A DNA stretch of 64,000 nucleotides, taken from the NCBI GenBank assembly GCA_029953675.1, contig JAMWBK010000003.1:1798001-1862000 (forward strand). The letters are read 5' to 3'. The position numbers and the translations under genes were made by a program. The notes beneath the pieces are model-generated. The model searched no databases and was not told the origin of the DNA. It was given only the letters and a program-made list of their open reading frames with translations. Of this stretch, positions 1 through 64,000 are shown in pieces. Every line of letters starts with the position of its first letter. Positions within the stretch are counted from its first letter, which is position 1. This stretch comes from Rhodosorus marinus CCMP1338. Its lineage: Eukaryota; Plantae; Rhodophyta.

Positions 1-282
1 ACGGACTTTAGGGGGACTGAAGGGGGGGGGAGCTGAGGGTGGGGAAGGTGGGGAAAAGGTGGGGGGGGAGGGGCGGTGGCAAAGGAGTAAGGAGTGAGCG
101 GGGGGACTAGAGCTTTTCTTTTATTATTTGTTGGCATAAAGATTTAGTTTGTGGTTTTATTGGGGTATATTGAGAAGCTGGGCAGGTAGAAAAGGGACGT
201 GAGAGGTTTTTTGTTTGTTTTGGGGGCCGTGCTGTGGGAGAGGGGAGAGGAAGAGAGCGGAGGTTTGGGAGAAAGTATTAGC

Positions 283-1458
283 ATGGTGAGGGTTAGGGTT
301 GAGGAAGTTCCGTCTTCGGAATGTGGTAGTTTTTTCGTGGAAGGAGGAGGTTTTGAGTTGGCTGGTTTGGAGGTTGTGAAGGAGATAACTGGAGCGTTTG
401 GTATTGAGGAAGGGGATTTTTTCTTGACGAAAGATGGGAGGCTGGTTGACGGTGGAGAATTTTTTGAGGATGGGTGTGTTCTTCGGCTTTGTGTCCGAGC
501 CCGGGGAGGGAAGGGCGGATTTGGTAGTATGCTTCGAGGGCAGGGTGGGGCGAAGAAAACAACAAACTTCACCGCTTGTAGAGACTTGTCTGGTCGGAGG
601 TTGAGGGCGTCTGACAATCAGGAGCGCTTGGCGACATGGAGGGAAGACCAGGATAAAAAAGCTGGCGAGAAGCGGAAGGCAGACGATGGTGAAGCGTCGA
701 CTTCGCGTTTGGCGGAGAAAACACCTGAATTCGATGCGGAAGGATTCCACGAGAAGCTTACGGCTGTTGGGGGAAGAATTTCTGAGGCACTGGAAAAGGG
801 TTTTCAGGAAGACGCAAAGAAATCTCAGTCTCAAAAAGTTGCCAAGGCCACTGAAGAACTGAAGACTAACAAGCTCCTGAAGAGACGACGAACGTACATG
901 GATGTCGACGACGATAGCGGCAGCGACGAAGAGGACGAGGATGTGAAGCTTGCACCAAAGCCGCAAGAGCTCGATGGAGGCTCTTCGAAACAAACTCCGT
1001 TACGGTTCGAAGCGCCTTCGAGGACTTCTCGAGAGCCTTCACCCATTGTCTCGTCTTTGGCGCAGTCCATTTCTACTGAGCCTGTGTCTGATTGTGGTGA
1101 CTCGTCATATGCCCATTCGGACCCAATCACCGAGCCCATTGCAGAAACAGAAGCGGTGGCGCAGCAGGCTACGGCTAGAGACATCGCGCAGGAAACAACT
1201 GCGCGAATCGTGAACGCTTCAAGTGTGGACGAAGGATCGGAGCCCAAGATCGATCTCAAGAGTTACGACTCGGCTTCTGCTCTAGAGAGCCTGGGCTTGG
1301 AATCGCTCAAACATGAGCTGTCCAGTCGAGGTCTGAAGTGCGGCGGAACTCTGCAGGAGAGAGCGAGCCGCCTATTCTTGTGCAAGGAAGCAGACCCTTC
1401 TTCACTCAATCCAAAGCACAGAGCACGTCCAAAGGCCAAGCCCCACGGCAGAGGCTAG
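283..1458 (+). CDS. SDE2: SDE2 replication-stress/splicing factor (ubiquitin-fold precursor with C-terminal SAP-like domain)
   Basis: Intronless ORF. It contains the diagnostic RARGG|KGGFGSMLR processing site followed by KKTTNFTACRDLSGRRLR, and a C-terminal LESLGLESLKHELSSRGLKCGGTLQERASRLF. First in-frame ATG is at 283; the ORF track start at 199 is a GTG. Confidence 0.93.
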   Translation: MVRVRVEEVPSSECGSFFVEGGGFELAGLEVVKEITGAFGIEEGDFFLTKDGRLVDGGEFFEDGCVLRLCVRARGGKGGFGSMLRGQGGAKKTTNFTACRDLSGRRLRASDNQERLATWREDQDKKAGEKRKADDGEASTSRLAEKTPEFDAEGFHEKLTAVGGRISEALEKGFQEDAKKSQSQKVAKATEELKTNKLLKRRRTYMDVDDDSGSDEEDEDVKLAPKPQELDGGSSKQTPLRFEAPSRTSREPSPIVSSLAQSISTEPVSDCGDSSYAHSDPITEPIAETEAVAQQATARDIAQETTARIVNASSVDEGSEPKIDLKSYDSASALESLGLESLKHELSSRGLKCGGTLQERASRLFLCKEADPSSLNPKHRARPKAKPHGRG

Positions 1459-1544
1459 CGCAACGGCATTGATCGAATGTATCAAGTTTTAATTAAAATA
1501 ATCGTACCCAGCACGTCTTTGCACCCTAAGAGAAAGTCACAACA

Positions 1545-2276
1545 TCAGTCTGTCTTATCGTGGCCATTCGTCTGCGCGTTGGTCTCCGTGCTCGCCGCTT
1601 GCGCCCGCATTTTCATCCTGCTAACTCGGATCGCCAACACCATCGTCCTCACGCTAAGGTTAACCTGGAAACGGAAGAACGCCGGTTGCATTGAGTTTAG
1701 AGTAGAGTACAATGCATGGCTAGAGGATCGGTATGCTTACTAGAATGACGTTTGCAATCAAAAGAAGCGGTCCAGCAAAAAAGATCATCGCGAAGAGCCC
1801 GTTTCTATCGAAATAGTTCTGCGTAGAGAATCTTGGCCAATTTTGTCTGCCCCAGTTGTTCAGCGGCTCCGCAAAGAAGACTGAGACAGCTTTGTGGGAG
1901 TTTACAAAGAAATTACAAAGACCAGGATTTAGTGTTTGAACATCCTGTTTTTGAACTACCGCGAAATTCTACTTTGAGGTTGAGGATGTTCCCTAGGGGG
2001 ATCCTCGGGCTTACCTATGAACACAAACCAAATAACCTGGAGCACGAGTTTTCTCCTTGAAACCAACACTCCGGTGAGGACGACAATCTGAAAAATAATC
2101 AGTCCAAGGATAAACGGTTCGCTCCAAGTGACAGACTCCACAAAGTCACTCAGCAAGTGCATAGGAGATTCGATCTGCTTCTCCATAGTGCCTAACAACG
2201 TATCCGCAAGGTGATACAACAACTCCACAGGCCCCATCTTGGACAGATCTCCCATATCCTCGAGGTTCAGGTCCAT
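1545..2276 (-). CDS. TMEM18: Transmembrane protein 18 family, 3 exons (2276-2015, 1889-1741, 1664-1545)
   Basis: The spliced product has WSEPFILGLIIFQ...AEPLNNWGRQNWPRFSTQNYFDRNGLFAMIFFAGPLLL, matching the TMEM18 pattern. Introns 2014-1890 and 1740-1665 are GTAAG...AG and keep frame. Confidence 0.88.
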
Positions 2277-4794
2277 ATCAGTTTTTCCTCCTACAACAAT
2301 AGTTCCTTCAAGTCTCAATAGTCACTATCAAACCCTGCCGAGCATCGACCTACCCCCACTCCTCAACACCCTAACTGGGCACCACTATGAAGAAAGCCTT
2401 CACTTGTGCGGATAATATTGACTATATCAATCGCTTATTCAATCAATATATTTCGTACATTTGTACAGCTCCGTTGTACTATAGTGTTCACTGTGATGAC
2501 CATGCTAGCCTCACTGAGCTCATTGAGAGACGTCTCTTTAGTCTTTCTTGGAACAACCTATGATATGTCATATCATACAATACATGTCATATGGTATAAT
2601 GAATAAAATAGATTAAGGCTTGGCACAAGTTTCAAAACAGAAGGCCGCCGCCAATAAAAGTTGAACCAAAACAAGATCCTAGAGGGTGGTCCTTCAGCCT
2701 CCCTCTGCTCTCTTCGTCAGGCTACTTCGGCTGATGCAGAACACCCGATGGAGTGTCTCTGGGGAGGCTCAGCTGGTGTTGCGAGGATTGACGCTGTCCG
2801 AGCGGACAAGTGAGAAAGGTGGCGGAAACGGAGCTCCAACATCAACAGTAGTGTGAGCCCCTCCTTAGTGGGCGAGTAACGAGCAGACAATACTTCAACA
2901 AAGGAGGTAGATTCCCCGGGTGTAGATTCCGCGAGAATTTGGGGCGCGAAGAAGACGGTGGATTTCGACGTCGGGGGATCAGTCATTCAAGAAGAATTTT
3001 TCGCGCTGAACTGATCCGCAAACATGTCAAGGACTGGTCGCATTCTGCATCTTTCTCCGGCCCGAAGCCCGGCAAATATGCACGCGGAGAGCCCACAACC
3101 AATGTTGTCGCCAAACATACGTTCGTTCAAACTGCATGAATTTCAGGGATAGCCAAGGACCTGAAAGGCGCATTGCGAAATTGGATTCCAAGCTCTGTCC
3201 CAGGAATCATCTGATCAGATCACTTCAATCCTGATTGAGATCGATTCACCACGTCAGAAGTGTATGCACAAGTGCCACTACTTGCTGACCGCATCAAGCA
3301 ACACCAGTCAGAAATTCTCGGACTAGACGGTGAAGAAGCCGAGAACGGCTGCCGGAAACTTCACAGAAACAAATACAGACTAAAGCAAATCAACCTCAAG
3401 CGCTTAAGCTTTTCGCAATCAACGAAGGAAACCTTCATTCGAACCCATCCCAAGAGGGTCTCCAAGCACAATTTCCATCCAGACAACTTCACCAGGACCC
3501 CCCCCAACCTGCAAGGAAGCCAACTAATTTTCGAAAAGAGCAAACGGTTACCGGACACAAGAAAAAATACCATTAAGGTCGGATGTCTTAACATCCAAAA
3601 TACGTCATAAACTATTTATCAAAAATACATAAGTTATATATATTTTTCTTCATAAAAATTTTGTTTTACAATCAAAATATATTTTAGTTAAGTACTTTAT
3701 ATTAATTTTATAATGGCACTAATATTGTCTCGCGGCCACGCCACCCAACCCCTCTTATCGCTGATTGAACAGGGGCGTGGATGCAATTCGGTGGTTGAAT
3801 TTCCATTTGATATAAGAACCCGTTCCAAAAACAATGAAATAATGATAAATCGTTTCGTACATGTGATAGTAAACGAGAACACAAAACTCGAAGGGGGGTG
3901 GGAGGGAGGGGTAAGGGGTTATTGGTTTCTATAGTAGATTTTTAAATTGTTTTCTAATTATTGGTTTATGGAATGGTTCCTTTTTTTTGTGCTCGGATTT
4001 TGCTTTTTTCCTACGATGAAGAGGACTTTTATGGTTTTCCAAACGTTGTCAAGAGGGGTAGGATCAAGTCATGGTTTGGATCGCCCAAAACATTCCAAAA
4101 GATATCGTTTTTTATTGTTGCACAAAAGTTTCGATGATCGACAGCGGCGGGTAGGGACATATCGTCCGAACGCTACCGGGGGGAAGGGGGCGGGAGGGGG
4201 TTAAAGTACAAGTTTGATTCATCTAACTCCCCATTCTTTACATATGTGAATAGTACAATATCGCCGAAAAAGAGTAAATTCAGAGCAGATATTTGATTTA
4301 ATATGATGATATACAAGGGGGGATATGATCATTCACCTTTTTTTTTTTTTTGGTCCGTTGATCAGGTGTTGTTTTTTTTGTTTTGGAAATTTTTGAGGTT
4401 TTTTTGCGGGCGGTTGGAGGTTTGTTTCTCAGGGCGTTGGGAGGGGCTTAGGGAGCTTCATTTTTATATTCTTTCTGAAGGGTATGGGTGCGGAGGTTTA
4501 GTTTTGAGTGTATTCGGTCAAAAAGGGTTATGAAATGTTCGTAAAGAGTTTTAGTTAAGTTGGGGCAGAGTATATGGACATGGGATGGGGCGGGAGGAAG
4601 TTCCGTGAACAAGATCGTACTGCTGAGAGGCGTTTGGTTTCGTGTTTTGGGTGAGGCGAGTTTGGTATTGGTTTTTTTTTTTGGTTGGATAGCCAGCCGC
4701 CTCCTGTGGTTTTGGTATTTTTTGCTCGGAATCGAGATCCCAGAAAAGTTGTGCTTTGGGTCGTGAGCGGACGTGCACATCTTCGGGGGAGAAG

Positions 4795-5259
4795 ATGAAT
4801 CAAAAGCGGTATACCAAGAAAGGCAAAGCAGATGGGAACCCGTCGCGGACGGTAAGTACTTGTTGGTTTAGTCTGAAGTGTGCAAAGTTCACGTCGTCCA
4901 GGGTAGAATCCTGATCTTCTTTTTTTTTTGCCTTTGGCTGAATTAGGTAGTTGATCTGTCAAAGTTGAGGAAATCATCCTTGAAACGGTATAAGCACCAT
5001 TTCAAGCTGGAAATGAAGGCTAATCCTTCCAAAGCAGAGTTGTGAGTCACGCTGAAACATTGTGGAGATCATATGTTGATCGATATAGTCTTCTAGCAGG
5101 GAAACCCGGATCTAAGGTCTAACCTTACTCTCTTTGAGTTGTGCTTGAAATAGGGTCGATGCGGTCGCGTCACATTTTGCGAACATGCCTGTAAGAGAAT
5201 CTGAAGTGGTGGCAGCATTCTACAACTATGCGCGCACGCGCGGGGCACAGTCCTACTAG
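4795..5259 (+). CDS. SAP30: SAP30-like Sin3-binding protein (85 aa), 3 exons (4795-4851, 4947-5041, 5154-5259)
   Basis: Spliced: MNQKRYTKKGKADGNPSRT-VVDLSKLRKSSLKRYKHHFKLEMKANPSKAEL-VDAVASHFANMPVRESEVVAAFYNYARTRGAQSY. This matches the SAP30 C-terminal motif VDL..L...L.RYK.HFKL......KA.L...V..HF...PV.E......F. Donors are GTAAGT and GTGAGT; the second intron has a CTAAC branch. Confidence 0.88.
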
Positions 5260-5575
5260 GTTCGCTTGTGTTGGAGCTGATCCGCATTTACGTACATGGA
5301 TCGGCAAACTGGGTGCGCAGTGCAGTACATAGAGCTGCATGAGGGATTAAGCTCGTGTGCCTGCCGCTTATCTAGAGCGCCGGTGACTAGGAAACCGTGA
5401 TTGTGTTTTTAGCACTTGCTCTTCACAGCTCCAGCCTTGCGAGTCTGGAGTTGACTATTTATTTTCTGGCTTGGTGGTGCTTGCGGTTATTGCAAGCGAT
5501 TGAGGAATAGCGTCAGATAAATTTCTGATTAGGCTGTGTGTTTTTCGATCACAACCGACCAATATGTGAATTCGC

Positions 5576-6589
5576 TCACTCAAGGAGGCATTGTGCTGTA
5601 ATAAGTGTGTCTTGTGCTTGCGTGATGTAGGGGATTCCCTGTACCTTGAAGAAGATCGCTAGAGTTGACTTTTCCGAGTAGAGCTCAGCGCGGAAGTGTC
5701 TGATTTGAGCTTTTCTTGATTGCCGGTGAAGTGCACAGCCCCCGATGACCAATACCCTTGAGCTGCAATTAGTGACTTTCATTCGTATCTGGATGGAGTT
5801 CCTGGGGTCTCTGTCACATGTCGCTTTCAAGGCTACTGACTTGCCGCGAATGTTAACCCGTTTTGTGATACTTAGAACACTCCTTTCTCGGCGATGGAAA
5901 AAGCGGGACGACCGAGCGGTGTACTCCGGAATGCGGTTTTCCTCAATAGCCAACACGCAAAGCTCAAACCTGAGGAGTGATTCGATTTCCCGAGAGACTG
6001 TTCTCGTCAAGTATCTAAGCTGTTCATCAGACAACATGCACGATTCCTTCGCAGCAATGCTCATGTCTATGCAGAGGGTTTCTATTCGATCCTGCGCAAT
6101 TGCAGAGGTATCCCTTGAGCCAAATGCAGCTTTCGAATTGTATCTCCTCAGGACGCGAAAGATACGAGTTTGAACTCTTTCAAGTCTTTGCAGATGGAAA
6201 TGAAGCTTGGAAATTCTCTTGATGCTTGCATCACTCCCAGATCCACGCTTCTTGTCCACAACTCCCTTAGGAGCTAGCAGAGTACTTTCTAAGCATTCTA
6301 GCCATCTGCTCTGAATCCTAGATGCCTCTCGGCACAAAGTCCGTCCGAGATGCTTGGCAAACGCCTGGTACCTCCGGAGCTCCAAGAGAGTCACCTCGTC
6401 AAAGCCATAGAACGTACGCATTCTTCTTAGCATTGAGCTGACAAGATCCATCACGTCATCAAATACTGCTGCCCTTTGTCGCAGTCGCATCATGTCCACA
6501 GATCCAGACCGAACAAGGAACTCAACTCCATTTTCTACCTCGCAAGCGTCGAACGCCGCTTCTCGAACCTCCCTCTTGCACCACGGCAT
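5576..6589 (-). CDS. Hypothetical protein, 337 aa, no family recognised
   Basis: Long intronless ORF with ATG start. It lies downstream of a minus-strand G-rich leader (about 6690-6800) and an AT-rich core shared with AsnRS. Confidence 0.65.
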   Translation of the reverse strand: MPWCKREVREAAFDACEVENGVEFLVRSGSVDMMRLRQRAAVFDDVMDLVSSMLRRMRTFYGFDEVTLLELRRYQAFAKHLGRTLCREASRIQSRWLECLESTLLAPKGVVDKKRGSGSDASIKRISKLHFHLQRLERVQTRIFRVLRRYNSKAAFGSRDTSAIAQDRIETLCIDMSIAAKESCMLSDEQLRYLTRTVSREIESLLRFELCVLAIEENRIPEYTARSSRFFHRRERSVLSITKRVNIRGKSVALKATCDRDPRNSIQIRMKVTNCSSRVLVIGGCALHRQSRKAQIRHFRAELYSEKSTLAIFFKVQGIPYITQAQDTLITAQCLLE

Positions 6590-7248
6590 GTCCCGAGTTC
6601 ACTGACTACCAAATCCTACTGAGCTAGGCAGAGAATTCAATGGACTCCAACTAAAAGCGAGGCACTCCGACCACGATATTTCATGAATGGCATCTTCTCT
6701 CCCTCTCCCCACTCCACCAAAGTCGCCCCCCCCCCAAAACCCCTTCTGGACATTTGCTCTCATGAACTTCCCATTCCAACAACCCGTTCAGATCCTCGAT
6801 AAGGGGGGTAGTTTAACTCTCCCAATATCGAGAAAATTGAGGAAAAGATTTTTGATTATTAAGATAAATATTTCTGAACAAAGTAACCTCCCCTATCAAG
6901 GCGTCCACATTTTGCTCCAGGAACATCGGCCACTCCAGAACCGAATAATTTGGCCCACTAGAGTATTCGAATTTTTACGATCCTGCAAACGCTACTAAAT
7001 CTTGCTGATCGGAGGTTGAGACCGATTTATTCAGTTTTTTGTTGTTTTTGTGAAGCGCAGAGTCCTGTCTCGGAAAGCTGACTTGGTGGATGTGGAGATG
7101 GAAAGATAAGGGGTTTTCAGTTTCGAGTTGAAGGGGTTGTAGAAGGGGGGACTTGAGGACGGGCTAGCTGAAGTACTGAATTGATCTTGAGGTTTTTGAC
7201 TATATTGAATTCTACGTGTGCTCTTTTATGTTTTTCAAGAGACCAAGC
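6590..7248. promoter_or_regulatory. Probable bidirectional promoter (orphan ORF / AsnRS)
   Basis: AT-rich core at about 6830-6900, with a C-rich plus strand on the left and a G/T-rich plus strand on the right, between two divergent ATGs. Confidence 0.55.
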
Positions 7249-9247
7249 ATGGTGGATTGGAAGGCTCCCTTAGGATTTGGATTGTCGCCGTCGATCCTTG
7301 GGGCGAAGACGAGATCTGGAACTGGGTTACTTTGTAGCAGGATAAGAGCGGGGTCGTCTAGTTACCGACTGTACAGAAGCACGAATATGTGCTTAGCCTC
7401 GGAAGCGGAAGTGAAATCTGAGACGACGAAGATTGAGAGAATTAAAGTGCGGAGCATTCAGGAGGCAGAGGAATCTATTGTGGGCACCGAGGTCAAGGTG
7501 AACGGATGGCTACGCACTGTGAGGGATCAGAAGCAGTTTGCTTTCCTCAATATCAACGACGGATCAAGCTTGTCTGGTGTTCAAATAGTTGTAGATGGGT
7601 CCTCCGGATCGTATGATACTGCAAAGTCACTGACAACTGGGTCCTCTGTGTCCGTAGTTGGAACCGTGGTGAAAAGGTACGATATTGCATTCACCGACAG
7701 ATGCAAGTAGCTGAGAATTCTTACAAGGATTCTGATTCGATCGTTCAGTCCAGGGAAAGGCCAAAAGTATGAGATTCAGGCCAAGTCTCTCCACGTCTTT
7801 GGAACCGCCGACCAGTCATATCCACTGCAGAAGAAGCGGCACTCGTTTGAATTTCTCAGAGGTTAGACCTTGTTCAGTTCCTGTGCTTTGGATTATCCCA
7901 GTTTTTTAGTGTCTTCTTTTATCTGTTTTATTTGCCTTGATGCAGGAATTGCTCATCTCCGTGCCCGAACGAATGCAATCGGCGCTGTCGCTAGGGTTCG
8001 ATCTAGCCTTGCGTACAGCACCCACAAGTTCTTCTGCGATCGTGGGTTTGCTTATTTGAACAGTCCAATTCTAACTGCATCTGATGCGGAAGGCGCCGGC
8101 GAACTTTTTCAAGTGACCACTCTCCCTGTTGCGAAGCCAAAAGATATTAAGACCACAGATGCTGGAGAGGCGGATTTTGCGGAGGATTTCTTTGAGAAAC
8201 CAACGTTTTTGACAGTATCCGGGCAATTGTCGGCCGAGTCTTATGCGACTGCTCTGTCTGACGTGTATACGTTCGGTCCCACGTTTCGGGCTGAGAACAG
8301 CAATACTTCTCGCCATCTTGCTGAGTTTTGGATGGTTGAACCTGAAATGGCGTTTGCTGATCTGCAAGACGATATGGCAAATGCCGAAGCTTATGTTAAG
8401 TAAGCTTGACAAGATCTGTGCTCGTGTATTATCTCTCCGCGCAAATCTGCTGCCTGATATTAAGGTGTCCATTTTGTTGTTTCTCAAGGTATTGCATCAA
8501 CTACGTGATGGAGAACCACATGGAGGACGTAGAGTTCTTCAGCAAATTCGTCGAGAAGGGCCTAATGGAGAAATTAGAAACCGTCAGAAGTCAACCATTC
8601 GCGTACGTATCGTACACAGAAGCAGTCCAGATATTGCAGGAATCGAAAGAAAAGTTTGTCTTCCCCGTCGAATGGGGGACCGACCTACAGTCAGAGCACG
8701 AGCGGTACCTCGCGGAGAAGCATTTTCAAAGGCCTGTGTTTGTGTTCAACTACCCTGTCGGCATTAAGGTAACGTGGGCATCCTTGCACTATCAGACTTG
8801 TTTCAAAGGGCTGACATAGCGTTGTGTACTTCCCCAGGCGTTTTACATGAGACTCAACGATGATCAAAAGACTGTTGCTGCAATGGATCTTCTCGTGCCC
8901 GGTATTGGGGAGCTTGTTGGTGGAAGCCAGCGAGAGGAGAGATTGGATGTGTTGGAAAAGAGAATAGCGGACGCTGGACTGGAGAAGGTAGGGTTTGACA
9001 CATTACGACAATCGAGAAGAAGTATTCTATCCGAGTTGCTTTCGCTCTTCATTGGCACTGAACACGCGTGTTTGCTGAATGTTAACAGGAAGACTACTGG
9101 TGGTACCTCGAACTGCGAAAGTTTGGCACAGTCCCGCATGCCGGCTATGGTCTAGGATTTGAGCGACTTGTACAGTTCGTTACGGGAATGGACAACATTC
9201 GAGATGTCATTCCCTTCCCTAGACACCCGGGCAATGCCGAGTTCTGA
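7249..9247 (+). CDS. asnS: Asparaginyl-tRNA synthetase, organellar (bacterial-type) with N-terminal transit peptide; 6 exons
   Basis: Exons 7249-7676, 7749-7861, 7946-8399, 8489-8768, 8838-8987, 9089-9247. Motifs: [101 protein letters not shown]...IRDVIPFPR. An alternative in-frame ATG is at 7228. Confidence 0.97.
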
Positions 9248-9349
9248 CTGATTCGGTTAGGGCCCTTCTTCGCTGCAGAGTTTCTCTCTTTAATACCAAG
9301 TTCAATTTGTTGTTAAATATTTGCAATTACTTCAATGCGTTGTCATAAA

Positions 9350-10783
9350 TTATATCTTCGTAAGTTCCCGGAGGCATTCAACCAGATGTTCTTCATTGTA
9401 CAGAACTCGTTCTCCCTCTAGTATCGTGGGAACAGGAACGATGTCCGTAATCCCGAGCTGGGCAAGTCGATCGAAATCCACCTCAATTTCCCCTCCTTCC
9501 GGTACAATCATCGTCGTGACAAAGTCCTGGGGAGAATACGCTCTCTTCTGGCAAACCATCGCTTCCGTCAAGACCTCTGAGATTGCAAGGACCACATCAC
9601 TTGCCTTCATTTCACCATAGCTCCATCGCGTCTCACGGTCAAGCGTCGCGTTCAAAATCAGAATTTTGGAGACCGCCTTTTCTGATATGATGTCTCCAAC
9701 ACCGCGAAGAGCAAGAGTGGGCGCTATGCTGGTGAACAGGCTTCCCATCGAGTAGATAATGCTGTCACTGGAAACGAGAGAATCAACCACAGCAGGGTTT
9801 GGTTCTGGGTATCGCTCTGCCCCGTTATAAAAGATTCTCCTAATTTTGGAAGGGAGCGTCTGCAGTTTCGACTCCTCCGTCTTCCCTCCCGGATGCGAAA
9901 TCAAGTTCTGGCCATGCAGTAGCGTGCCATTCTCCAGTTCCGCGACTAGGGAAACCCGCTTTTCCGTTGAAATAGCTGGAAGCACCCTAACACCCTCATC
10001 CATTTTCAGCACACGTGATAGAATCAACGTTGCTGCCTATGTTCCGTAAGCGAGCAACAGACCCTCAGTCTCTTAACGAAATCTTCGCAAGCCCGAAAGG
10101 CTCACGCTTACCTCTAAGGATTTGAAGAAGCAGCGAGCTCCAGAAAGGAAGAAGTTCCCCACGGAGCCATTCCTAAAGTCGAACTGCTTGTCTCGGAGCT
10201 GGAATCTAAAATGCTCCAGAAAGGCGAGAATGGTCTCCCTGTACGGTTTTGCCACTGCGGTCCAAAGCTTATGAGACCCATCCAGTACGGAATGCCTAGT
10301 TGTCCACAAACGAGGGTTGAGAGCTCCACGGTTAGCAAGCTTTCCTGTGGTGTTCAAACATGTAGGCCTTTTCAACACGTACCATTCGTCTTCCGCCGTC
10401 TGCTGACTATCAGAGGACAATCTGTGACCAAGAATTTCCCTGACCGCGAGGGTCTCGGTATCTGTATCGTCCGAAAGCTGAACACATCTGGAACGAATAT
10501 CTCCAACCGCTGGCCCTCCAAGACATTTTATAATCTCCGAAGTTGACCCACCATCATCAGAAACTGGAAGCACGTAGCTAACCTTCAGCAAGGACTCCTC
10601 TCTCATCAACCTCGCGCATGAGTTAAATGCCGTTCCACCGCTGAAAATCACAAGCCGCCGCTCCGAATCAACCGACACACGCTCAAGATCCAGAATCTCA
10701 GCACCACGCACGGAACTCTTATATCCCCCAACACTCCCCATTTCACTCCCAAGACTCCCCATTTCACTGTCAAGGCTCCCCAT
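9350..10783 (-). CDS. YvcK/CofD-like (UPF0052, gluconeogenesis-factor family; plant MEE18 / yeast YNL011C type); 3 exons
   Basis: LVIFSGGTAFN, VLPVSDDGGSTSEI...GGPAVGDIRSR, FDFRNGSVGNFFLSGAR, IIYSMGSLFTSIAPTL...KILILN...DRET. Introns at 10382-10296 and 10111-10037. Confidence 0.9.
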
Positions 10784-10786
10784 CTC
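10724..10786 (-). repeat. Three 21-bp tandem units encoding EMGS(L/V)xS at the YvcK N-terminus
   Basis: Minus strand reads GAGATGGGGAGCCTTGACAGT GAAATGGGGAGTCTTGGGAGT GAAATGGGGAGTGTTGGGGGA. Confidence 0.85.
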
Positions 10787-12164
10787 ACATAGCTCCACCT
10801 TCCAAGAAATACGTGCCCTTTAACAACCAAACACAAAGCAACCCCCCTCAAAAAAAAAACAAAAAACCTCTTGACCAGACACCACAGCTCCTTCCAAACT
10901 CCTCCTCAACCCTCTTCCGACAACGTACCCACACACCTCTCTCTCTTCCCACCTACCATCATCACCAACACTTCCAGCTGAGCTCATCAAATCATCCTTA
11001 TCATGCTCAACAACAGCCTGCAGTCCTCATTGTGCCTCCTTTTCTTATATTACCCCCTCCTTCCCATCCCTTTTCATGCATTCCTTCACTGAAAGCCAGT
11101 CTACCCAACGGAGCCAGCCCAACATTGTCGGATCCCAAATTCTTAATTAGATACTACACAAAATATAAACTTATGAAAGAACGTAAAATTAGCCGTTCTT
11201 AATAAACCATAAATAACCTTTTTAAGAACTAGTATGGCCCTAGATTGTTCAACAACTCCACAATACGAGAATATATAGAAAGCACAATTCATTCTCGGGT
11301 CAAAATCTTGGTAAGTTTTAATACGCATAGAATTGCGAATACGTTTTTTTAATTATCGAACCTGATCGCACTGTTTTCATGGATAAATTATTTAAAAAAA
11401 CTATTTTTATTAAGCCAATATGTGAAGAGCAGAGAAAAGTTTTATCCAATCACAAGAGAACAGACACAAAAATCTTTTTCGAAGTACTACATTACCCCAA
11501 TTCCTGTATTTAATAAATATGTACTCCCTTTTCAAGTTCATTAGTTCGTACTAATATGTACTACTAACGTATCAAAATAGGATTTTTTGAAGGATTTTTT
11601 TTCCTCTTCAGTTGCCTTTTTGACGGCCCATTCCGTGTTCAGCTGCGTTTTTTTGTTTTTCGGTAAAATAAAACTGAACAAAGAAAGAAAACTCTGAAAT
11701 TGACTGACAAAAGTAAGGCATGTTTTTCTTCTACTAGATGAATTAGTTTCCGCCAATCGATTCGTTGATAGGAATTTTGTCACGGTTTGGTTCCCCTTTT
11801 TTTGGTTTCTTTTTCATGCCCCATCAATAGGCGTAGATTTGTTTTTTAAATTATTTATTTGATATCTTTGATATTTAAACTTTTTTCTGGATATTTACTG
11901 TTTCCTGTTTTCGGTGGTGGAATATTATAAACGTTAATATCGTGAGTGAGGTTAGGGGTTTTGTGTGAGATGGAATTGGTTCGCTGGGCGGGAGTATTCT
12001 GATTGTTGGAGTTGATCAGCCCTTGCGGCAGATCGTGTGGGGACTGGATCTCGGAGGCCCGGAGGCGGTTTCACTCTGACTGATTTGGTGACCCAATGTT
12101 GTTGTTTTTTGCCCTCCTCGTGGGATAGAATTTGACGACGTTTTTGGTCTGTTTTTTTTAATAG

Positions 12165-13000
12165 ATGGAATCTTTCTCAGAGCGCCGGATGGTCAGAGCG
12201 TTTTGGCCTAATCCTCATTGATCTGCTTAGGACTGTATCTCAGAGGTAGAGGTCGACTATACTGACTGGAGTGATTCCATCCTTGGTAGGATTGGATGAA
12301 ACAGATCGGTTTGCGGGGGGCCGGGACAGTACCCAGGTGTGTGCTATGAGAATTCTCAGCCTTCGAAAAACGGTGAGTCGACATGATGAGGCTGACTCCG
12401 CTATCTCAGAGCGCGAGGTTAGACATACTGACTGAAGTGATGCCATTTCACGGCGTCGTCGCACTGTGTGCTTCCTCGTTTGTTACTCATCTGACCCTAA
12501 TTGTTTGAGCAATCGAGCGAATGAGAAAATCGATCTGCCCGTAGGCATTGTATCTCAGAGCAAGTTGATTCCATCGCCCACGCACCAACTCAACTGCCCC
12601 TGCTACGTAGCTTCTTCCTGTTCAGATCTTTGAGTCTTCGAGCGTTCGACAGAAGCCGGCTGCGCGTTAGCGAAGTATCTCCGACAGGGTAGATTCCACC
12701 TTCACTTGTCGCATCGAAGTCTACCACGTTCGCTTTTAAAACTGATGCTTCGCGCGTTCGATCAGATCGAATGGATCTTTCACGAAACCGCTATCTCAGG
12801 TTCAGTCGAATTCACATCCGGTCGCATCATGTCAACTGCGAACTGCGACCAGCCAGACTTGTTGTTTTTCTGAACTCTCGTGATTGTTTGTGAGTCTTCG
12901 ACGAGAGCGAATCGATTAGCTTTTGAAGCCTGTATCTCGACAAGGGGGAGGTCATTCATAGACAGACTGAATTAATTCCACCCCTCACACATCCAATCAA
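12165..13000 (+). repeat. Diverged six-unit non-coding tandem array (unit about 115-165 bp)
   Basis: TATCTC recurs at 12236, 12402, 12551, 12676, 12792 and 12933. Each copy is preceded by a TTCG(A/C)GCG-like block and followed by GATTCC/GATGCC/GAATTC/AATTCC. Pairs of units also share GTCGCATC, TCAACTGC, TAGCTTC and TGAGTCTTCGA. Confidence 0.75.
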
Positions 13001-13329
13001 CGACCTAGCTTCGTACTTTTCCAACCTCGCTCGACTGTAGAGCACATGTCAAATACGAATCCATCTGCCTCAAGAACACAACCAGAGAGTTCAGGTTGAT
13101 ATCAAAACTAAAAAGTGATTCCATGAATTGCCGCAAGTCCGATTCTATATGTAGTACCCTCGTGGAATTTTCTACTTTTTTATACGAGATCTAAGTCCGT
13201 TAGAGCCTACAATACACCAATAAAGTACAGATGTGAACCACTGTGACGTAAAAGTTTCCTCAGAACATATAAGGTATGTTCTATCCCTATATCTAGAGTT
13301 TTCAGTTCTCGAAGGAAATTGCACTCAAT

Positions 13330-14460
13330 CGATAGATGAGTTCAGTCATATGGATGGTTGGTCTGACCAAAACACTCGGGCTGTCGACACGTTGTCCACC
13401 GATCTGCTCGTCTAAAACCGGACATCAAGAAATACATCTACATTCAGGATGTTAGCACATTCGCGGAAGCGCAGAGCCTTGCCCTGAAGATTGAAGGTGC
13501 GGAGATGGCGAGTGAACCAACTAGACGAGACGTCAAACCTCGCAGAAACCCGCATCAACCACCTTTGCGAGCATGAGTACACGCTCGGGCCGCACCAATC
13601 AGCCAGCAACCCAAGTCTCACAGAACCGCAGGTATACCAACATCATCTGCGACTTCTGTGGGAAGCGAAGCCATACCAAGCGGACACGCTGAGATAAATC
13701 CCGGCAGGGACCCGACAGTTTCCAAGTCGGCCCACCCTCTTACGCAGCAGTGTAATCGAACAGAGCAGCAACGGACGCCGCTGCTGCTGCCGAAACAGGC
13801 GTCCACAGCGGCCCTTTCGAAGGGAATATGACGGTGATGGCTGTGAACGGCAACGATCTTTCCTAGTTGTGGATTCACGATCACCTTGCACAAGATTTCA
13901 ATGGATGTGCCTGCTAAACGTGAATCTATAACTAGGGAAGCTCCTTGCGGTTGATTTTAATGGATGTGCCTAGTGAAGCCGCACCTTCAATCTTCAGCCC
14001 CAAGGCTCTGCGCTTCCGCGAATGTCGTAACATCCTGAATGTAGATGTGTTTCTTTCCTTGATGTCCGGTTTTAGCCCTCCCCTGAAGCAATTCCTCTGT
14101 ATCGGCGATTTCTCCAACCGAACGGTGAGACATCCGTTGATGAACGAGCTGTACGAGAAGGTGCTTCGTTCTTGGGCCCTTGCGAGCCGTTGTTATGCAC
14201 AGATCTTTGAGGCTTTGTTCAAGTCCGTCGAAAGTTTCTGGCCTTTTCTCCTGCGGTAGAAGGGACCACCAATAGGAAGCGTCCAACGATAGGTAGCCTT
14301 CAGCCGGGATCAATTTGTGCTCGTCCTCGTCTGCTTGTCTGCTGCTAGACGAGCCATTTCAATACAGTTCTTTAGGCTGTTCAGGAAGAAACTTATCTGC
14401 AGTTCTCTGGAGTTTTAATGCTGCTTTTTTGTTGGACGTCCTCAGTGTCTTCATTTCGCC
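13330..14460. mobile_element. Rearranged Ty3/gypsy LTR-retrotransposon relic (gag and protease fragments on both strands)
   Basis: Minus strand gag-like LSLDASYWWSLLPQEKRPETFDGLEQSLKDL...FRGGLKPDIK...IYIQDVTTFAEAQSL. Plus strand LKPDIKKYIYIQDVSTFAEAQSLALKIEG, and a frameshifted protease-like VNGND/FLVVDSRS at about 13840-13890. Stops and frameshifts throughout. Confidence 0.75.
13412..14075. repeat. Inverted repeat of about 95 bp (13412-13502 / 13979-14075)
   Basis: CTAAAACCGGACATCAAG...CTACATTCAGGATGTT...CATTCGCGGAAGCGCAGAGCCTTG...CTGAAGATTGAAGGTGCGG occurs on the plus strand and as its reverse complement, with few differences. Confidence 0.92.
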
Positions 14461-15428
14461 CTCCTGAGGGTAGGTCGGGTAGGTCTGCTCTGGCTAAATG
14501 ATGATGATGAAATTGGCCCCCCTCCCCGCTCACTAGAAACTCACTAGAAACTCTACCCAAACAGCCAAGCGTGGTAGGCTGGGTTTTATAGGCAGTTTGC
14601 TACAAAGTTTGGAAACTCTGAAAAGGTCACAATGCGGTGGTATACAAACAGTCAGCACTGATTTTGCACCTTCTTGACTCCACCAGCCGTTCACCACTCC
14701 GCTTACTACCTTCGAACCATGCGCGACTAGATGATACTTCGCTGTTTCTGGTCCAGAAGCTGTTACCCGGTTTCTTCGGAGTTGGAAGATGGCTCTCCGT
14801 ATTCCGCGGTCGCAACACATTGAAGCACGTTTCTCAACGCCGAGAAGCGCATCAGTGACATACAGACCTCGGCAGCCCTGGACAGACGATAGCTCGATTG
14901 AGGGACGAGCCCCCGCTATGAACACGAGTGAAGGATTGCTGCGTGGAGAAGAAACAGCTGGGCAGCCAGGTGATAACCAGGTTAAGAGACGAGCCCTACT
15001 CGCCTAACAGAATAGAAGGATCACGTTGGTGTAGCACGCTATACAGTCCAGGACATCCGGTAGCTCACTCAACAAAAGCGGTAAACTAAACGAAAAGATC
15101 ACCCGGAGGAGAGCAAAAGGGATTGCTAGAAACCGGCCAAAGACCGGTACAATCAAAAGGGAAGAACTATGCTATGGAAAGCAAAACAGTTATTCGACTG
15201 GTTGCCCCTACCTACTATACCAGCCGCGGCTCAGTCTTCCTCAGAGAAAAGATCTGCAGCTCTCTGGCAAATGCTCTGCGGAGGTGTATTGGCATTGCTG
15301 GAAGACGAGGTCCAATCCTTTGGGGAGGTTGAAGAAGGGCATTAAGGTAACACAAGCGGATCGTTTGGCATTTTGATGGATGATCGAGAATATCAGTCAA
15401 TAGAATACTTAAGTAAAACAAGCCACTG

Positions 15429-17065
15429 ATGGGGAAACGTAACAAGAAAGGTGGTAAGGGATAACAAGGACTAGAAAAACTATTGGATTTCAAGGATTGT
15501 TTACCAAAAAGTCGCGTTGACTAACCCCGACGTTGTGGTGTTTCTTCGCTTTTGTTTTCAGGACGAGGAGGAGGAGGAGGTTCTAGTTTACCTGCTGAAG
15601 ATGGAGAAGAAAACAACCAGCAAGATTATGCTCTGAATCATAGTGATTCATCTGCTGAATCTGACTTAGAGGAGCAGCTTGTGGATAAGAGGTTGGACTT
15701 CCTTTGCGAAGGAATTGTTGTCAAAATTTGCTAGATTTTCCGTTTCTCTGACAGTTTCTGCGTTGCCTATTTACCAGAGGCTTCATACGCATGGAGGCTT
15801 TGGAGGAGTTGGAAAAGATCCTTCGTCCATACTCTGAGACTCTACCTTTCCATTCGTAAGTAGCCGAATGAACGCTTTCATGGGAAGAAGCGGACGAGTT
15901 TAGCTCACTGTTGACAAGAAGAATCGCTACTCGAATACAGAGCCACGTCCGTTGCTGAGAAGCTCTGTCGAGTTTCCATAAGGCGTGGAGCTGACGAAGA
16001 ATCTGAAAAGGCGTGTAGACTTTTGGCGATGCTGTTCATCAACGAAGGCGATAATCCTGAGACTTCAGAGTTGTTCCACAAGGTGAAACCTGTTCTGCTC
16101 CAAAAGGGGGCTCCAGGCGCTTTGGAAGCTCTTGGAATGGCTTGTTTTGTTGGAGCAGAGGATGAAACGACGACGCTCAGAACAATGGCTAGCCTTGAGA
16201 GCTTCTTCACGAAAGCTGGACGGGCTGAGGCATTCACCATGGCCGCAGCGATTCGCGCTTGGACGCTGGTTGCCACGACATTGAGTCCGGATGTTCTTTT
16301 AGAGTATGTTCTTGGTGAACGTGGAAGAAGTGCTGGATTGGCAATCCGTCGATACGCAGTTAAAGAGATTCCTAAGGGCGAAGGGCCCCGAGATCTGAAG
16401 CTCGCGGCAACAGGGGCGCTATCCTTAGTCCTGGAGATGACCAGTACCGAGGAGGATTCCGATGAAGAGGAGGAAGACGAAGAAACGGACGGAGGAGATC
16501 TCACATCGTTTTCCAGTATTCAGGAGAGCATGACGGGTAGCTTGATTGACGCCGCGACCTCCCCGAAGATTCTGAGTCTTGCAAGTCTCGAAACAGCGCT
16601 GGATAGAGTCTCCGATGGTCTGTCGTCGGGAAGGAAAAAATTATCGAGCAAGGATAAAGCGTTGCGCAAGAAAATAGCGGCGGAACTCGAGTCAGATGTT
16701 GTGATTGAAATCGGGAACAGAGAGGTATGGAGAGCATTTGGTAATGAAAAGGTCCTCGCTGGCAAGGAGAATTCTTACAAGTTGCTTTGATTTTCTTGAT
16801 TTCCAACTGCAAGGTTGTTGAACTGTACAGACGGGTAGACCTCACTCGACTCAACGCGTTCCGCTCGATTCTAGAATCTGGATCTTCGGATCATTTGGCG
16901 TACAATCCACTTCTTCGAGACGTTTTTGAGCTCGGCGATCCTCCAGCCAGAGACGCCAGCGCGAATCCGAACAGTCGAAGGTACTTTGGGGACGAAAAGA
17001 CCCGTTCACGATCAAGAGCTGAGGGAAGGCAGTACAATAATACGCGAAATGAACTCTGGGACTGA
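15429..17065 (+). CDS. IFRD1: IFRD (interferon-related developmental regulator)-family protein; 5 exons
   Basis: Exons 15429-15453, 15562-15691, 15778-15855, 15941-16724, 16814-17065. MGKRNKKG start, DKRGFIRMEALEEL, SIRRGADEESEKACRLLAMLFI, AIRAWTLVATTL, LAATGALSLVLE, NPLLRDVFELG. Confidence 0.85.
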
Positions 17066-17426
17066 GCGGAGCGGTTGCTCGATGCGTGAGAATCAAATTC
17101 CTATGGAAGGAACCTCCTAGGCTGTGAAAGGGACTAATCGAAGTGGAGCATAGCGACGGTGACGTCATCACCGCTTGTTTGTAGAGTATCTGACACCATC
17201 TGTCTCAGATACGTAGCTTTTGGATAGTTTGGGTTTTCCCTTGTGCATGCTTCTAGTGCTGGTACTAACAACCGGGCACCTTTGCCCATGTCCGGTCAGC
17301 AGGTTAGTCATGATCCGTGCAAAACTTCGGCTATTTATTTTCTTGAACATATACGCGGGTTTGTAAGATAGTTCGGAACATCAGAAAGCCCTAGCCCTGA
17401 GCATTTCAATCGCAATTAACTTCATA

Positions 17427-19328
17427 CTAAGGAAGTTCTCTGTATCCATTAGCACCTTTTCCACCCATAAAGCCCAGTATGCCTCCGAAAATTACACCAA
17501 CAATACCAGCAATAAAATACAGGGACGATTTTTTTCTGACACCCCGGACCTCGCATAGCTTCTGTCTCTCCTCCGCAGTGACCATAATCGGAGAAAGCTT
17601 TTCCAAGAAAGTACTCAACTGGCACATCTTGTCACACCCAGGAAGTTGCTATTTCGTTAAAAGTAAGAAAGGAAACAAGTCAGCATTTGCCCCACTCTTG
17701 CGTTCTGCTATTGCTTACCATAGTTTGACCATTGTACTGGACTCTGACGTAGTGTTCGCCCTTCTGCTCGTGGAGCTCAAAGATAACAGTTGAGTTGTAT
17801 GGAGGGTTAATTGAATCGAAGACGTCCATTCCTGCGAGAAGCGCCCCGACAGTGGTGTCGTGTGCTTCAAAATACCAAGAAAACTACCTCAGCTAAGAAC
17901 AAGAACTCAGGAAAACGCACAAACTCCTCTAGGATGTGCGCGAAATCAGAAAACAATCCATACCTGATAAAAGCAACAATTTGAGGCCCGCCTTGGACGG
18001 CTTCAGCAAGCCAGGATCTTCTTTACCTGCGGCGGTCTTTAGCCGCGCCCCGATCTCGTGTAGAAGATGCCCGCTTCTAAATTTTTTGACATCTTCGCCT
18101 TCGTTTACGTTTCCTGTCAACCAATCGGCGTACGACCGGATCTGCAAGTTAACGTTTAAATGAACAAGCCTCACATTCAGCTTTGAGTCTGTCTACGTCA
18201 TCTGAACGACCAAACTCTCGACTTTTACACAGTACCTGTTTCCGTTCTTCCGCCGTGATGCTCACATCGATCGGTATTCCGTGTGCCTCATCAACAGTAA
18301 ATGTATCGTTGATATCCGACACAGTGTAAAGGTCGCATGCGGACAACCCAGTAACCTTCATGATCTTTTTGCACAATGGACTGACTTCCCGAGTTTTCTC
18401 AAGGAATGGTGCAGAGTTTTCTCTCTCCGCCTGCAATTCTGCGTGTCGGTCGCAATTCTTGCCGGGAATAAGTAGGCTGTCCCAGTCAGCATTCACAGTG
18501 TGAACTGGGACAATTTGCCATCGGGACGGTAAACCGATATCACCACTTTTGATAACCTTGTTTCCAAACGCTTCACCGGTATCGTAAACGCTTGCTGTGC
18601 CTTCCGGGTACAGTCCGCTTAGTTGTGCCATCGCTGACATCAGAGTGCGATCAATATCAGTGCTGCGCACGTGAATCTGATAAACCAACGAGCCCACAGA
18701 ACTGGCTGTTAGTACCACAATTCATGGATTTTTTGCAACTCTAACAAACGGCTACAAAACGGTTGAAACGGATTCGAGCATCTAATGGCATACAGCTCGT
18801 TCCCTCACATCCAAAACAAGGGTATCTGTACATAGTGTAAATGCTTTGGCTAGGCACCAACCTGGGATGCGTTGTATGTTGGGAGGAGGAACCCGGTTTC
18901 CACATATCGCTTGCGCAACAACCTATAAACCAAGAAGTAGACCTTTCATAAGTGGGGTGCACTTCCTCGACGCAATTGGTCCTTTTTTTGTCGTTTACCG
19001 TCCCAGCTCGTAGTGAGCTCGTTCACCCACGGGTGTTAGCTGACCTCGCCCCTGCAGTAGAACACAGCTTTCAGTCAACTTAAGTCCTCTCCAAGAAGAC
19101 CAGATACATCCAGCAGCCCTTATTCAGCTGATTCGGGATTTTAATCACCTGAGGCCAACTCCAGTATGGCAGAACGTCTTTGGGAAACGTAAACAGCGGA
19201 GATCGATCGCCATGTCTGCATACCTCAATAACCAACCTCAACGACTTGGGTCCAATGTCATTCTCAGATACCTTCCTCCCCAAACAGCTGAGGATAAATA
19301 ACTGAACAAAAAACCAGAACAGGTTCAT
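17427..19328 (-). CDS. Histidine acid phosphatase (lysosomal/vacuolar ACP2-like), signal peptide and C-terminal TM; multi-exon
   Basis: Signal peptide MNLFWFFVQLFILSCLG, catalytic RHGDRSP, then GRGQLTPVGERAHYELG, IHVRSTDIDRTLMSA, WQIVPVHTV, PPYNSTVIFELH. C-terminal TM YFIAGIVGVIFGGILGF. Not all exon borders were resolved. Confidence 0.9.
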
Positions 19329-20940
19329 CTTTAACGCAGGAAAACTCGGGTGGGTCCACCCTACGATCCCCTTCCCCCCCAAAAAACTAAAACATCATCC
19401 AGCCTTGTTCTCCTGCACAAAAAAGCAAAAACAGGGACGCTCTCCGCTAACCCAGTAGATTCCAAGCGGAATAAAATCCAACGTGCTCTAAGTTACAAGG
19501 CTTTGGCCCCCCACAGCTCCACCTCCCACCCCCAACCGAAGCCCTTAAGACTATTCAGTTCTTACGTGCGGTTTTTAGCTTGTCAAAAGCCATCGGAGCC
19601 AAACTCTCCATCGATGGTCCAAACCTTTTTCAGTGATTATTTTAGTAGGGCCAAAGGTTCAGCAAATTGAGTGGCCAATGACACTTTCCCATCTGAAACA
19701 AAAAAATTAATTCTATTCATTCAGAGGATGAATCGATTGAATTTACGAATATTTTTTAAGGGGAGAATTTTTAATATATGATATTTCTTCTACGAAAAAT
19801 GAATGGATGGAATCGATACTCATTCGCTGCGATCTTTCTGGGACGATGGAGGGGGTGGATGGGGTTGTGGAGGTGAGGGGAAGAGGTACGTTCAGCCGCT
19901 GATGAGGAGGCTATTGCTATGGTACAAGGAGCAGCGATGTTATGAGTTCCTGGGGTAAAGATCGCCTTGGATGAATCTTCAGCGTTGCCGTACTCGCAGC
20001 GCTGGTGCTAGGTTGGAAACTAGCACTAGCGCAAAGACCAGTTGGAAACTCGTAATTTGCCAGCGTGACAAGCTCAACGTGATCACCCGCGTGCCCGATC
20101 TAAACCGCTGCAGGTCATCTGGTACAGATCCACTCTTTAAGAACCTTACCTGATGAAGATTCATTGCTGCCTTAAAATGCCACTAAAACCTTCATCTCAC
20201 AACAGTTCACCAGCTCCGAAATTTCTTGGCATGCTATCAACAAGCCGAAACAAGCACTCTGGATCGACTTAAGCACTGAAACCCACCCCTCCTACCAAAA
20301 AAGCAATAAAAAAGGAAAATCTAGGGTCTCAAGTACCAATAATGAAATCTTACCTTAAGCAAGCTAAAAAAACTTAAAGAACAACTCAAAACTGTTCCTG
20401 ACATCAGCATTCAAGAAATTAGCTCTAGATTTAAGAACAAATAATTCTAGAGTTTACTGATTGCATATTCAATCCATAGTTGATAATGATTGAATCTAGG
20501 CTCGTTGGTGGAGATTAGCTAAAATGCACGATTTGATGCTCTGAGCTAATATTTGTTTACTGGCGATCGGTTTCGGGATGGTTTTTTGAAGGGGAGGACG
20601 CATCGGTGGTGGAGGGGGTTGAGGCGGTAGGTTAGGGAGGTTGATGGTGGATATGTTGGACGGAGCACAAACTAGTTTTAGAATAGGGGGTGATTGAAGA
20701 GAAATATCTAGAGCCTTTGGGTTGTTGCGGTTGTTTGGGGAATGCGAGAAGCCGGACGGTGATGGAGTTGTGAGTGTGTTCCGGTGTCTCCTGTGGTGCT
20801 TAAATTTTCTTGTCCCGACCTTAGTCTCGTTTTTGAGCTTATAGTTTTCGTTGTGTTTCTTGGGTTGCTTGGGAAGGCTGGATAGTCTTGGTCCGTCTGA
20901 CGCAAGTTGTAGATGAAGGATATTATCGTTTGAATAGAAG

Positions 20941-21491
20941 ATGTTTGCAAGGGTGTGGTTGAGGAGGGGAGTATCGTTTTGGAAAACTTCCGCGGCATTT
21001 CGAAAATCTAGACCGGTTCTAGTCACTGGAGGGATAAGATGGTCGTCCCAGGAAGTACCCCCGGCTACAGGCTTTTTTGCTGATGAAAGAGAAGTCTTCA
21101 GGCAACCAGCGCCGCCCATTCCGGGAACCCCCGAATCGCTGGCAGAGATCCCTACGCTTCCAAGGGAAGAAATTGTTCAAAGAGTCATTAAAGTCCTCGA
21201 AGAATTTCCCAAGGTACGTGGTAGCAGCTATCTTCTGTTGCGCTGAACGACCGTACTCACAGGTGATGGTCCCCACCTCTCCTCCAGATCGACAAGTCCA
21301 AAATTGACGAAAACGCAAATTTCGAGAAAGATCTGGGACTGGACAGCTTGGACTCTGTGGAACTAGTTGTGGCTTTGGAGGTAGAGTTTGAAGTTGACAT
21401 CCCCGACGCGCATGTGACCCAAATCTACTCCTTTTTGAGCGCCGTGGACTACATTCAAGGACTGAAGATAAGAAACATATTGCTCACTTGA
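20941..21491 (+). CDS. Mitochondrial acyl carrier protein (NDUFAB1-like), exons 20941-21213 and 21288-21491
   Basis: Arg-rich presequence, then IVQRVIKVLEEFPK-IDKSKIDENANFEKDLGLDSLDSVELVVALEVEFEVDIPD with the phosphopantetheine DSL motif. Confidence 0.92.
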
Positions 21492-21804
21492 TATTGTATT
21501 GTAATCATTATGAAACTATCCAAGGCGCGGCTTTGGGCGACGGTGTTAAGGTACCGTCTTCTTTGGCGGTGCCGGATAAACTTTTTGGATATGAGCGCAG
21601 AGCTGGATTTTAGAAAGAAGGTCTTCGTGGTCATGGTTGGTGAACCCGTATTATGTGCTTCACCGACAAGAGGCTACAGTGATTGTATCTTTTGAAGTAT
21701 GTCTTCAATACTTGAAAAAACAGTTCAGTTACAAGTAAGCCCACGTACAGCCCCTTTCCTATATGCAAGTCCGAAGCATCGAACGTTCCGTCTATAAACA
21801 ATAT

Positions 21805-23634
21805 CTACTCGCCTAAAAGTTCAGCTTGAGCCTTGGCAAATGCGTGCTCCGGTTTCCAGTGCGGCCTTCCGCTCCCGTTGAGAAGACTGTACAAAAGTCG
21901 TATGGAAACCTTCACCTCCTGGGCTGCGCCTTCGTATGGGTTATCATGACTTTGTATATATTCATAATCATCGTTAACCTGATGGTAGCGGTGTTGGTTA
22001 TAGTCACCCACAACCCTATCGAAGTACCCTTCGTCCTTGCCAAGATAGCTCTTTCCATGGGTGATCTTCACAGCTGGAACACCAGCCCGCGCAAAAGGCA
22101 ACTGATCGCTCCTATAGAACAGCCCCTGTAAGGGCTCTGCATCGCCAGATACTACCATGCCTTCTTCATTGGCAGATGCTTCAAGCAAGCGCTGAATATC
22201 GCTGAACTCTGCTCCAAGTCCAACGACGTCCTCAGTTTCCCCCCATATGTTCATTCCATCAAAGTTCATCATCGCCACGGTCTTGCCCAAGGGAGCTGCA
22301 ACGGGATTCGCTGCATAATAGCTGGAGCCCAGGAGTACGGCTTCCTCAGCAGTTGGGGTAACTAATACAAGCTTCCTTCTAGTACAAAATCCTTTCCGTT
22401 TCAAACCACCGAAAAATGTCGCAACAGAAAGCAATTTCCCAACTCCAGACGCATTGTCTAGTGCCCCATTGTAGATGAGGTCCTCCTCGGGCCTCTCACG
22501 TTCAACCTCGCCGGAGCTTTCCCCGCAATCGCTTTGGCTGACTGCATCAGGTGCGATGCCAAAGTGGTCATGATGAGCAGTGAGAATAACAGCTTCTTCA
22601 TCACTCGTAGAACCCTCGCAGGTCGATGGCAGGACCCCTACCACATTGGTTCCGGCAAAGAATCGGCGAGTAAGACGCAAATCGCCACCAACAATCAGCT
22701 GAAGCTTCCTGGCCCTGAACCCGCGTTTGCTCGCCTCGTCAATCAGTCCGGCAGTTCCAAGTGGAACTGCTTGATCAATAGCGCTCGCACTAATCCATCC
22801 GCGGACGGCGAGGGCTTTTCCTTCCTCAGGCAACGGGTCAAGCCGAACGTTTTCGGTGTCCGCCCAGCAACCAATCACGGACCATCCATACCCCGCAGAC
22901 TCGTCAGTGTGAATCAAAAGCGCTCCCTTCGCTCCTTGCCTCCTTAGTTCCTCGAACTTGTAAGTCCATCGCCCGTAATACGTCAATGCAGCGTCCTTGC
23001 CGCCGAAACTGTCATCCTGTCGTGGTTGATTGACGAGGCAAATAACCACGGCACCGCTCACGTCGACTCCATTAAAGTCGTTCCACCCATGAGACGATTC
23101 ACCTGCATTGATGCAGTAACCCCCGAAATAAACTTCTTCTTCCTCCAAGTGAATAAGATTTCCTTGTCTGTAATCCGTTGATAGTGCCACGGAATCGCCG
23201 TGCTCTAACTTCAAGTTGGAACCGTCCGCCTTAAGAAAATTGATGTGCGAAGAGGTCTTTGTAAACACTCCTTGCAAAGGTACCGGCTGGAAGAAGCTCT
23301 CAATACCGTTCCCATGTGCGGCTCCTCCATGGAAACCTCTGCTCATCAACTCATTAGCAATATATTGCACACTTTTCTCCTCACCAATCGTTCCCACTCC
23401 ACGGCCTTCGAACTCATCACTCGCAAGAATCCTAATATGCTCGTCCACTTCGGAAATATTGAAGCTATAAAAAACGTGACTCGGCAGCCTCAACAATCCG
23501 GGCGCCTGCACGTTCCCACCAACCCCGCCACGGCCCATCCATAATTGAACCGCAACACCTAAAACTATAGAGACCAAAAAGGCCAGCAGCCGCCCGTTTC
23601 CGCTTGAACTCGGCTTTACTTCTACAACCCCCAT
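21805..23634 (-). CDS. M28 family metallopeptidase with PA domain and N-terminal membrane anchor; intronless
   Basis: ILASDEFEGRGVGTIGE, YYGRWTYKFEE..RQGA.G.LLIH, ILTAHHDHFG, IYNGALDNASG, TAEEAVLLGS.YY, NFDG, FYRSDQLPFA..GVPA, YHQVND. First ATG is at 23634. Confidence 0.93.
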   Translation of the reverse strand: MGVVEVKPSSSGNGRLLAFLVSIVLGVAVQLWMGRGGVGGNVQAPGLLRLPSHVFYSFNISEVDEHIRILASDEFEGRGVGTIGEEKSVQYIANELMSRGFHGGAAHGNGIESFFQPVPLQGVFTKTSSHINFLKADGSNLKLEHGDSVALSTDYRQGNLIHLEEEEVYFGGYCINAGESSHGWNDFNGVDVSGAVVICLVNQPRQDDSFGGKDAALTYYGRWTYKFEELRRQGAKGALLIHTDESAGYGWSVIGCWADTENVRLDPLPEEGKALAVRGWISASAIDQAVPLGTAGLIDEASKRGFRARKLQLIVGGDLRLTRRFFAGTNVVGVLPSTCEGSTSDEEAVILTAHHDHFGIAPDAVSQSDCGESSGEVERERPEEDLIYNGALDNASGVGKLLSVATFFGGLKRKGFCTRRKLVLVTPTAEEAVLLGSSYYAANPVAAPLGKTVAMMNFDGMNIWGETEDVVGLGAEFSDIQRLLEASANEEGMVVSGDAEPLQGLFYRSDQLPFARAGVPAVKITHGKSYLGKDEGYFDRVVGDYNQHRYHQVNDDYEYIQSHDNPYEGAAQEVKVSIRLLYSLLNGSGRPHWKPEHAFAKAQAELLGE

Positions 23635-26293
23635 GCCCGCCCCCTCAAACCCCACACGCAACTTCTCCTTCTCATCCAAGGAAAAAACCAAAACCAAAAA
23701 AATCTTAACTACCTCCAACAATGAGAAGAAGAAACCAAAAAGAACACACACTCAAACCAAAATGGTCTTTCTTCTCCTATTCTTCACTCTTCAAAGACTT
23801 TTCCACTACCCCAACTCTACCTCTAAATCCCACCATCCCCCTCCTCCCTCCTTTTTACCTCCATTATGTAGCGATGGATCTCCAAGGCACCGCTAGCTCA
23901 CACTTCCAAAACAAAAATCATTTTCGAAAAAACACTTCTTACGACTGCGAGGTAAAAAAAAAACAAAACCCGAAGAACCAAAAAAAACAAAACAAATTGG
24001 GCCAGACATAAATAAGCGTGCCCAATGTTACATGTTTACCCTCAGCAATAATTTTCACCAATTCAATACTAAGCTATTGGAACCTCAAAAATGAGCCCCA
24101 TTCTTACAAAACTCCTCATTTCCCCCAAAAAACAAAGAAAAAACTACAACGATCTGTATACAATCTCTCCCCTCCCCCCTCTTCCGTCATCCCGAAAACG
24201 AAATGACCAGCTAAGAGATGTACGAACATTTAATGATTAATATATAAAACTTTACTGAAAAAATTGGAACATTTTGGAAACTAAGGGGCTGGTAATCAAA
24301 AATGTAAAGGGGGGAAGAAGAGAGAGTTTCCTGTCCTTCGATTTGGGAGGCTTCCAGGAGATTTTTCTATTTCTTCTAAAATTTGTAAAAAACTGATGTC
24401 AGTTTGGGATTCGTCCAATTCATGCTAAAAAGCCAATGTTCTTTTCTCCCCCAGAGCTCCGAACAAAAATTCTTTCTCATGCAAAACGTTATAACCAAAT
24501 CAGTTTCTTATCCGTCCCCCAATTTTTTTCTTTTTTTTCTTCCAGGGGGGTTTCGGCTTTTCGCCAGTGTTCCTTTTTTTGTTAGTTTGTTTCCTACCCT
24601 TCAACATGTCCTCCATAAAATTATTGTTCTAATTTATTGAAGTTACTAGACGGTTTTGCTCCTTCCTCTACTTCAAGAATAGAAGGGGGTGTCTATTTGC
24701 ATGGAAATCGTTCTAATTCCACGCAGGACACTCATTATTGTTTTGAAAATAAATTAAATGGATCGTGAATTTTGGGTTTGTTTGACCATTCAGATGGAAG
24801 GTTGATTACATCTTCCTTTTTTATTTTGGTTTTTAATCGTTGTTTACAGTTTTTGGCCAATTATAGTAGTTTGCAGGATGCTCTACTGCCAATGGATTCT
24901 CGAATTCAGTTACAACGGAACGAATGACCTTGATGCATGTTAATAAGAAACACTGAATGGTGTTGGTAAGTGCACCCTATTTGTTGAGTATTGTTTTTTC
25001 TGTCACTAGAAATTTTAGGGTTCCTTACAGCTAAGTAACTTGTGACACCCTGACACCCTTGTTTTGATGAGGCGGAATTCTCGATTGTATTGCTGGAAGT
25101 TGAACGGGGGGGACCGGGATGAGAGGACGTCTGAGATTTGATCATCTGTATATTCCAGATACTTTCGGAAGAGTCTGCTCGTAAAGATCCCCTCGCAGGG
25201 TTCGAAAAGCGGCCAAGTAGTAGCATATATAGTAAGTCCTCTACTGCAGAAAGAGTTGAGAGCTCCTCCAGCTGGTTTCCATTTCAGGGCTCTCGATTGC
25301 GTCCATTGCACGGTGGTGAGAACGTCCGGTTTGCATTCTTTCGATTTCGATCCTGGAATCCTCCACTTGATCCTCCATTGCAGGTCTGAGATACACATAG
25401 TGGAACAAGTTGAAGAATCAATTTGGGCGGAGTCCTCCCGATATCAATTTGGCAAAAGAAGTGAAAGTTGTTATGTATGTCGACTCAAAAAGCAAACTGA
25501 TTCTACATCCAGTAGCATCTCAGCGGAGATACATGAGACTTGTGATCTTGAGTATGCGTTTAACTCCAACGATTTACTATCAAGGTCGACAACACCTGTT
25601 TCTGTTTCTAGTTTCTATCCACTGGAAGCTTATGATCATACGAAAGATTTCCGCAAAATGTGCTGCTGCAGTATTTCCTCCGCAGCTCTCGTGGGGTGAG
25701 AGTGATTCTTCCCGGTTCTTTCTTCGCGCATGTGGCGAATCTCGTCTCGCTTCAAGCTTCTCAGGGTAGATAGGCTCCGAATAAATTGTTGTTGTTGTCT
25801 TGGTCTTGGAAGCTGAATCTATTCTTATTCAGGCCGGGAACAACCAAACGGTTAAAGAGTCGTTTCGTACCGGTCCTTGTCAGGGCATCTGCCATGAAGG
25901 GTAGGGTAAGGCACGACCCGGGACAGCATCCAGTGGTTCAGATGCCATCACTCAACGGACAAGCCTCTTATGCAAGACAGGAATCAAAAGGGGTGATTCT
26001 TTTCCAACGAGCGGATGGAGCACAGCGAACGTCCGAAAAGCCCAGCCCGTACGCTTCTCTGATGGAAAAATATCTTGGAATCCCACGAGTCTTACCGCAG
26101 CTGTGCTCATAACCTGTCACGCACATTAATGCCTCACACCCGAACGGATGCAGATACTTTAACCAATCTATTCTGCCAAGTGCTATCTCCTTAATTTCAA
26201 CTTCTGCCGCCGGCTCTCCATGTGAACGAAAAATAAAACCTAGGGATATTGTGTGCCTCTAAACAGTGGGTTTCCTGAGAAGTTTATGAGCTG

Positions 26294-26712
26294 CATCAGT
26301 CTCCAACGGATAACTAATACAGAAAACCCCTGGCGCTATTCTAAGGCTGAGAGGTGCGGTCTAGACTAGAACAACACATTGGATGTACGGTTATGCCATT
26401 GGAGCCAGACTAGGTAAGCCCGACGTAGGTTGCTATGGCGGTCGCGGTAGCTTGTTGAAGCACGACGCTCGTGGGTTTGTAGTCCATAACCGCGTTTGTG
26501 TTCATCAGTCTCCACTACGGATAACCAATAAAGAAAAACCCCGGCTCTATTCCAAGCCTGAGAGGTGTGGTCTAGACTAGAACAACATATTGGATGTACG
26601 ATCGTGCCTTTTGGAGCCAGACTTGGTAATCCCGACATAGGTTGCTATGGCGGCCGCGGCAGCTTGTTTCAAGGAAGACGCTTGTAGGTTTGTAGTCCAT
26701 ACCCGCGTTTGT
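26294..26712. repeat. Tandem duplication of an about 210-bp unit (26294-26500 / 26503-26712)
   Basis: CATCAGTCTCCA...GGATAAC...AAAACCCC...GAGAGGTG.GGTCTAGACTAGAACAACA.ATTGGATGTACG...GGAGCCAGACT.GGTAA.CCCGAC.TAGGTTGCTATGGCGG...TTTGTAGTCCATA.CCGCGTTTGTG occurs twice, roughly 85% identical by eye. Confidence 0.92.
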
Positions 26713-26952
26713 GGAGCGATTCCTGTCCCAGATCGCGGCAGAAAACTTCGCCTATTTCAAAGTTTTGTCCGAAACCACAAACCTCTGTAATGCTCCAACA
26801 CCACGGGGTTGGAGAGTGAACATGACTTGGGTGGGCAGGGCGGGGGTGGGAGAGAGGAAGAGTTTAAGGAAACTGAAGAGGAGAAGGAAATCAACCTAAG
26901 GACTATATGGGATAGAAAATGTAGAAGTTCAGTAGATGAGAACTTCAGGTTG

Positions 26953-28992
26953 ATGGGGTTTGTTCTTCCCTTTTTAAGCTCATCAAGGAGCAGGCGGCGC
27001 CATGTTGTGGCTTCAGGCGTGGACAAGAGACGTTCGTGGGCAGAGAAGGAGGCGAACTTGAGTGAGCAGCTGGAGAAGAGGCTCTTGAGTGGAGAACAGC
27101 TCAGTCCCACATCAATCCAGCGCAGGATTGTTGCAGCTTCAAGGAATGGGGATGTAGAGTCCGCGGAGAAGTGGGCGGGATATATGAAACAGGGCGGGTA
27201 TACTCTAGGCACGGTGAGTCAAGATGCTCAAACCTTTTGTCCTATCGTTTCCTTAAGGTTAAGTTTTGGTCTCTGCAAACAGCCTACATACACGTCGTTA
27301 TTGCATGCATACCGACGGGCGTGTGATCCCGAGAAATGTCTTGTGCTACTAGAGGAGATGAGATTGGATGGAGACCTGCCCAACGAAAAATCCAGCTACG
27401 AGGCTGTTAGAGCGTAAGAAATAAGAGCCTGCATGTCACTGGTATTGTCTGCCGGCCTTTTCTCGTAAATTGCGTGTCGCAGCCGGCATCCTGCAGGAGA
27501 CCCGAGCAAGATAGGCCAAAAGCGCAGGTTGATGATGACCTCGGAAATCGCCGATCAGCTGATTCGCGGTATGCTTTTATTCGAACAGGGCAACAGCAGC
27601 AGGGGATGGGACAGTGGCCTCTGAAATTGTAGCGTATTGCTTTAGACACAATATTCCGATCAGTCGAAGCTCCCTCAACGCATCGGTCAATCTATTGATG
27701 CGCCTAGGCAGCGTGGAGCAGGCGGAGGACGTTATCCGCTTCATGCGATCTGCCCCCAACCGGGAGGCGAGGCCGGATATCGTGACCTGGAATGTCATGA
27801 TGTCCGGATATTCCAGGAACGGTATGCCAGAGAAAACACTGGCGACGTTTGGAGGCATAATCTTTCGACGACAATCCGAGAAGCCCACAGTATCGACCTT
27901 CAATGCGGTGCTGCAAGCTCTGCTGAATATCAGACAACACAAGTCAAGTAAGAGTGCAAGCGCTCAGTTCGTTGTGCGAATGATGGGCAAACTCAAGGTG
28001 AGGCCGCGCTTAGCAAAAGTGAAGGTCCAGCAATGGACTGAACAAAAACAGTTGGGTTTACTAACCCATCTACATGTATTCCGCTCGTCCAGATTCGATG
28101 TGATGTACAGACCGCGACTACTCTGATTCGTCTAGTTGGTGAAATCGGCCGGAACGAGGTTGTCAAAGTAGAGAGATGGTTTTCTGGACACCAAACCTTT
28201 AAGCCCGACCTGGTGTATTACAATGCTATCATAGAGGCGTATGCTCGCTGCGAAGATCTCAGATCGTGCTCGCGTACAATAGAGGAGATGGATGTCGTTG
28301 GTATCAAACCGGACGCGCGTAGTTTCAACCTCATGCTGAAGGTTCAAGGCACTCAGGAGGATGCGAATGCGCTCTTGGCTGAGATGCAGAGCAGGAAGAT
28401 TGATCCGGATATTTATTCCTATTGCTCGCTCTTGAAGAGGGAACCGAATAGTAAGCTGACCATCGCAGGGCAATGGTTCTCGCATCAAGGGACGACAAGC
28501 TGAGCACCCATCTAAGCATTGTCTCTGTACCGTTTCTACACTATTTTTTCCACCTGCACTTTGTCCGAAGATTCTGCTAAAGGTATTGCCAGGATTATAC
28601 AAATGGCAATGGACAGCGGCGTGACAGTCGATTCCAGACTCCAGAGTGCGGCAATTCGAGCAACAAAGCATGACGTGAAAGAGTCGGAGCTTGTATTCCG
28701 ATTTCTCGCCTCCAAGCTCGGGGTGGCTAATCTGAAGGATGCTAGCTTCATGGCATTTCTTTACGTGTGCGGTGTCTCGGGACGGTCGGATCTCGCGGTC
28801 AGAATCGTTTACGCTATGAAGAAAGCAAAGCGTGTCCCAAAGCCTATGTGCTATGGAGAGTTTGCCAAGGGCACCAGAGAATCAAAAGTTCCTGAGCACA
28901 AGCTCCAGCCGTACCTGTTTGTGCTGAAGACGCTCTGCAACGTCACCGATGACTTTGACCTGCCTATCAACAGGGTTCGAATCAAATTTTAA
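26953..28992 (+). CDS. Pentatricopeptide repeat (PPR) protein, probably plastid-targeted; multi-exon
   Basis: MGFVLPFLSSSRSRRR transit-like start. PPR motifs PTYTSLLHAYRRA, PDIVTWNVMMSGYSRNG, PTVSTFNAVLQAL, PDLVYYNAIIEAYARC, PDARSFNLMLK. Introns 27214-27282, 27414-27588, 27998-28092 and about 28451-28516. Confidence 0.9.
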
Positions 28993-30261
28993 CTTGTCAT
29001 AAGCGCGGAAAGGATGGCACGTGAAGACCAGACCAGATCTCGCAAACTGTGATGCCTCCATTGACTTTTTGGGGGCTTTCACCAGCACATCCATCTGTGA
29101 AACGGCCTTCGCGACGGCCGTAACAAGCTGGAGGCGGCGCTGCAGCTCAGTCCACTTCGTGTGTCTGTAGAGCGAGGCCATGCCTTTACGCATAAACTAA
29201 CAACTTTGTAGGTTCTTTGCATTTTGGAGAAGAAAGTAGGATCAGTTTACAGATATTAGATTAAATGAAAAGCACGTTTAGCATATAATCGACCGAGCTC
29301 CGATCAGCTGCGCAGTCTTTCGCAAAAGCGGAAGGATCTCATACTGGCATGGACTATCGTGCGATCCGGAGCGCTTTTCCTTCTGGGCTCCTCGTAGGGT
29401 TACCGTCGGACGGCTGATTCGGAATGCAAACTAAGAGTCGCTGCTTTTTAAACAAGAAGAGTCCTCACTAGCCCCTCATATTCTGTTCACTCCTAATGCT
29501 CTACAAACAGCCGACAACGTTGAAACGCGATTCGGTCACTTGCTAAACGTTGCCCGCGGCCCATGGCTTCCGTCGGTGTCTATAAATACAACGGTTCTCT
29601 GCGGGGGTGCAATGTCGGGATCTTGGTTGAAGAACTTGGATCACGGCTTCAGCTTCTGCCACGGGGATATCTGTTATGACGTAAGTCCTGTTGGATAAAT
29701 CCCTGCCAAAGCACAGAGCCCAGAGAGATAATCATGCTTCTAATATAGGAATCTCTTGCGGGGGAATTCACCCAAGGCGCAAAGGGAGTCGAAAGGAGCA
29801 TACAAGCACTTCGCTAATAGATTTGCGACAGACTCATGGAGCCGCGCATAAGCAAAATAATCGTGCAAATTAGAGGTAGTTTTCCTTCGCTGAACGTCCT
29901 GGCCCAGGTTCACACTTGCTTGAGGCCGAAATTTTGTAGTAGTTGCAGTGAAATGATCTTGTTTTTCGCTTCTCAAGGTAGTCAGGCTCTGAATAAACGG
30001 ATCATCGAAATAACCCGGCTTACCCTTCCGCTAGTGGACCTAGAGATCTTTTAGCTTGAAGGTGCTTTACGACAGCATGTGAACAAAAGTTTACAAGAAT
30101 ATTCCTTGCAAAGTTATGTAAGCAGCGTTCTGACCCGGCTAAAGAAGAAGCGCGCGGAAGCGCTCACTTCGCCGGGTCGCGTGTGACCTGCCCGGTTTGT
30201 GCGGATCCCACGAAAGCTGCTACGCGAATTGGGGCGCAGCACTGGCACTTCAGAGAGGACA

Positions 30262-30553
30262 CTAGATCACATCGTTGCTTTGACCAGAACGGGCAAAGGC
30301 CATGGACTTTGTGCACCCATCTCGTCTTCCTTCAGGAGAAGCCCCTAAAAAATCGTGCAAGCAGGGCCGCATTCAGTGCTCCAAAGTTCGCTTTTTTCAC
30401 AGAGCGCAGTAACGAGATCATCAGAACTAGTGCTGTCATACCATCATCCTTTCGAATGAGAAGCATATCAACAGCCCTCCGACGCTCTGACTTGACGCTC
30501 TTTTGTCGAACCAAACCAGTCACTTCTCCCCACATCGCAATGCGCCGTTGCAT
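30262..30553 (-). CDS. Possible 64-aa two-exon microprotein divergent from COX6B
   Basis: ATG at 30553, intron GTATGA...TTTTTAG at 30441-30345, stop at 30262. No homology recognised. Confidence 0.25.
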
Positions 30554-31188
30554 TAAAACGGTATTTTTCAACTCTTCCTTTTTGACTGTATCAGTCAAAA
30601 TAGACGCGAATATTTCTCACATTTTTGGAATTGCTTCTATCAACCTAATTACATATATAGACATGATTGGTAGAAGTGATACTTGATCAACTGATGGTTG
30701 GTTAATATATATTAAACGACAGTAATAATAAAAACTGCATGCGTTACCCCGCAGTTACACCTCTACAATCACTCAATGCGGGTTAAATACCCCTGGTATG
30801 AAAAGAGCCATGATCTGAATTTTGGTTTTTAAAATTACAAAAAGTAAATAATTATGAATGAGTGTTAATATGGACAGAGGGGATTAGAGAAGGAAGGGAT
30901 AGTACTTGATCGCCTGCAGCAGTGGATAGTGGTTTCATAGAAGACTTGCATTGAACAATGTTTTGAAACATATAGTCAATTTATATTTTCATTGATTGAA
31001 TTTGTCAACGATGTGATCGAGCATGTTGGATCTTCCCTGCCTTGGAGGCAGCGAAGAAGCTGTGAATTGGGTGTTAAGGGGGGAGGGGTGGGTGCGGGTG
31101 GGTGGTGAGGAGGGGACGATTAGGAAGTAGTGGAGGTACTGCCGATATCCTAGGAAAGCGTTTATTTCTTTCTAGTTGAAGTGGAGAA

Positions 31189-31528
31189 ATGGTGAAGGTA
31201 GAATATGAGTTAAAGACCGCGCCTCCAGATCCGAGGTTTCCGACTACGAATCAGACGAGGCATTGCTACGCGAGGTATATTGAGTTTCACAGGTGTGTCA
31301 AGGCGCGCGAGGACGACGAGGCTCCAGAGTGCCAGAAGTTTAAGAACTGGTACACTAGTCTTTGTCCAGTGGATTGGGTAAGGATTCGTTTATGGTATTT
31401 CTCTGCTTGATTTGGGCGATGATACTGACGTCTGTACTCGTGTTCCGGTCCCGTGTGTGTCGTTATCCACGCAGGTCGAAAAGTGGGATGAGCAGAGAGA
31501 AGAGGGAACTTTTGCGGGCCCAATTTGA
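31189..31528 (+). CDS. COX6B: Cytochrome c oxidase subunit 6B, exons 31189-31377 and 31475-31528
   Basis: TAPPDPRFPTTNQTRHCYARYIEFHRC...C...Y.SLCPVDW-VEKWDEQREEGTFAGPI. Confidence 0.96.
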
Positions 31529-31956
31529 GTTTGAAAAGGGAAACCTAAATAAAGCAAATCATAAATCCTACTTTACACCCCCGGGTACTCGCGAGACTTG
31601 TTGAAAATCTTGTATGGAAAATCTGTTCGAACTGACCTTCACCTAACCATCTGGAGCGGGTGTTGCAACCACATCGTATTACGCAGCGAAACAAGTTTCC
31701 CGCCCAAGCTTATCAGGGTCATTGCGGTTCCCGGCATGAATGGTCGGGCTGAAATAGGGTCCATCATAGTAAAAAAAAACAAAAGGTTCTTTTATTCTTC
31801 TGGGGCCAGGCAACAAAAGAAAAAGTGTCTAGATGGCTTTTGCGACAGCGCACGTGCACACAAGTACACAGCCCTGCGGCGGGTCTTCACTAAAAGCCAG
31901 TACTGTAGATTGGCTTGAAGGTATGTTCCTGTCGCGGAAAATAGGCTTCACCGAGT

Positions 31957-32886
31957 CTAGGCGGCGGCCTTCTCCGGAACCTTTGCATTACCAATAATAG
32001 AGAGGAAAACGTTGTACCCAATCTGGATCGCGTTGATGTAGAGCAGTCTCTGCTCGGTCGGGATGAACCTGAAATTGATTGCATGAGCTAGAGGCCACAC
32101 CTTCCATGACGTCGTGACGGCCGTGACTAGATCGTTCTCAATCTTCGCCTTGATCTCCTTAACGCTCTTGCCTTCCATGGCACCCAAAATTCCGAAGAAG
32201 GCAACTCCGAAGATGGGAGCCCACAAGAGCTGGTCAATGGCGACCTTGGAAACGACCTTGAGGGGCTCTGTGCCAACGATCAGTCTGTCCAAGAACCCTA
32301 ATGGCGCGTTCACGGAAAGTTCCATCGTTAGCACGCGCCAGCTGATTGGTGCAGATTCAGAATCAACGGAGGCAAGTCTTCAATAGAACACTCTTGCTGT
32401 GGCAAGTCCAAAATCAGCAGACTCACCATAGAAATAATGTCCTGTGGGGCCGTGGAACAGTGCGCCGAACGCAGCCATACGCAGCAGCCGGTCAATCTTG
32501 AACTCGCCATCCCCTAGGTACTTCTGGGCCAAAGCGTCCCCGACGGCGAAGCCAACGAGTGACGTGAGCGCTTTGGTCAAGATTGGTTGACTCTCTAGCA
32601 GAGAGTTGTACGCAGTCCAAAGGGCAACAAGCGGATTTGAGCCTGCGCCAGCATCTCCGCTGCCACCACCTGACCTGTTGCCGCCTTTGCCGCTGAGTCC
32701 ATCAGAACCACCGCCGGCGTTCATGCCCGATCCCCCTTTCCCACTCCCGAATGAGGACCTCCTACCTACTCCACCAATCTTCCACGGGCGACCACCCCCC
32801 TTGCCTCCTCCCAGCTTCATCGTGACCGACCCATGTCTGGCCACCTTCACTCCAAGACCGTTTGTAACGACGAAAGCGTTCTCCAT
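31957..32886 (-). CDS. Mpv17/PMP22 family membrane protein, probably plastid-targeted; exons 32886-32427 and 32297-31957
   Basis: MENAFV transit-like start and a Gly-rich linker, then YNSLLESQPILTKALTS...GDALAQ, HGPTGHYFYGFLD, KVAIDQLLWAP, WKVWPLAHAINFRFIP...RLLYIN. Confidence 0.93.
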
Positions 32887-34233
32887 ATTGCTGGTAACTA
32901 ACCTGGTCTCTCTCCGGTTTCTCCTCTCAAACTCCTCACCAACCAAGCCCAAACACTCAGATCGCCCAAACGTCCTCTGCACTGAAAAAACTGCCAACTG
33001 CAAAAACACCCCAGTTTCATCAGTAGCCAACCTCGTCCAGTCCTTTCCTGTCGCCCTTGCCTCCCTTGATATCCTCCCTAGAGATTGCTGCCCGGCTCTG
33101 TCGATCGGAATATCCCTCCTGGCTAAACTAAAAACAGTCTAAAGCGTCACCCTCTCAAATCAATCTGCTTCAATATCATCTTCATAATATTTCCTCTATA
33201 CATACTTGTGCTTAGTATAGACTGATTTCGTATTTGACACTTAGATTTCCTTAAGACCTCCGAATCGGGCCCTCGAGCAGAGCTGAAACGACCCCAATCC
33301 GATCAGTATTGAAAAGACACCTCAAGTCACCAAAAAAAAAATCTCCTCTTTCCAAGTAATTTACGATAATCAACGCTCCCGACCATTACGTCCTCAAAAG
33401 TTTACATAAAATAAATATTTACCAGTTAATATTAAAGAACAAAAATCAATATACCCTAAAATATACATTAAAATAAGTTATATTGTGCTTAATTAATAGT
33501 ACAAATATAATATATCGCAGACTGATTAACTTCTTAACGTATTTTACTTTTAAAATTTCGACGTCACTGATCTGATTTCATATTTTAGAAGATTAATATG
33601 AAGTATCTGGATCGAAATTGATTGATCATATCGTTTTCCTTGACTAGCAGGGAAAAATTATATGAATTCCTATGATAATTTTGCAGGTTGAACAATTTTG
33701 GTGAAAACTGACCGTTCTGAGATTCGGAGTTCCGCTTCCTCTTTTTATTCCGAAGTTTATTCGTAGATTTCGCTTTTTTATTGTTTCTGACTTATGGTTG
33801 GAACTGTGAGTAAGAAAATACTAAATTTTGAAGGGGGGGTTACGGGTAAGTCATTCTGGATTTGTTTTGTTTGTTCTTAGTTTGTGCCATGTTTTTGCAT
33901 TTTGAGGTTTTTAAAGAGGGAGCGTGACGAGAGTGCAGTTTGATGCGGAAGATGTAGAAAACGTTGGAGGAGAGGGGGGGGGGGAGGTGAATTTTTTTCG
34001 GAGGTTATGGGTTTCAGTTTAAGCAGTTGTTGTTGTTGCTTGTTTAAGAGGTTTAGGGGGGCAAATATATAAAACCTTAGTAAAAATCTGGGCTAGTAAA
34101 AGGTTTTAGATGTGTGGGGACAGGACAATCTCGGAGCATCGCACGGGGAAATATATGTCAATTTGCTTTTTGTTGTCGTGTTGAAGAGGTGTCGGATATG
34201 GAGATACCAATTCTATATCCGCGCAGGGTTTGT

Positions 34234-34557
34234 CTGAACAAGGATAGGATTGGCCACGAGAGAAACCGAAAATGTAGATTATTCTCTATTGTGAGCCCAC
34301 CATTATCATGAATTCGAACAGTGTTTGGGGGCTTGGTGGCTGCTGAAAGCCGCTTTCAACAAAGATGGTGGTCCATGGATTCGCTCTGCTGAACAAAAGG
34401 CCTAGCCTGTTTTGCCTAGCCAAGAATAGGATTTGCCACCACGAGAAAGGAAATGTAAAATTTTTCCCGACTTTGGGCCATTGTCAGCCATTGATCGAGG
34501 GTGTTTGGGTTGTGACTGAAAGGCGCTTCAAGAAAGATGGTCATTCTCTGCTGAACA
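34234..34557. repeat. Diverged tandem duplication, about 155-165 bp period
   Basis: CTGAACA recurs at 34234, 34389 and 34551. Blocks ATAGGATT.GCCAC..GAGAAA, AAATGTA.A.T, GTGTTTGGG, CTGAAAG.CGCTT..A..AAAGATGGT and TC.CTCTGCTGAACA each occur twice. Confidence 0.75.
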
Positions 34558-36137
34558 CTGGAAACACCCGATGAAGGACACTAGATCTTAGTCGAGAGAT
34601 AGCTTGCACAAGAGCAGCCCATTTGCAGAGGGAGCGTTGTTGCTCTCTGGCTCGCATGGAGATCATTTCGCATTCCTGTGCTCAATGGCTGGCAGTTTTC
34701 ACGCACTTAGCGGAACATGCTCGCTGCATGCGTGGATGATACACTGGCATTTCAGACCAAGGTGGGAACGAGCACGGTCGGGAGAGTAGTGCGGGGCATG
34801 GATGCATGCCTACCGCCGATAATAATAGAATTTCGATGGGTCCCCTTGATTTCGGGGCATATTTCGGGGCATTATTGGTCTTACGAGCTCAACCCCCACC
34901 CTTATGCATCCGTTGTCGGCTCCCGCGGGGAGCCCCCACTTTGACGAGCCTGCCACCCCCTTGGTGAGGTTTGCGCGTCAAAGCAGGATATTGGGGCAGG
35001 TCCGGAAATCAGAATCTAGACGAGCCTGGTTGGAATCACCGAAACGGCTTGCTCCGGGGAGCAGTCGGATGATGCCCGGGTCCACCCTCGGCAGATCGAT
35101 CTTGCATACAATCAAGCCAGAGAGAGTATGTAACAACTCAGCTCCGCCATTGTAGCAGAATTGAGTTTCAAGCGAGTATGCAAAAACTATTTCATGCGTG
35201 AATGTTCTCCTAAGCACGAAGCCAGTGAATTTTTGGACGGCCAAATGGCGTTTCTATCGGTTGCGGCAGTCTTTTGATACGATCCATGTTGTACCCCTAT
35301 CACCCGATTTCACAATCCCGGTGGACTATGGGCGCGGCTCGGTTGGGAACTTGACAGTCTCCAGTGCCGATCACTTTGGCCGGGACTGGGGAGCCTGGGG
35401 CGGAATGCGGCATTAGTGAACTCTCAGCTCGCTTACGCTTTCAGGGTACTCTCGTTGTCTGGATGAACTTTAGGACCGTCGCTCGATTCTCGTTGTAATG
35501 CTTTCGAACACATTTTAAGGACTTCGTCCGAGCAGCTCGAAAGAGTTAGTAGAACGTTGCTGTGTTATTTTTGACCACCAGGACCACTTCCCCTGCTCTA
35601 CTTACAGCAGTTCTTTCCCAGGGGTGGACACGGATGCACGTTTACACTTGTACAGGATACAAAACATGGTTCTAAAGACGGATGTGTTCGCTCACAAGCA
35701 TAAGATGCTCCATGCTATGCACTTTCACGACTATACTCACTTCAGGCAGAGTCGGAAAACGATTTGGAATAGTCCACGCTGCAAACGTCCCGACCCAAAC
35801 TCTTCAAGGAAGTCATCGGGCCTTGCCTTCCTTTGACTTGGCTGCAATCAGGACATGCATGTACTTCTAAATGATTAAAGCTCTTCTGAACTTGGAGGTC
35901 TGATCTTCACAACCTACTACAGAGGGTGCTATAAAGCAACAAGAAATTCCTTCAAATCCGATCCCATATACCCCAATGGCAGCAATTGACCGGAACCAGG
36001 TGAGCAGGACGACGACAAGTCTATGGCTCGCTTCAAACCAGTCACTACCCGTTCTGAACGGCGATCGCTGCACCTAGTGCATTGAAAGGGGGCTCCTACA
36101 GTACGACTTGGATTACTGAGTTATGGTCTGATCTAGG

Positions 36138-37009
36138 ATGAATCTCTTGTTAAGAGCGACGTATGCTAGAAGATGGCTGAGGTCGTCCGCGTCAGCGTAC
36201 GCGAAGGCTGCTGGAGCGCCGGCTGTGAATTCTTACCGAAGGAAGAGGCTGGAGTTGGATCAGCACAGAGAGAGGGATAGGGAACCGGAGCGGGAATTTC
36301 TTGACGATGGAAGAGAAGTCCTGTACGAAGGGCCTCTCATGGAGAAGATCAAGGGGGTCAAGGTTAGCGCTCAAGATAGAAGTCTTGGTGTTCAATTGTT
36401 TTGCCTAACTTGGTTGGTTTTCACGTTTTGAAAGACTATGTCGTTAGTATCCTGTGTTGCAACCAGTATGCTCGGTCCCTATATGATGCTGACTAGGGAC
36501 GAGCTCTCGAGGCAGAGTGATTTCCAGCAGATCACAGTCGGCTTTCTAGTCCTCGCCATTGGTGCTGGCACAACCGGTATGCTACGTCAAATAATCGGTT
36601 CAGAGCGTGGTCTCGCTGAATGGATCAATTCCAAACTATTTTAGCGTTCTTGAGCTGGGTATGCTCCCCTTACGTCTCGAGACTGAGCCTCTCAACGGAC
36701 AAGAAGGTTTTCATAGCGGAACAGACAGATGTTCTCCTGAGGCATAAGGTCACCGCCTTTCCTGTGGGTTCACAGACTCCCGTTGACATTCTGAGGTAGG
36801 GTGCACCATTTTCCTATTGCGGGCACTCAGGGGCATGCGTAGCTTCTAATGATTCTGACAAACTTTCTCAAATACGTTCGTGCTTACGCCGCAGACCAAT
36901 GGTTAACTTTGAGGCAGAGAAACGCCACTACTTTCTCGCTAAAGAAAACATGAAGCACAAACTGGTTAGAGAGCAGTTTCCTTGGATTGTGAAGGAGGAT
37001 GACGAATAA
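36138..37009 (+). CDS. TMEM70/TMEM186/TMEM223-family mitochondrial membrane protein; 4 exons
   Basis: Exons 36138-36362, 36435-36576, 36645-36795, 36895-37009. Presequence, then LYEGPLMEKIKGVKTMSLVS...GP...two TM segments...TTAFLSWVCSPYVSRL...RPMVNFEA...YF. Confidence 0.75.
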
Positions 37010-37325
37010 TACTGGCCAAGGCAACTGAAACAGCAGTTCGACAGCCGAACAGGCATAGTGGATACCAACAAACAGAGAGGTCGTGATTAGTATGACTGCA
37101 AAGCTTTGAGGACATGCGGCATGGACAATAGCCCACTGCAATGTGCCTTCAATGCAGGCCTAACATTGTCAGTTCAACCGTTCATTTATACACAAATTTT
37201 AGCCCAGTCCCTGCTAAAAGACTTTGACGATACATAGAAATAGATAGGATAGACTGGCCCACTTTGGCCCACACCAAGAGGGAGTTCTGGTGAATAATGA
37301 AAGGGCGTGACCAAGCAGAGCGGTT

Positions 37326-38258
37326 TTAGGCGCACTCGTTGTGGCTTGTGACTTTGCAGGTATCCGCGTTGTTCATAGCGGGAACTTCGTCGTTGCTACC
37401 TCCGCCTATGAATTTCGCTCTCAAGGCAACCTCGAGCATAGGATCACTGGCTGTGGTTGAGCCGGCCATTCCATTCTGTGCGTTAACCTGCAGCACGAAA
37501 TATTGAGAAACCTCCTGTTAGAAAGGCAAACGGCGACCTGAGTAAGCTTGTTTCGGATTCTGTTAAGTGCGTACCTGTTGACGCAGCGTGTGCCACAGCC
37601 TCAAGTGGTCTGCCTTCAGCGTTTTTATCTCCTCTCTTGCCGCGTCCAATTCCGCTCGTAAATAGTTCTTATCCGTTCTCAACTCGACCTTTTCCTGCCT
37701 GAGCTCCTCCATCTCGGACTTGAGGTTTTGGTTCTGAAGGTTCAACTCCATGATCGACTTATTCAGTGTCTTAAGGCTGTCCAAGGCTTCGACCAAAATC
37801 CCCTCCTTATCTAGTCTGCCATTCGCGGACCTCGGGAGCATCAGGCACAGCTCACTGAACTTCAAATTTATGCACTCTCTCCTCCGCTTCTCGCGCTCCC
37901 TCTTTCTCTCTGGTATTGACATCAACTGAAACCCTTCATTTTCAGAACCTCCCGAGGAGAAAGTCGCCGGACGCTTGTCAGACGCCCAGTCCTCTGCTGC
38001 TCTTTTCCTTGTAGGTGTTGTCTTCCTCGACTCAGATTCCTCTTCACTATTAAGAACACGATTCATGCTCTTCATCCTCCCTTTCTCCAACGAGTCAACG
38101 GCCCTACCACTCCTCCTACCCCCGCCCTCTCCCACACCCTCCACAACCCCCTCCCCCCCAACACCGTCTCTGTTGCTTCTCCCAACCTCCTTAATGAACT
38201 GGTTCACCTCAGAAAACTCCATCCTGCACACTCCTTTATCCGCCTCCAAACCCTCCAT
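37326..38258 (-). CDS. bHLH-leucine zipper transcription factor (plant IVb/IVc, ILR3-like); exons 38258-37575 and 37487-37326
   Basis: RKREREKRRRECINLKFSELCLMLP...RLDKEGILVEAL..., followed by the zipper LKSEMEELRQEKVELRTDKNYLRAE. Confidence 0.9.
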
Positions 38259-39518
38259 CCACCAAGACAAATCAATCCCTATAATTTTCTATTCATTTAC
38301 TTCCCTCTTATCCAACCACATAAAAAACCAAATTCTCAATCCCCGCTCAACATGACATCCCAGAACTACTCTAAACAAGAACTTACTAGAACCGTAAGAG
38401 TCCACCCCACCACCCAAACTTACAAACTCGCCCACCCGCCCGAAGCCCGTTTTTTGTCTTGCGGAACATGGACTTAATTAAACGACTGACCAAAACCCCA
38501 CTAATCTAACAGATAGACAGGCAGGCCAAGGAGTTCAAGAGTCCTCCCCTGCCGAAACTCAAGACGAGTGTTTGCTGAACTTGCATTCATCAGTGTGTTG
38601 TTGATACCATCTACTATTGAGAGCTCTAAATAAACGAAGACGCTTATGGACTCGCTTCACCGACAATGCCGTGTTCAGTAACCTTCTGTAGCTAAATGTC
38701 ATGAGACTATCCCGCATAACGACAAACTAAACTGGTGAAAGCCATTGGGTACTTAGCCTTACCTACCTCATCATCGTTTATTGGAACTATGGGGAGGGAG
38801 AAGGCAAGAAGACAAGAAGGCTAGCTTAAACACAGAGAAGGCGGCCACTTTTAAACTGTACGGCCGCGTCACAACGCCACAGCATAAAGCTTAACGTAGA
38901 GAGAAAACGCGGGGGATACAGACGATGTATCAGCGCGTTCGCGAAGACAGTCGCTAAGCCATGTCATGTCTCCTCTTCCTACCTCTCAATACTCTTGTAA
39001 CGAATGTCATCAGACAAACCTTAGCGGAAAGAAACACGAAAATCGCCTCCTTTTGTTTGAATGGAAATAGAAAACAATTCGTAAGAGCAAAGACCATCTT
39101 TCTCTCAAAACGAAGAGATTCCCAAACGATATTGCCATCTCCGTTTTTTTGGTTTTTGAGTAAAAACATGCAGGCCAAGAGGCTACCTCTTAATGTGGCG
39201 AATGATACTTTTGGATTTGTGCGGCCATTCCAACTGATCTCTGAAAACATTTACTTAAACAGAGAGGAGATTTTCCACCAATTGAAATTACTAAAAGAAT
39301 GTTGGTAGCGAATTGTTTCGCTTGACAGAAATTAAGAGGTTTAATTAGCTATTAGCTATATATGTGATCGAGTAAGAGACTTAATTGGATAATAGACTTG
39401 ACTAAAGGAATCCTTTCCCCGGGCGTGTGCGACGGAACGGCGTCTAGCTTTGAGCTCGAACAGGGAGAGTGAGAGCGGGCACAACTATATCATCACTTCA
39501 CCCTGGATCTTAAGGCGT

Positions 39519-39892
39519 TCATTGATGCTTAGGATGAGCTCCTCTAGGCATTCGCTCGACAAGTTCCTTGATCAACCAATTCGGTAAAGGGTTTTGCATT
39601 TGCGCCCTTGAACCACGGGCACGAGTGAGTGAGTTACTCTGGTCACCCATTTCACCCCATTGCTTTGCTGAGACAATGCCTGGAATTTCAATTGTTGTAG
39701 CAAGTACTTCAGGAGCACCCTCCAGCAAACCAAACATGTCATGCTTGACCAACTTCGCGCAAAGACGGGATTTCCCTGTTCAGTTAGACGACTACTCGTC
39801 GTTTTCCAAAGCTAGGCTGCTATTGAGTCCTATTGCTTTCTCCGGATACCTCAAGGGGCTGAACACCACTCACCAAGTCCTATTGTATTCAT
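39519..39892 (-). CDS. Possible 91-aa two-exon orphan protein, head-to-head with ELP1
   Basis: ATG at 39892. Intron 39873-39776 has a GTGAGT donor, a CTAAC branch and a CAG acceptor, and the spliced frame is open to the stop at 39519. Confidence 0.35.
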
Positions 39893-40089
39893 CGGTCTGC
39901 GGAAGATGTGCCCCGCACGGTGCACAGTGCAAAGTGAGCGACGAGCTCGAATTTCAGTAGCAGTGATCTTCGGTGGAAAAGGTTTATGTCTTGCTGCTGC
40001 TTGAAGGAGATTTTTGTCTGAGTTTCATGAGGTTGGAATGGTGGACTAGGCTCTATTGAGACTTGTCTACATAGTTCTGAATCGTCCCG

Positions 40090-43000
40090 ATGAGGAATCT
40101 AAAGCTGCTTGGGGTTGACGTTGAAGAACACCGTCATTTGGACTCGAGCGAAATTGTCGAATGGTTTCACCATGTTGAAGAAGAAACCTGGATTTGTACG
40201 GTTTTGAGGAGCGGAGAGATTTGTGAGGAAGATGAGGCTGTCGGCTGGATTTCTGGAGGAGTAACGGCATCAAAGGTGAGCTATGATGGTGAGCTATTAG
40301 CGATATGCTCCGGGGATCAGAGCCTGGTGCTCATGCGAACGAGTTCATGGGACCTTGTTACGGAGGTGAACTTGGCGGCCAATGCACGGGGCTGTGCATG
40401 GAGAAGAGATGACGCGTTCTTGGCCGTGTTCCTCGAGAATGGCCACGTCTTCGTTTTCAATCCCGACGGCGTACAAGAAGCTGTGTCGGAGAAGGCCCTC
40501 ACTGAGGTTGTTGGGTGCTGCTCATTCAGCCGTCCTGGTGGACTCATCGCAGCTGGAATCCCGTCGTCAGGACAGGTCAGGTTTTACGAAAGAAACTGCC
40601 TGCGTCACCTCCGCTCCGACTTTCAATCGTCGGCAAAACAAATGTCAGATCTCTCGTTTAACGCAACTGGAAGCCTTCTCGCGCTTCTCGATGAGGAACC
40701 CAAGAGACTGCTGATATACTTCTTTAGCAATTACAGGTGGTACCTCAAACAGGATATTGGACTGCCCGACACTGTTCAATCCCTTATCTGGGATGCCGAG
40801 AACGCTCTGAAAATCCGTGCATACACGAACGTGGGAGAGTCCATATCGTTCGAGTTCTCCTGGTCAACAATCGTCTCTTCAGACGAGACCAACACAGCAG
40901 CGGTTGTTGATGGTCAATCTATCCTGCTGACGCACCTGCGGAACCAGATCATTCCACCACCAATGTGCTCCGAAGATATAGTGCTTGAAAGATCAATTTC
41001 TCAAGTCTTCTTTGCCCGAGGCGAGGGTGTGCTTTACGCTCTGCTGAGCGATGGTCAGCTTGTAGACGTGCAGTCCAAGGACCAAGTAGCCAGCCTTTCA
41101 CCGGGCGTGTTTCCCCGGATGCCATGCATATCAAGAGCTGCGAGCCGCCTCGTCATAGTGGCCGGAGGCAAGGGAGCGGATGAATCCCTTCAAGTGTATG
41201 AGACATCTCCGGGAGCTCCTGCAGAACTAATCGCTGAGCACCCAATGGATACGGGCGTTGCTGATGTTGTCAGCTCGACCAGCGCGAAAGGATTCTTTTT
41301 TGTGGCAACGAAGGGGAAAAGGTTGTTCAGGGTCAGTCCCTCGGGAGATATGGAAGCAGTACCTTCTTCAGAATCGGCCGACATCCTCTCCTTTGCTACT
41401 TGCGAGTTCCAGAGCTCGTTGTCCAGTAGCGAATACCTACTCCTCCTCTGTGGTGGAGGACTTCTGAAGGTGTTGGATTGGCAAACTGGAAGGGAAGGAA
41501 CGATCAGCGATGAATGCACTTCTTTTGACGCTACCAGTAAGTTCCTTGTATACAGTACGAGGTCTAATGTCATTCACACTGTCTACCTAGAGCACCAAGA
41601 ACATCCAAAGGTACGTTCCATCGTTCATTTTGGTGGAAAACCTTGACTGCTCTTTTCTGATAATAGAGCTTAATGTAACTCTGTCTCGGGAACAGTCGTT
41701 TCCGTCCCTCGAGGATATCCTGATGAGTCCGGGTCCGAAATCAGAGATCGTTCCTGGTCGACCAATTGATCGAGGATCGAAGATAGTTAAGGCCCTGAGT
41801 GATCAGATGCGGGTCGTTCTGCAAGCTCCCCGAGGAAACCTGGAGTGCTTTGTTCCCAGGCCTATGGCAGTGTCCCAGCTCCAGAATAAGATCCGTGATC
41901 GGGACTATAGAGGAGCTTTCAAGTGCGTCGATGTCCGGCGACCGTTTTGAAGGATACTGCACAAACGCTAGCATCTGACGCCTTCAATTTTTTCTTCTGG
42001 GCAGGTTGTGCAGAGAGCAGAGGCTCGACGGAGACCTCATCGTTGCGGAAGACTTTGACGCGAATAAATTTGTGGATGAAGTTGGGCACCCAACAAGGCT
42101 GAGCGTTTTTGTATCTCAGTTATCACTGGTGGCCTTGGAAAAAGTCGGCGACGCATTGCTCGCTGCAATGGGAAGGGATAATGTCAAATATGTTCACACG
42201 GTCGTAACGACACTAATGAGCTTTGAACCTCCAAGAGTCGGAGCGGCACTAAGAGCGATATCGCAGAACACCGAAGGGGAGAGCGAAGAGGCAATGATGG
42301 ACTACCTGCTGATCCTCTCCAAAAACCAGGAAGAGGTGTATGCGGCTGCCTTGGCTACGTACGACTTGAGGTAAGCCAGCCTCTTCGAATAGGCTATTAA
42401 CCCGCTCAATCGCGTCCTCATCGGAGGAGTGTGGCAACCACATCAACAGGTTGGCGAGTTTGGTCGTGGCTCACAGTCAATTGGACCCGAAAGCACATAG
42501 GGAGGAGCTGGAGTCCCTCCAGGCCCTTCCAGAGTTGAACCGAAAGTTTGAAATCGCCTCTCGCGTGGGTAAGCCACAACTTTCGAAACCCAACAAGAAA
42601 GGGCGGGTGACAAAATGTTTCCGCTGTGGTTTCATGACTGGATACATGCTTTCTTCACAGGTAAATTTGATGAGGCGCTCCAGTTTCTTCGGGTCTTCGA
42701 AACCTCCGATGTTGTCATCAAGTTCGCATGCGAACATGAGCTGTATGCGTCCGCGATACCTCTATTCGCTGGTGATAGCGACTCTGTCAAGGTTGTGAAG
42801 GAGGCATACGCTTTGTCTTGTATGAAGAAATGCTTGTACGCAGAAGCGGCAGGTCTGTATCAAAGCACAGGAGAGTTCATGAAAGCTGCTGAAGCGTATC
42901 TCGAATCTGGAGACTACCTAATGTCAATGTCAAGTGCTCGACTTGAACTTTCGTAAGGATCACTCGCCACGTCCTGAGTCGCGTAGCCTACAAAATCATC

Positions 43001-44063
43001 TGATGAGAAAGGGTTTTGTTCCCGTGTGCGTAGTGGTGAGCAATTGGATTCCTTTTTGAGGGAAGTTGCGACGAGAATGGAGTCGGAGAGCAAGCCCCGT
43101 GACGCAGCGTACGTGCTCTCAGAGTGCCTTGCGGAGCGAGAAGCCGCGGTTGACGTTCTGTGTTCAGCAGGAGAGTGGAGACATGCATTTGACATTTCTA
43201 CTCGGCACAAAGAGCTGGGCCTAATCGAGGGCTTGGTTGTACCGCAGATGGTCCTGAGTCATGAGTCGAGGATTACGGAGCTCTCCGAGTTGAATATTAA
43301 GTTGACTGAGCGATCGAGGCGACTGCAGGTGGTGAGAGATTTGAAATCACGGCGTCGAGAGAGAGAAGACGACGAAAGCTCAGATGTATTTCCAGAATCA
43401 GACGCGGGCAGCATGGTATCGGACTTCACCTTCGGTTCTCAGACCTCTCAGGCAACTGATCTAACCGGTCCAAGCCTTGCCATTGGCTCCACCTCCGCGA
43501 AACGGGAAAAGTATGCGGCGAGGAAGAGAGCCAAAGCGCAGAAGAAGCGCAAAAGAATCGTTCAGGTAGTGTGTCATGGGAGAAAGAACCACCTTTGAAA
43601 TTGAAGATCTAATCAGCATCTGTTTCCTACGCCCTTTTCGCTCCTGATGATTATGACGATAGGGACACCCCCAGGAAGAGGAGGTAAAACTGCGAAGTTC
43701 ATTGCGGTGCTTTGAAAGCTGGCCTACCAGCATAACGAAGTTAACCGGTGAAGTCCTTCTTTCGCTGTTTTAGTACCTTGTGGAGTATCTCCGTAACGCT
43801 ATTATTCTGGAGCAGTCGGTTGCTGACATTGTAGACCTTATCATGGCATTTGTGTTTGTCGGGAGGATGGATGAAGCCGGCAACCTTCAGCGGTACGAAT
43901 TGGGCTCGATGTCCGGGGCACGCGAACAAGGATCAACTGAAAAGCAAAGCCGTTCTACGCGTTAAATCCTAGGTCGCTGATTGAAGTGTTAAACACGTGC
44001 GGCAGCTTTCCGGAGGACGTATTGGAAGGTAGTCAAGAGAACCAGTTCATCCCCCTTACTTGA
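40090..44063 (+). CDS. ELP1: Elongator complex protein 1 (IKI3/IKBKAP); multi-exon
   Basis: MRNLKL start, W..D..FLAV, FYERNCLRHLR.DF, NYRWYLKQ, VVDGQSILLTHLRNQIIPPPM, VLQAPRGNLECFVPR, AALATYDL, SQLDPK, GHPQEEEYLVEYL. The last exon, 43973-44063, is inferred. Confidence 0.93.
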
Positions 44064-44978
44064 CCCGATTATGGAGATGGTGAAGATTCTCGTTCTAACG
44101 CTTCTTCCCGTGCTATGTCCATTGAAGGGAAAGACCACGTACACCAGCGCTCCTGGGTTCTGCACATGCTTATAATCGAAGAGAATTCGCCGCAATGAGA
44201 TCTACAGAATGAACCTCTGGCGCTAGGTCTACTCTTGGGGACTTTCTGTCCTTGATTAACCATGTAACTGTTTACCCACAGAAATCAAAATCCTCATGCT
44301 CACCGAAGCTTTTGTCGACTCACAGGAGTGAAATGATCCTGTATCTAGCTCCGCGTGTTGACCTGACGCTTTGGCGTTCACGTTGAGCGCTGCAGGCACT
44401 CGACTGTTTTTCTTGGTCTCGGCGATTTCCTCAAAGATTCGTTTAGGACTAAATCAACTAACAACCGACCGGTACATGCGACATCAACCACAATCCGATA
44501 GGTGCTGTGTACATTCAAGCTTGCACATCGGTCCTTTTACATATTTTGAGACGTTAAGTCGACTCTTCAAGCTAGCAGTCCAGAGGTTGAATAGTTATTT
44601 AGTAGTTACATAAAAGAAAATATTGGTTGACAATGCTCTACGAGCAAGCCAGTAGACGACGAAAACAGAAAGAACTGCTGGACGCTTTCGCAAGTAACTC
44701 ATACAAACAGAGAGTAAAGATGTACAGCATTAGGTCTCCAACAAAATTGGCCTTATGGTTTGTAACCTGCTCGGAGTAGTACTCCAACAGTTCTTTCCTA
44801 CAAGCAACCGTGCAAACACTTGCTCAGGCCAGTTTGACTGCTCGCAGATCTTCAGCAGCGACATACAAGTGAAGTCGGCGGTGATAATATTGCGCGTCGA
44901 ATCCAGGACTACGAGCTGCGAGAGCGTGATCGCGGAAAACACAACAACAAACTAACCGTTGCGCAGCAAGTCCAATTC

Positions 44979-45908
44979 TCATTGGTACGTCTCCAGGAGC
45001 ATGTTCCTGAACTCATTATCCCTCAAATTCATCTCCAGATTCGATGCAAGGAGTTTGATAATTTCACTGTCAAGAACGTTGAAAGTCTGCTCGACAAGCT
45101 TTTCAAGGTCCGAAGCGCTTTGGGTAGGGTCGAAGAGCCTTGAAAAAAACTCATATATTCTCGCAAAGTTCATTCTTGGTTTTTCCAGTGTCGTATTCAC
45201 ACCAGTTTGAGTTTGTTCTGTTGAGTGCGTATTTTGCTCATGTGAGAAAGCAGTTCGTGTGTGTACGTTATCAGATTTAACTCCCTCATTCATGCCTTCG
45301 TTATGTCCAGCCGAGCGCATCGTGTTTCCCCCTTTTCCGTTCATGTTCATGTTGGCTCCCATCATAGACAAGTTCTGTGAACCGACGTATCCATTGGGAT
45401 ACGCATGCTGCTGTATTCCCATCATCCCACCTGGCATGACTTGGGTTGGCATTTGCATAGCAATTCTCGGTGCTTGAAGATTACCCCCTCGAGAGCGATC
45501 ATCTGCCTTCATACCGTTCTTGTTGTTTCTCCTCTTCCGCGGCGGAGGTACGTGCTCACCGGTATTGTTCTTCTGCACTTTCAAAAAGTACTTCTGAGCA
45601 TGACTACGTATTTGTATAACGTTCTTTGTCCCAATATGACTCTCAATTTGTTTCCAGTCCCTCTCATACAGTCTCAACGCCTCCACAAACCTCTCGTGCT
45701 CGTCTTGAGACCAATTTTCTCTATTCTTGGTTATGGTATACGGTTTCCTAGATTTTTTCACACCACTTGGAGAACTCGAAGCTGGGGATGCACGCGCTGA
45801 TATTTGGCTCGCAGTCATACTGACCTCTCTTACAACCTCCCCATTCATTTCAGGCCTCGGGCTTATCTTCGACTGCCCACTCATACCCCTCGCCACATCC
45901 CTCTTCAT
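44979..45908 (-). CDS. Single-repeat MYB (SHAQKYF) transcription factor, REVEILLE/LCL type
   Basis: RKPYTITKNRENWSQDEHERFVEALRLYERDWKQIESHIGTKNVIQIRSHAQKYFLKVQKN...EHVPPPRKRR, plus an LCL-like tail NFARIYEFFSRLFDP...SEIIKLLASNLEMNL. First ATG is at 45908. Confidence 0.95.
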   Translation of the reverse strand: MKRDVARGMSGQSKISPRPEMNGEVVREVSMTASQISARASPASSSPSGVKKSRKPYTITKNRENWSQDEHERFVEALRLYERDWKQIESHIGTKNVIQIRSHAQKYFLKVQKNNTGEHVPPPRKRRNNKNGMKADDRSRGGNLQAPRIAMQMPTQVMPGGMMGIQQHAYPNGYVGSQNLSMMGANMNMNGKGGNTMRSAGHNEGMNEGVKSDNVHTRTAFSHEQNTHSTEQTQTGVNTTLEKPRMNFARIYEFFSRLFDPTQSASDLEKLVEQTFNVLDSEIIKLLASNLEMNLRDNEFRNMLLETYQ

Positions 45909-48062
45909 AAACAAACTGAAAACTGCTCCCCTTAAACCACCACCAAACCCAACCCCCAAGCACCCTAAAACTCTCCCCCCGCCTCGAAACCTCTCAGACG
46001 CCGTTCCCAACTAAAGAACACAATCCACTGCCCAGCAAATCCACCATTACAGTCCTTCACACCAACCCCTTCCTTCAAAAACTCTTCTCCTTCCCTCCGC
46101 TCTCGAAAACACAACCTTCACTTCCCCGTACACCTCCCAACCTACCCTTCACCTCCCCCTTCCCCTAACCAACCCCACCGCCACCTCTATCAAGTAGTTA
46201 CTCAAAAGCGAGCTTATTAATCTAAAATCCATCCCTGCTTTCTGTTCATCTCCGTCCTCAAAAACTAATCACTCTGATAAGACTTTTAGGGCATCTCAGC
46301 TCGTTTCTTAGTCCAGAAGAGACGGAAGCGAAAGCGCGTTTTTCCCACTCTCAGGCGGCGCCTCTTTCACCCCTTTTTTTTCCATTTGGAAGGAATATTT
46401 TAAATGTATTTAATAAGAATTTTACCAACAAAAAGGACATAGATCCAGACGGGCCTCTAAGACAGCCTAATAAAGGACGCGTGTTAAATATTAAATGGAT
46501 AATATCTGAAAAATCCCTGAGATATTCCTTCGAAGGGACGCATGGGTTGTCATTTCTACGCCCCTCATTTAGGGATCGGATATTCACCAATGGAAACCTG
46601 TTATTCTTTGTCTAAGGACACGTGGTATGTATTTATGGGATGACCTAAGTGCACCTTTCTAGACATGGGATTGGATGGAAAGAGATTGAAAACAGGGAAG
46701 AAAACAAAAAAAAGAAGTTTGGGCGAAAAAATTGTCGGATTTCGAAGAAAAGTTAAAAATAGGGAGGTCCTGCTCGGAAACTCAATTAGTGTTAATATGA
46801 TAAAGTGAAGCGGTTTTTAGTGTTAAAATATTTACTTAGATTGATAAATGGAGAGTTTTTACTAGTGTACTTATAGGAACGATCGATAAACGTTTTGTTT
46901 TTTTTTTGTGTACGCGGAAGAGGCGTTTTGAGATTTTAAACGAAAAACGATATACACCACACAAATGGAATGGAATGGTGATTGGAATCGTTGGCTGGAA
47001 TAAGAACTGTTCTTAAACTTTGAGGCGGAGTGGTGCTCATGACGAGTCCTTAATAGTGTGTTGTTCGGTTTAACTGCTTTGAGAAGTTGAGACGTTTGCA
47101 GCTGGTGACGAAGACGTTCATAATCCTTTGCTCGCTTCTCAGCCCGTCTGTTCCGCTCACTCGGTTTCTCAAGAAATGGTTAACGCGATGGGATTTTTGT
47201 GTAGACGAGTCGCGATGGAGACGTTGGTCAGCTTGTGTTTCGCATGGTTAACCACTCGAACGGATTCTCAGGCGCAGTTTGAAGTGCCTCGATGGATTGC
47301 ATAAAACAACACAAAGTAGAGACTAAAGCGGTAAGACAGAATTGTACCGATCGTTTCTAACATGCACGATGCAAGAGCAGGTTTGGTTGGACAAGACTCT
47401 TTAAGACGTACTAGATGGAGCCGCCGGCGATTCAAAGTACAGTTGTGGATATGGGATTCATCTAGGGGATCCTGCACCACTTTATTAAAACCGATTGCTA
47501 GAGTCCGAAGCAAATCATCTAGGTCAGTGGCGAGGGCCTTGTCGCCCCGGCCTTCTCCCTCCGCTCACCCATTGGAGTTGATAAAATCCAACCCACCCAG
47601 CTGCGAAAAGTGTTAACACGCCTACCGAGTTCACGCGAGCTGTTTCTACGTGGACATCCTTATGCTTGTGTTCATAAAAACATAAGCCACTCACTACTGC
47701 GGAGCTATTCTCATGATCTCTATCGTCGCAGCTCAAAGCTTCGCCGACCCTGAGCTCCCCCATACGCTCAGCCCTCTGGCCACCCTGTCTAGCGTTAAAG
47801 CATATCAAAATATAGCAAACCTTGTTTCTACGGAAATCCCTACGTAAGACGCGTCAGCAAGCGCTATGCAAAATTTTTGCCCTTTAAAGCAGAATAATTT
47901 CATGAAAAAAGAGAACGGCTATGAAAGGCCAGGGGCTACTTAACAAGATACTCTGAGATATTTATATATGCGAAGGGGGAAAAGGTGCGCTTGGGGAGGT
48001 CGGGCAACGAGTAAAGAGGAGGAAAGATGAATTTTAATATGCATGGTAGAACGCTTTGAAGT

Positions 48063-48542
48063 ATGGAGTTGGAAGAGCCGACGAGCATGGATGGAACACA
48101 GGGAGTATTTCCTGCGATCTCAGAAGTGACTAACCGCAGCGACGAGGATCATGGGGGTAGGAGCCGCTTCAAATTTAGGAGCGGACGGGAGGAGGCGCTT
48201 GATGAGGTTGAGTTGGAAAGAAAGAGGCTCGAAATAGAACTGAGCGGGGACATTGCCGGGACTACTTCTGCAAAGTCAAAGAAGATGAGCGCCTCGGAAC
48301 ACTCCCTGATGCTGTTCAAGAGGAAGCTGAGGAACCGTCAGTCTGCGTCAAAGTCTCGGAGAAAGCATCAGGCGATGATGAGGAGTGTACAACAGGATGT
48401 TGACCAGCTTTCTACGCAGTACGAGTCCGTACTCCGGAAATGTGAAGAGTTCAAGGCCCTGAACGCCCAGCTCAATGTCGAAAACATGACCCTCCACAAC
48501 GAAGGAGTTCTTTTGCGAACTCAACTGGCTCAGATGATGTGA
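48063..48542 (+). CDS. Small bZIP transcription factor (159 aa)
   Basis: Basic region KRKLRNRQSASKSRRKHQ followed by the heptad zipper V..L......L......L...N..L..EN..L. Confidence 0.9.
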   Translation: MELEEPTSMDGTQGVFPAISEVTNRSDEDHGGRSRFKFRSGREEALDEVELERKRLEIELSGDIAGTTSAKSKKMSASEHSLMLFKRKLRNRQSASKSRRKHQAMMRSVQQDVDQLSTQYESVLRKCEEFKALNAQLNVENMTLHNEGVLLRTQLAQMM

Positions 48543-49932
48543 TGTCAGCAGAACTGACGAGCAATGCTAAACGTCTAACGACCTGATGAACAATATACTA
48601 CGCATGCACATACACCCTAGAACATCTGCGTTATCTTTACCGGTTGAAAACTCGGTCTGAAAAGAAAGAAAAGAACCAACGCAGCCAGGCAGTACATAGC
48701 TACCTTGTTGAATAAAAACTCTAAAGACCTTTGAGCACATTTCCTGGTACCCTTAATGACTCTGTAACTGAAACGTGTGTGGTAACCATCCTCCTCCTCT
48801 GAAAACTTTCCACAGGAGCCACTATGGCTTCATTTCCAGGATACTTCATATCTTGTTCGCCACTTCTCGAGACATCAATTGGTTAGAAGTCGGGCAATCA
48901 AATTCAACCAAAAAATATTCGCATTTAATGATTTCAGAGAGCTGTTTCCAAACACCTTTTTAGGAGTCGGTTTCATTCAACCAATGGCATGCACCTATAC
49001 AAAAACTTTCTGCCAATGACCATGCACTCTGCTAACGGCTAAGAACGGCGGATCAAAAATTTCCGACACATCACACCCCGCTTTCCTGACGTGGATCCAG
49101 CTGACCAGCATGGAAGCGTTCAGTCTGCAGAACTCATCCTGAAGTCAACACGAGCCGCTCAAGGGCCTGCAGGATTGCGAGAATTAGGGCATATAGGAAT
49201 CTCTGTGTTTCGATTTCCGAGGGAAGAGCATGCTTTTGAGCTACGGGGACTAGTTGTGGGCACCCCCCGCAACCTCCACCAGTTCGAATGGTCCTAGTCA
49301 TACAGTAGGCATCGTCTGCACCTCTTTGACGTGGTTGGTGCATCCTAAATTCTTCTACAATCCCCTATGTGGCATCACCCCCGCGAATACTGAACATACT
49401 GAACGGGGATTGCCTTGAGCATCAAATAGCGTTCATAATTCAACCAAGTAGGTGGTGGTCTTGCTGGGTACCCGCGCCCAAGTCGAGCTTTTTAAGTAAC
49501 TCTGCACCGTACTAGGCTCTAGACGGTTGCCTTGAATAAATCAGCACCAAAACGGCTCTCCATCAAGAATGCCGTAACCGCGCATTTTATGTCCCAGGTC
49601 TAGGGAGAGAGGGAGAGCGAGAGTTCACACTTCTAGCTGGGTTGCTAACAAAGGAGGTTGTGAGCGCGCTGCACATCACAGCCGATTTCGATGAGGGTAT
49701 GCGGCCCATTCAGCCCCCTCTCTTGTTCGGACCCATTCATGCTGGGATATTTCGTTCCTGTCAAGTACCTTTGCCTAGAGTTGGTGGTAAACGAAAAATA
49801 CGGAAGCACAAGGGGGACACGCCACTGGAGCTACCGCAACCCTACACCGGCGAGTTGGCCACTTTAGCAAGAGACGCTGAACGAGTTAGTAGTTACAAGT
49901 CATTAATGAACCAGCGATTTTCTTTTTGCCTT

Positions 49933-52095
49933 TGTTGAAAGGTCAAGGGTATGCGACCTTCACCACAGGGGTAGAAACCTTACCGTAGTAGTAGAAGATA
50001 ACAACGAACGTTGGAGTACTTATTGAATGCATTTGTTGTATGGGGTCCGGGTACGGATAAAGGAAGGCACTTATGTTTGGGGAAGGTTACGAGCAAAGGC
50101 CATTTTCTATATGGTCTCATCGCTTAGGGCGATCATTAATACGTTTGAGTGCAGGAGAGCAGAGGGGGGATGGAAACAAGGAGTTAGCCTGAAAGGGATC
50201 AGCGAACCACGGACCTGAAGTTACCCCCAGTATTCACAGGCGATGAAGAATCCAGGAATGCGTTCGGGCATTGGAAATACCAGCTACAGACGTTTCTCGG
50301 ACTCAAGGGAGTCGAGAATGTACTGCTGGACAACAGAGCAGTGGACGCGAGGATTCAGCGGCCTTGACGATGTCTCTGTTGATCGTTGCTCCTTTCCGGG
50401 ATCAACCCCTCTCCTTTGATAGCGTAGTAGGTAGGGTAATTACATTCTACTTGAGGGGTAGCCGCTAAGTAAAGGCAAAACGTCGCCCGGGTTCCAGGCC
50501 GGGTCGAACAACAGTATAACTAGGCTTACCATGGTATTTGGATAGGTTGGAGTAAAGAAAGGGGTAACTCTGCACGAGGAGATCCGTTTGTTGACATGGT
50601 GTCATCGCATAGGTTGCGAATTCGAGTTGTTAGGGGATCTTTTCGGTGGGATTCACAGTGGTGGGAACTAGAGGTTCCACGGGGGAGGACGTTGAACCTG
50701 GGGAAAGGTCGACAGCGTACATGAGAACTGTCCATCCGGCCCCGATTTTTAGGTTCGTCGTCTCAAGTGTGGCATGCTCCTCTGGCAAACTCTTCAGATC
50801 AAATCCTATGTCGAAGGGGTGAGTACTCTGTACGTTTCGTTGGATACGAGTGGACTAAAGAAAGGGGTAACTCTGCCCGCATAAAGGATCCATTTGTTAA
50901 CAGTCTTGGACGTATCCAGCCTGCCCGAGGTGGATTTCTCGGTTCCTCCGATCTCGCCTTATTTGGACGCCCAGGAATACGTCCACAACACCCAGCATTT
51001 TCACTTTGTACAGCGATTACATAATTTGCTTCGTTTTCTTGTACATCTTTCATATTTCCGATAATCAGCATGTCATCCAAATGCGTTCGATGCCTTGCGA
51101 ACCGACAATGGCGTTTTCAAGCAGGGAACACTTATCCTCGCAATCTACGTGGATGACCTGCTGATCATCGGAAATACGAAACACGTACAAGAAGCGAAGA
51201 AATTACTACAATCGCTGTACAAAAGCGAAAATGATTGGTGCTGTGGGTGAATCACTGGGTGTCTAAATAAGGCGAGATCGGAGGAACCGAGAAATCCACC
51301 TCGGGCGCAGGCTGTATACGTCCAAGACATCGTCAGGACGTATGGGATGCTGGGATGCGAACCAATACCCATACCAAAAAAATAACGACGACATCAAAAT
51401 CCGTCCAGGGGGAACCGTCGAGATGACGCAAGAGCCAAGAAAATTGTCAGGTATCTCCGGGGCTCGAAGGATCTGGTGATCTGGTTATACGCTGGGTGGA
51501 GCGAATACGAGGGGGTGGAAAGCACCAGGTGATAGGGTACTCCGACTCAACTTGGGCTGACGACAAGGCTGATCGAAGGTGCCCTAGTGGCATGCTAGTC
51601 ACCCTGAACAGATCAACCGTGCTATACAGAGGTAACGCTCGATCGCAGCAATCAACCACAGAAGCAGAATATCAAGCACTCGGCGAGATGCTTTGATTGC
51701 ACCGATGGTTTCAAGAATTTTTAGAGGAGCTGGGATACGAAGTCGAGAGGCCAATGACAGCTTGTTCTGATAATAATCCTAGTAGCAGGTGGTCGGTAGG
51801 TATCATTGAGATGCCTTCCCACGGAGATATAATCAAAGCCTCTCACCAAAAGTACGTTCGTCATGTTGCGGAACGGACTCGGTATGGACAGTAGCTCCCC
51901 CAAGTAGCAAAAGAGCGGGCGGGAGTGTTGAACGGTCAAGGGTATGCGGCCCTAGTAGAAACCTTACTGTAGTAGTAGAAGATAACTACGAACGCTGGAG
52001 TACTTATTGAATGCATTCGTTGCACGGGGTCAGGGTACGAATAAAGGAAGGCACTGACGTTTGGGAAAGGTTACAACAAAGGTCCATTTTCTATA
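49933..52095 (+). mobile_element. Internally deleted Ty1/copia LTR retrotransposon (about 2.2 kb) with both LTRs
   Basis: LTRs at 49933-50111 and 51926-52095 start TGTTGAA and end TTCTATA, about 90% identical by eye. Flanks GCCTT/GCGTT form a 4-of-5 TSD. PBS-like TGGTCTCATCGC at 50112 (compare iMet TGGTATCAGAGC). PPT AAAAGAGCGGGCGGGAG immediately precedes the 3' LTR. RT ILAIYVDDLLIIG and RNase H IGYSDSTWADDKADRR..SG...STTEAEYQA are present; no gag, protease or integrase was seen. Confidence 0.92.
50903..51328. repeat. Inverted repeat of the copia RT YVDD segment (50903-51079 / 51152-51328)
   Basis: TGGATGAC.TGCTGAT.ATCGGAAATA.GAAA...AAATAAGGCGAGATCGGAGGAACCGAGAAATCCACCTCGGGC...ATACGTCCAAGAC is present in both orientations with an about 70-nt spacer. 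Confidence 0.92.
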
Positions 52096-53995
52096 GCGTT
52101 CTCCCGGCGTTCTCTCCGCGTGCTGGAGGCTCGCCGTCAGTGAAAGATAATAGGAGCTTAAAACCTCGTCGCGCAATTTCACTGCAACTCGATAGATCGT
52201 AAATCTACATGGAAAGCGATGATTTCCTAAATATATACATTATTTGAAATATATGAAACGAAAGCCTCATAATATATATACTATGTCTCTAAATTAAGAG
52301 CAAAAGTTCTAAAATGATTTGATGGGACATGGTGTAGTCCAGGAAGTACAACAGGCAAATAGAATTTCAGCATTCATTGATTAAGCCAATAGTGTTGTTG
52401 AGTTTGTGCAGTTATCCAATGGGAATACAGCAGTTGACGCCAGTCTTATTTCCAGGAATCAGCACTGGGCTTTGTTTATCGATCAGAACGCGGAATGATC
52501 GGAGGGCGTGGGAATCAAGGGCTTATATAGCCTTTTAAGCGCTAGAAGTAAGTTTGAGGCAGACCACCTATATCCTTGGTCCTTCTTGCTCCATTACTAC
52601 TCTGAGCTTCACCCGTGCTAGTCGATGGGAATCCACTACTTGCATAGGCGCTCGAAATTCACCAGCGAACTCGAGGGAAAAAGTCAAGACTAACCTTCAC
52701 ATGCAAAACAACTTGGATCTACAATCCCAATACTGACTAATACTCAATCTCCCACAACCACGACTGATAGATCGATAATAGGTAATGCTACGCCAAAGCC
52801 GAAAAGCTCGACGCTTCTTCAAAGAGTCTAAGTCGAACTTGGTTGTCCCTGATGATGCGCTCTGGTGTATGTCCATTCTGAGCATCATCCGACTTCTTTC
52901 AATCGTACTACATCCAACAAAAGGGTTGAAGAAACCAACTTATCGCGTGAATCCCTTCACTCGCAGGGAGCCGCTCCCTTGGAATAGAATTTTTGGGCTG
53001 CAGCATAGTAGCTTACCCACCCACTGTCGATGTGAATGGTTGGGAACACATAGAATTGGAAGGACCATCGACTTGCCAGATCGATTTCTGCTCGCAGGGA
53101 GCCATTGTCTTGGCAAATTCGGCACAGAAATCATAAGTCCAAAATTCAGCGTTGGAAATGGTTCGTTGTCATGATCGTGTCGAGCGCTCCGTAGCTTGTT
53201 TGGAAACAGCTCGAGGTTGTGTAGCCAGCAGACCGATGAACGATTTATATGATGAAACCCTAGAAAGTGACGATTAAGTCTCGGATCCGAAAGGGCATGT
53301 TGGGTTAGAGCTGCCTAGTCTTGGCACTGTTCTTTGCCATATCCCACGGTGAACGCTCATCGAGAGAGGAAAGTCGGTTACCGTGATCGCAACTGGTTTA
53401 GAAGCCTGTCCCTGACTAACGGCCCTGGAACAAGAAGTTTCCTTCTTCGCATGCACTGTTGACTTGGAGATACTACATCCTGTCCGCAGTATTGAATTTC
53501 GACTGCACAATGAACTCCGTGTCGCAAAATTTTCCCCCAAAATTAGCCACTTGGACCTTTCTCCGGGACGGATTCAATAATATCACTGGTGAAGCGTTCA
53601 CGTAGAATACGAGGGTTCACGTAGAATACGTAGCCCTTAGGACTTCTTGGAAGCACACTTTTGCTGGGCCCCACAACGAGAAGCTCTGTACGAAGTGACC
53701 TTGTTGAGATTCATTTGCGATGGATACCTCCCGCGTGCCGGGCAATATTGCATGGTCGGAAGAGCTGTGTTGTGCCAAATTTGCTCATTCAACCAAGATC
53801 CATTCCTACGAAGGAATACATGTCTGCACGTGATGACATGTAGCCTCAGCGCAGAATGGCACCGTTCTCCAATTATGCTTTGCGAAAAGGGTTACCACTC
53901 TGACTGTTCTTTATTTATTTTGAAGTCAACGGAAGGAAGGTGAGCACCCAACGATCAAATAATTTCTTGGTGTTCGTAGCCGCTCTGGCGTTTCC

Positions 53996-54484
53996 TTAGC
54001 ATAGCCCATCTTGCTTTTCTCGAGCATCCCTAGCGCTACGTTCGTTGACGTCCGATGCAAAGGACTGCTCTGACGCCGGTACATGTTCAAAAGTCCCTTT
54101 GCTCTCGTAGTCCGCAAAACATCCATGCGTCTCGACGCTGGTAGTTGGAGAGCACTGGATCTCGGGGATAGCATCGATGTCATCCAGAAAAAAATCGTTA
54201 GTGTTTTCCCGTCCGTTATGCGGCTCAAGAGGGAGCAGAAAATCAAAAGCTGCCGCTTCCATGAAACGGTGAACATGGGCGCATTCTAGAGTCTTCTTGA
54301 GGTGAATGGTAAGCTGCGTCCTCCACTTAAAAGAAGCATCGCATCCAATGCAACGATACGGCTCAATTCCAGAGTGCACCCCTCTCATATGGTTCTTCAC
54401 ATTCCACTTCCGAACAAAACATCTCGTGCACAAAGGGCAACGGTAACTCTTCTCTTTGCGAGTATTTTTCATGGCTCTTCCCAT
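53996..54484 (-). CDS. C2H2 zinc-finger protein (two fingers)
   Basis: YRCPLCTRCFVRKWNVKNHMRGVHSGIEPYRCIGCDASFKWRTQLTIHLK. Confidence 0.88.
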   Translation of the reverse strand: MGRAMKNTRKEKSYRCPLCTRCFVRKWNVKNHMRGVHSGIEPYRCIGCDASFKWRTQLTIHLKKTLECAHVHRFMEAAAFDFLLPLEPHNGRENTNDFFLDDIDAIPEIQCSPTTSVETHGCFADYESKGTFEHVPASEQSFASDVNERSARDAREKQDGLC

Positions 54485-57164
54485 GACAATTGATATTTTC
54501 CACTCTTCAAACTCGTCTGCTGAGCCAACCCCCTCAGCCGGATTTGTTTGATCGTTATGTATCCAACGAAGGAGCTATCTCAAGCAAGATTCAGGGATAA
54601 GCACTTACCCACTGAAAACAACGCACCAGTTCTGCACAGCGGTACCGGTGAGGCACGTCCAACGCGAAGGCTCCTCCCAATATCTTCAGCAGGTCTGTTG
54701 AAACAACAGACCTCCTGAAGAATTCAACTCCTGGCACAAAAAGTTCATTCAGATGTGGATTAAAGATTAACCTGGTTTTCGAGACTGATCCACTCGACTG
54801 TCTGTCGATAAGTGCCTACCAAACTTCATCTTCCCCCCTGCCCCGCAACCCCGCAACAGTCACATATTCCTCCACATACTCTCCTTGAAAGTTGCTCGTC
54901 CCCAGCCAGCTCCATGCCAAGTGTCCGGTCCGGAAGCGGACAACTATCGATCCATCTAAAATTCAAAACAAAACAAAGTCTATTTAAGGTCTTATGGGAA
55001 AAGCGGAACAGTTTTCATCTAATCGTAAAAACTTTGAAGAGGATACCAGTAGGAACGAGAAACATAAATAGCACAAATGTTTTTTGTTCCGACTAAGATG
55101 TTTTTAAAAAATATTTCGTTTATGAAATTGTTTCTCCAATTGAAAATCGTAGATGATACAGATTAAAAATAGTATCCAATGAAACTGCTTTCTTTGTTGA
55201 CTTCGGCAGTTGACTTAGGCAGTTTAGGCTGATCGACGACTGGACATCACGTTCCACTCAAGAAATATTGAATATATTGAGACTCAAACCCACGCCCTTT
55301 TGTTGCACTCTCTTTGAGAGCCCTCACTCATTCATTGGAGAGCCACTATGAGCGTGTGTCTTGGCTGACGTGCTTGAAAAGCAATTTCTTGTTTATCAGG
55401 AAGGCCATGTGTTCGTTGGTGAAACTGCTGTCGAAAAAGAGACTGGCAAGGACGCCTTCTCAACTGATTCCGTTTCGGTTGAAGTATATTGCTGTGTGTT
55501 ATGCGCATATCTGGTCCGGGATGACTGATAGAGAAGGGTTGTGTTGTACGGAAATAAAAAACAAAAAGGCAACTAATTCTTCAATCGGAGGCAAGGACGA
55601 GGAACCAGGGTTGAACGCCGGCATGCTGGTAAAGAACTTTTTCCTGCATTGGCTACTATTAGAAACCGGGGGATTCGATCCTGAGATACTGGTGTTCCGT
55701 TTTCGGTTTCAACCCTGTCAGAGTCGTGTATAGTCAAAAATTTTCAAGCGCCTTCTCCGGGCTTTGGTGTTGATGCTGCGATGCTGGTGCAAAAGTCAAG
55801 TGCTATTTTCAGGTCTGGAAAGTTTATTCTCCTGCTACATACCAAGTGCCACGTTCAGGCTTGAACAACTCGTACCCGCCTTCTTACTTTGATACCACAA
55901 TTCAAACGTCTAGGATAAAAATGGAAGTATTCCATTATGCAGATATTCATAGACCGTCATCCCAGCTTCGTCAACTTCAGCTGTTATTTCCCTTGCACGC
56001 GCAGTTTCGTACCAAGAAGGCGTCGAAAATGCTAAATGCAAGAATCTGCGATATTAATGGTGTCCATCCGGCGTTAATAGGCGGCAATAACGTGCTGTCC
56101 ACACATCAAAAAAAAGGGACGCAATCCATCGGGCCGATCGTCTTTGTTCTCATCATCTAGTCGTGCTGGGACTCGAGGGCAAATCTCAATTGTTACCGAA
56201 ACATGACAAAACGTGACGTAGTCATCATAAAACCATTCCGATGAAGTACCTATGCATCTAGAGGAGTACTTGCGCTCGTTTTAGGAATGTGGGGTGCGCC
56301 CTATGCAGCGCGACTGAGCCAGTTCCGGGTGGAGGTGAGGGCATTGACCGTCCCATAGCGGCCATAAATCACCTGCGACTATGGGAGCGCGCTAAATGCT
56401 CTGGCCAAGCGCTGCATGTTCTCGTGCCTATAGTACGTTTTCTGCCCTGTGCTGTCAATACTTGAGAAGAATACGAATATCCCATTTGAAAAGATCTTAC
56501 ACTGTTCAAGGAAGGGACCGTGCGTTCGCATGTAGCAGCAAAACTGCTTGGTTGCAACAACCAAGATCGAACCTTTGTATTCTTACCAACAGGAAACAAC
56601 TCGTCATGGTACTGTATAGGGGTCTGAATCTGACAGAAGTATACCAACGTAAAGAAAAGCTGCGATAGTCAAGAGCGAGGGGGTCGCACTCCCGCCACGG
56701 TACCATATAAAAAATATTGAAAATATTAAAAAGCACAAGACATATTTATAAAATAGGAAGAGTCATAAGGAGAAAGCAGTATTAAAAAATTCTCAGTGGG
56801 TACCAACACTCTTTCCCTGATCTGGAATGAATGATCTGAGGTAAGCCAAGACAAGATACTAGTTTGCGGGTACAGCGCTGAGGAGCCTCTTTACTCGATC
56901 GTCGAGAGATGGTTGAAACGCGGTTTGCAACTGAAAACCTTGGAAATAGTTGGTTTTTCGGCACAAGGGGACGCATCGGGTTGGTGAAGCCACTTCTCCA
57001 GAAAGTCGTGCTTACAAGTACATCCAAGCGCGACTAGTGCGTGGCACGTTATCAAAACGCAGCCGCCGCACGGGGGAAGGGCCTTTGAATGAAACTGAGA
57101 GTTGCGACGTATTAGAAGACAGACATAAATATTTTTCTGCATTAGAAACAACGATGATCAATGT

Positions 57165-57791
57165 CTAGAAACGACTATATTGAAGCTCGCCGAAAAGGTC
57201 ATCTACACGCGCTTCATGGCCGGCCCAAAATGCCGGGTCGTCGAAGGGCTCAAAGTTTGAGTGTGTGTTACCCAACTGTTCGCAGCCCGGGAATAAGAGC
57301 TCGTCGTTCCCACACCTTCTCTTGTGCCTGTTGAAACCGTCCATCCACATAAACGTCTGCCAGCAGAATTCGCACTGAAAGGGTGTTTCCCCAGTGTGTA
57401 GACGCTTGTGCACACGTAGGTTGTACGGCCGTGAAAAGCTTTTCCCGCACTCCTCACAGAGGTATATAGTTTTGCCTCTTCGCAGCTGCGGCCGAGTGCG
57501 ATCCACTACCTGCCCGATTCCCATCTCCATATCGTGTGGCTGAGCTCGAAGCTTCACCGTGGATCTCTCCATCCTCTCAGAACGGTCCGGAGCTTTAACG
57601 GTGTGGGTATACCTCTGTGGAATTATAGAACCCTTCCTCCCTCCTAACGTGGAATCCCGAAGATCATTCCCCTCACCAATGCTCATTGAGAAAACCTGAT
57701 CGTCGACTTCTTCGGCACAGTACTCAAAGTCTCCCAACAAAGCTCGTCTTTTCAACACAACACCTGAACCAACCTTGATTCTTCCTCCCAT
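57165..57791 (-). CDS. C2H2 zinc-finger protein (two fingers, HTGETPF linker)
   Basis: [51 protein letters not shown]. Confidence 0.92.
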
Positions 57792-59539
57792 ATCAACATC
57801 TTGGTAATCTATTCCCGATACTTTCTCAAAATTCCGCAGATCGTTACCCCTTTATACTCCTTCGTCACTCAGAACATCTCCAACATCGACCCAACCGAGC
57901 AAACCACCGCAAAAAAACATAATGACTTAGCATGTAACCCCCTTTTACAATAAAACTATTCGCGGTTTCAACAAACCTTCGCTCACTGCAGTTATTCGAT
58001 GAATCAGAAAGTTGAAATATTTATATGCACAAGCAGATGTGTAGTGCATCGGAAATTTTCGTTTTTTAAGCTTTTGTAGAAATAGGTCGAGGGCATTCAT
58101 CGAAAAGCGTCATATTTTCTGTGTTGGAATACTATCTCATTTTGGAATAGTAATTTCCCTTACTAAGAAAAGGTCTTCTTTTGTCTGGAAACTCCAACCA
58201 ATGATCATCAAGGAGTTGAGGTGGGAAACGGCTTACATGTATATTTGAAATATTTAAACAGCGCAAAACTGGGGCCTTCTTCTAATTTTTAAGCTCATGC
58301 TCGTTTGTCTAATCCTTTTTCAGAAATATTTCATCAGGGTATGGGAAATCCTCATTCTCAATGAAAATATGAAAAACAAAAGTTTTCTAATCATTCTGGA
58401 GAAGCGCTGTATAGAATGTTTGGGAAAACTTCAATTAAATTAAAGTTATGCGTTCCATCGCCCTCGCCCATTGACCCTGTGAAAAGTGAACCTTAAACCG
58501 GAGATATGTAATGATATAAAAAATCTAAAATACGTCCTTAAGTATTAAAAATACTATATTTGGAGGAGGATCCTGTTTTCAAAGGCACAATTTTTATTAC
58601 CAATCAGTTAACGACATGGCCAATCAATATGGTAATTGCCCAATCAAAAGAGTGATTCTCTGTTGGTGTGGATTTTGGGTTTGATGGATTACGCGGCACC
58701 TCTTTGCTTGAGGCGCACGCATTCTATCTATTTCAGCTAAAGGTTTCAATGGGGTGGCGGTGGTGGTGGAGGGGTGGGAAGAGTACGGCAGAAAGAACTG
58801 TCTTCTGCCACGCGACATGGAGAGATGGGAATCGGGAAGGCAGCGGATCGCACTCCGAGACAGCTTGACTAGGGAATGTTCCAAACCATGGGAGAGATCC
58901 GCGGCACGATAACAGAACCCGTGCGGGGCCTCAGTGGATCCAAGGCTTCTTTCACTTCATATTCTGCTGTTCATGTGATTGAGTTCGGGTTTTAATGGTT
59001 GCTGTCATGTGGACTCCAATTTTATGTGGTACTGTCCGCGAATTTGTTTTTAGTTTTAATTGTTTTTTATACTTTTCATACTTTTTTTTTTGCTATACCT
59101 AAGGCCTATAAAGCCTAGAATACTCCTCTTCTGGTTAGACTTGAGCCATAATATTCCAAAAACCTATTCAGAACAGAAAAAATACGGGCTCTCCGTAGAT
59201 CTAGAGTTCTCAACAACCCCAGACTACTGCTAATCCAGTAGTTGGGTAACCACCTTATCAATGGGTTGATAAGGTGGTTACGAAAGGGGAGGGAGGGGGA
59301 GGGGGTAGTTTAGGCGTGGCCTTGCTTTCTCTGCCCTTTTGGGGGTTATGGTGAGCTTTTGATGGAGTGACTGAGGGTTTATGAGCTTTAGACCGTTTTG
59401 GTTCGGATGAGGTGGAACTAGTGGAGCCCTGACCACTATGGCAAAAAAAAAGGAGGGCGCTTACCATGGCGAGAGTTTTGCGCGTGGTGGGTGATGACGT
59501 AATCGTAACCCCCGATTTTTTCGATCCCGAGTACCAATG

Positions 59540-60110
59540 TGAATGAGGTAGGAGACCTGGCATTCACGGATGGCGAGACAGCTGGCAGACTGATGATCAC
59601 GAGACGTGCAGGATAGATAAGACACGAGATGTGCAGGATTTATATGGCGCGAGATTTGCAGGAAACATGACACAAGATGGCGATGAGAACGACTAAGAAC
59701 CTAGGTGGGCCGCTCCGCAAGTCGACAACGTTTGACGAACGTTTGCATAGCGACATCGCCGGCCCACTCCCTGAAGGACGCGGACGAAGGAAGTACATCG
59801 GACTGTTCGTGGACGAGGCGACAGGATGGGTGAAAGCCGAAGCTCTAGAAAACAGGAGTTTAAACCATATCGAGTCTACGATACTCCCTATCTACTGCAG
59901 GACCGGAGTCTCATCGGTTTTTACCATGACCTTCTCGACGCCAAGTGTGCCCACTTTGAAGCGTCTCTTCCAACAATCCGCAATGGAAAAAACCCGTGTT
60001 GAACGGAGCACGAATGTGGGCATGTCTGCGTTGGTTCCCATGAAGAGGACAAGGAGACAACTTTTATCCACTCTTCAGAATTCACACGCGAGACAGCGCA
60101 GCTGTACCTG
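59540..60110 (+). mobile_element. Ty1/copia integrase relic (GAG-pre-integrase plus core fragment)
   Basis: TWHSRMA (compare WHxRLGH), then RLHSDIAGPLPEGRGRRKYIGLFVDEATGW (compare LVHSDVCGP...G.RYF.TF.DD.SR). Disrupted downstream; no LTR found. Confidence 0.8.
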
Positions 60111-62684
60111 ACTGAAACCTCCTGAATTGACGTTCAGAAGATGTCACGTCTTGGTATCCAGAGAATATGTCACTTCAGGGCCTTTCAGTACAGAGATATC
60201 AAGGGGTCCCCTGTCAAGAGCCTGGATTCGTTCAATTCCTCAGCGATTTTGAGCAATCATTTCGAAACCCGATTACATCAGCTATGCGACGGCACAAAGA
60301 ACTGAGACACGAGGGGGCCCCGTCTTCGCCTGGAATTCGAGCTTGGGCTTTAGCTCGGAGTCAGGTACTGTTGGTATAGGAGTGTTTTGGCTTTATGGAT
60401 TCCGTTGGTTCGTTTTGGCCTCGCCAATTGTTCCGCAAGCGCCCCTACCGGCTCTACTCGTTGTTAACCCATGTTTAGTTTCCTGTTGTTGCGTATGAAC
60501 GCTGCTTGATGTTTGTGGCGCGTGATCTTCGCCCTCAGGGTCAGTCTCCTACCAAACCCAGTTATTTTCAAAGAATACAGCACCGTTCAATACAAGGAAG
60601 CAACAAAAAACCGTTTCTCGAAGCCAGTTGAGGAACAACGTCATTCACCTACACCAAAACCTCTCAAATCAAAGCCCCGAATATTCCACCCATTTTCAAT
60701 TGAAAACTAATGGACACGTGGCGTTTCAACATACGTCCCTCACCACGGGGAATCTTCCGCGATTCATCTTGTACATGCCAATTTATTTTAGAACGGCCCC
60801 GCTCACCACATCAATCGTTTTTCGTAAAACTGGAGCTTGGTACGCCTATATCTGGTCAATGCTCTTATTTTTCAAGTTTTCTTGAGAAAACGAAATATGA
60901 GTCTGGAATATTTTAGGAATACATTTTACAAGTTGACGTCATATTCCTTGGAAAAAGTTCCGCACCAATATTGAATAAACGAATAATATTCCCATGCTCT
61001 TGAATGGAAAAATGGGACAGTGGATGGGGACTGTGCCAAAGCTCAGTAGATTGTATGCAGGTGGTGACTAAGAGGATCAGATTGAAGGGGTCTGCAACGT
61101 ATGTAAAGAGGTAGACGTGTTCTCAGAGATTTTTACAACGTGCTCATCCGCGAGGGACAGTCCCTTTTTCGGACGTTGTCGTCGCCTGCTTGACAGCAGA
61201 GCGCCTTGAGTCTCCTACCATGCGGAACGGTCAAACCCGCAAAGCATCCAACTCTTGACTAGCTAATAAGACAAACATCCCCGTTCAACATTCAATGTCC
61301 ACGAGTCCATTCCGGTTTTTTCAAAGCTCCCCTTCACAAATGTATATATACCTGATTGGTACATGGCTTGTTTCAGGGGCGGTTCCCCTTGACTTTTCTT
61401 TACACCTAGTGTTCAGCGAAGTACACACGGCTGTTGCGTATCAACATGTGCACAGGGAGGAGCGTGACAGTTAGCAGCAAGGTTTGACCTTTTATCAGTA
61501 CTTTCGTGGCCATGCAAGCAGGAGGATGCTTGTGATAGGTTCGTAAACCGGGACCAGCAGCAGTTCAGCGCTGCTGCTCAAGCATTGTAGCTGTTATCAA
61601 CTTCAGGGTACTGATACGCACAGTCCGGAACGCCCTAAATTGGACCCTCAACACGATTCTAGAAGGTAACTCGTTCCACGAGGAGAACTCCTCAGCAAGT
61701 TCAGATGACCGATTATGCTACCGGTCAAGCGTCAGTGAGAAAGGCAGTCGTGATCAGCAAAAAAAAACACTTGCAAGACTCCTGCACAGCTCGAATTCTA
61801 AACCGTGAACTCTTCGCTATAGAAGAGATGGTGAAGGAATCCGCTCAACATGATCAACAACTGGACCCTTATTGACTGAGAGGTTTCCACTAGGTCTAGA
61901 TATTCCGTTCTCGCGTGGGTTGATGACAAGCGGAGATTTTGGGGGGGACAGCGACGAGCTGTCTCGATATTGTCACAGTGAGCATACCGTAGGACTAGGA
62001 CTTTTGAGTTCTAGGGTGATTCCAAAGGGAGGGGATGGTTGACTTCGGAGGGAGAGGGAAGCGGAACGAATGTTGCGAAGAACGTGAAGGCTGAGGAAGT
62101 TTTAGACCAGGCGTTTGTCTTTTCATTTGCGCTTTTAAGAAGAGCTTTCGGAGGTTTGTTTGGGTTTGTTAGTCTCGAGTACGTGTATCTTGCCAAGATT
62201 AGAAAAGTTGCGATAAACAAGTTTGGGGATTAGAAAAGGCGGAAAAGCGACAGCGAGAGCGAGTTTGTGACCAGAAAGCGTTGAAGACTTGTTTGTTTGG
62301 GCGGTGCTTGACCAGTTCTAGCTCTCTTAGGTGTTGTGCAGTGACCGAGGTTCCCTTTCAGTCGTGCAAGGCGAAAATCGTTTTACTATTGTTGGCTTGA
62401 AGGGATTAACGCAGTGGATATATCAGGTTGGCAAGGGGAAGATGCCCGTTTCCGTGCACGGGAGGTAGGCGGTGAGGGAGCCTTTTTTTCACGTTCAAGT
62501 TCGCAGCAGAAGTGAAGGTCATACGGTTTGCTATGGCAGACGTTTCCTGGTGGAGAGCCTGGTGAAAGAGGGTTTTATGGGTGTCAGGAGTTGAGCGAAG
62601 GAAAACTGGATAGACGTTTGAGTAGCTAACGGTCCCAGCTAACAGGTCGCTCGATTTCAGTTTTCAGAGGCTCTTTGTCCCAGA

Positions 62685-64000
62685 ATGGATGCACGAGACT
62701 CGGAGTTGTCATCAACATCTCCAGCAGAAAACGGTGGAGATGAATCGGTAATAGCTGTTCGATTTGCTAGCGACACCAAGGAATCGACGGCTTTGTCTAT
62801 GGACGAAGATTTTAGCACATGGGTGAAGGAGCCTGGAGCTGGGATGAAATCTATGGTCCTAGAGGCAACAGAACCCAGGCTGAAAATTGAAGTCATCAAT
62901 GGAACGGAAGTTAATCGAAGTATCATTGTGTATTTAATTTGCTTCGTTCTTACGTTTGCATTCTCCGTTGCATTTATCGTGCTTGTGAACGTGGCATGGG
63001 GGTTTGACTATGTCCTCGGAGGCGTTACATACTTTTTTTTCAAGTCGCCGGATAGTTTTGAAGTCTTCACCAGGATAATAGAGGCGATCATGTCCGGGAT
63101 GCTTCTGGTTTCAACGTTCCTGTATTTAATTGCAGTTCTCAGAGTGCCAAAGTCGAAGCGTACCCGCGAGATGGTCTTCGTTCTACTACTGGGCCTTAGC
63201 AATGGGCTAGTTCTCCTTCCGCTCCTTCAGGATTCTTATCTACAGCAGTTGGAAGAATATGAAACTATCCCGTGGCCCAGCTATCTCGCCCTGACTACGG
63301 CCACCTCTGTACTTCAGGGATTCCTCGGAACCTGCGGAATCTGCGTATACGTCTGGTCAATGGCCATAGGATTCCGAATGCAACCGGGAGAAAAATTCGG
63401 GAGAACGTACTACTTGAAGATGGCATATTTAGCGATGTACCTGCTCATTCGTATACTTCTCGGTGTTTTTTCCAAGATCTATTTTTCCTGGATCCCATTC
63501 CTATCCCTGGTCACCGGAGCCAGCAAATACGGCAAGTCTGGATCCGACCTCGGACCCTCGCAACTAACTTCCATCATTTTGATGACTGTACTAGAAGTCG
63601 TACTGGTCTCGATGATATCAACAGAGATAGTCCGAACGAATCAACACGTTGACAAGCTGGACTACCTCGAGCGTAGAACCACGAGAATTGCCTTTATGTG
63701 AGCAACTCTGGGCCACACAAAAACCCTTTCTTGAGACGATTTGAAGCGGAAGCAGCTCATGCAAAACAAAATCTTTCCTTCATTGACGGTCATTTGTAGG
63801 CAATTCCAGTACTACACGGGGCTGACCTTCGGGTACACAATCATCGTGTCTACCCTCGTTGTTCTGCTTACGACGAACGACTTGATTCTGTTGGGTGCAA
63901 AGTTCTGGGGGTACTCATTCTTTACTGTACAATACGGTCAGCTTGTCTACGTTCTAGTCATCCCCGCATATGTGATGATACAGCTTTACTTCCTCCTTCC
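62685..64000 (+). CDS. Multi-pass membrane protein, TMEM181/Wntless-like; 3' end lies beyond the window
   Basis: 338-aa first exon with several hydrophobic helices, an intron at 63698-63799 (GTGAGC...TAG), and an open hydrophobic frame to the window end. The family guess rests on KRTREMVFVLLL..NGL.LLP, YYLKM and KLDYLERRTTRIAF. Confidence 0.6.

Follow-up and report, generated by a model that had tools for sequence, protein, structure and literature searches.

A diverged, non-coding tandem array with two short conserved motifs in the red alga Rhodosorus marinus: a modest candidate row of binding sites

A stretch of the Rhodosorus marinus nuclear genome without annotated genes contains an array of head-to-tail, strongly diverged units that do not code for protein and share no fold, that are unevenly conserved, and that begin beside a nucleotide skew of the promoter type. 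The reading toward which we tentatively lean is that of a non-coding, probably transcribed and locally amplified array, in which two motifs are repeated candidate binding sites. Transcription, binding, and any effect on the neighboring genes are what we infer from the sequence, and the array is best regarded as a modest candidate for a row of such sites. Almost equally likely is a neutral relic: a ~140-bp segment would long ago have been amplified by slippage or unequal exchange and would have been decaying ever since without any role, the surviving motifs being due to luck or to local differences in mutation rate.

The window analyzed is the whole 64-kb stretch taken from nuclear contig JAMWBK010000003.1 of strain CCMP1338. 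There is no annotated gene between positions 10784 and 15428, and the array lies inside this 4.6-kb gap. A CofD-like gene is found on one side, on the minus strand with its ATG at 10783, and on the other side the next plus-strand gene is IFRD, with its ATG at 15429. The CofD-like neighbor has only distant relatives (46% identity), and the single contig inspected for such a relative holds 49 nt upstream of the gene. A search for literature on Rhodosorus non-coding RNAs found none.

The array extends from ~12040 to 13125. Six of its units are clear, a decayed one lies at either end, and the period is 116-186 bp. The hexamer TATCTC starts at 12236, 12402, 12551, 12676, 12792, and 12933, and the six units described in an earlier note on this DNA are confirmed, with (G/C)TATCTC at 12235/12236, 12401, 12550, 12675, 12791, and 12932 and spacings of 166, 149, 125, 116, and 141. 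The units are as follows:

12042-12100, plus strand: degenerate unit 0, GGATCTCGGAGG ... TCTGACTGATTT, a profile match
12183-12285, plus strand: unit 1, long form, with TATCTCAGAG at 12236, ACTGACTGGAGT at 12261, and GATTCCATC at 12273
12368-12450, plus strand: unit 2, long form, with TATCTCAGAG at 12402, ACTGACTGAAGT at 12427, and GATGCCAT at 12439
12503-12578, plus strand: unit 3, short form, with ATCGAGCGAATG at 12512, ATCGATCTGC at 12529, TATCTCAGAG at 12551, and GATTCCATC at 12567
12627-12702, plus strand: unit 4, short form, with TTCGAGCGTTCG at 12637, TATCTCCG at 12676, and GATTCCACC at 12692
12739-12815, plus strand: unit 5, short form, with TTCGCGCGTTCG at 12749, TATCTCAG at 12792, and GAATTCAC at 12808
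12888-12986, plus strand: unit 6, long form, with ATCGATTAGC at 12911, TATCTCGA at 12933, ACAGACTGAATT at 12962, and AATTCCACC at 12974
13047-13125, plus strand: degenerate unit 7, with ATCCATCTGC at 13059, ACCAGAGAG at ~13085, and GATTCCATG at 13117, from direct repeats and from motif and profile matches

Homology covers entire units, spacers included. The units are nevertheless very diverged, with pairwise identities of 38-64%, and divergence amounts to about one substitution per site. Leave-one-out profile searches recover units 1 (E = 0.0018) and 6 (E = 0.0048), recover units 3 (0.17) and 2 (0.44) weakly, and miss units 4 and 5. Unit 0 is the best non-training match of the long-form unit profile across the window (E = 0.024 for the region, 0.87 for the window). 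No second copy of the unit is found within the 64-kb window, and a pattern scan of the JGI metagenomes returned just two single-motif chance matches. The resemblance formerly pointed out at 25354-25395 is at chance level (E = 6.4 against the unit profile). The proposed first block, TTCG(A/C)GCG(T/A)(T/A)(C/T)G, is weaker than claimed, being exact in only two of the six units and within two mismatches in three. The GATTCCA block is also weaker, being exact in three units and within one mismatch in five of six. The AATAAA at 13219 is present but at chance level, with 27 plus-strand copies in the window; only 4 of 13 genes have an AATAAA no more than 400 nt downstream of their stop codon.

What stands out in the array is TATCTC, the most clustered hexamer of the window, with 6 of its 18 plus-strand copies lying within 700 bp (p ~4e-7 per hexamer, ~2e-3 once corrected for all hexamers). 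It is invariant in all six units, while the remainder of the units differs by 43-61%. When uniform decay is simulated on a tree derived from the remaining columns, none of 20,000 simulations yields an invariant run of at least 6, and the probability estimated conservatively from the share of invariant columns is ~3e-3. Without alignment, the expectation for the motif excess from the k-mer spectrum is ~0.03. The claim that blocks are preserved against their spacers is borne out for TATCTC, whose retention exceeds what uniform neutral decay would leave (p roughly 0.003-0.03). This result is moderate and not decisive, and it depends on an alignment of very diverged units that were themselves first found via TATCTC. 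Typical minisatellites are homogenized or decay evenly. Even decay across the unit is not what is seen here, again at moderate strength.

The second motif, GATTCCAYC, follows TATCTC(AG) in a fixed order and at two classes of distance: 16 nt in units 3-5, and 37, 37, and 41 nt in units 1, 2, and 6. Allowing one mismatch, 9 of the 39 matches in the window fall inside 11916-13125 (1.2 kb), six of them direct and three inverted. The inverted ones all lie in the leader, three within 260 bp where ~0.06 are expected:

11916-11924, minus strand: inverted GATTCCAYC-like site, reading TATTCCACC on the minus strand, from the motif scan
11969-11977, minus strand: inverted GATTCCAYC-like site, reading AATTCCATC on the minus strand, from the motif scan and inverted repeats
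12164-12182, no strand assigned: exact inverted GATTCCATC (plus-strand reading GATGGAATC), directly followed by TTTCTCAGAG

In the last of these, TTTCTCAGAG is a variant of the TATCTCAGAG block, and the inverted site forms the 5′ arm of a 9-bp stem. This inverted repeat (12164/12273), reported previously, does exist, but at chance level, such repeats occurring at 0.69 per kb. Inverted copies of the second motif are not a product of head-to-tail duplication alone. For both TATCTC and GATTCCAYC, local density is well above background, as in homotypic clusters. GATA or GARP as names for the sites are a guess.

These observations bear directly on the neutral relic. Low unit identity, the failure of leave-one-out profiles to recover two of the six units, end units more decayed than those in the middle, and a motif excess of only ~0.03 without alignment are all consistent with simple decay. 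An invariant hexamer in six units is unlikely under uniform decay. The cluster of inverted second-motif copies in the adjoining leader also speaks against a relic, as does the fact that so old an array, 1 kb in length, has persisted in a genome as compact as 31 Mb (genome size from PMC10250338).

Around the start of the array, the nucleotide composition resembles that found upstream of genes in the window:

11051-12000, no strand assigned: AT-rich island, 63-76% AT, separating the array from the CofD-like gene
11800-12200, plus strand: G+T-skewed leader signature (skew +0.26 to +0.44), without annotated gene

The G+T skew changes sign across the island, and the leader of the CofD-like gene is the mirror image of that of the array, with a skew of -0.40 to -0.58 at 10700-10999. 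Other AT-rich islands in the window are likewise flanked by mirrored pairs of skew. Upstream of the ATG, the sense-strand G+T skew is ~+0.16 to +0.58 in 15 of the 17 genes of the window. The AT-rich core formerly proposed is recovered by measurement, and so is a leader resembling those that precede verified genes. Neither array motif is enriched in the other leaders of the window. A scan for bacterial promoters and terminators was set aside as irrelevant to a eukaryote.

An ATG normally follows such a leader signature, and the array could be a protein-coding gene that contains an internal repeat and has decayed or been overlooked. The plus-strand frame 12016-13191 is indeed poor in stops (6 in 300 codons over 12100-13000, about the 5th percentile of shuffles), and its codon score of -0.03 is the least negative among the non-coding stretches tested. 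That score is however far below those of real genes (at least +0.12). TATCTC occurs in three phases among the units, whose lengths are not divisible by three, and no repeated peptide is found in the array. A six-frame Pfam search gives no match in 11900-13900. The genome annotation, made by BRAKER trained on RNA-seq (PMC10250338), called no gene at the array. When the six frames of the array were joined into a synthetic query, no homologue was found among proteins, a result uninformative for R. marinus itself, since a control 337-aa protein of the window was not returned either. Exact look-up of nine ORFs of the array and its flanks found none on record in a protein collection that holds no other R. 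marinus data, and in which the cluster of the control protein has a single member. With phases that differ, a non-coding codon score, and no Pfam match, the absence of a credible ORF and of a conserved frame is upheld, and a coding origin is very improbable.

The array might alternatively be a polycistronic small-RNA precursor, as the earlier note had suggested, with one snoRNA, tRNA-like RNA, or miRNA released per unit. The unit spacing of 116-166 nt would suit snoRNA clusters of the plant type. In C/D snoRNAs, a C box (RUGAUGA) close to the 5′ end and a D box (CUGA) close to the 3′ end are brought together by a short terminal stem; the guide consists of 10-21 nt complementary to rRNA and ends beside the D or D′ box. 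Unit 2 does have a perfect C box (ATGATGA at 12384), a D box (CTGA at 12431), and a 4-bp terminal stem, and it weakly matches the archaeal sR51. These boxes are confined to one unit, however, and CTGA is missing between the motifs of the short units. Our own C/D-box scan of 11900-13300 gives one candidate per strand, unit 2 being the one on the plus strand. This is close to the background of 8 and 10 per strand over the 64-kb window, and the C/D-like pair of unit 2 is at chance level. Rfam gives 0 matches at gathering scores over the whole window; at E ≤ 10, only chance matches appear in 11700-13400, with sR51 at E = 4.4 and 16 bits as against a gathering score of 38, and even then the tRNA model (RF00005) has no match in the array region. 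ARAGORN finds no tRNA at default thresholds, and when relaxed it gives 5.7 matches per kb against a background of 3.6, none of them coinciding with the units. Motif spacings of 16 or 37-41 nt are moreover shorter than those of tRNA boxes. Unit folds are no more stable than shuffles on either strand (z-scores -1.35 to +0.83). Among 104 sliding-window folds, the mean z is +0.10, with a single unusually stable stretch of 100 nt on the minus strand (12500-12599, z = -3.2). For the six units together, RNAalifold predicts 0 pairs, with an energy of 0 and an empty consensus structure. The proposal of a small-RNA precursor is not supported by these searches, and it too is highly unlikely. An intron module (GTGAGT ... 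CTGAC ... TATCTCAG) was also considered and rejected: a GT start occurs in only two of the six units, and the likely real introns nearby (CofD-like, ACP, and TMEM18 candidates) are ~75 nt long and start with GTAAG or GTACG.

The surroundings of the array contain remains of transposons. A gag relic lies on the plus strand at 13415-13498, 290 nt downstream of the array. A zinc-knuckle-like CDFCGKRSHTKR follows at 13648-13683 on the same strand, with the downstream gag relics, and another relic is found on the minus strand at 13987-14313. The gap has an inverted pair of gag fragments, and also a gag ORF related to Retrotrans_gag proteins, for which there are no word-index matches and two weak full-HMMER matches. 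A 4.6-kb gap with dead gag pieces is a setting where neutral junk is expected. The proximity of these relics on both strands is compatible with the array being an internal tandem repeat of a transposable element (in an LTR or 5′ UTR, for example). It might also be a nuclear copy (NUMT) of the constant region of the mitochondrial minicircles of this species, accessions OK643888-OK643971. For the genome, a repeat content of 15% is reported, along with many NUMTs and minicircle constant regions that carry tandem repeats (PMC10250338). The supplements of that paper were searched for NUMT coordinates and give none. Against both origins, the unit is single-locus in the window, no LTR-like long direct or terminal repeats surround the array (10800-15500), and the six-frame Pfam search of 11900-13900 reveals no fragment of a reverse-transcriptase or mitochondrial gene. 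That the units have diverged so far speaks against recent import. The gag pieces nearby are truncated and stand apart from the array; the one on the plus strand lacks its 5′ end, so that gag does not run on from the array. The possibility that the units are decayed copies of a common transposon or coding repeat, which the earlier note had named as an outcome that would refute it, came out negative in the 64-kb window and the protein databases, and an imported repeat is unlikely. The gag fragments and gag-related ORF also favor the neutral relic, as do the lack of structure, coding signal, or homologue for the array and a younger tandem duplication at 26294-26713. This duplication lies in a similar unannotated stretch and has no evident role.

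For the candidate row of binding sites, the following course of events can be proposed. An old tandem duplication of ~140 bp would have been made in place. The array would begin in the plus-strand half of a two-sided promoter region, the other half of which would serve the CofD-like gene, and because the array starts within the plus half, transcription is probably on the plus strand. The transcript may be a non-coding RNA of its own or a long 5′ leader of IFRD. Neither protein nor folded small RNAs would be made from it, and what would have been retained are the two short linear motifs, with GATTCCAYC 16 or ~37-41 nt after TATCTC(AG). The array would thereby offer a row of sites at which one or two sequence-specific factors dock, whether on the DNA, where similar sites would form a cluster, or on the RNA, which would act as a NORAD-like platform.

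Comparison with known systems helps in weighing these possibilities. The repeat units of the lncRNA NORAD carry PUMILIO response elements (PMC8192489). Tandem diverged units with short linear motifs kept and no ORF are what is found in the array as well: in both, head-to-tail diverged units are separated by spacers, only short linear motifs are well kept (protein-binding in NORAD, putative in the array), and there is a promoter of their own, or at least a promoter-like signature in the case of the array. NORAD differs in being 5.3 kb long, abundant, and conserved across mammals, with known binding proteins, while the array is only ~1 kb; NORAD units are also predicted to fold alike, whereas those of the array show no shared fold. 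That the array forms the main part of a lncRNA or long mRNA leader made of two-motif docking modules in this red alga, titrating or recruiting a sequence-specific factor in the manner of NORAD, is rather unlikely.

Homotypic clusters of transcription factor sites and tandem-repeat enhancers resemble the array in having a motif enriched far above background and in both orientations, and such clusters likewise adjoin a promoter, with a second motif paired at few distances. In the array, however, the whole ~140-bp unit is duplicated rather than single sites turning over, and the sites are downstream of the inferred start site. With minisatellites or decayed local duplications, the array shares head-to-tail units of 0.1-0.2 kb, full-unit homology, a single locus, and unit lengths that vary through indels, but its divergence is near saturation and yet one hexamer is invariant and the second motif nearly so. 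Finally, plant-type polycistronic C/D snoRNA clusters also have an independent promoter-like region, even units of ~120-170 nt, and no ORF. The array differs from them in that only one unit has boxes and a terminal stem, its conserved blocks do not resemble such boxes, and Rfam gives no match.

To our knowledge, almost nothing has been described of red-algal regulation or non-coding RNA of this kind. Were the motifs real binding sites, the array would offer a compact and testable entry into red-algal gene regulation or non-coding RNA function, and as a lncRNA of docking modules it would be, as far as we could find, the first repeat-built regulatory RNA in Rhodophyta. As a neutral relic, it would be an ordinary finding. 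The AT-rich island with its mirrored G+T-rich leaders looks like a simple and general marker for the start of transcription units in this genome, and the signature could improve the annotation of R. marinus.

The array lies on the plus strand of nuclear contig JAMWBK010000003.1 (window position plus 1,798,000, orientation unchanged) in the R. marinus CCMP1338 assembly (GCA_029953675.1; PMC10250338), in a gap (10784-15428) where the deposited annotation has no gene, between two annotated neighbors:

9350-10783, minus strand, CofD-like gene
from 15429, plus strand, IFRD, the next gene after the CofD-like one

The earlier note had placed (G/C)TATCTC at six positions, and both these and their spacings are borne out. 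TATCTC is the most locally clustered hexamer of all in the 64 kb, with 6 of its 18 plus-strand copies falling within 700 bp. The first block described there, TTCG[AC]GCG..., is exact in two units and inexact in the others. Full-length alignment reveals that the spacers are homologous too (for example in the pieces ...TCAACTGC..., ...CTAGCTTC... and ...TTGAG...), and the array is thus a true head-to-tail duplication, more than a row of motifs. The six units (u1-u6) are highly diverged, with 38-64% identity over aligned columns; in leave-one-out profile searches, u1 and u6 come back with significant scores and u2 and u3 with weak ones, and u4 and u5 are missed. There are two unit forms. Between TATCTC and the second motif, GATTCCAYC, units u1, u2, and u6 carry an additional 21-25 nt (...GAGGT...ACTGACTGRAGT), and the distance between motif starts is 37-41 nt in these and 16 nt in u3-u5. 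The top other match in the window for the long-form (u1, u2, u6) profile is at 12042-12087, and fragments of one more unit are found at 13047-13125, so the array extends over about 12040-13125. The repeat is genuine and non-coding, and it stands behind a credible promoter signature.

That the array holds no credible ORF is upheld by phase, peptide, codon-score, and Pfam tests, all of them non-coding. A coding array was rejected: TATCTC occurs in three phases with no repeated peptide, and the best frame has 6 stops per 300 codons (about the 5th percentile of shuffles) and a codon score of -0.03, vs at least +0.12 in real genes. There are no Pfam matches in the six frames of the region, and a coding remnant is highly improbable. 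An intron module (GTGAGT...CTGAC...CAG) was also rejected, since it is present in only two units and does not resemble the probable introns of the neighborhood (about 75 nt, with GTAAG or GTACG at the start).

The polycistronic small-RNA precursor proposed from the sequence finds no backing in RNA family, C/D cluster, stable hairpins, or consensus structure. The array matches no known RNA family and has no tRNA-like element, and its units have no consensus secondary structure. A C/D snoRNA cluster was rejected because the boxes are in unit 2 only, at a near-background rate, as were stable hairpins in each unit. On the minus strand over unit 3 (12500-12599), there is a long imperfect hairpin of -35.2 kcal/mol (z=-3.2, 0 of 200 shuffles), which the other units lack. 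The 9-bp stem ascribed to unit 1 is at chance level, as such inverted repeats (9 bp, within 110 nt) have a frequency of 0.69 per kb, and the fold that uses it is ordinary (z=-1.35). We consider such a precursor very unlikely.

The two motifs were set against uniform decay, simulated on a tree calculated from the columns outside the motifs (total length about 2.7 substitutions per site). No simulation out of 20,000 gave an invariant run of six, and 0.045% gave one of five; the conservative estimate from the 18% invariant columns observed is about 3e-3. In an alignment-free count, the expectation for one hexamer shared by all six units is about 0.03, and the hexamers common to at least four units are all inside the two motif blocks. 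GATTCCAYC has 39 matches in the window with at most one mismatch, nine of them in 11916-13125 (six direct within the array, three inverted in the preceding 260 bp), and four of the window's five perfect copies are in 12164-12700. This sequence pattern is moderate evidence that the two motifs have been retained for a reason, with the caveats that the motif itself was used to find the units and that their alignment is uncertain. Our best-supported working reading, held at somewhat below an even chance, is that the array is a row of repeated putative binding sites in DNA that is probably transcribed. The rival reading, a neutral remnant left by an old duplication, is nearly as probable; import, a small-RNA precursor, and a coding remnant trail both. 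The closest known analogues would be NORAD-type repeat-built lncRNAs (PMC8192489) and homotypic site clusters.

The G/T-rich leader reported before the array is a real and general feature of genes here, sense-strand skew being found before most ATGs. In 11 of the 13 annotated genes, the 200-400 nt leading up to the ATG show a G+T excess between about +0.2 and +0.58, and in the last 200 nt the skew is at least +0.16 in 15 of 17 (the 13 plus four inferred from ORFs); in coding regions it is near 0 to +0.14. Such leaders reach 200-600 nt before the ATG, with G-runs, GGTGGG, and TTTGGT. Examples are:

10784-11100, minus strand
23635-24200, minus strand
4300-4794, plus strand
20500-20940, plus strand
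45909-46200, minus strand

The G+T leader gives a simple, strand-specific sign of where a transcription unit starts. The AT-rich islands are:

3401-4100
11051-12000
23851-25050
30551-31050
33151-33950
46551-47100
57901-58700

Against a genomic GC content of about 48%, these islands are at least 63% AT; they are 0.5-1.2 kb long and follow one another at intervals of a few to about 13 kb, most at gene starts. The skew changes sign across most of them (3.4-4.1, 11.05-12.0, 23.85-25.05, 33.15-33.95, and 46.55-47.1 kb). In fission yeast, similar intergenic A+T-rich islands mark replication origins (PMC7574548, PMC3446301); those here may simply be two-sided promoters.

Of the two flanks of the island at the array, the left (10700-10999) has a skew of -0.40 to -0.58 and is that of the CofD-like gene. 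The right (11800-12199) has one of +0.32 to +0.44 and no gene to go with it; we infer that this skewed stretch is transcribed. Only IFRD (15429) and PPR (26953) lack a leader of their own next to the annotated ATG (+0.05); an AT-rich island is found 2-3.5 kb to the left of each, with unannotated DNA in the interval. It follows that the array could be a non-coding unit in its own right or a stretch of a long IFRD leader. AATAAA is at chance level, with 27 plus-strand copies in the window and one at most 400 nt past the stop in only 4 of 13 genes. TMEM18 has a minus-strand leader signature about 1 kb before its ATG, at 3300-3599; this and the two leaderless genes might be explained by long 5' leaders, by non-coding units missing from the annotation, or by gene models that are incomplete. 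A young tandem duplication of 2 x ~210 bp (26294-26500 / 26503-26713, 86.7% identical) is found just upstream of PPR, within another 3.3 kb that lack annotation (23635-26952), again to the right of an island.

Directly downstream of the array are dead LTR-retrotransposon gag pieces in both orientations:

13412-13502 (plus) and 13979-14075 (minus), gag inverted pair, 88.7% identical
13648-13683, plus strand, degenerate CCHC zinc-knuckle-like CDFCGKRSHTKR
13987-14313, minus strand, gag-related ORF of 108 aa, with two gag-like proteins as relatives (E=6e-5, E=1e-4)

One of these two relatives has a Pfam Retrotrans_gag match (4e-9). NUMTs are abundant in this alga, and mitochondrial minicircle constant regions contain tandem repeats (PMC10250338). 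The array is not enclosed by long terminal repeats, and the plus-strand gag piece has its 5' end cut off; array and relics are thus not directly linked. We consider an imported TE or NUMT repeat unlikely. A six-frame query with the array gave no match, its internal control likewise not being returned, and a metagenome scan gave two matches, both chance. The motif pair suggested at 25354-25395 is also at chance level (E=6.4 against the unit profile). The closest CofD relative is 46% identical, and its contig has no DNA upstream of the gene.

Further along, two copies of a dispersed direct repeat (49933-50111 / 51926-52095, 85% identity, separated by about 2 kb) lie on either side of a self-complementary, palindromic segment of 449 bp (50903-51328, 78%); this could be a transposable element or the scar left by a rearrangement. 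The 5' end of the CofD-like coding region contains a 21-bp tandem repeat (10727-10788, three copies, 87% matches) that translates to MGSLDSE / MGSLGSE / MGSVGG. The tail-to-tail pairing of the CofD-like gene with tRNA-synt_2, a class II aminoacyl-tRNA synthetase (7249-10783), recurs on a metagenome contig (JGI 3300016877, Ga0186273_100721; 1-3248), where the distant CofD relative is 46% identical and intron-free.
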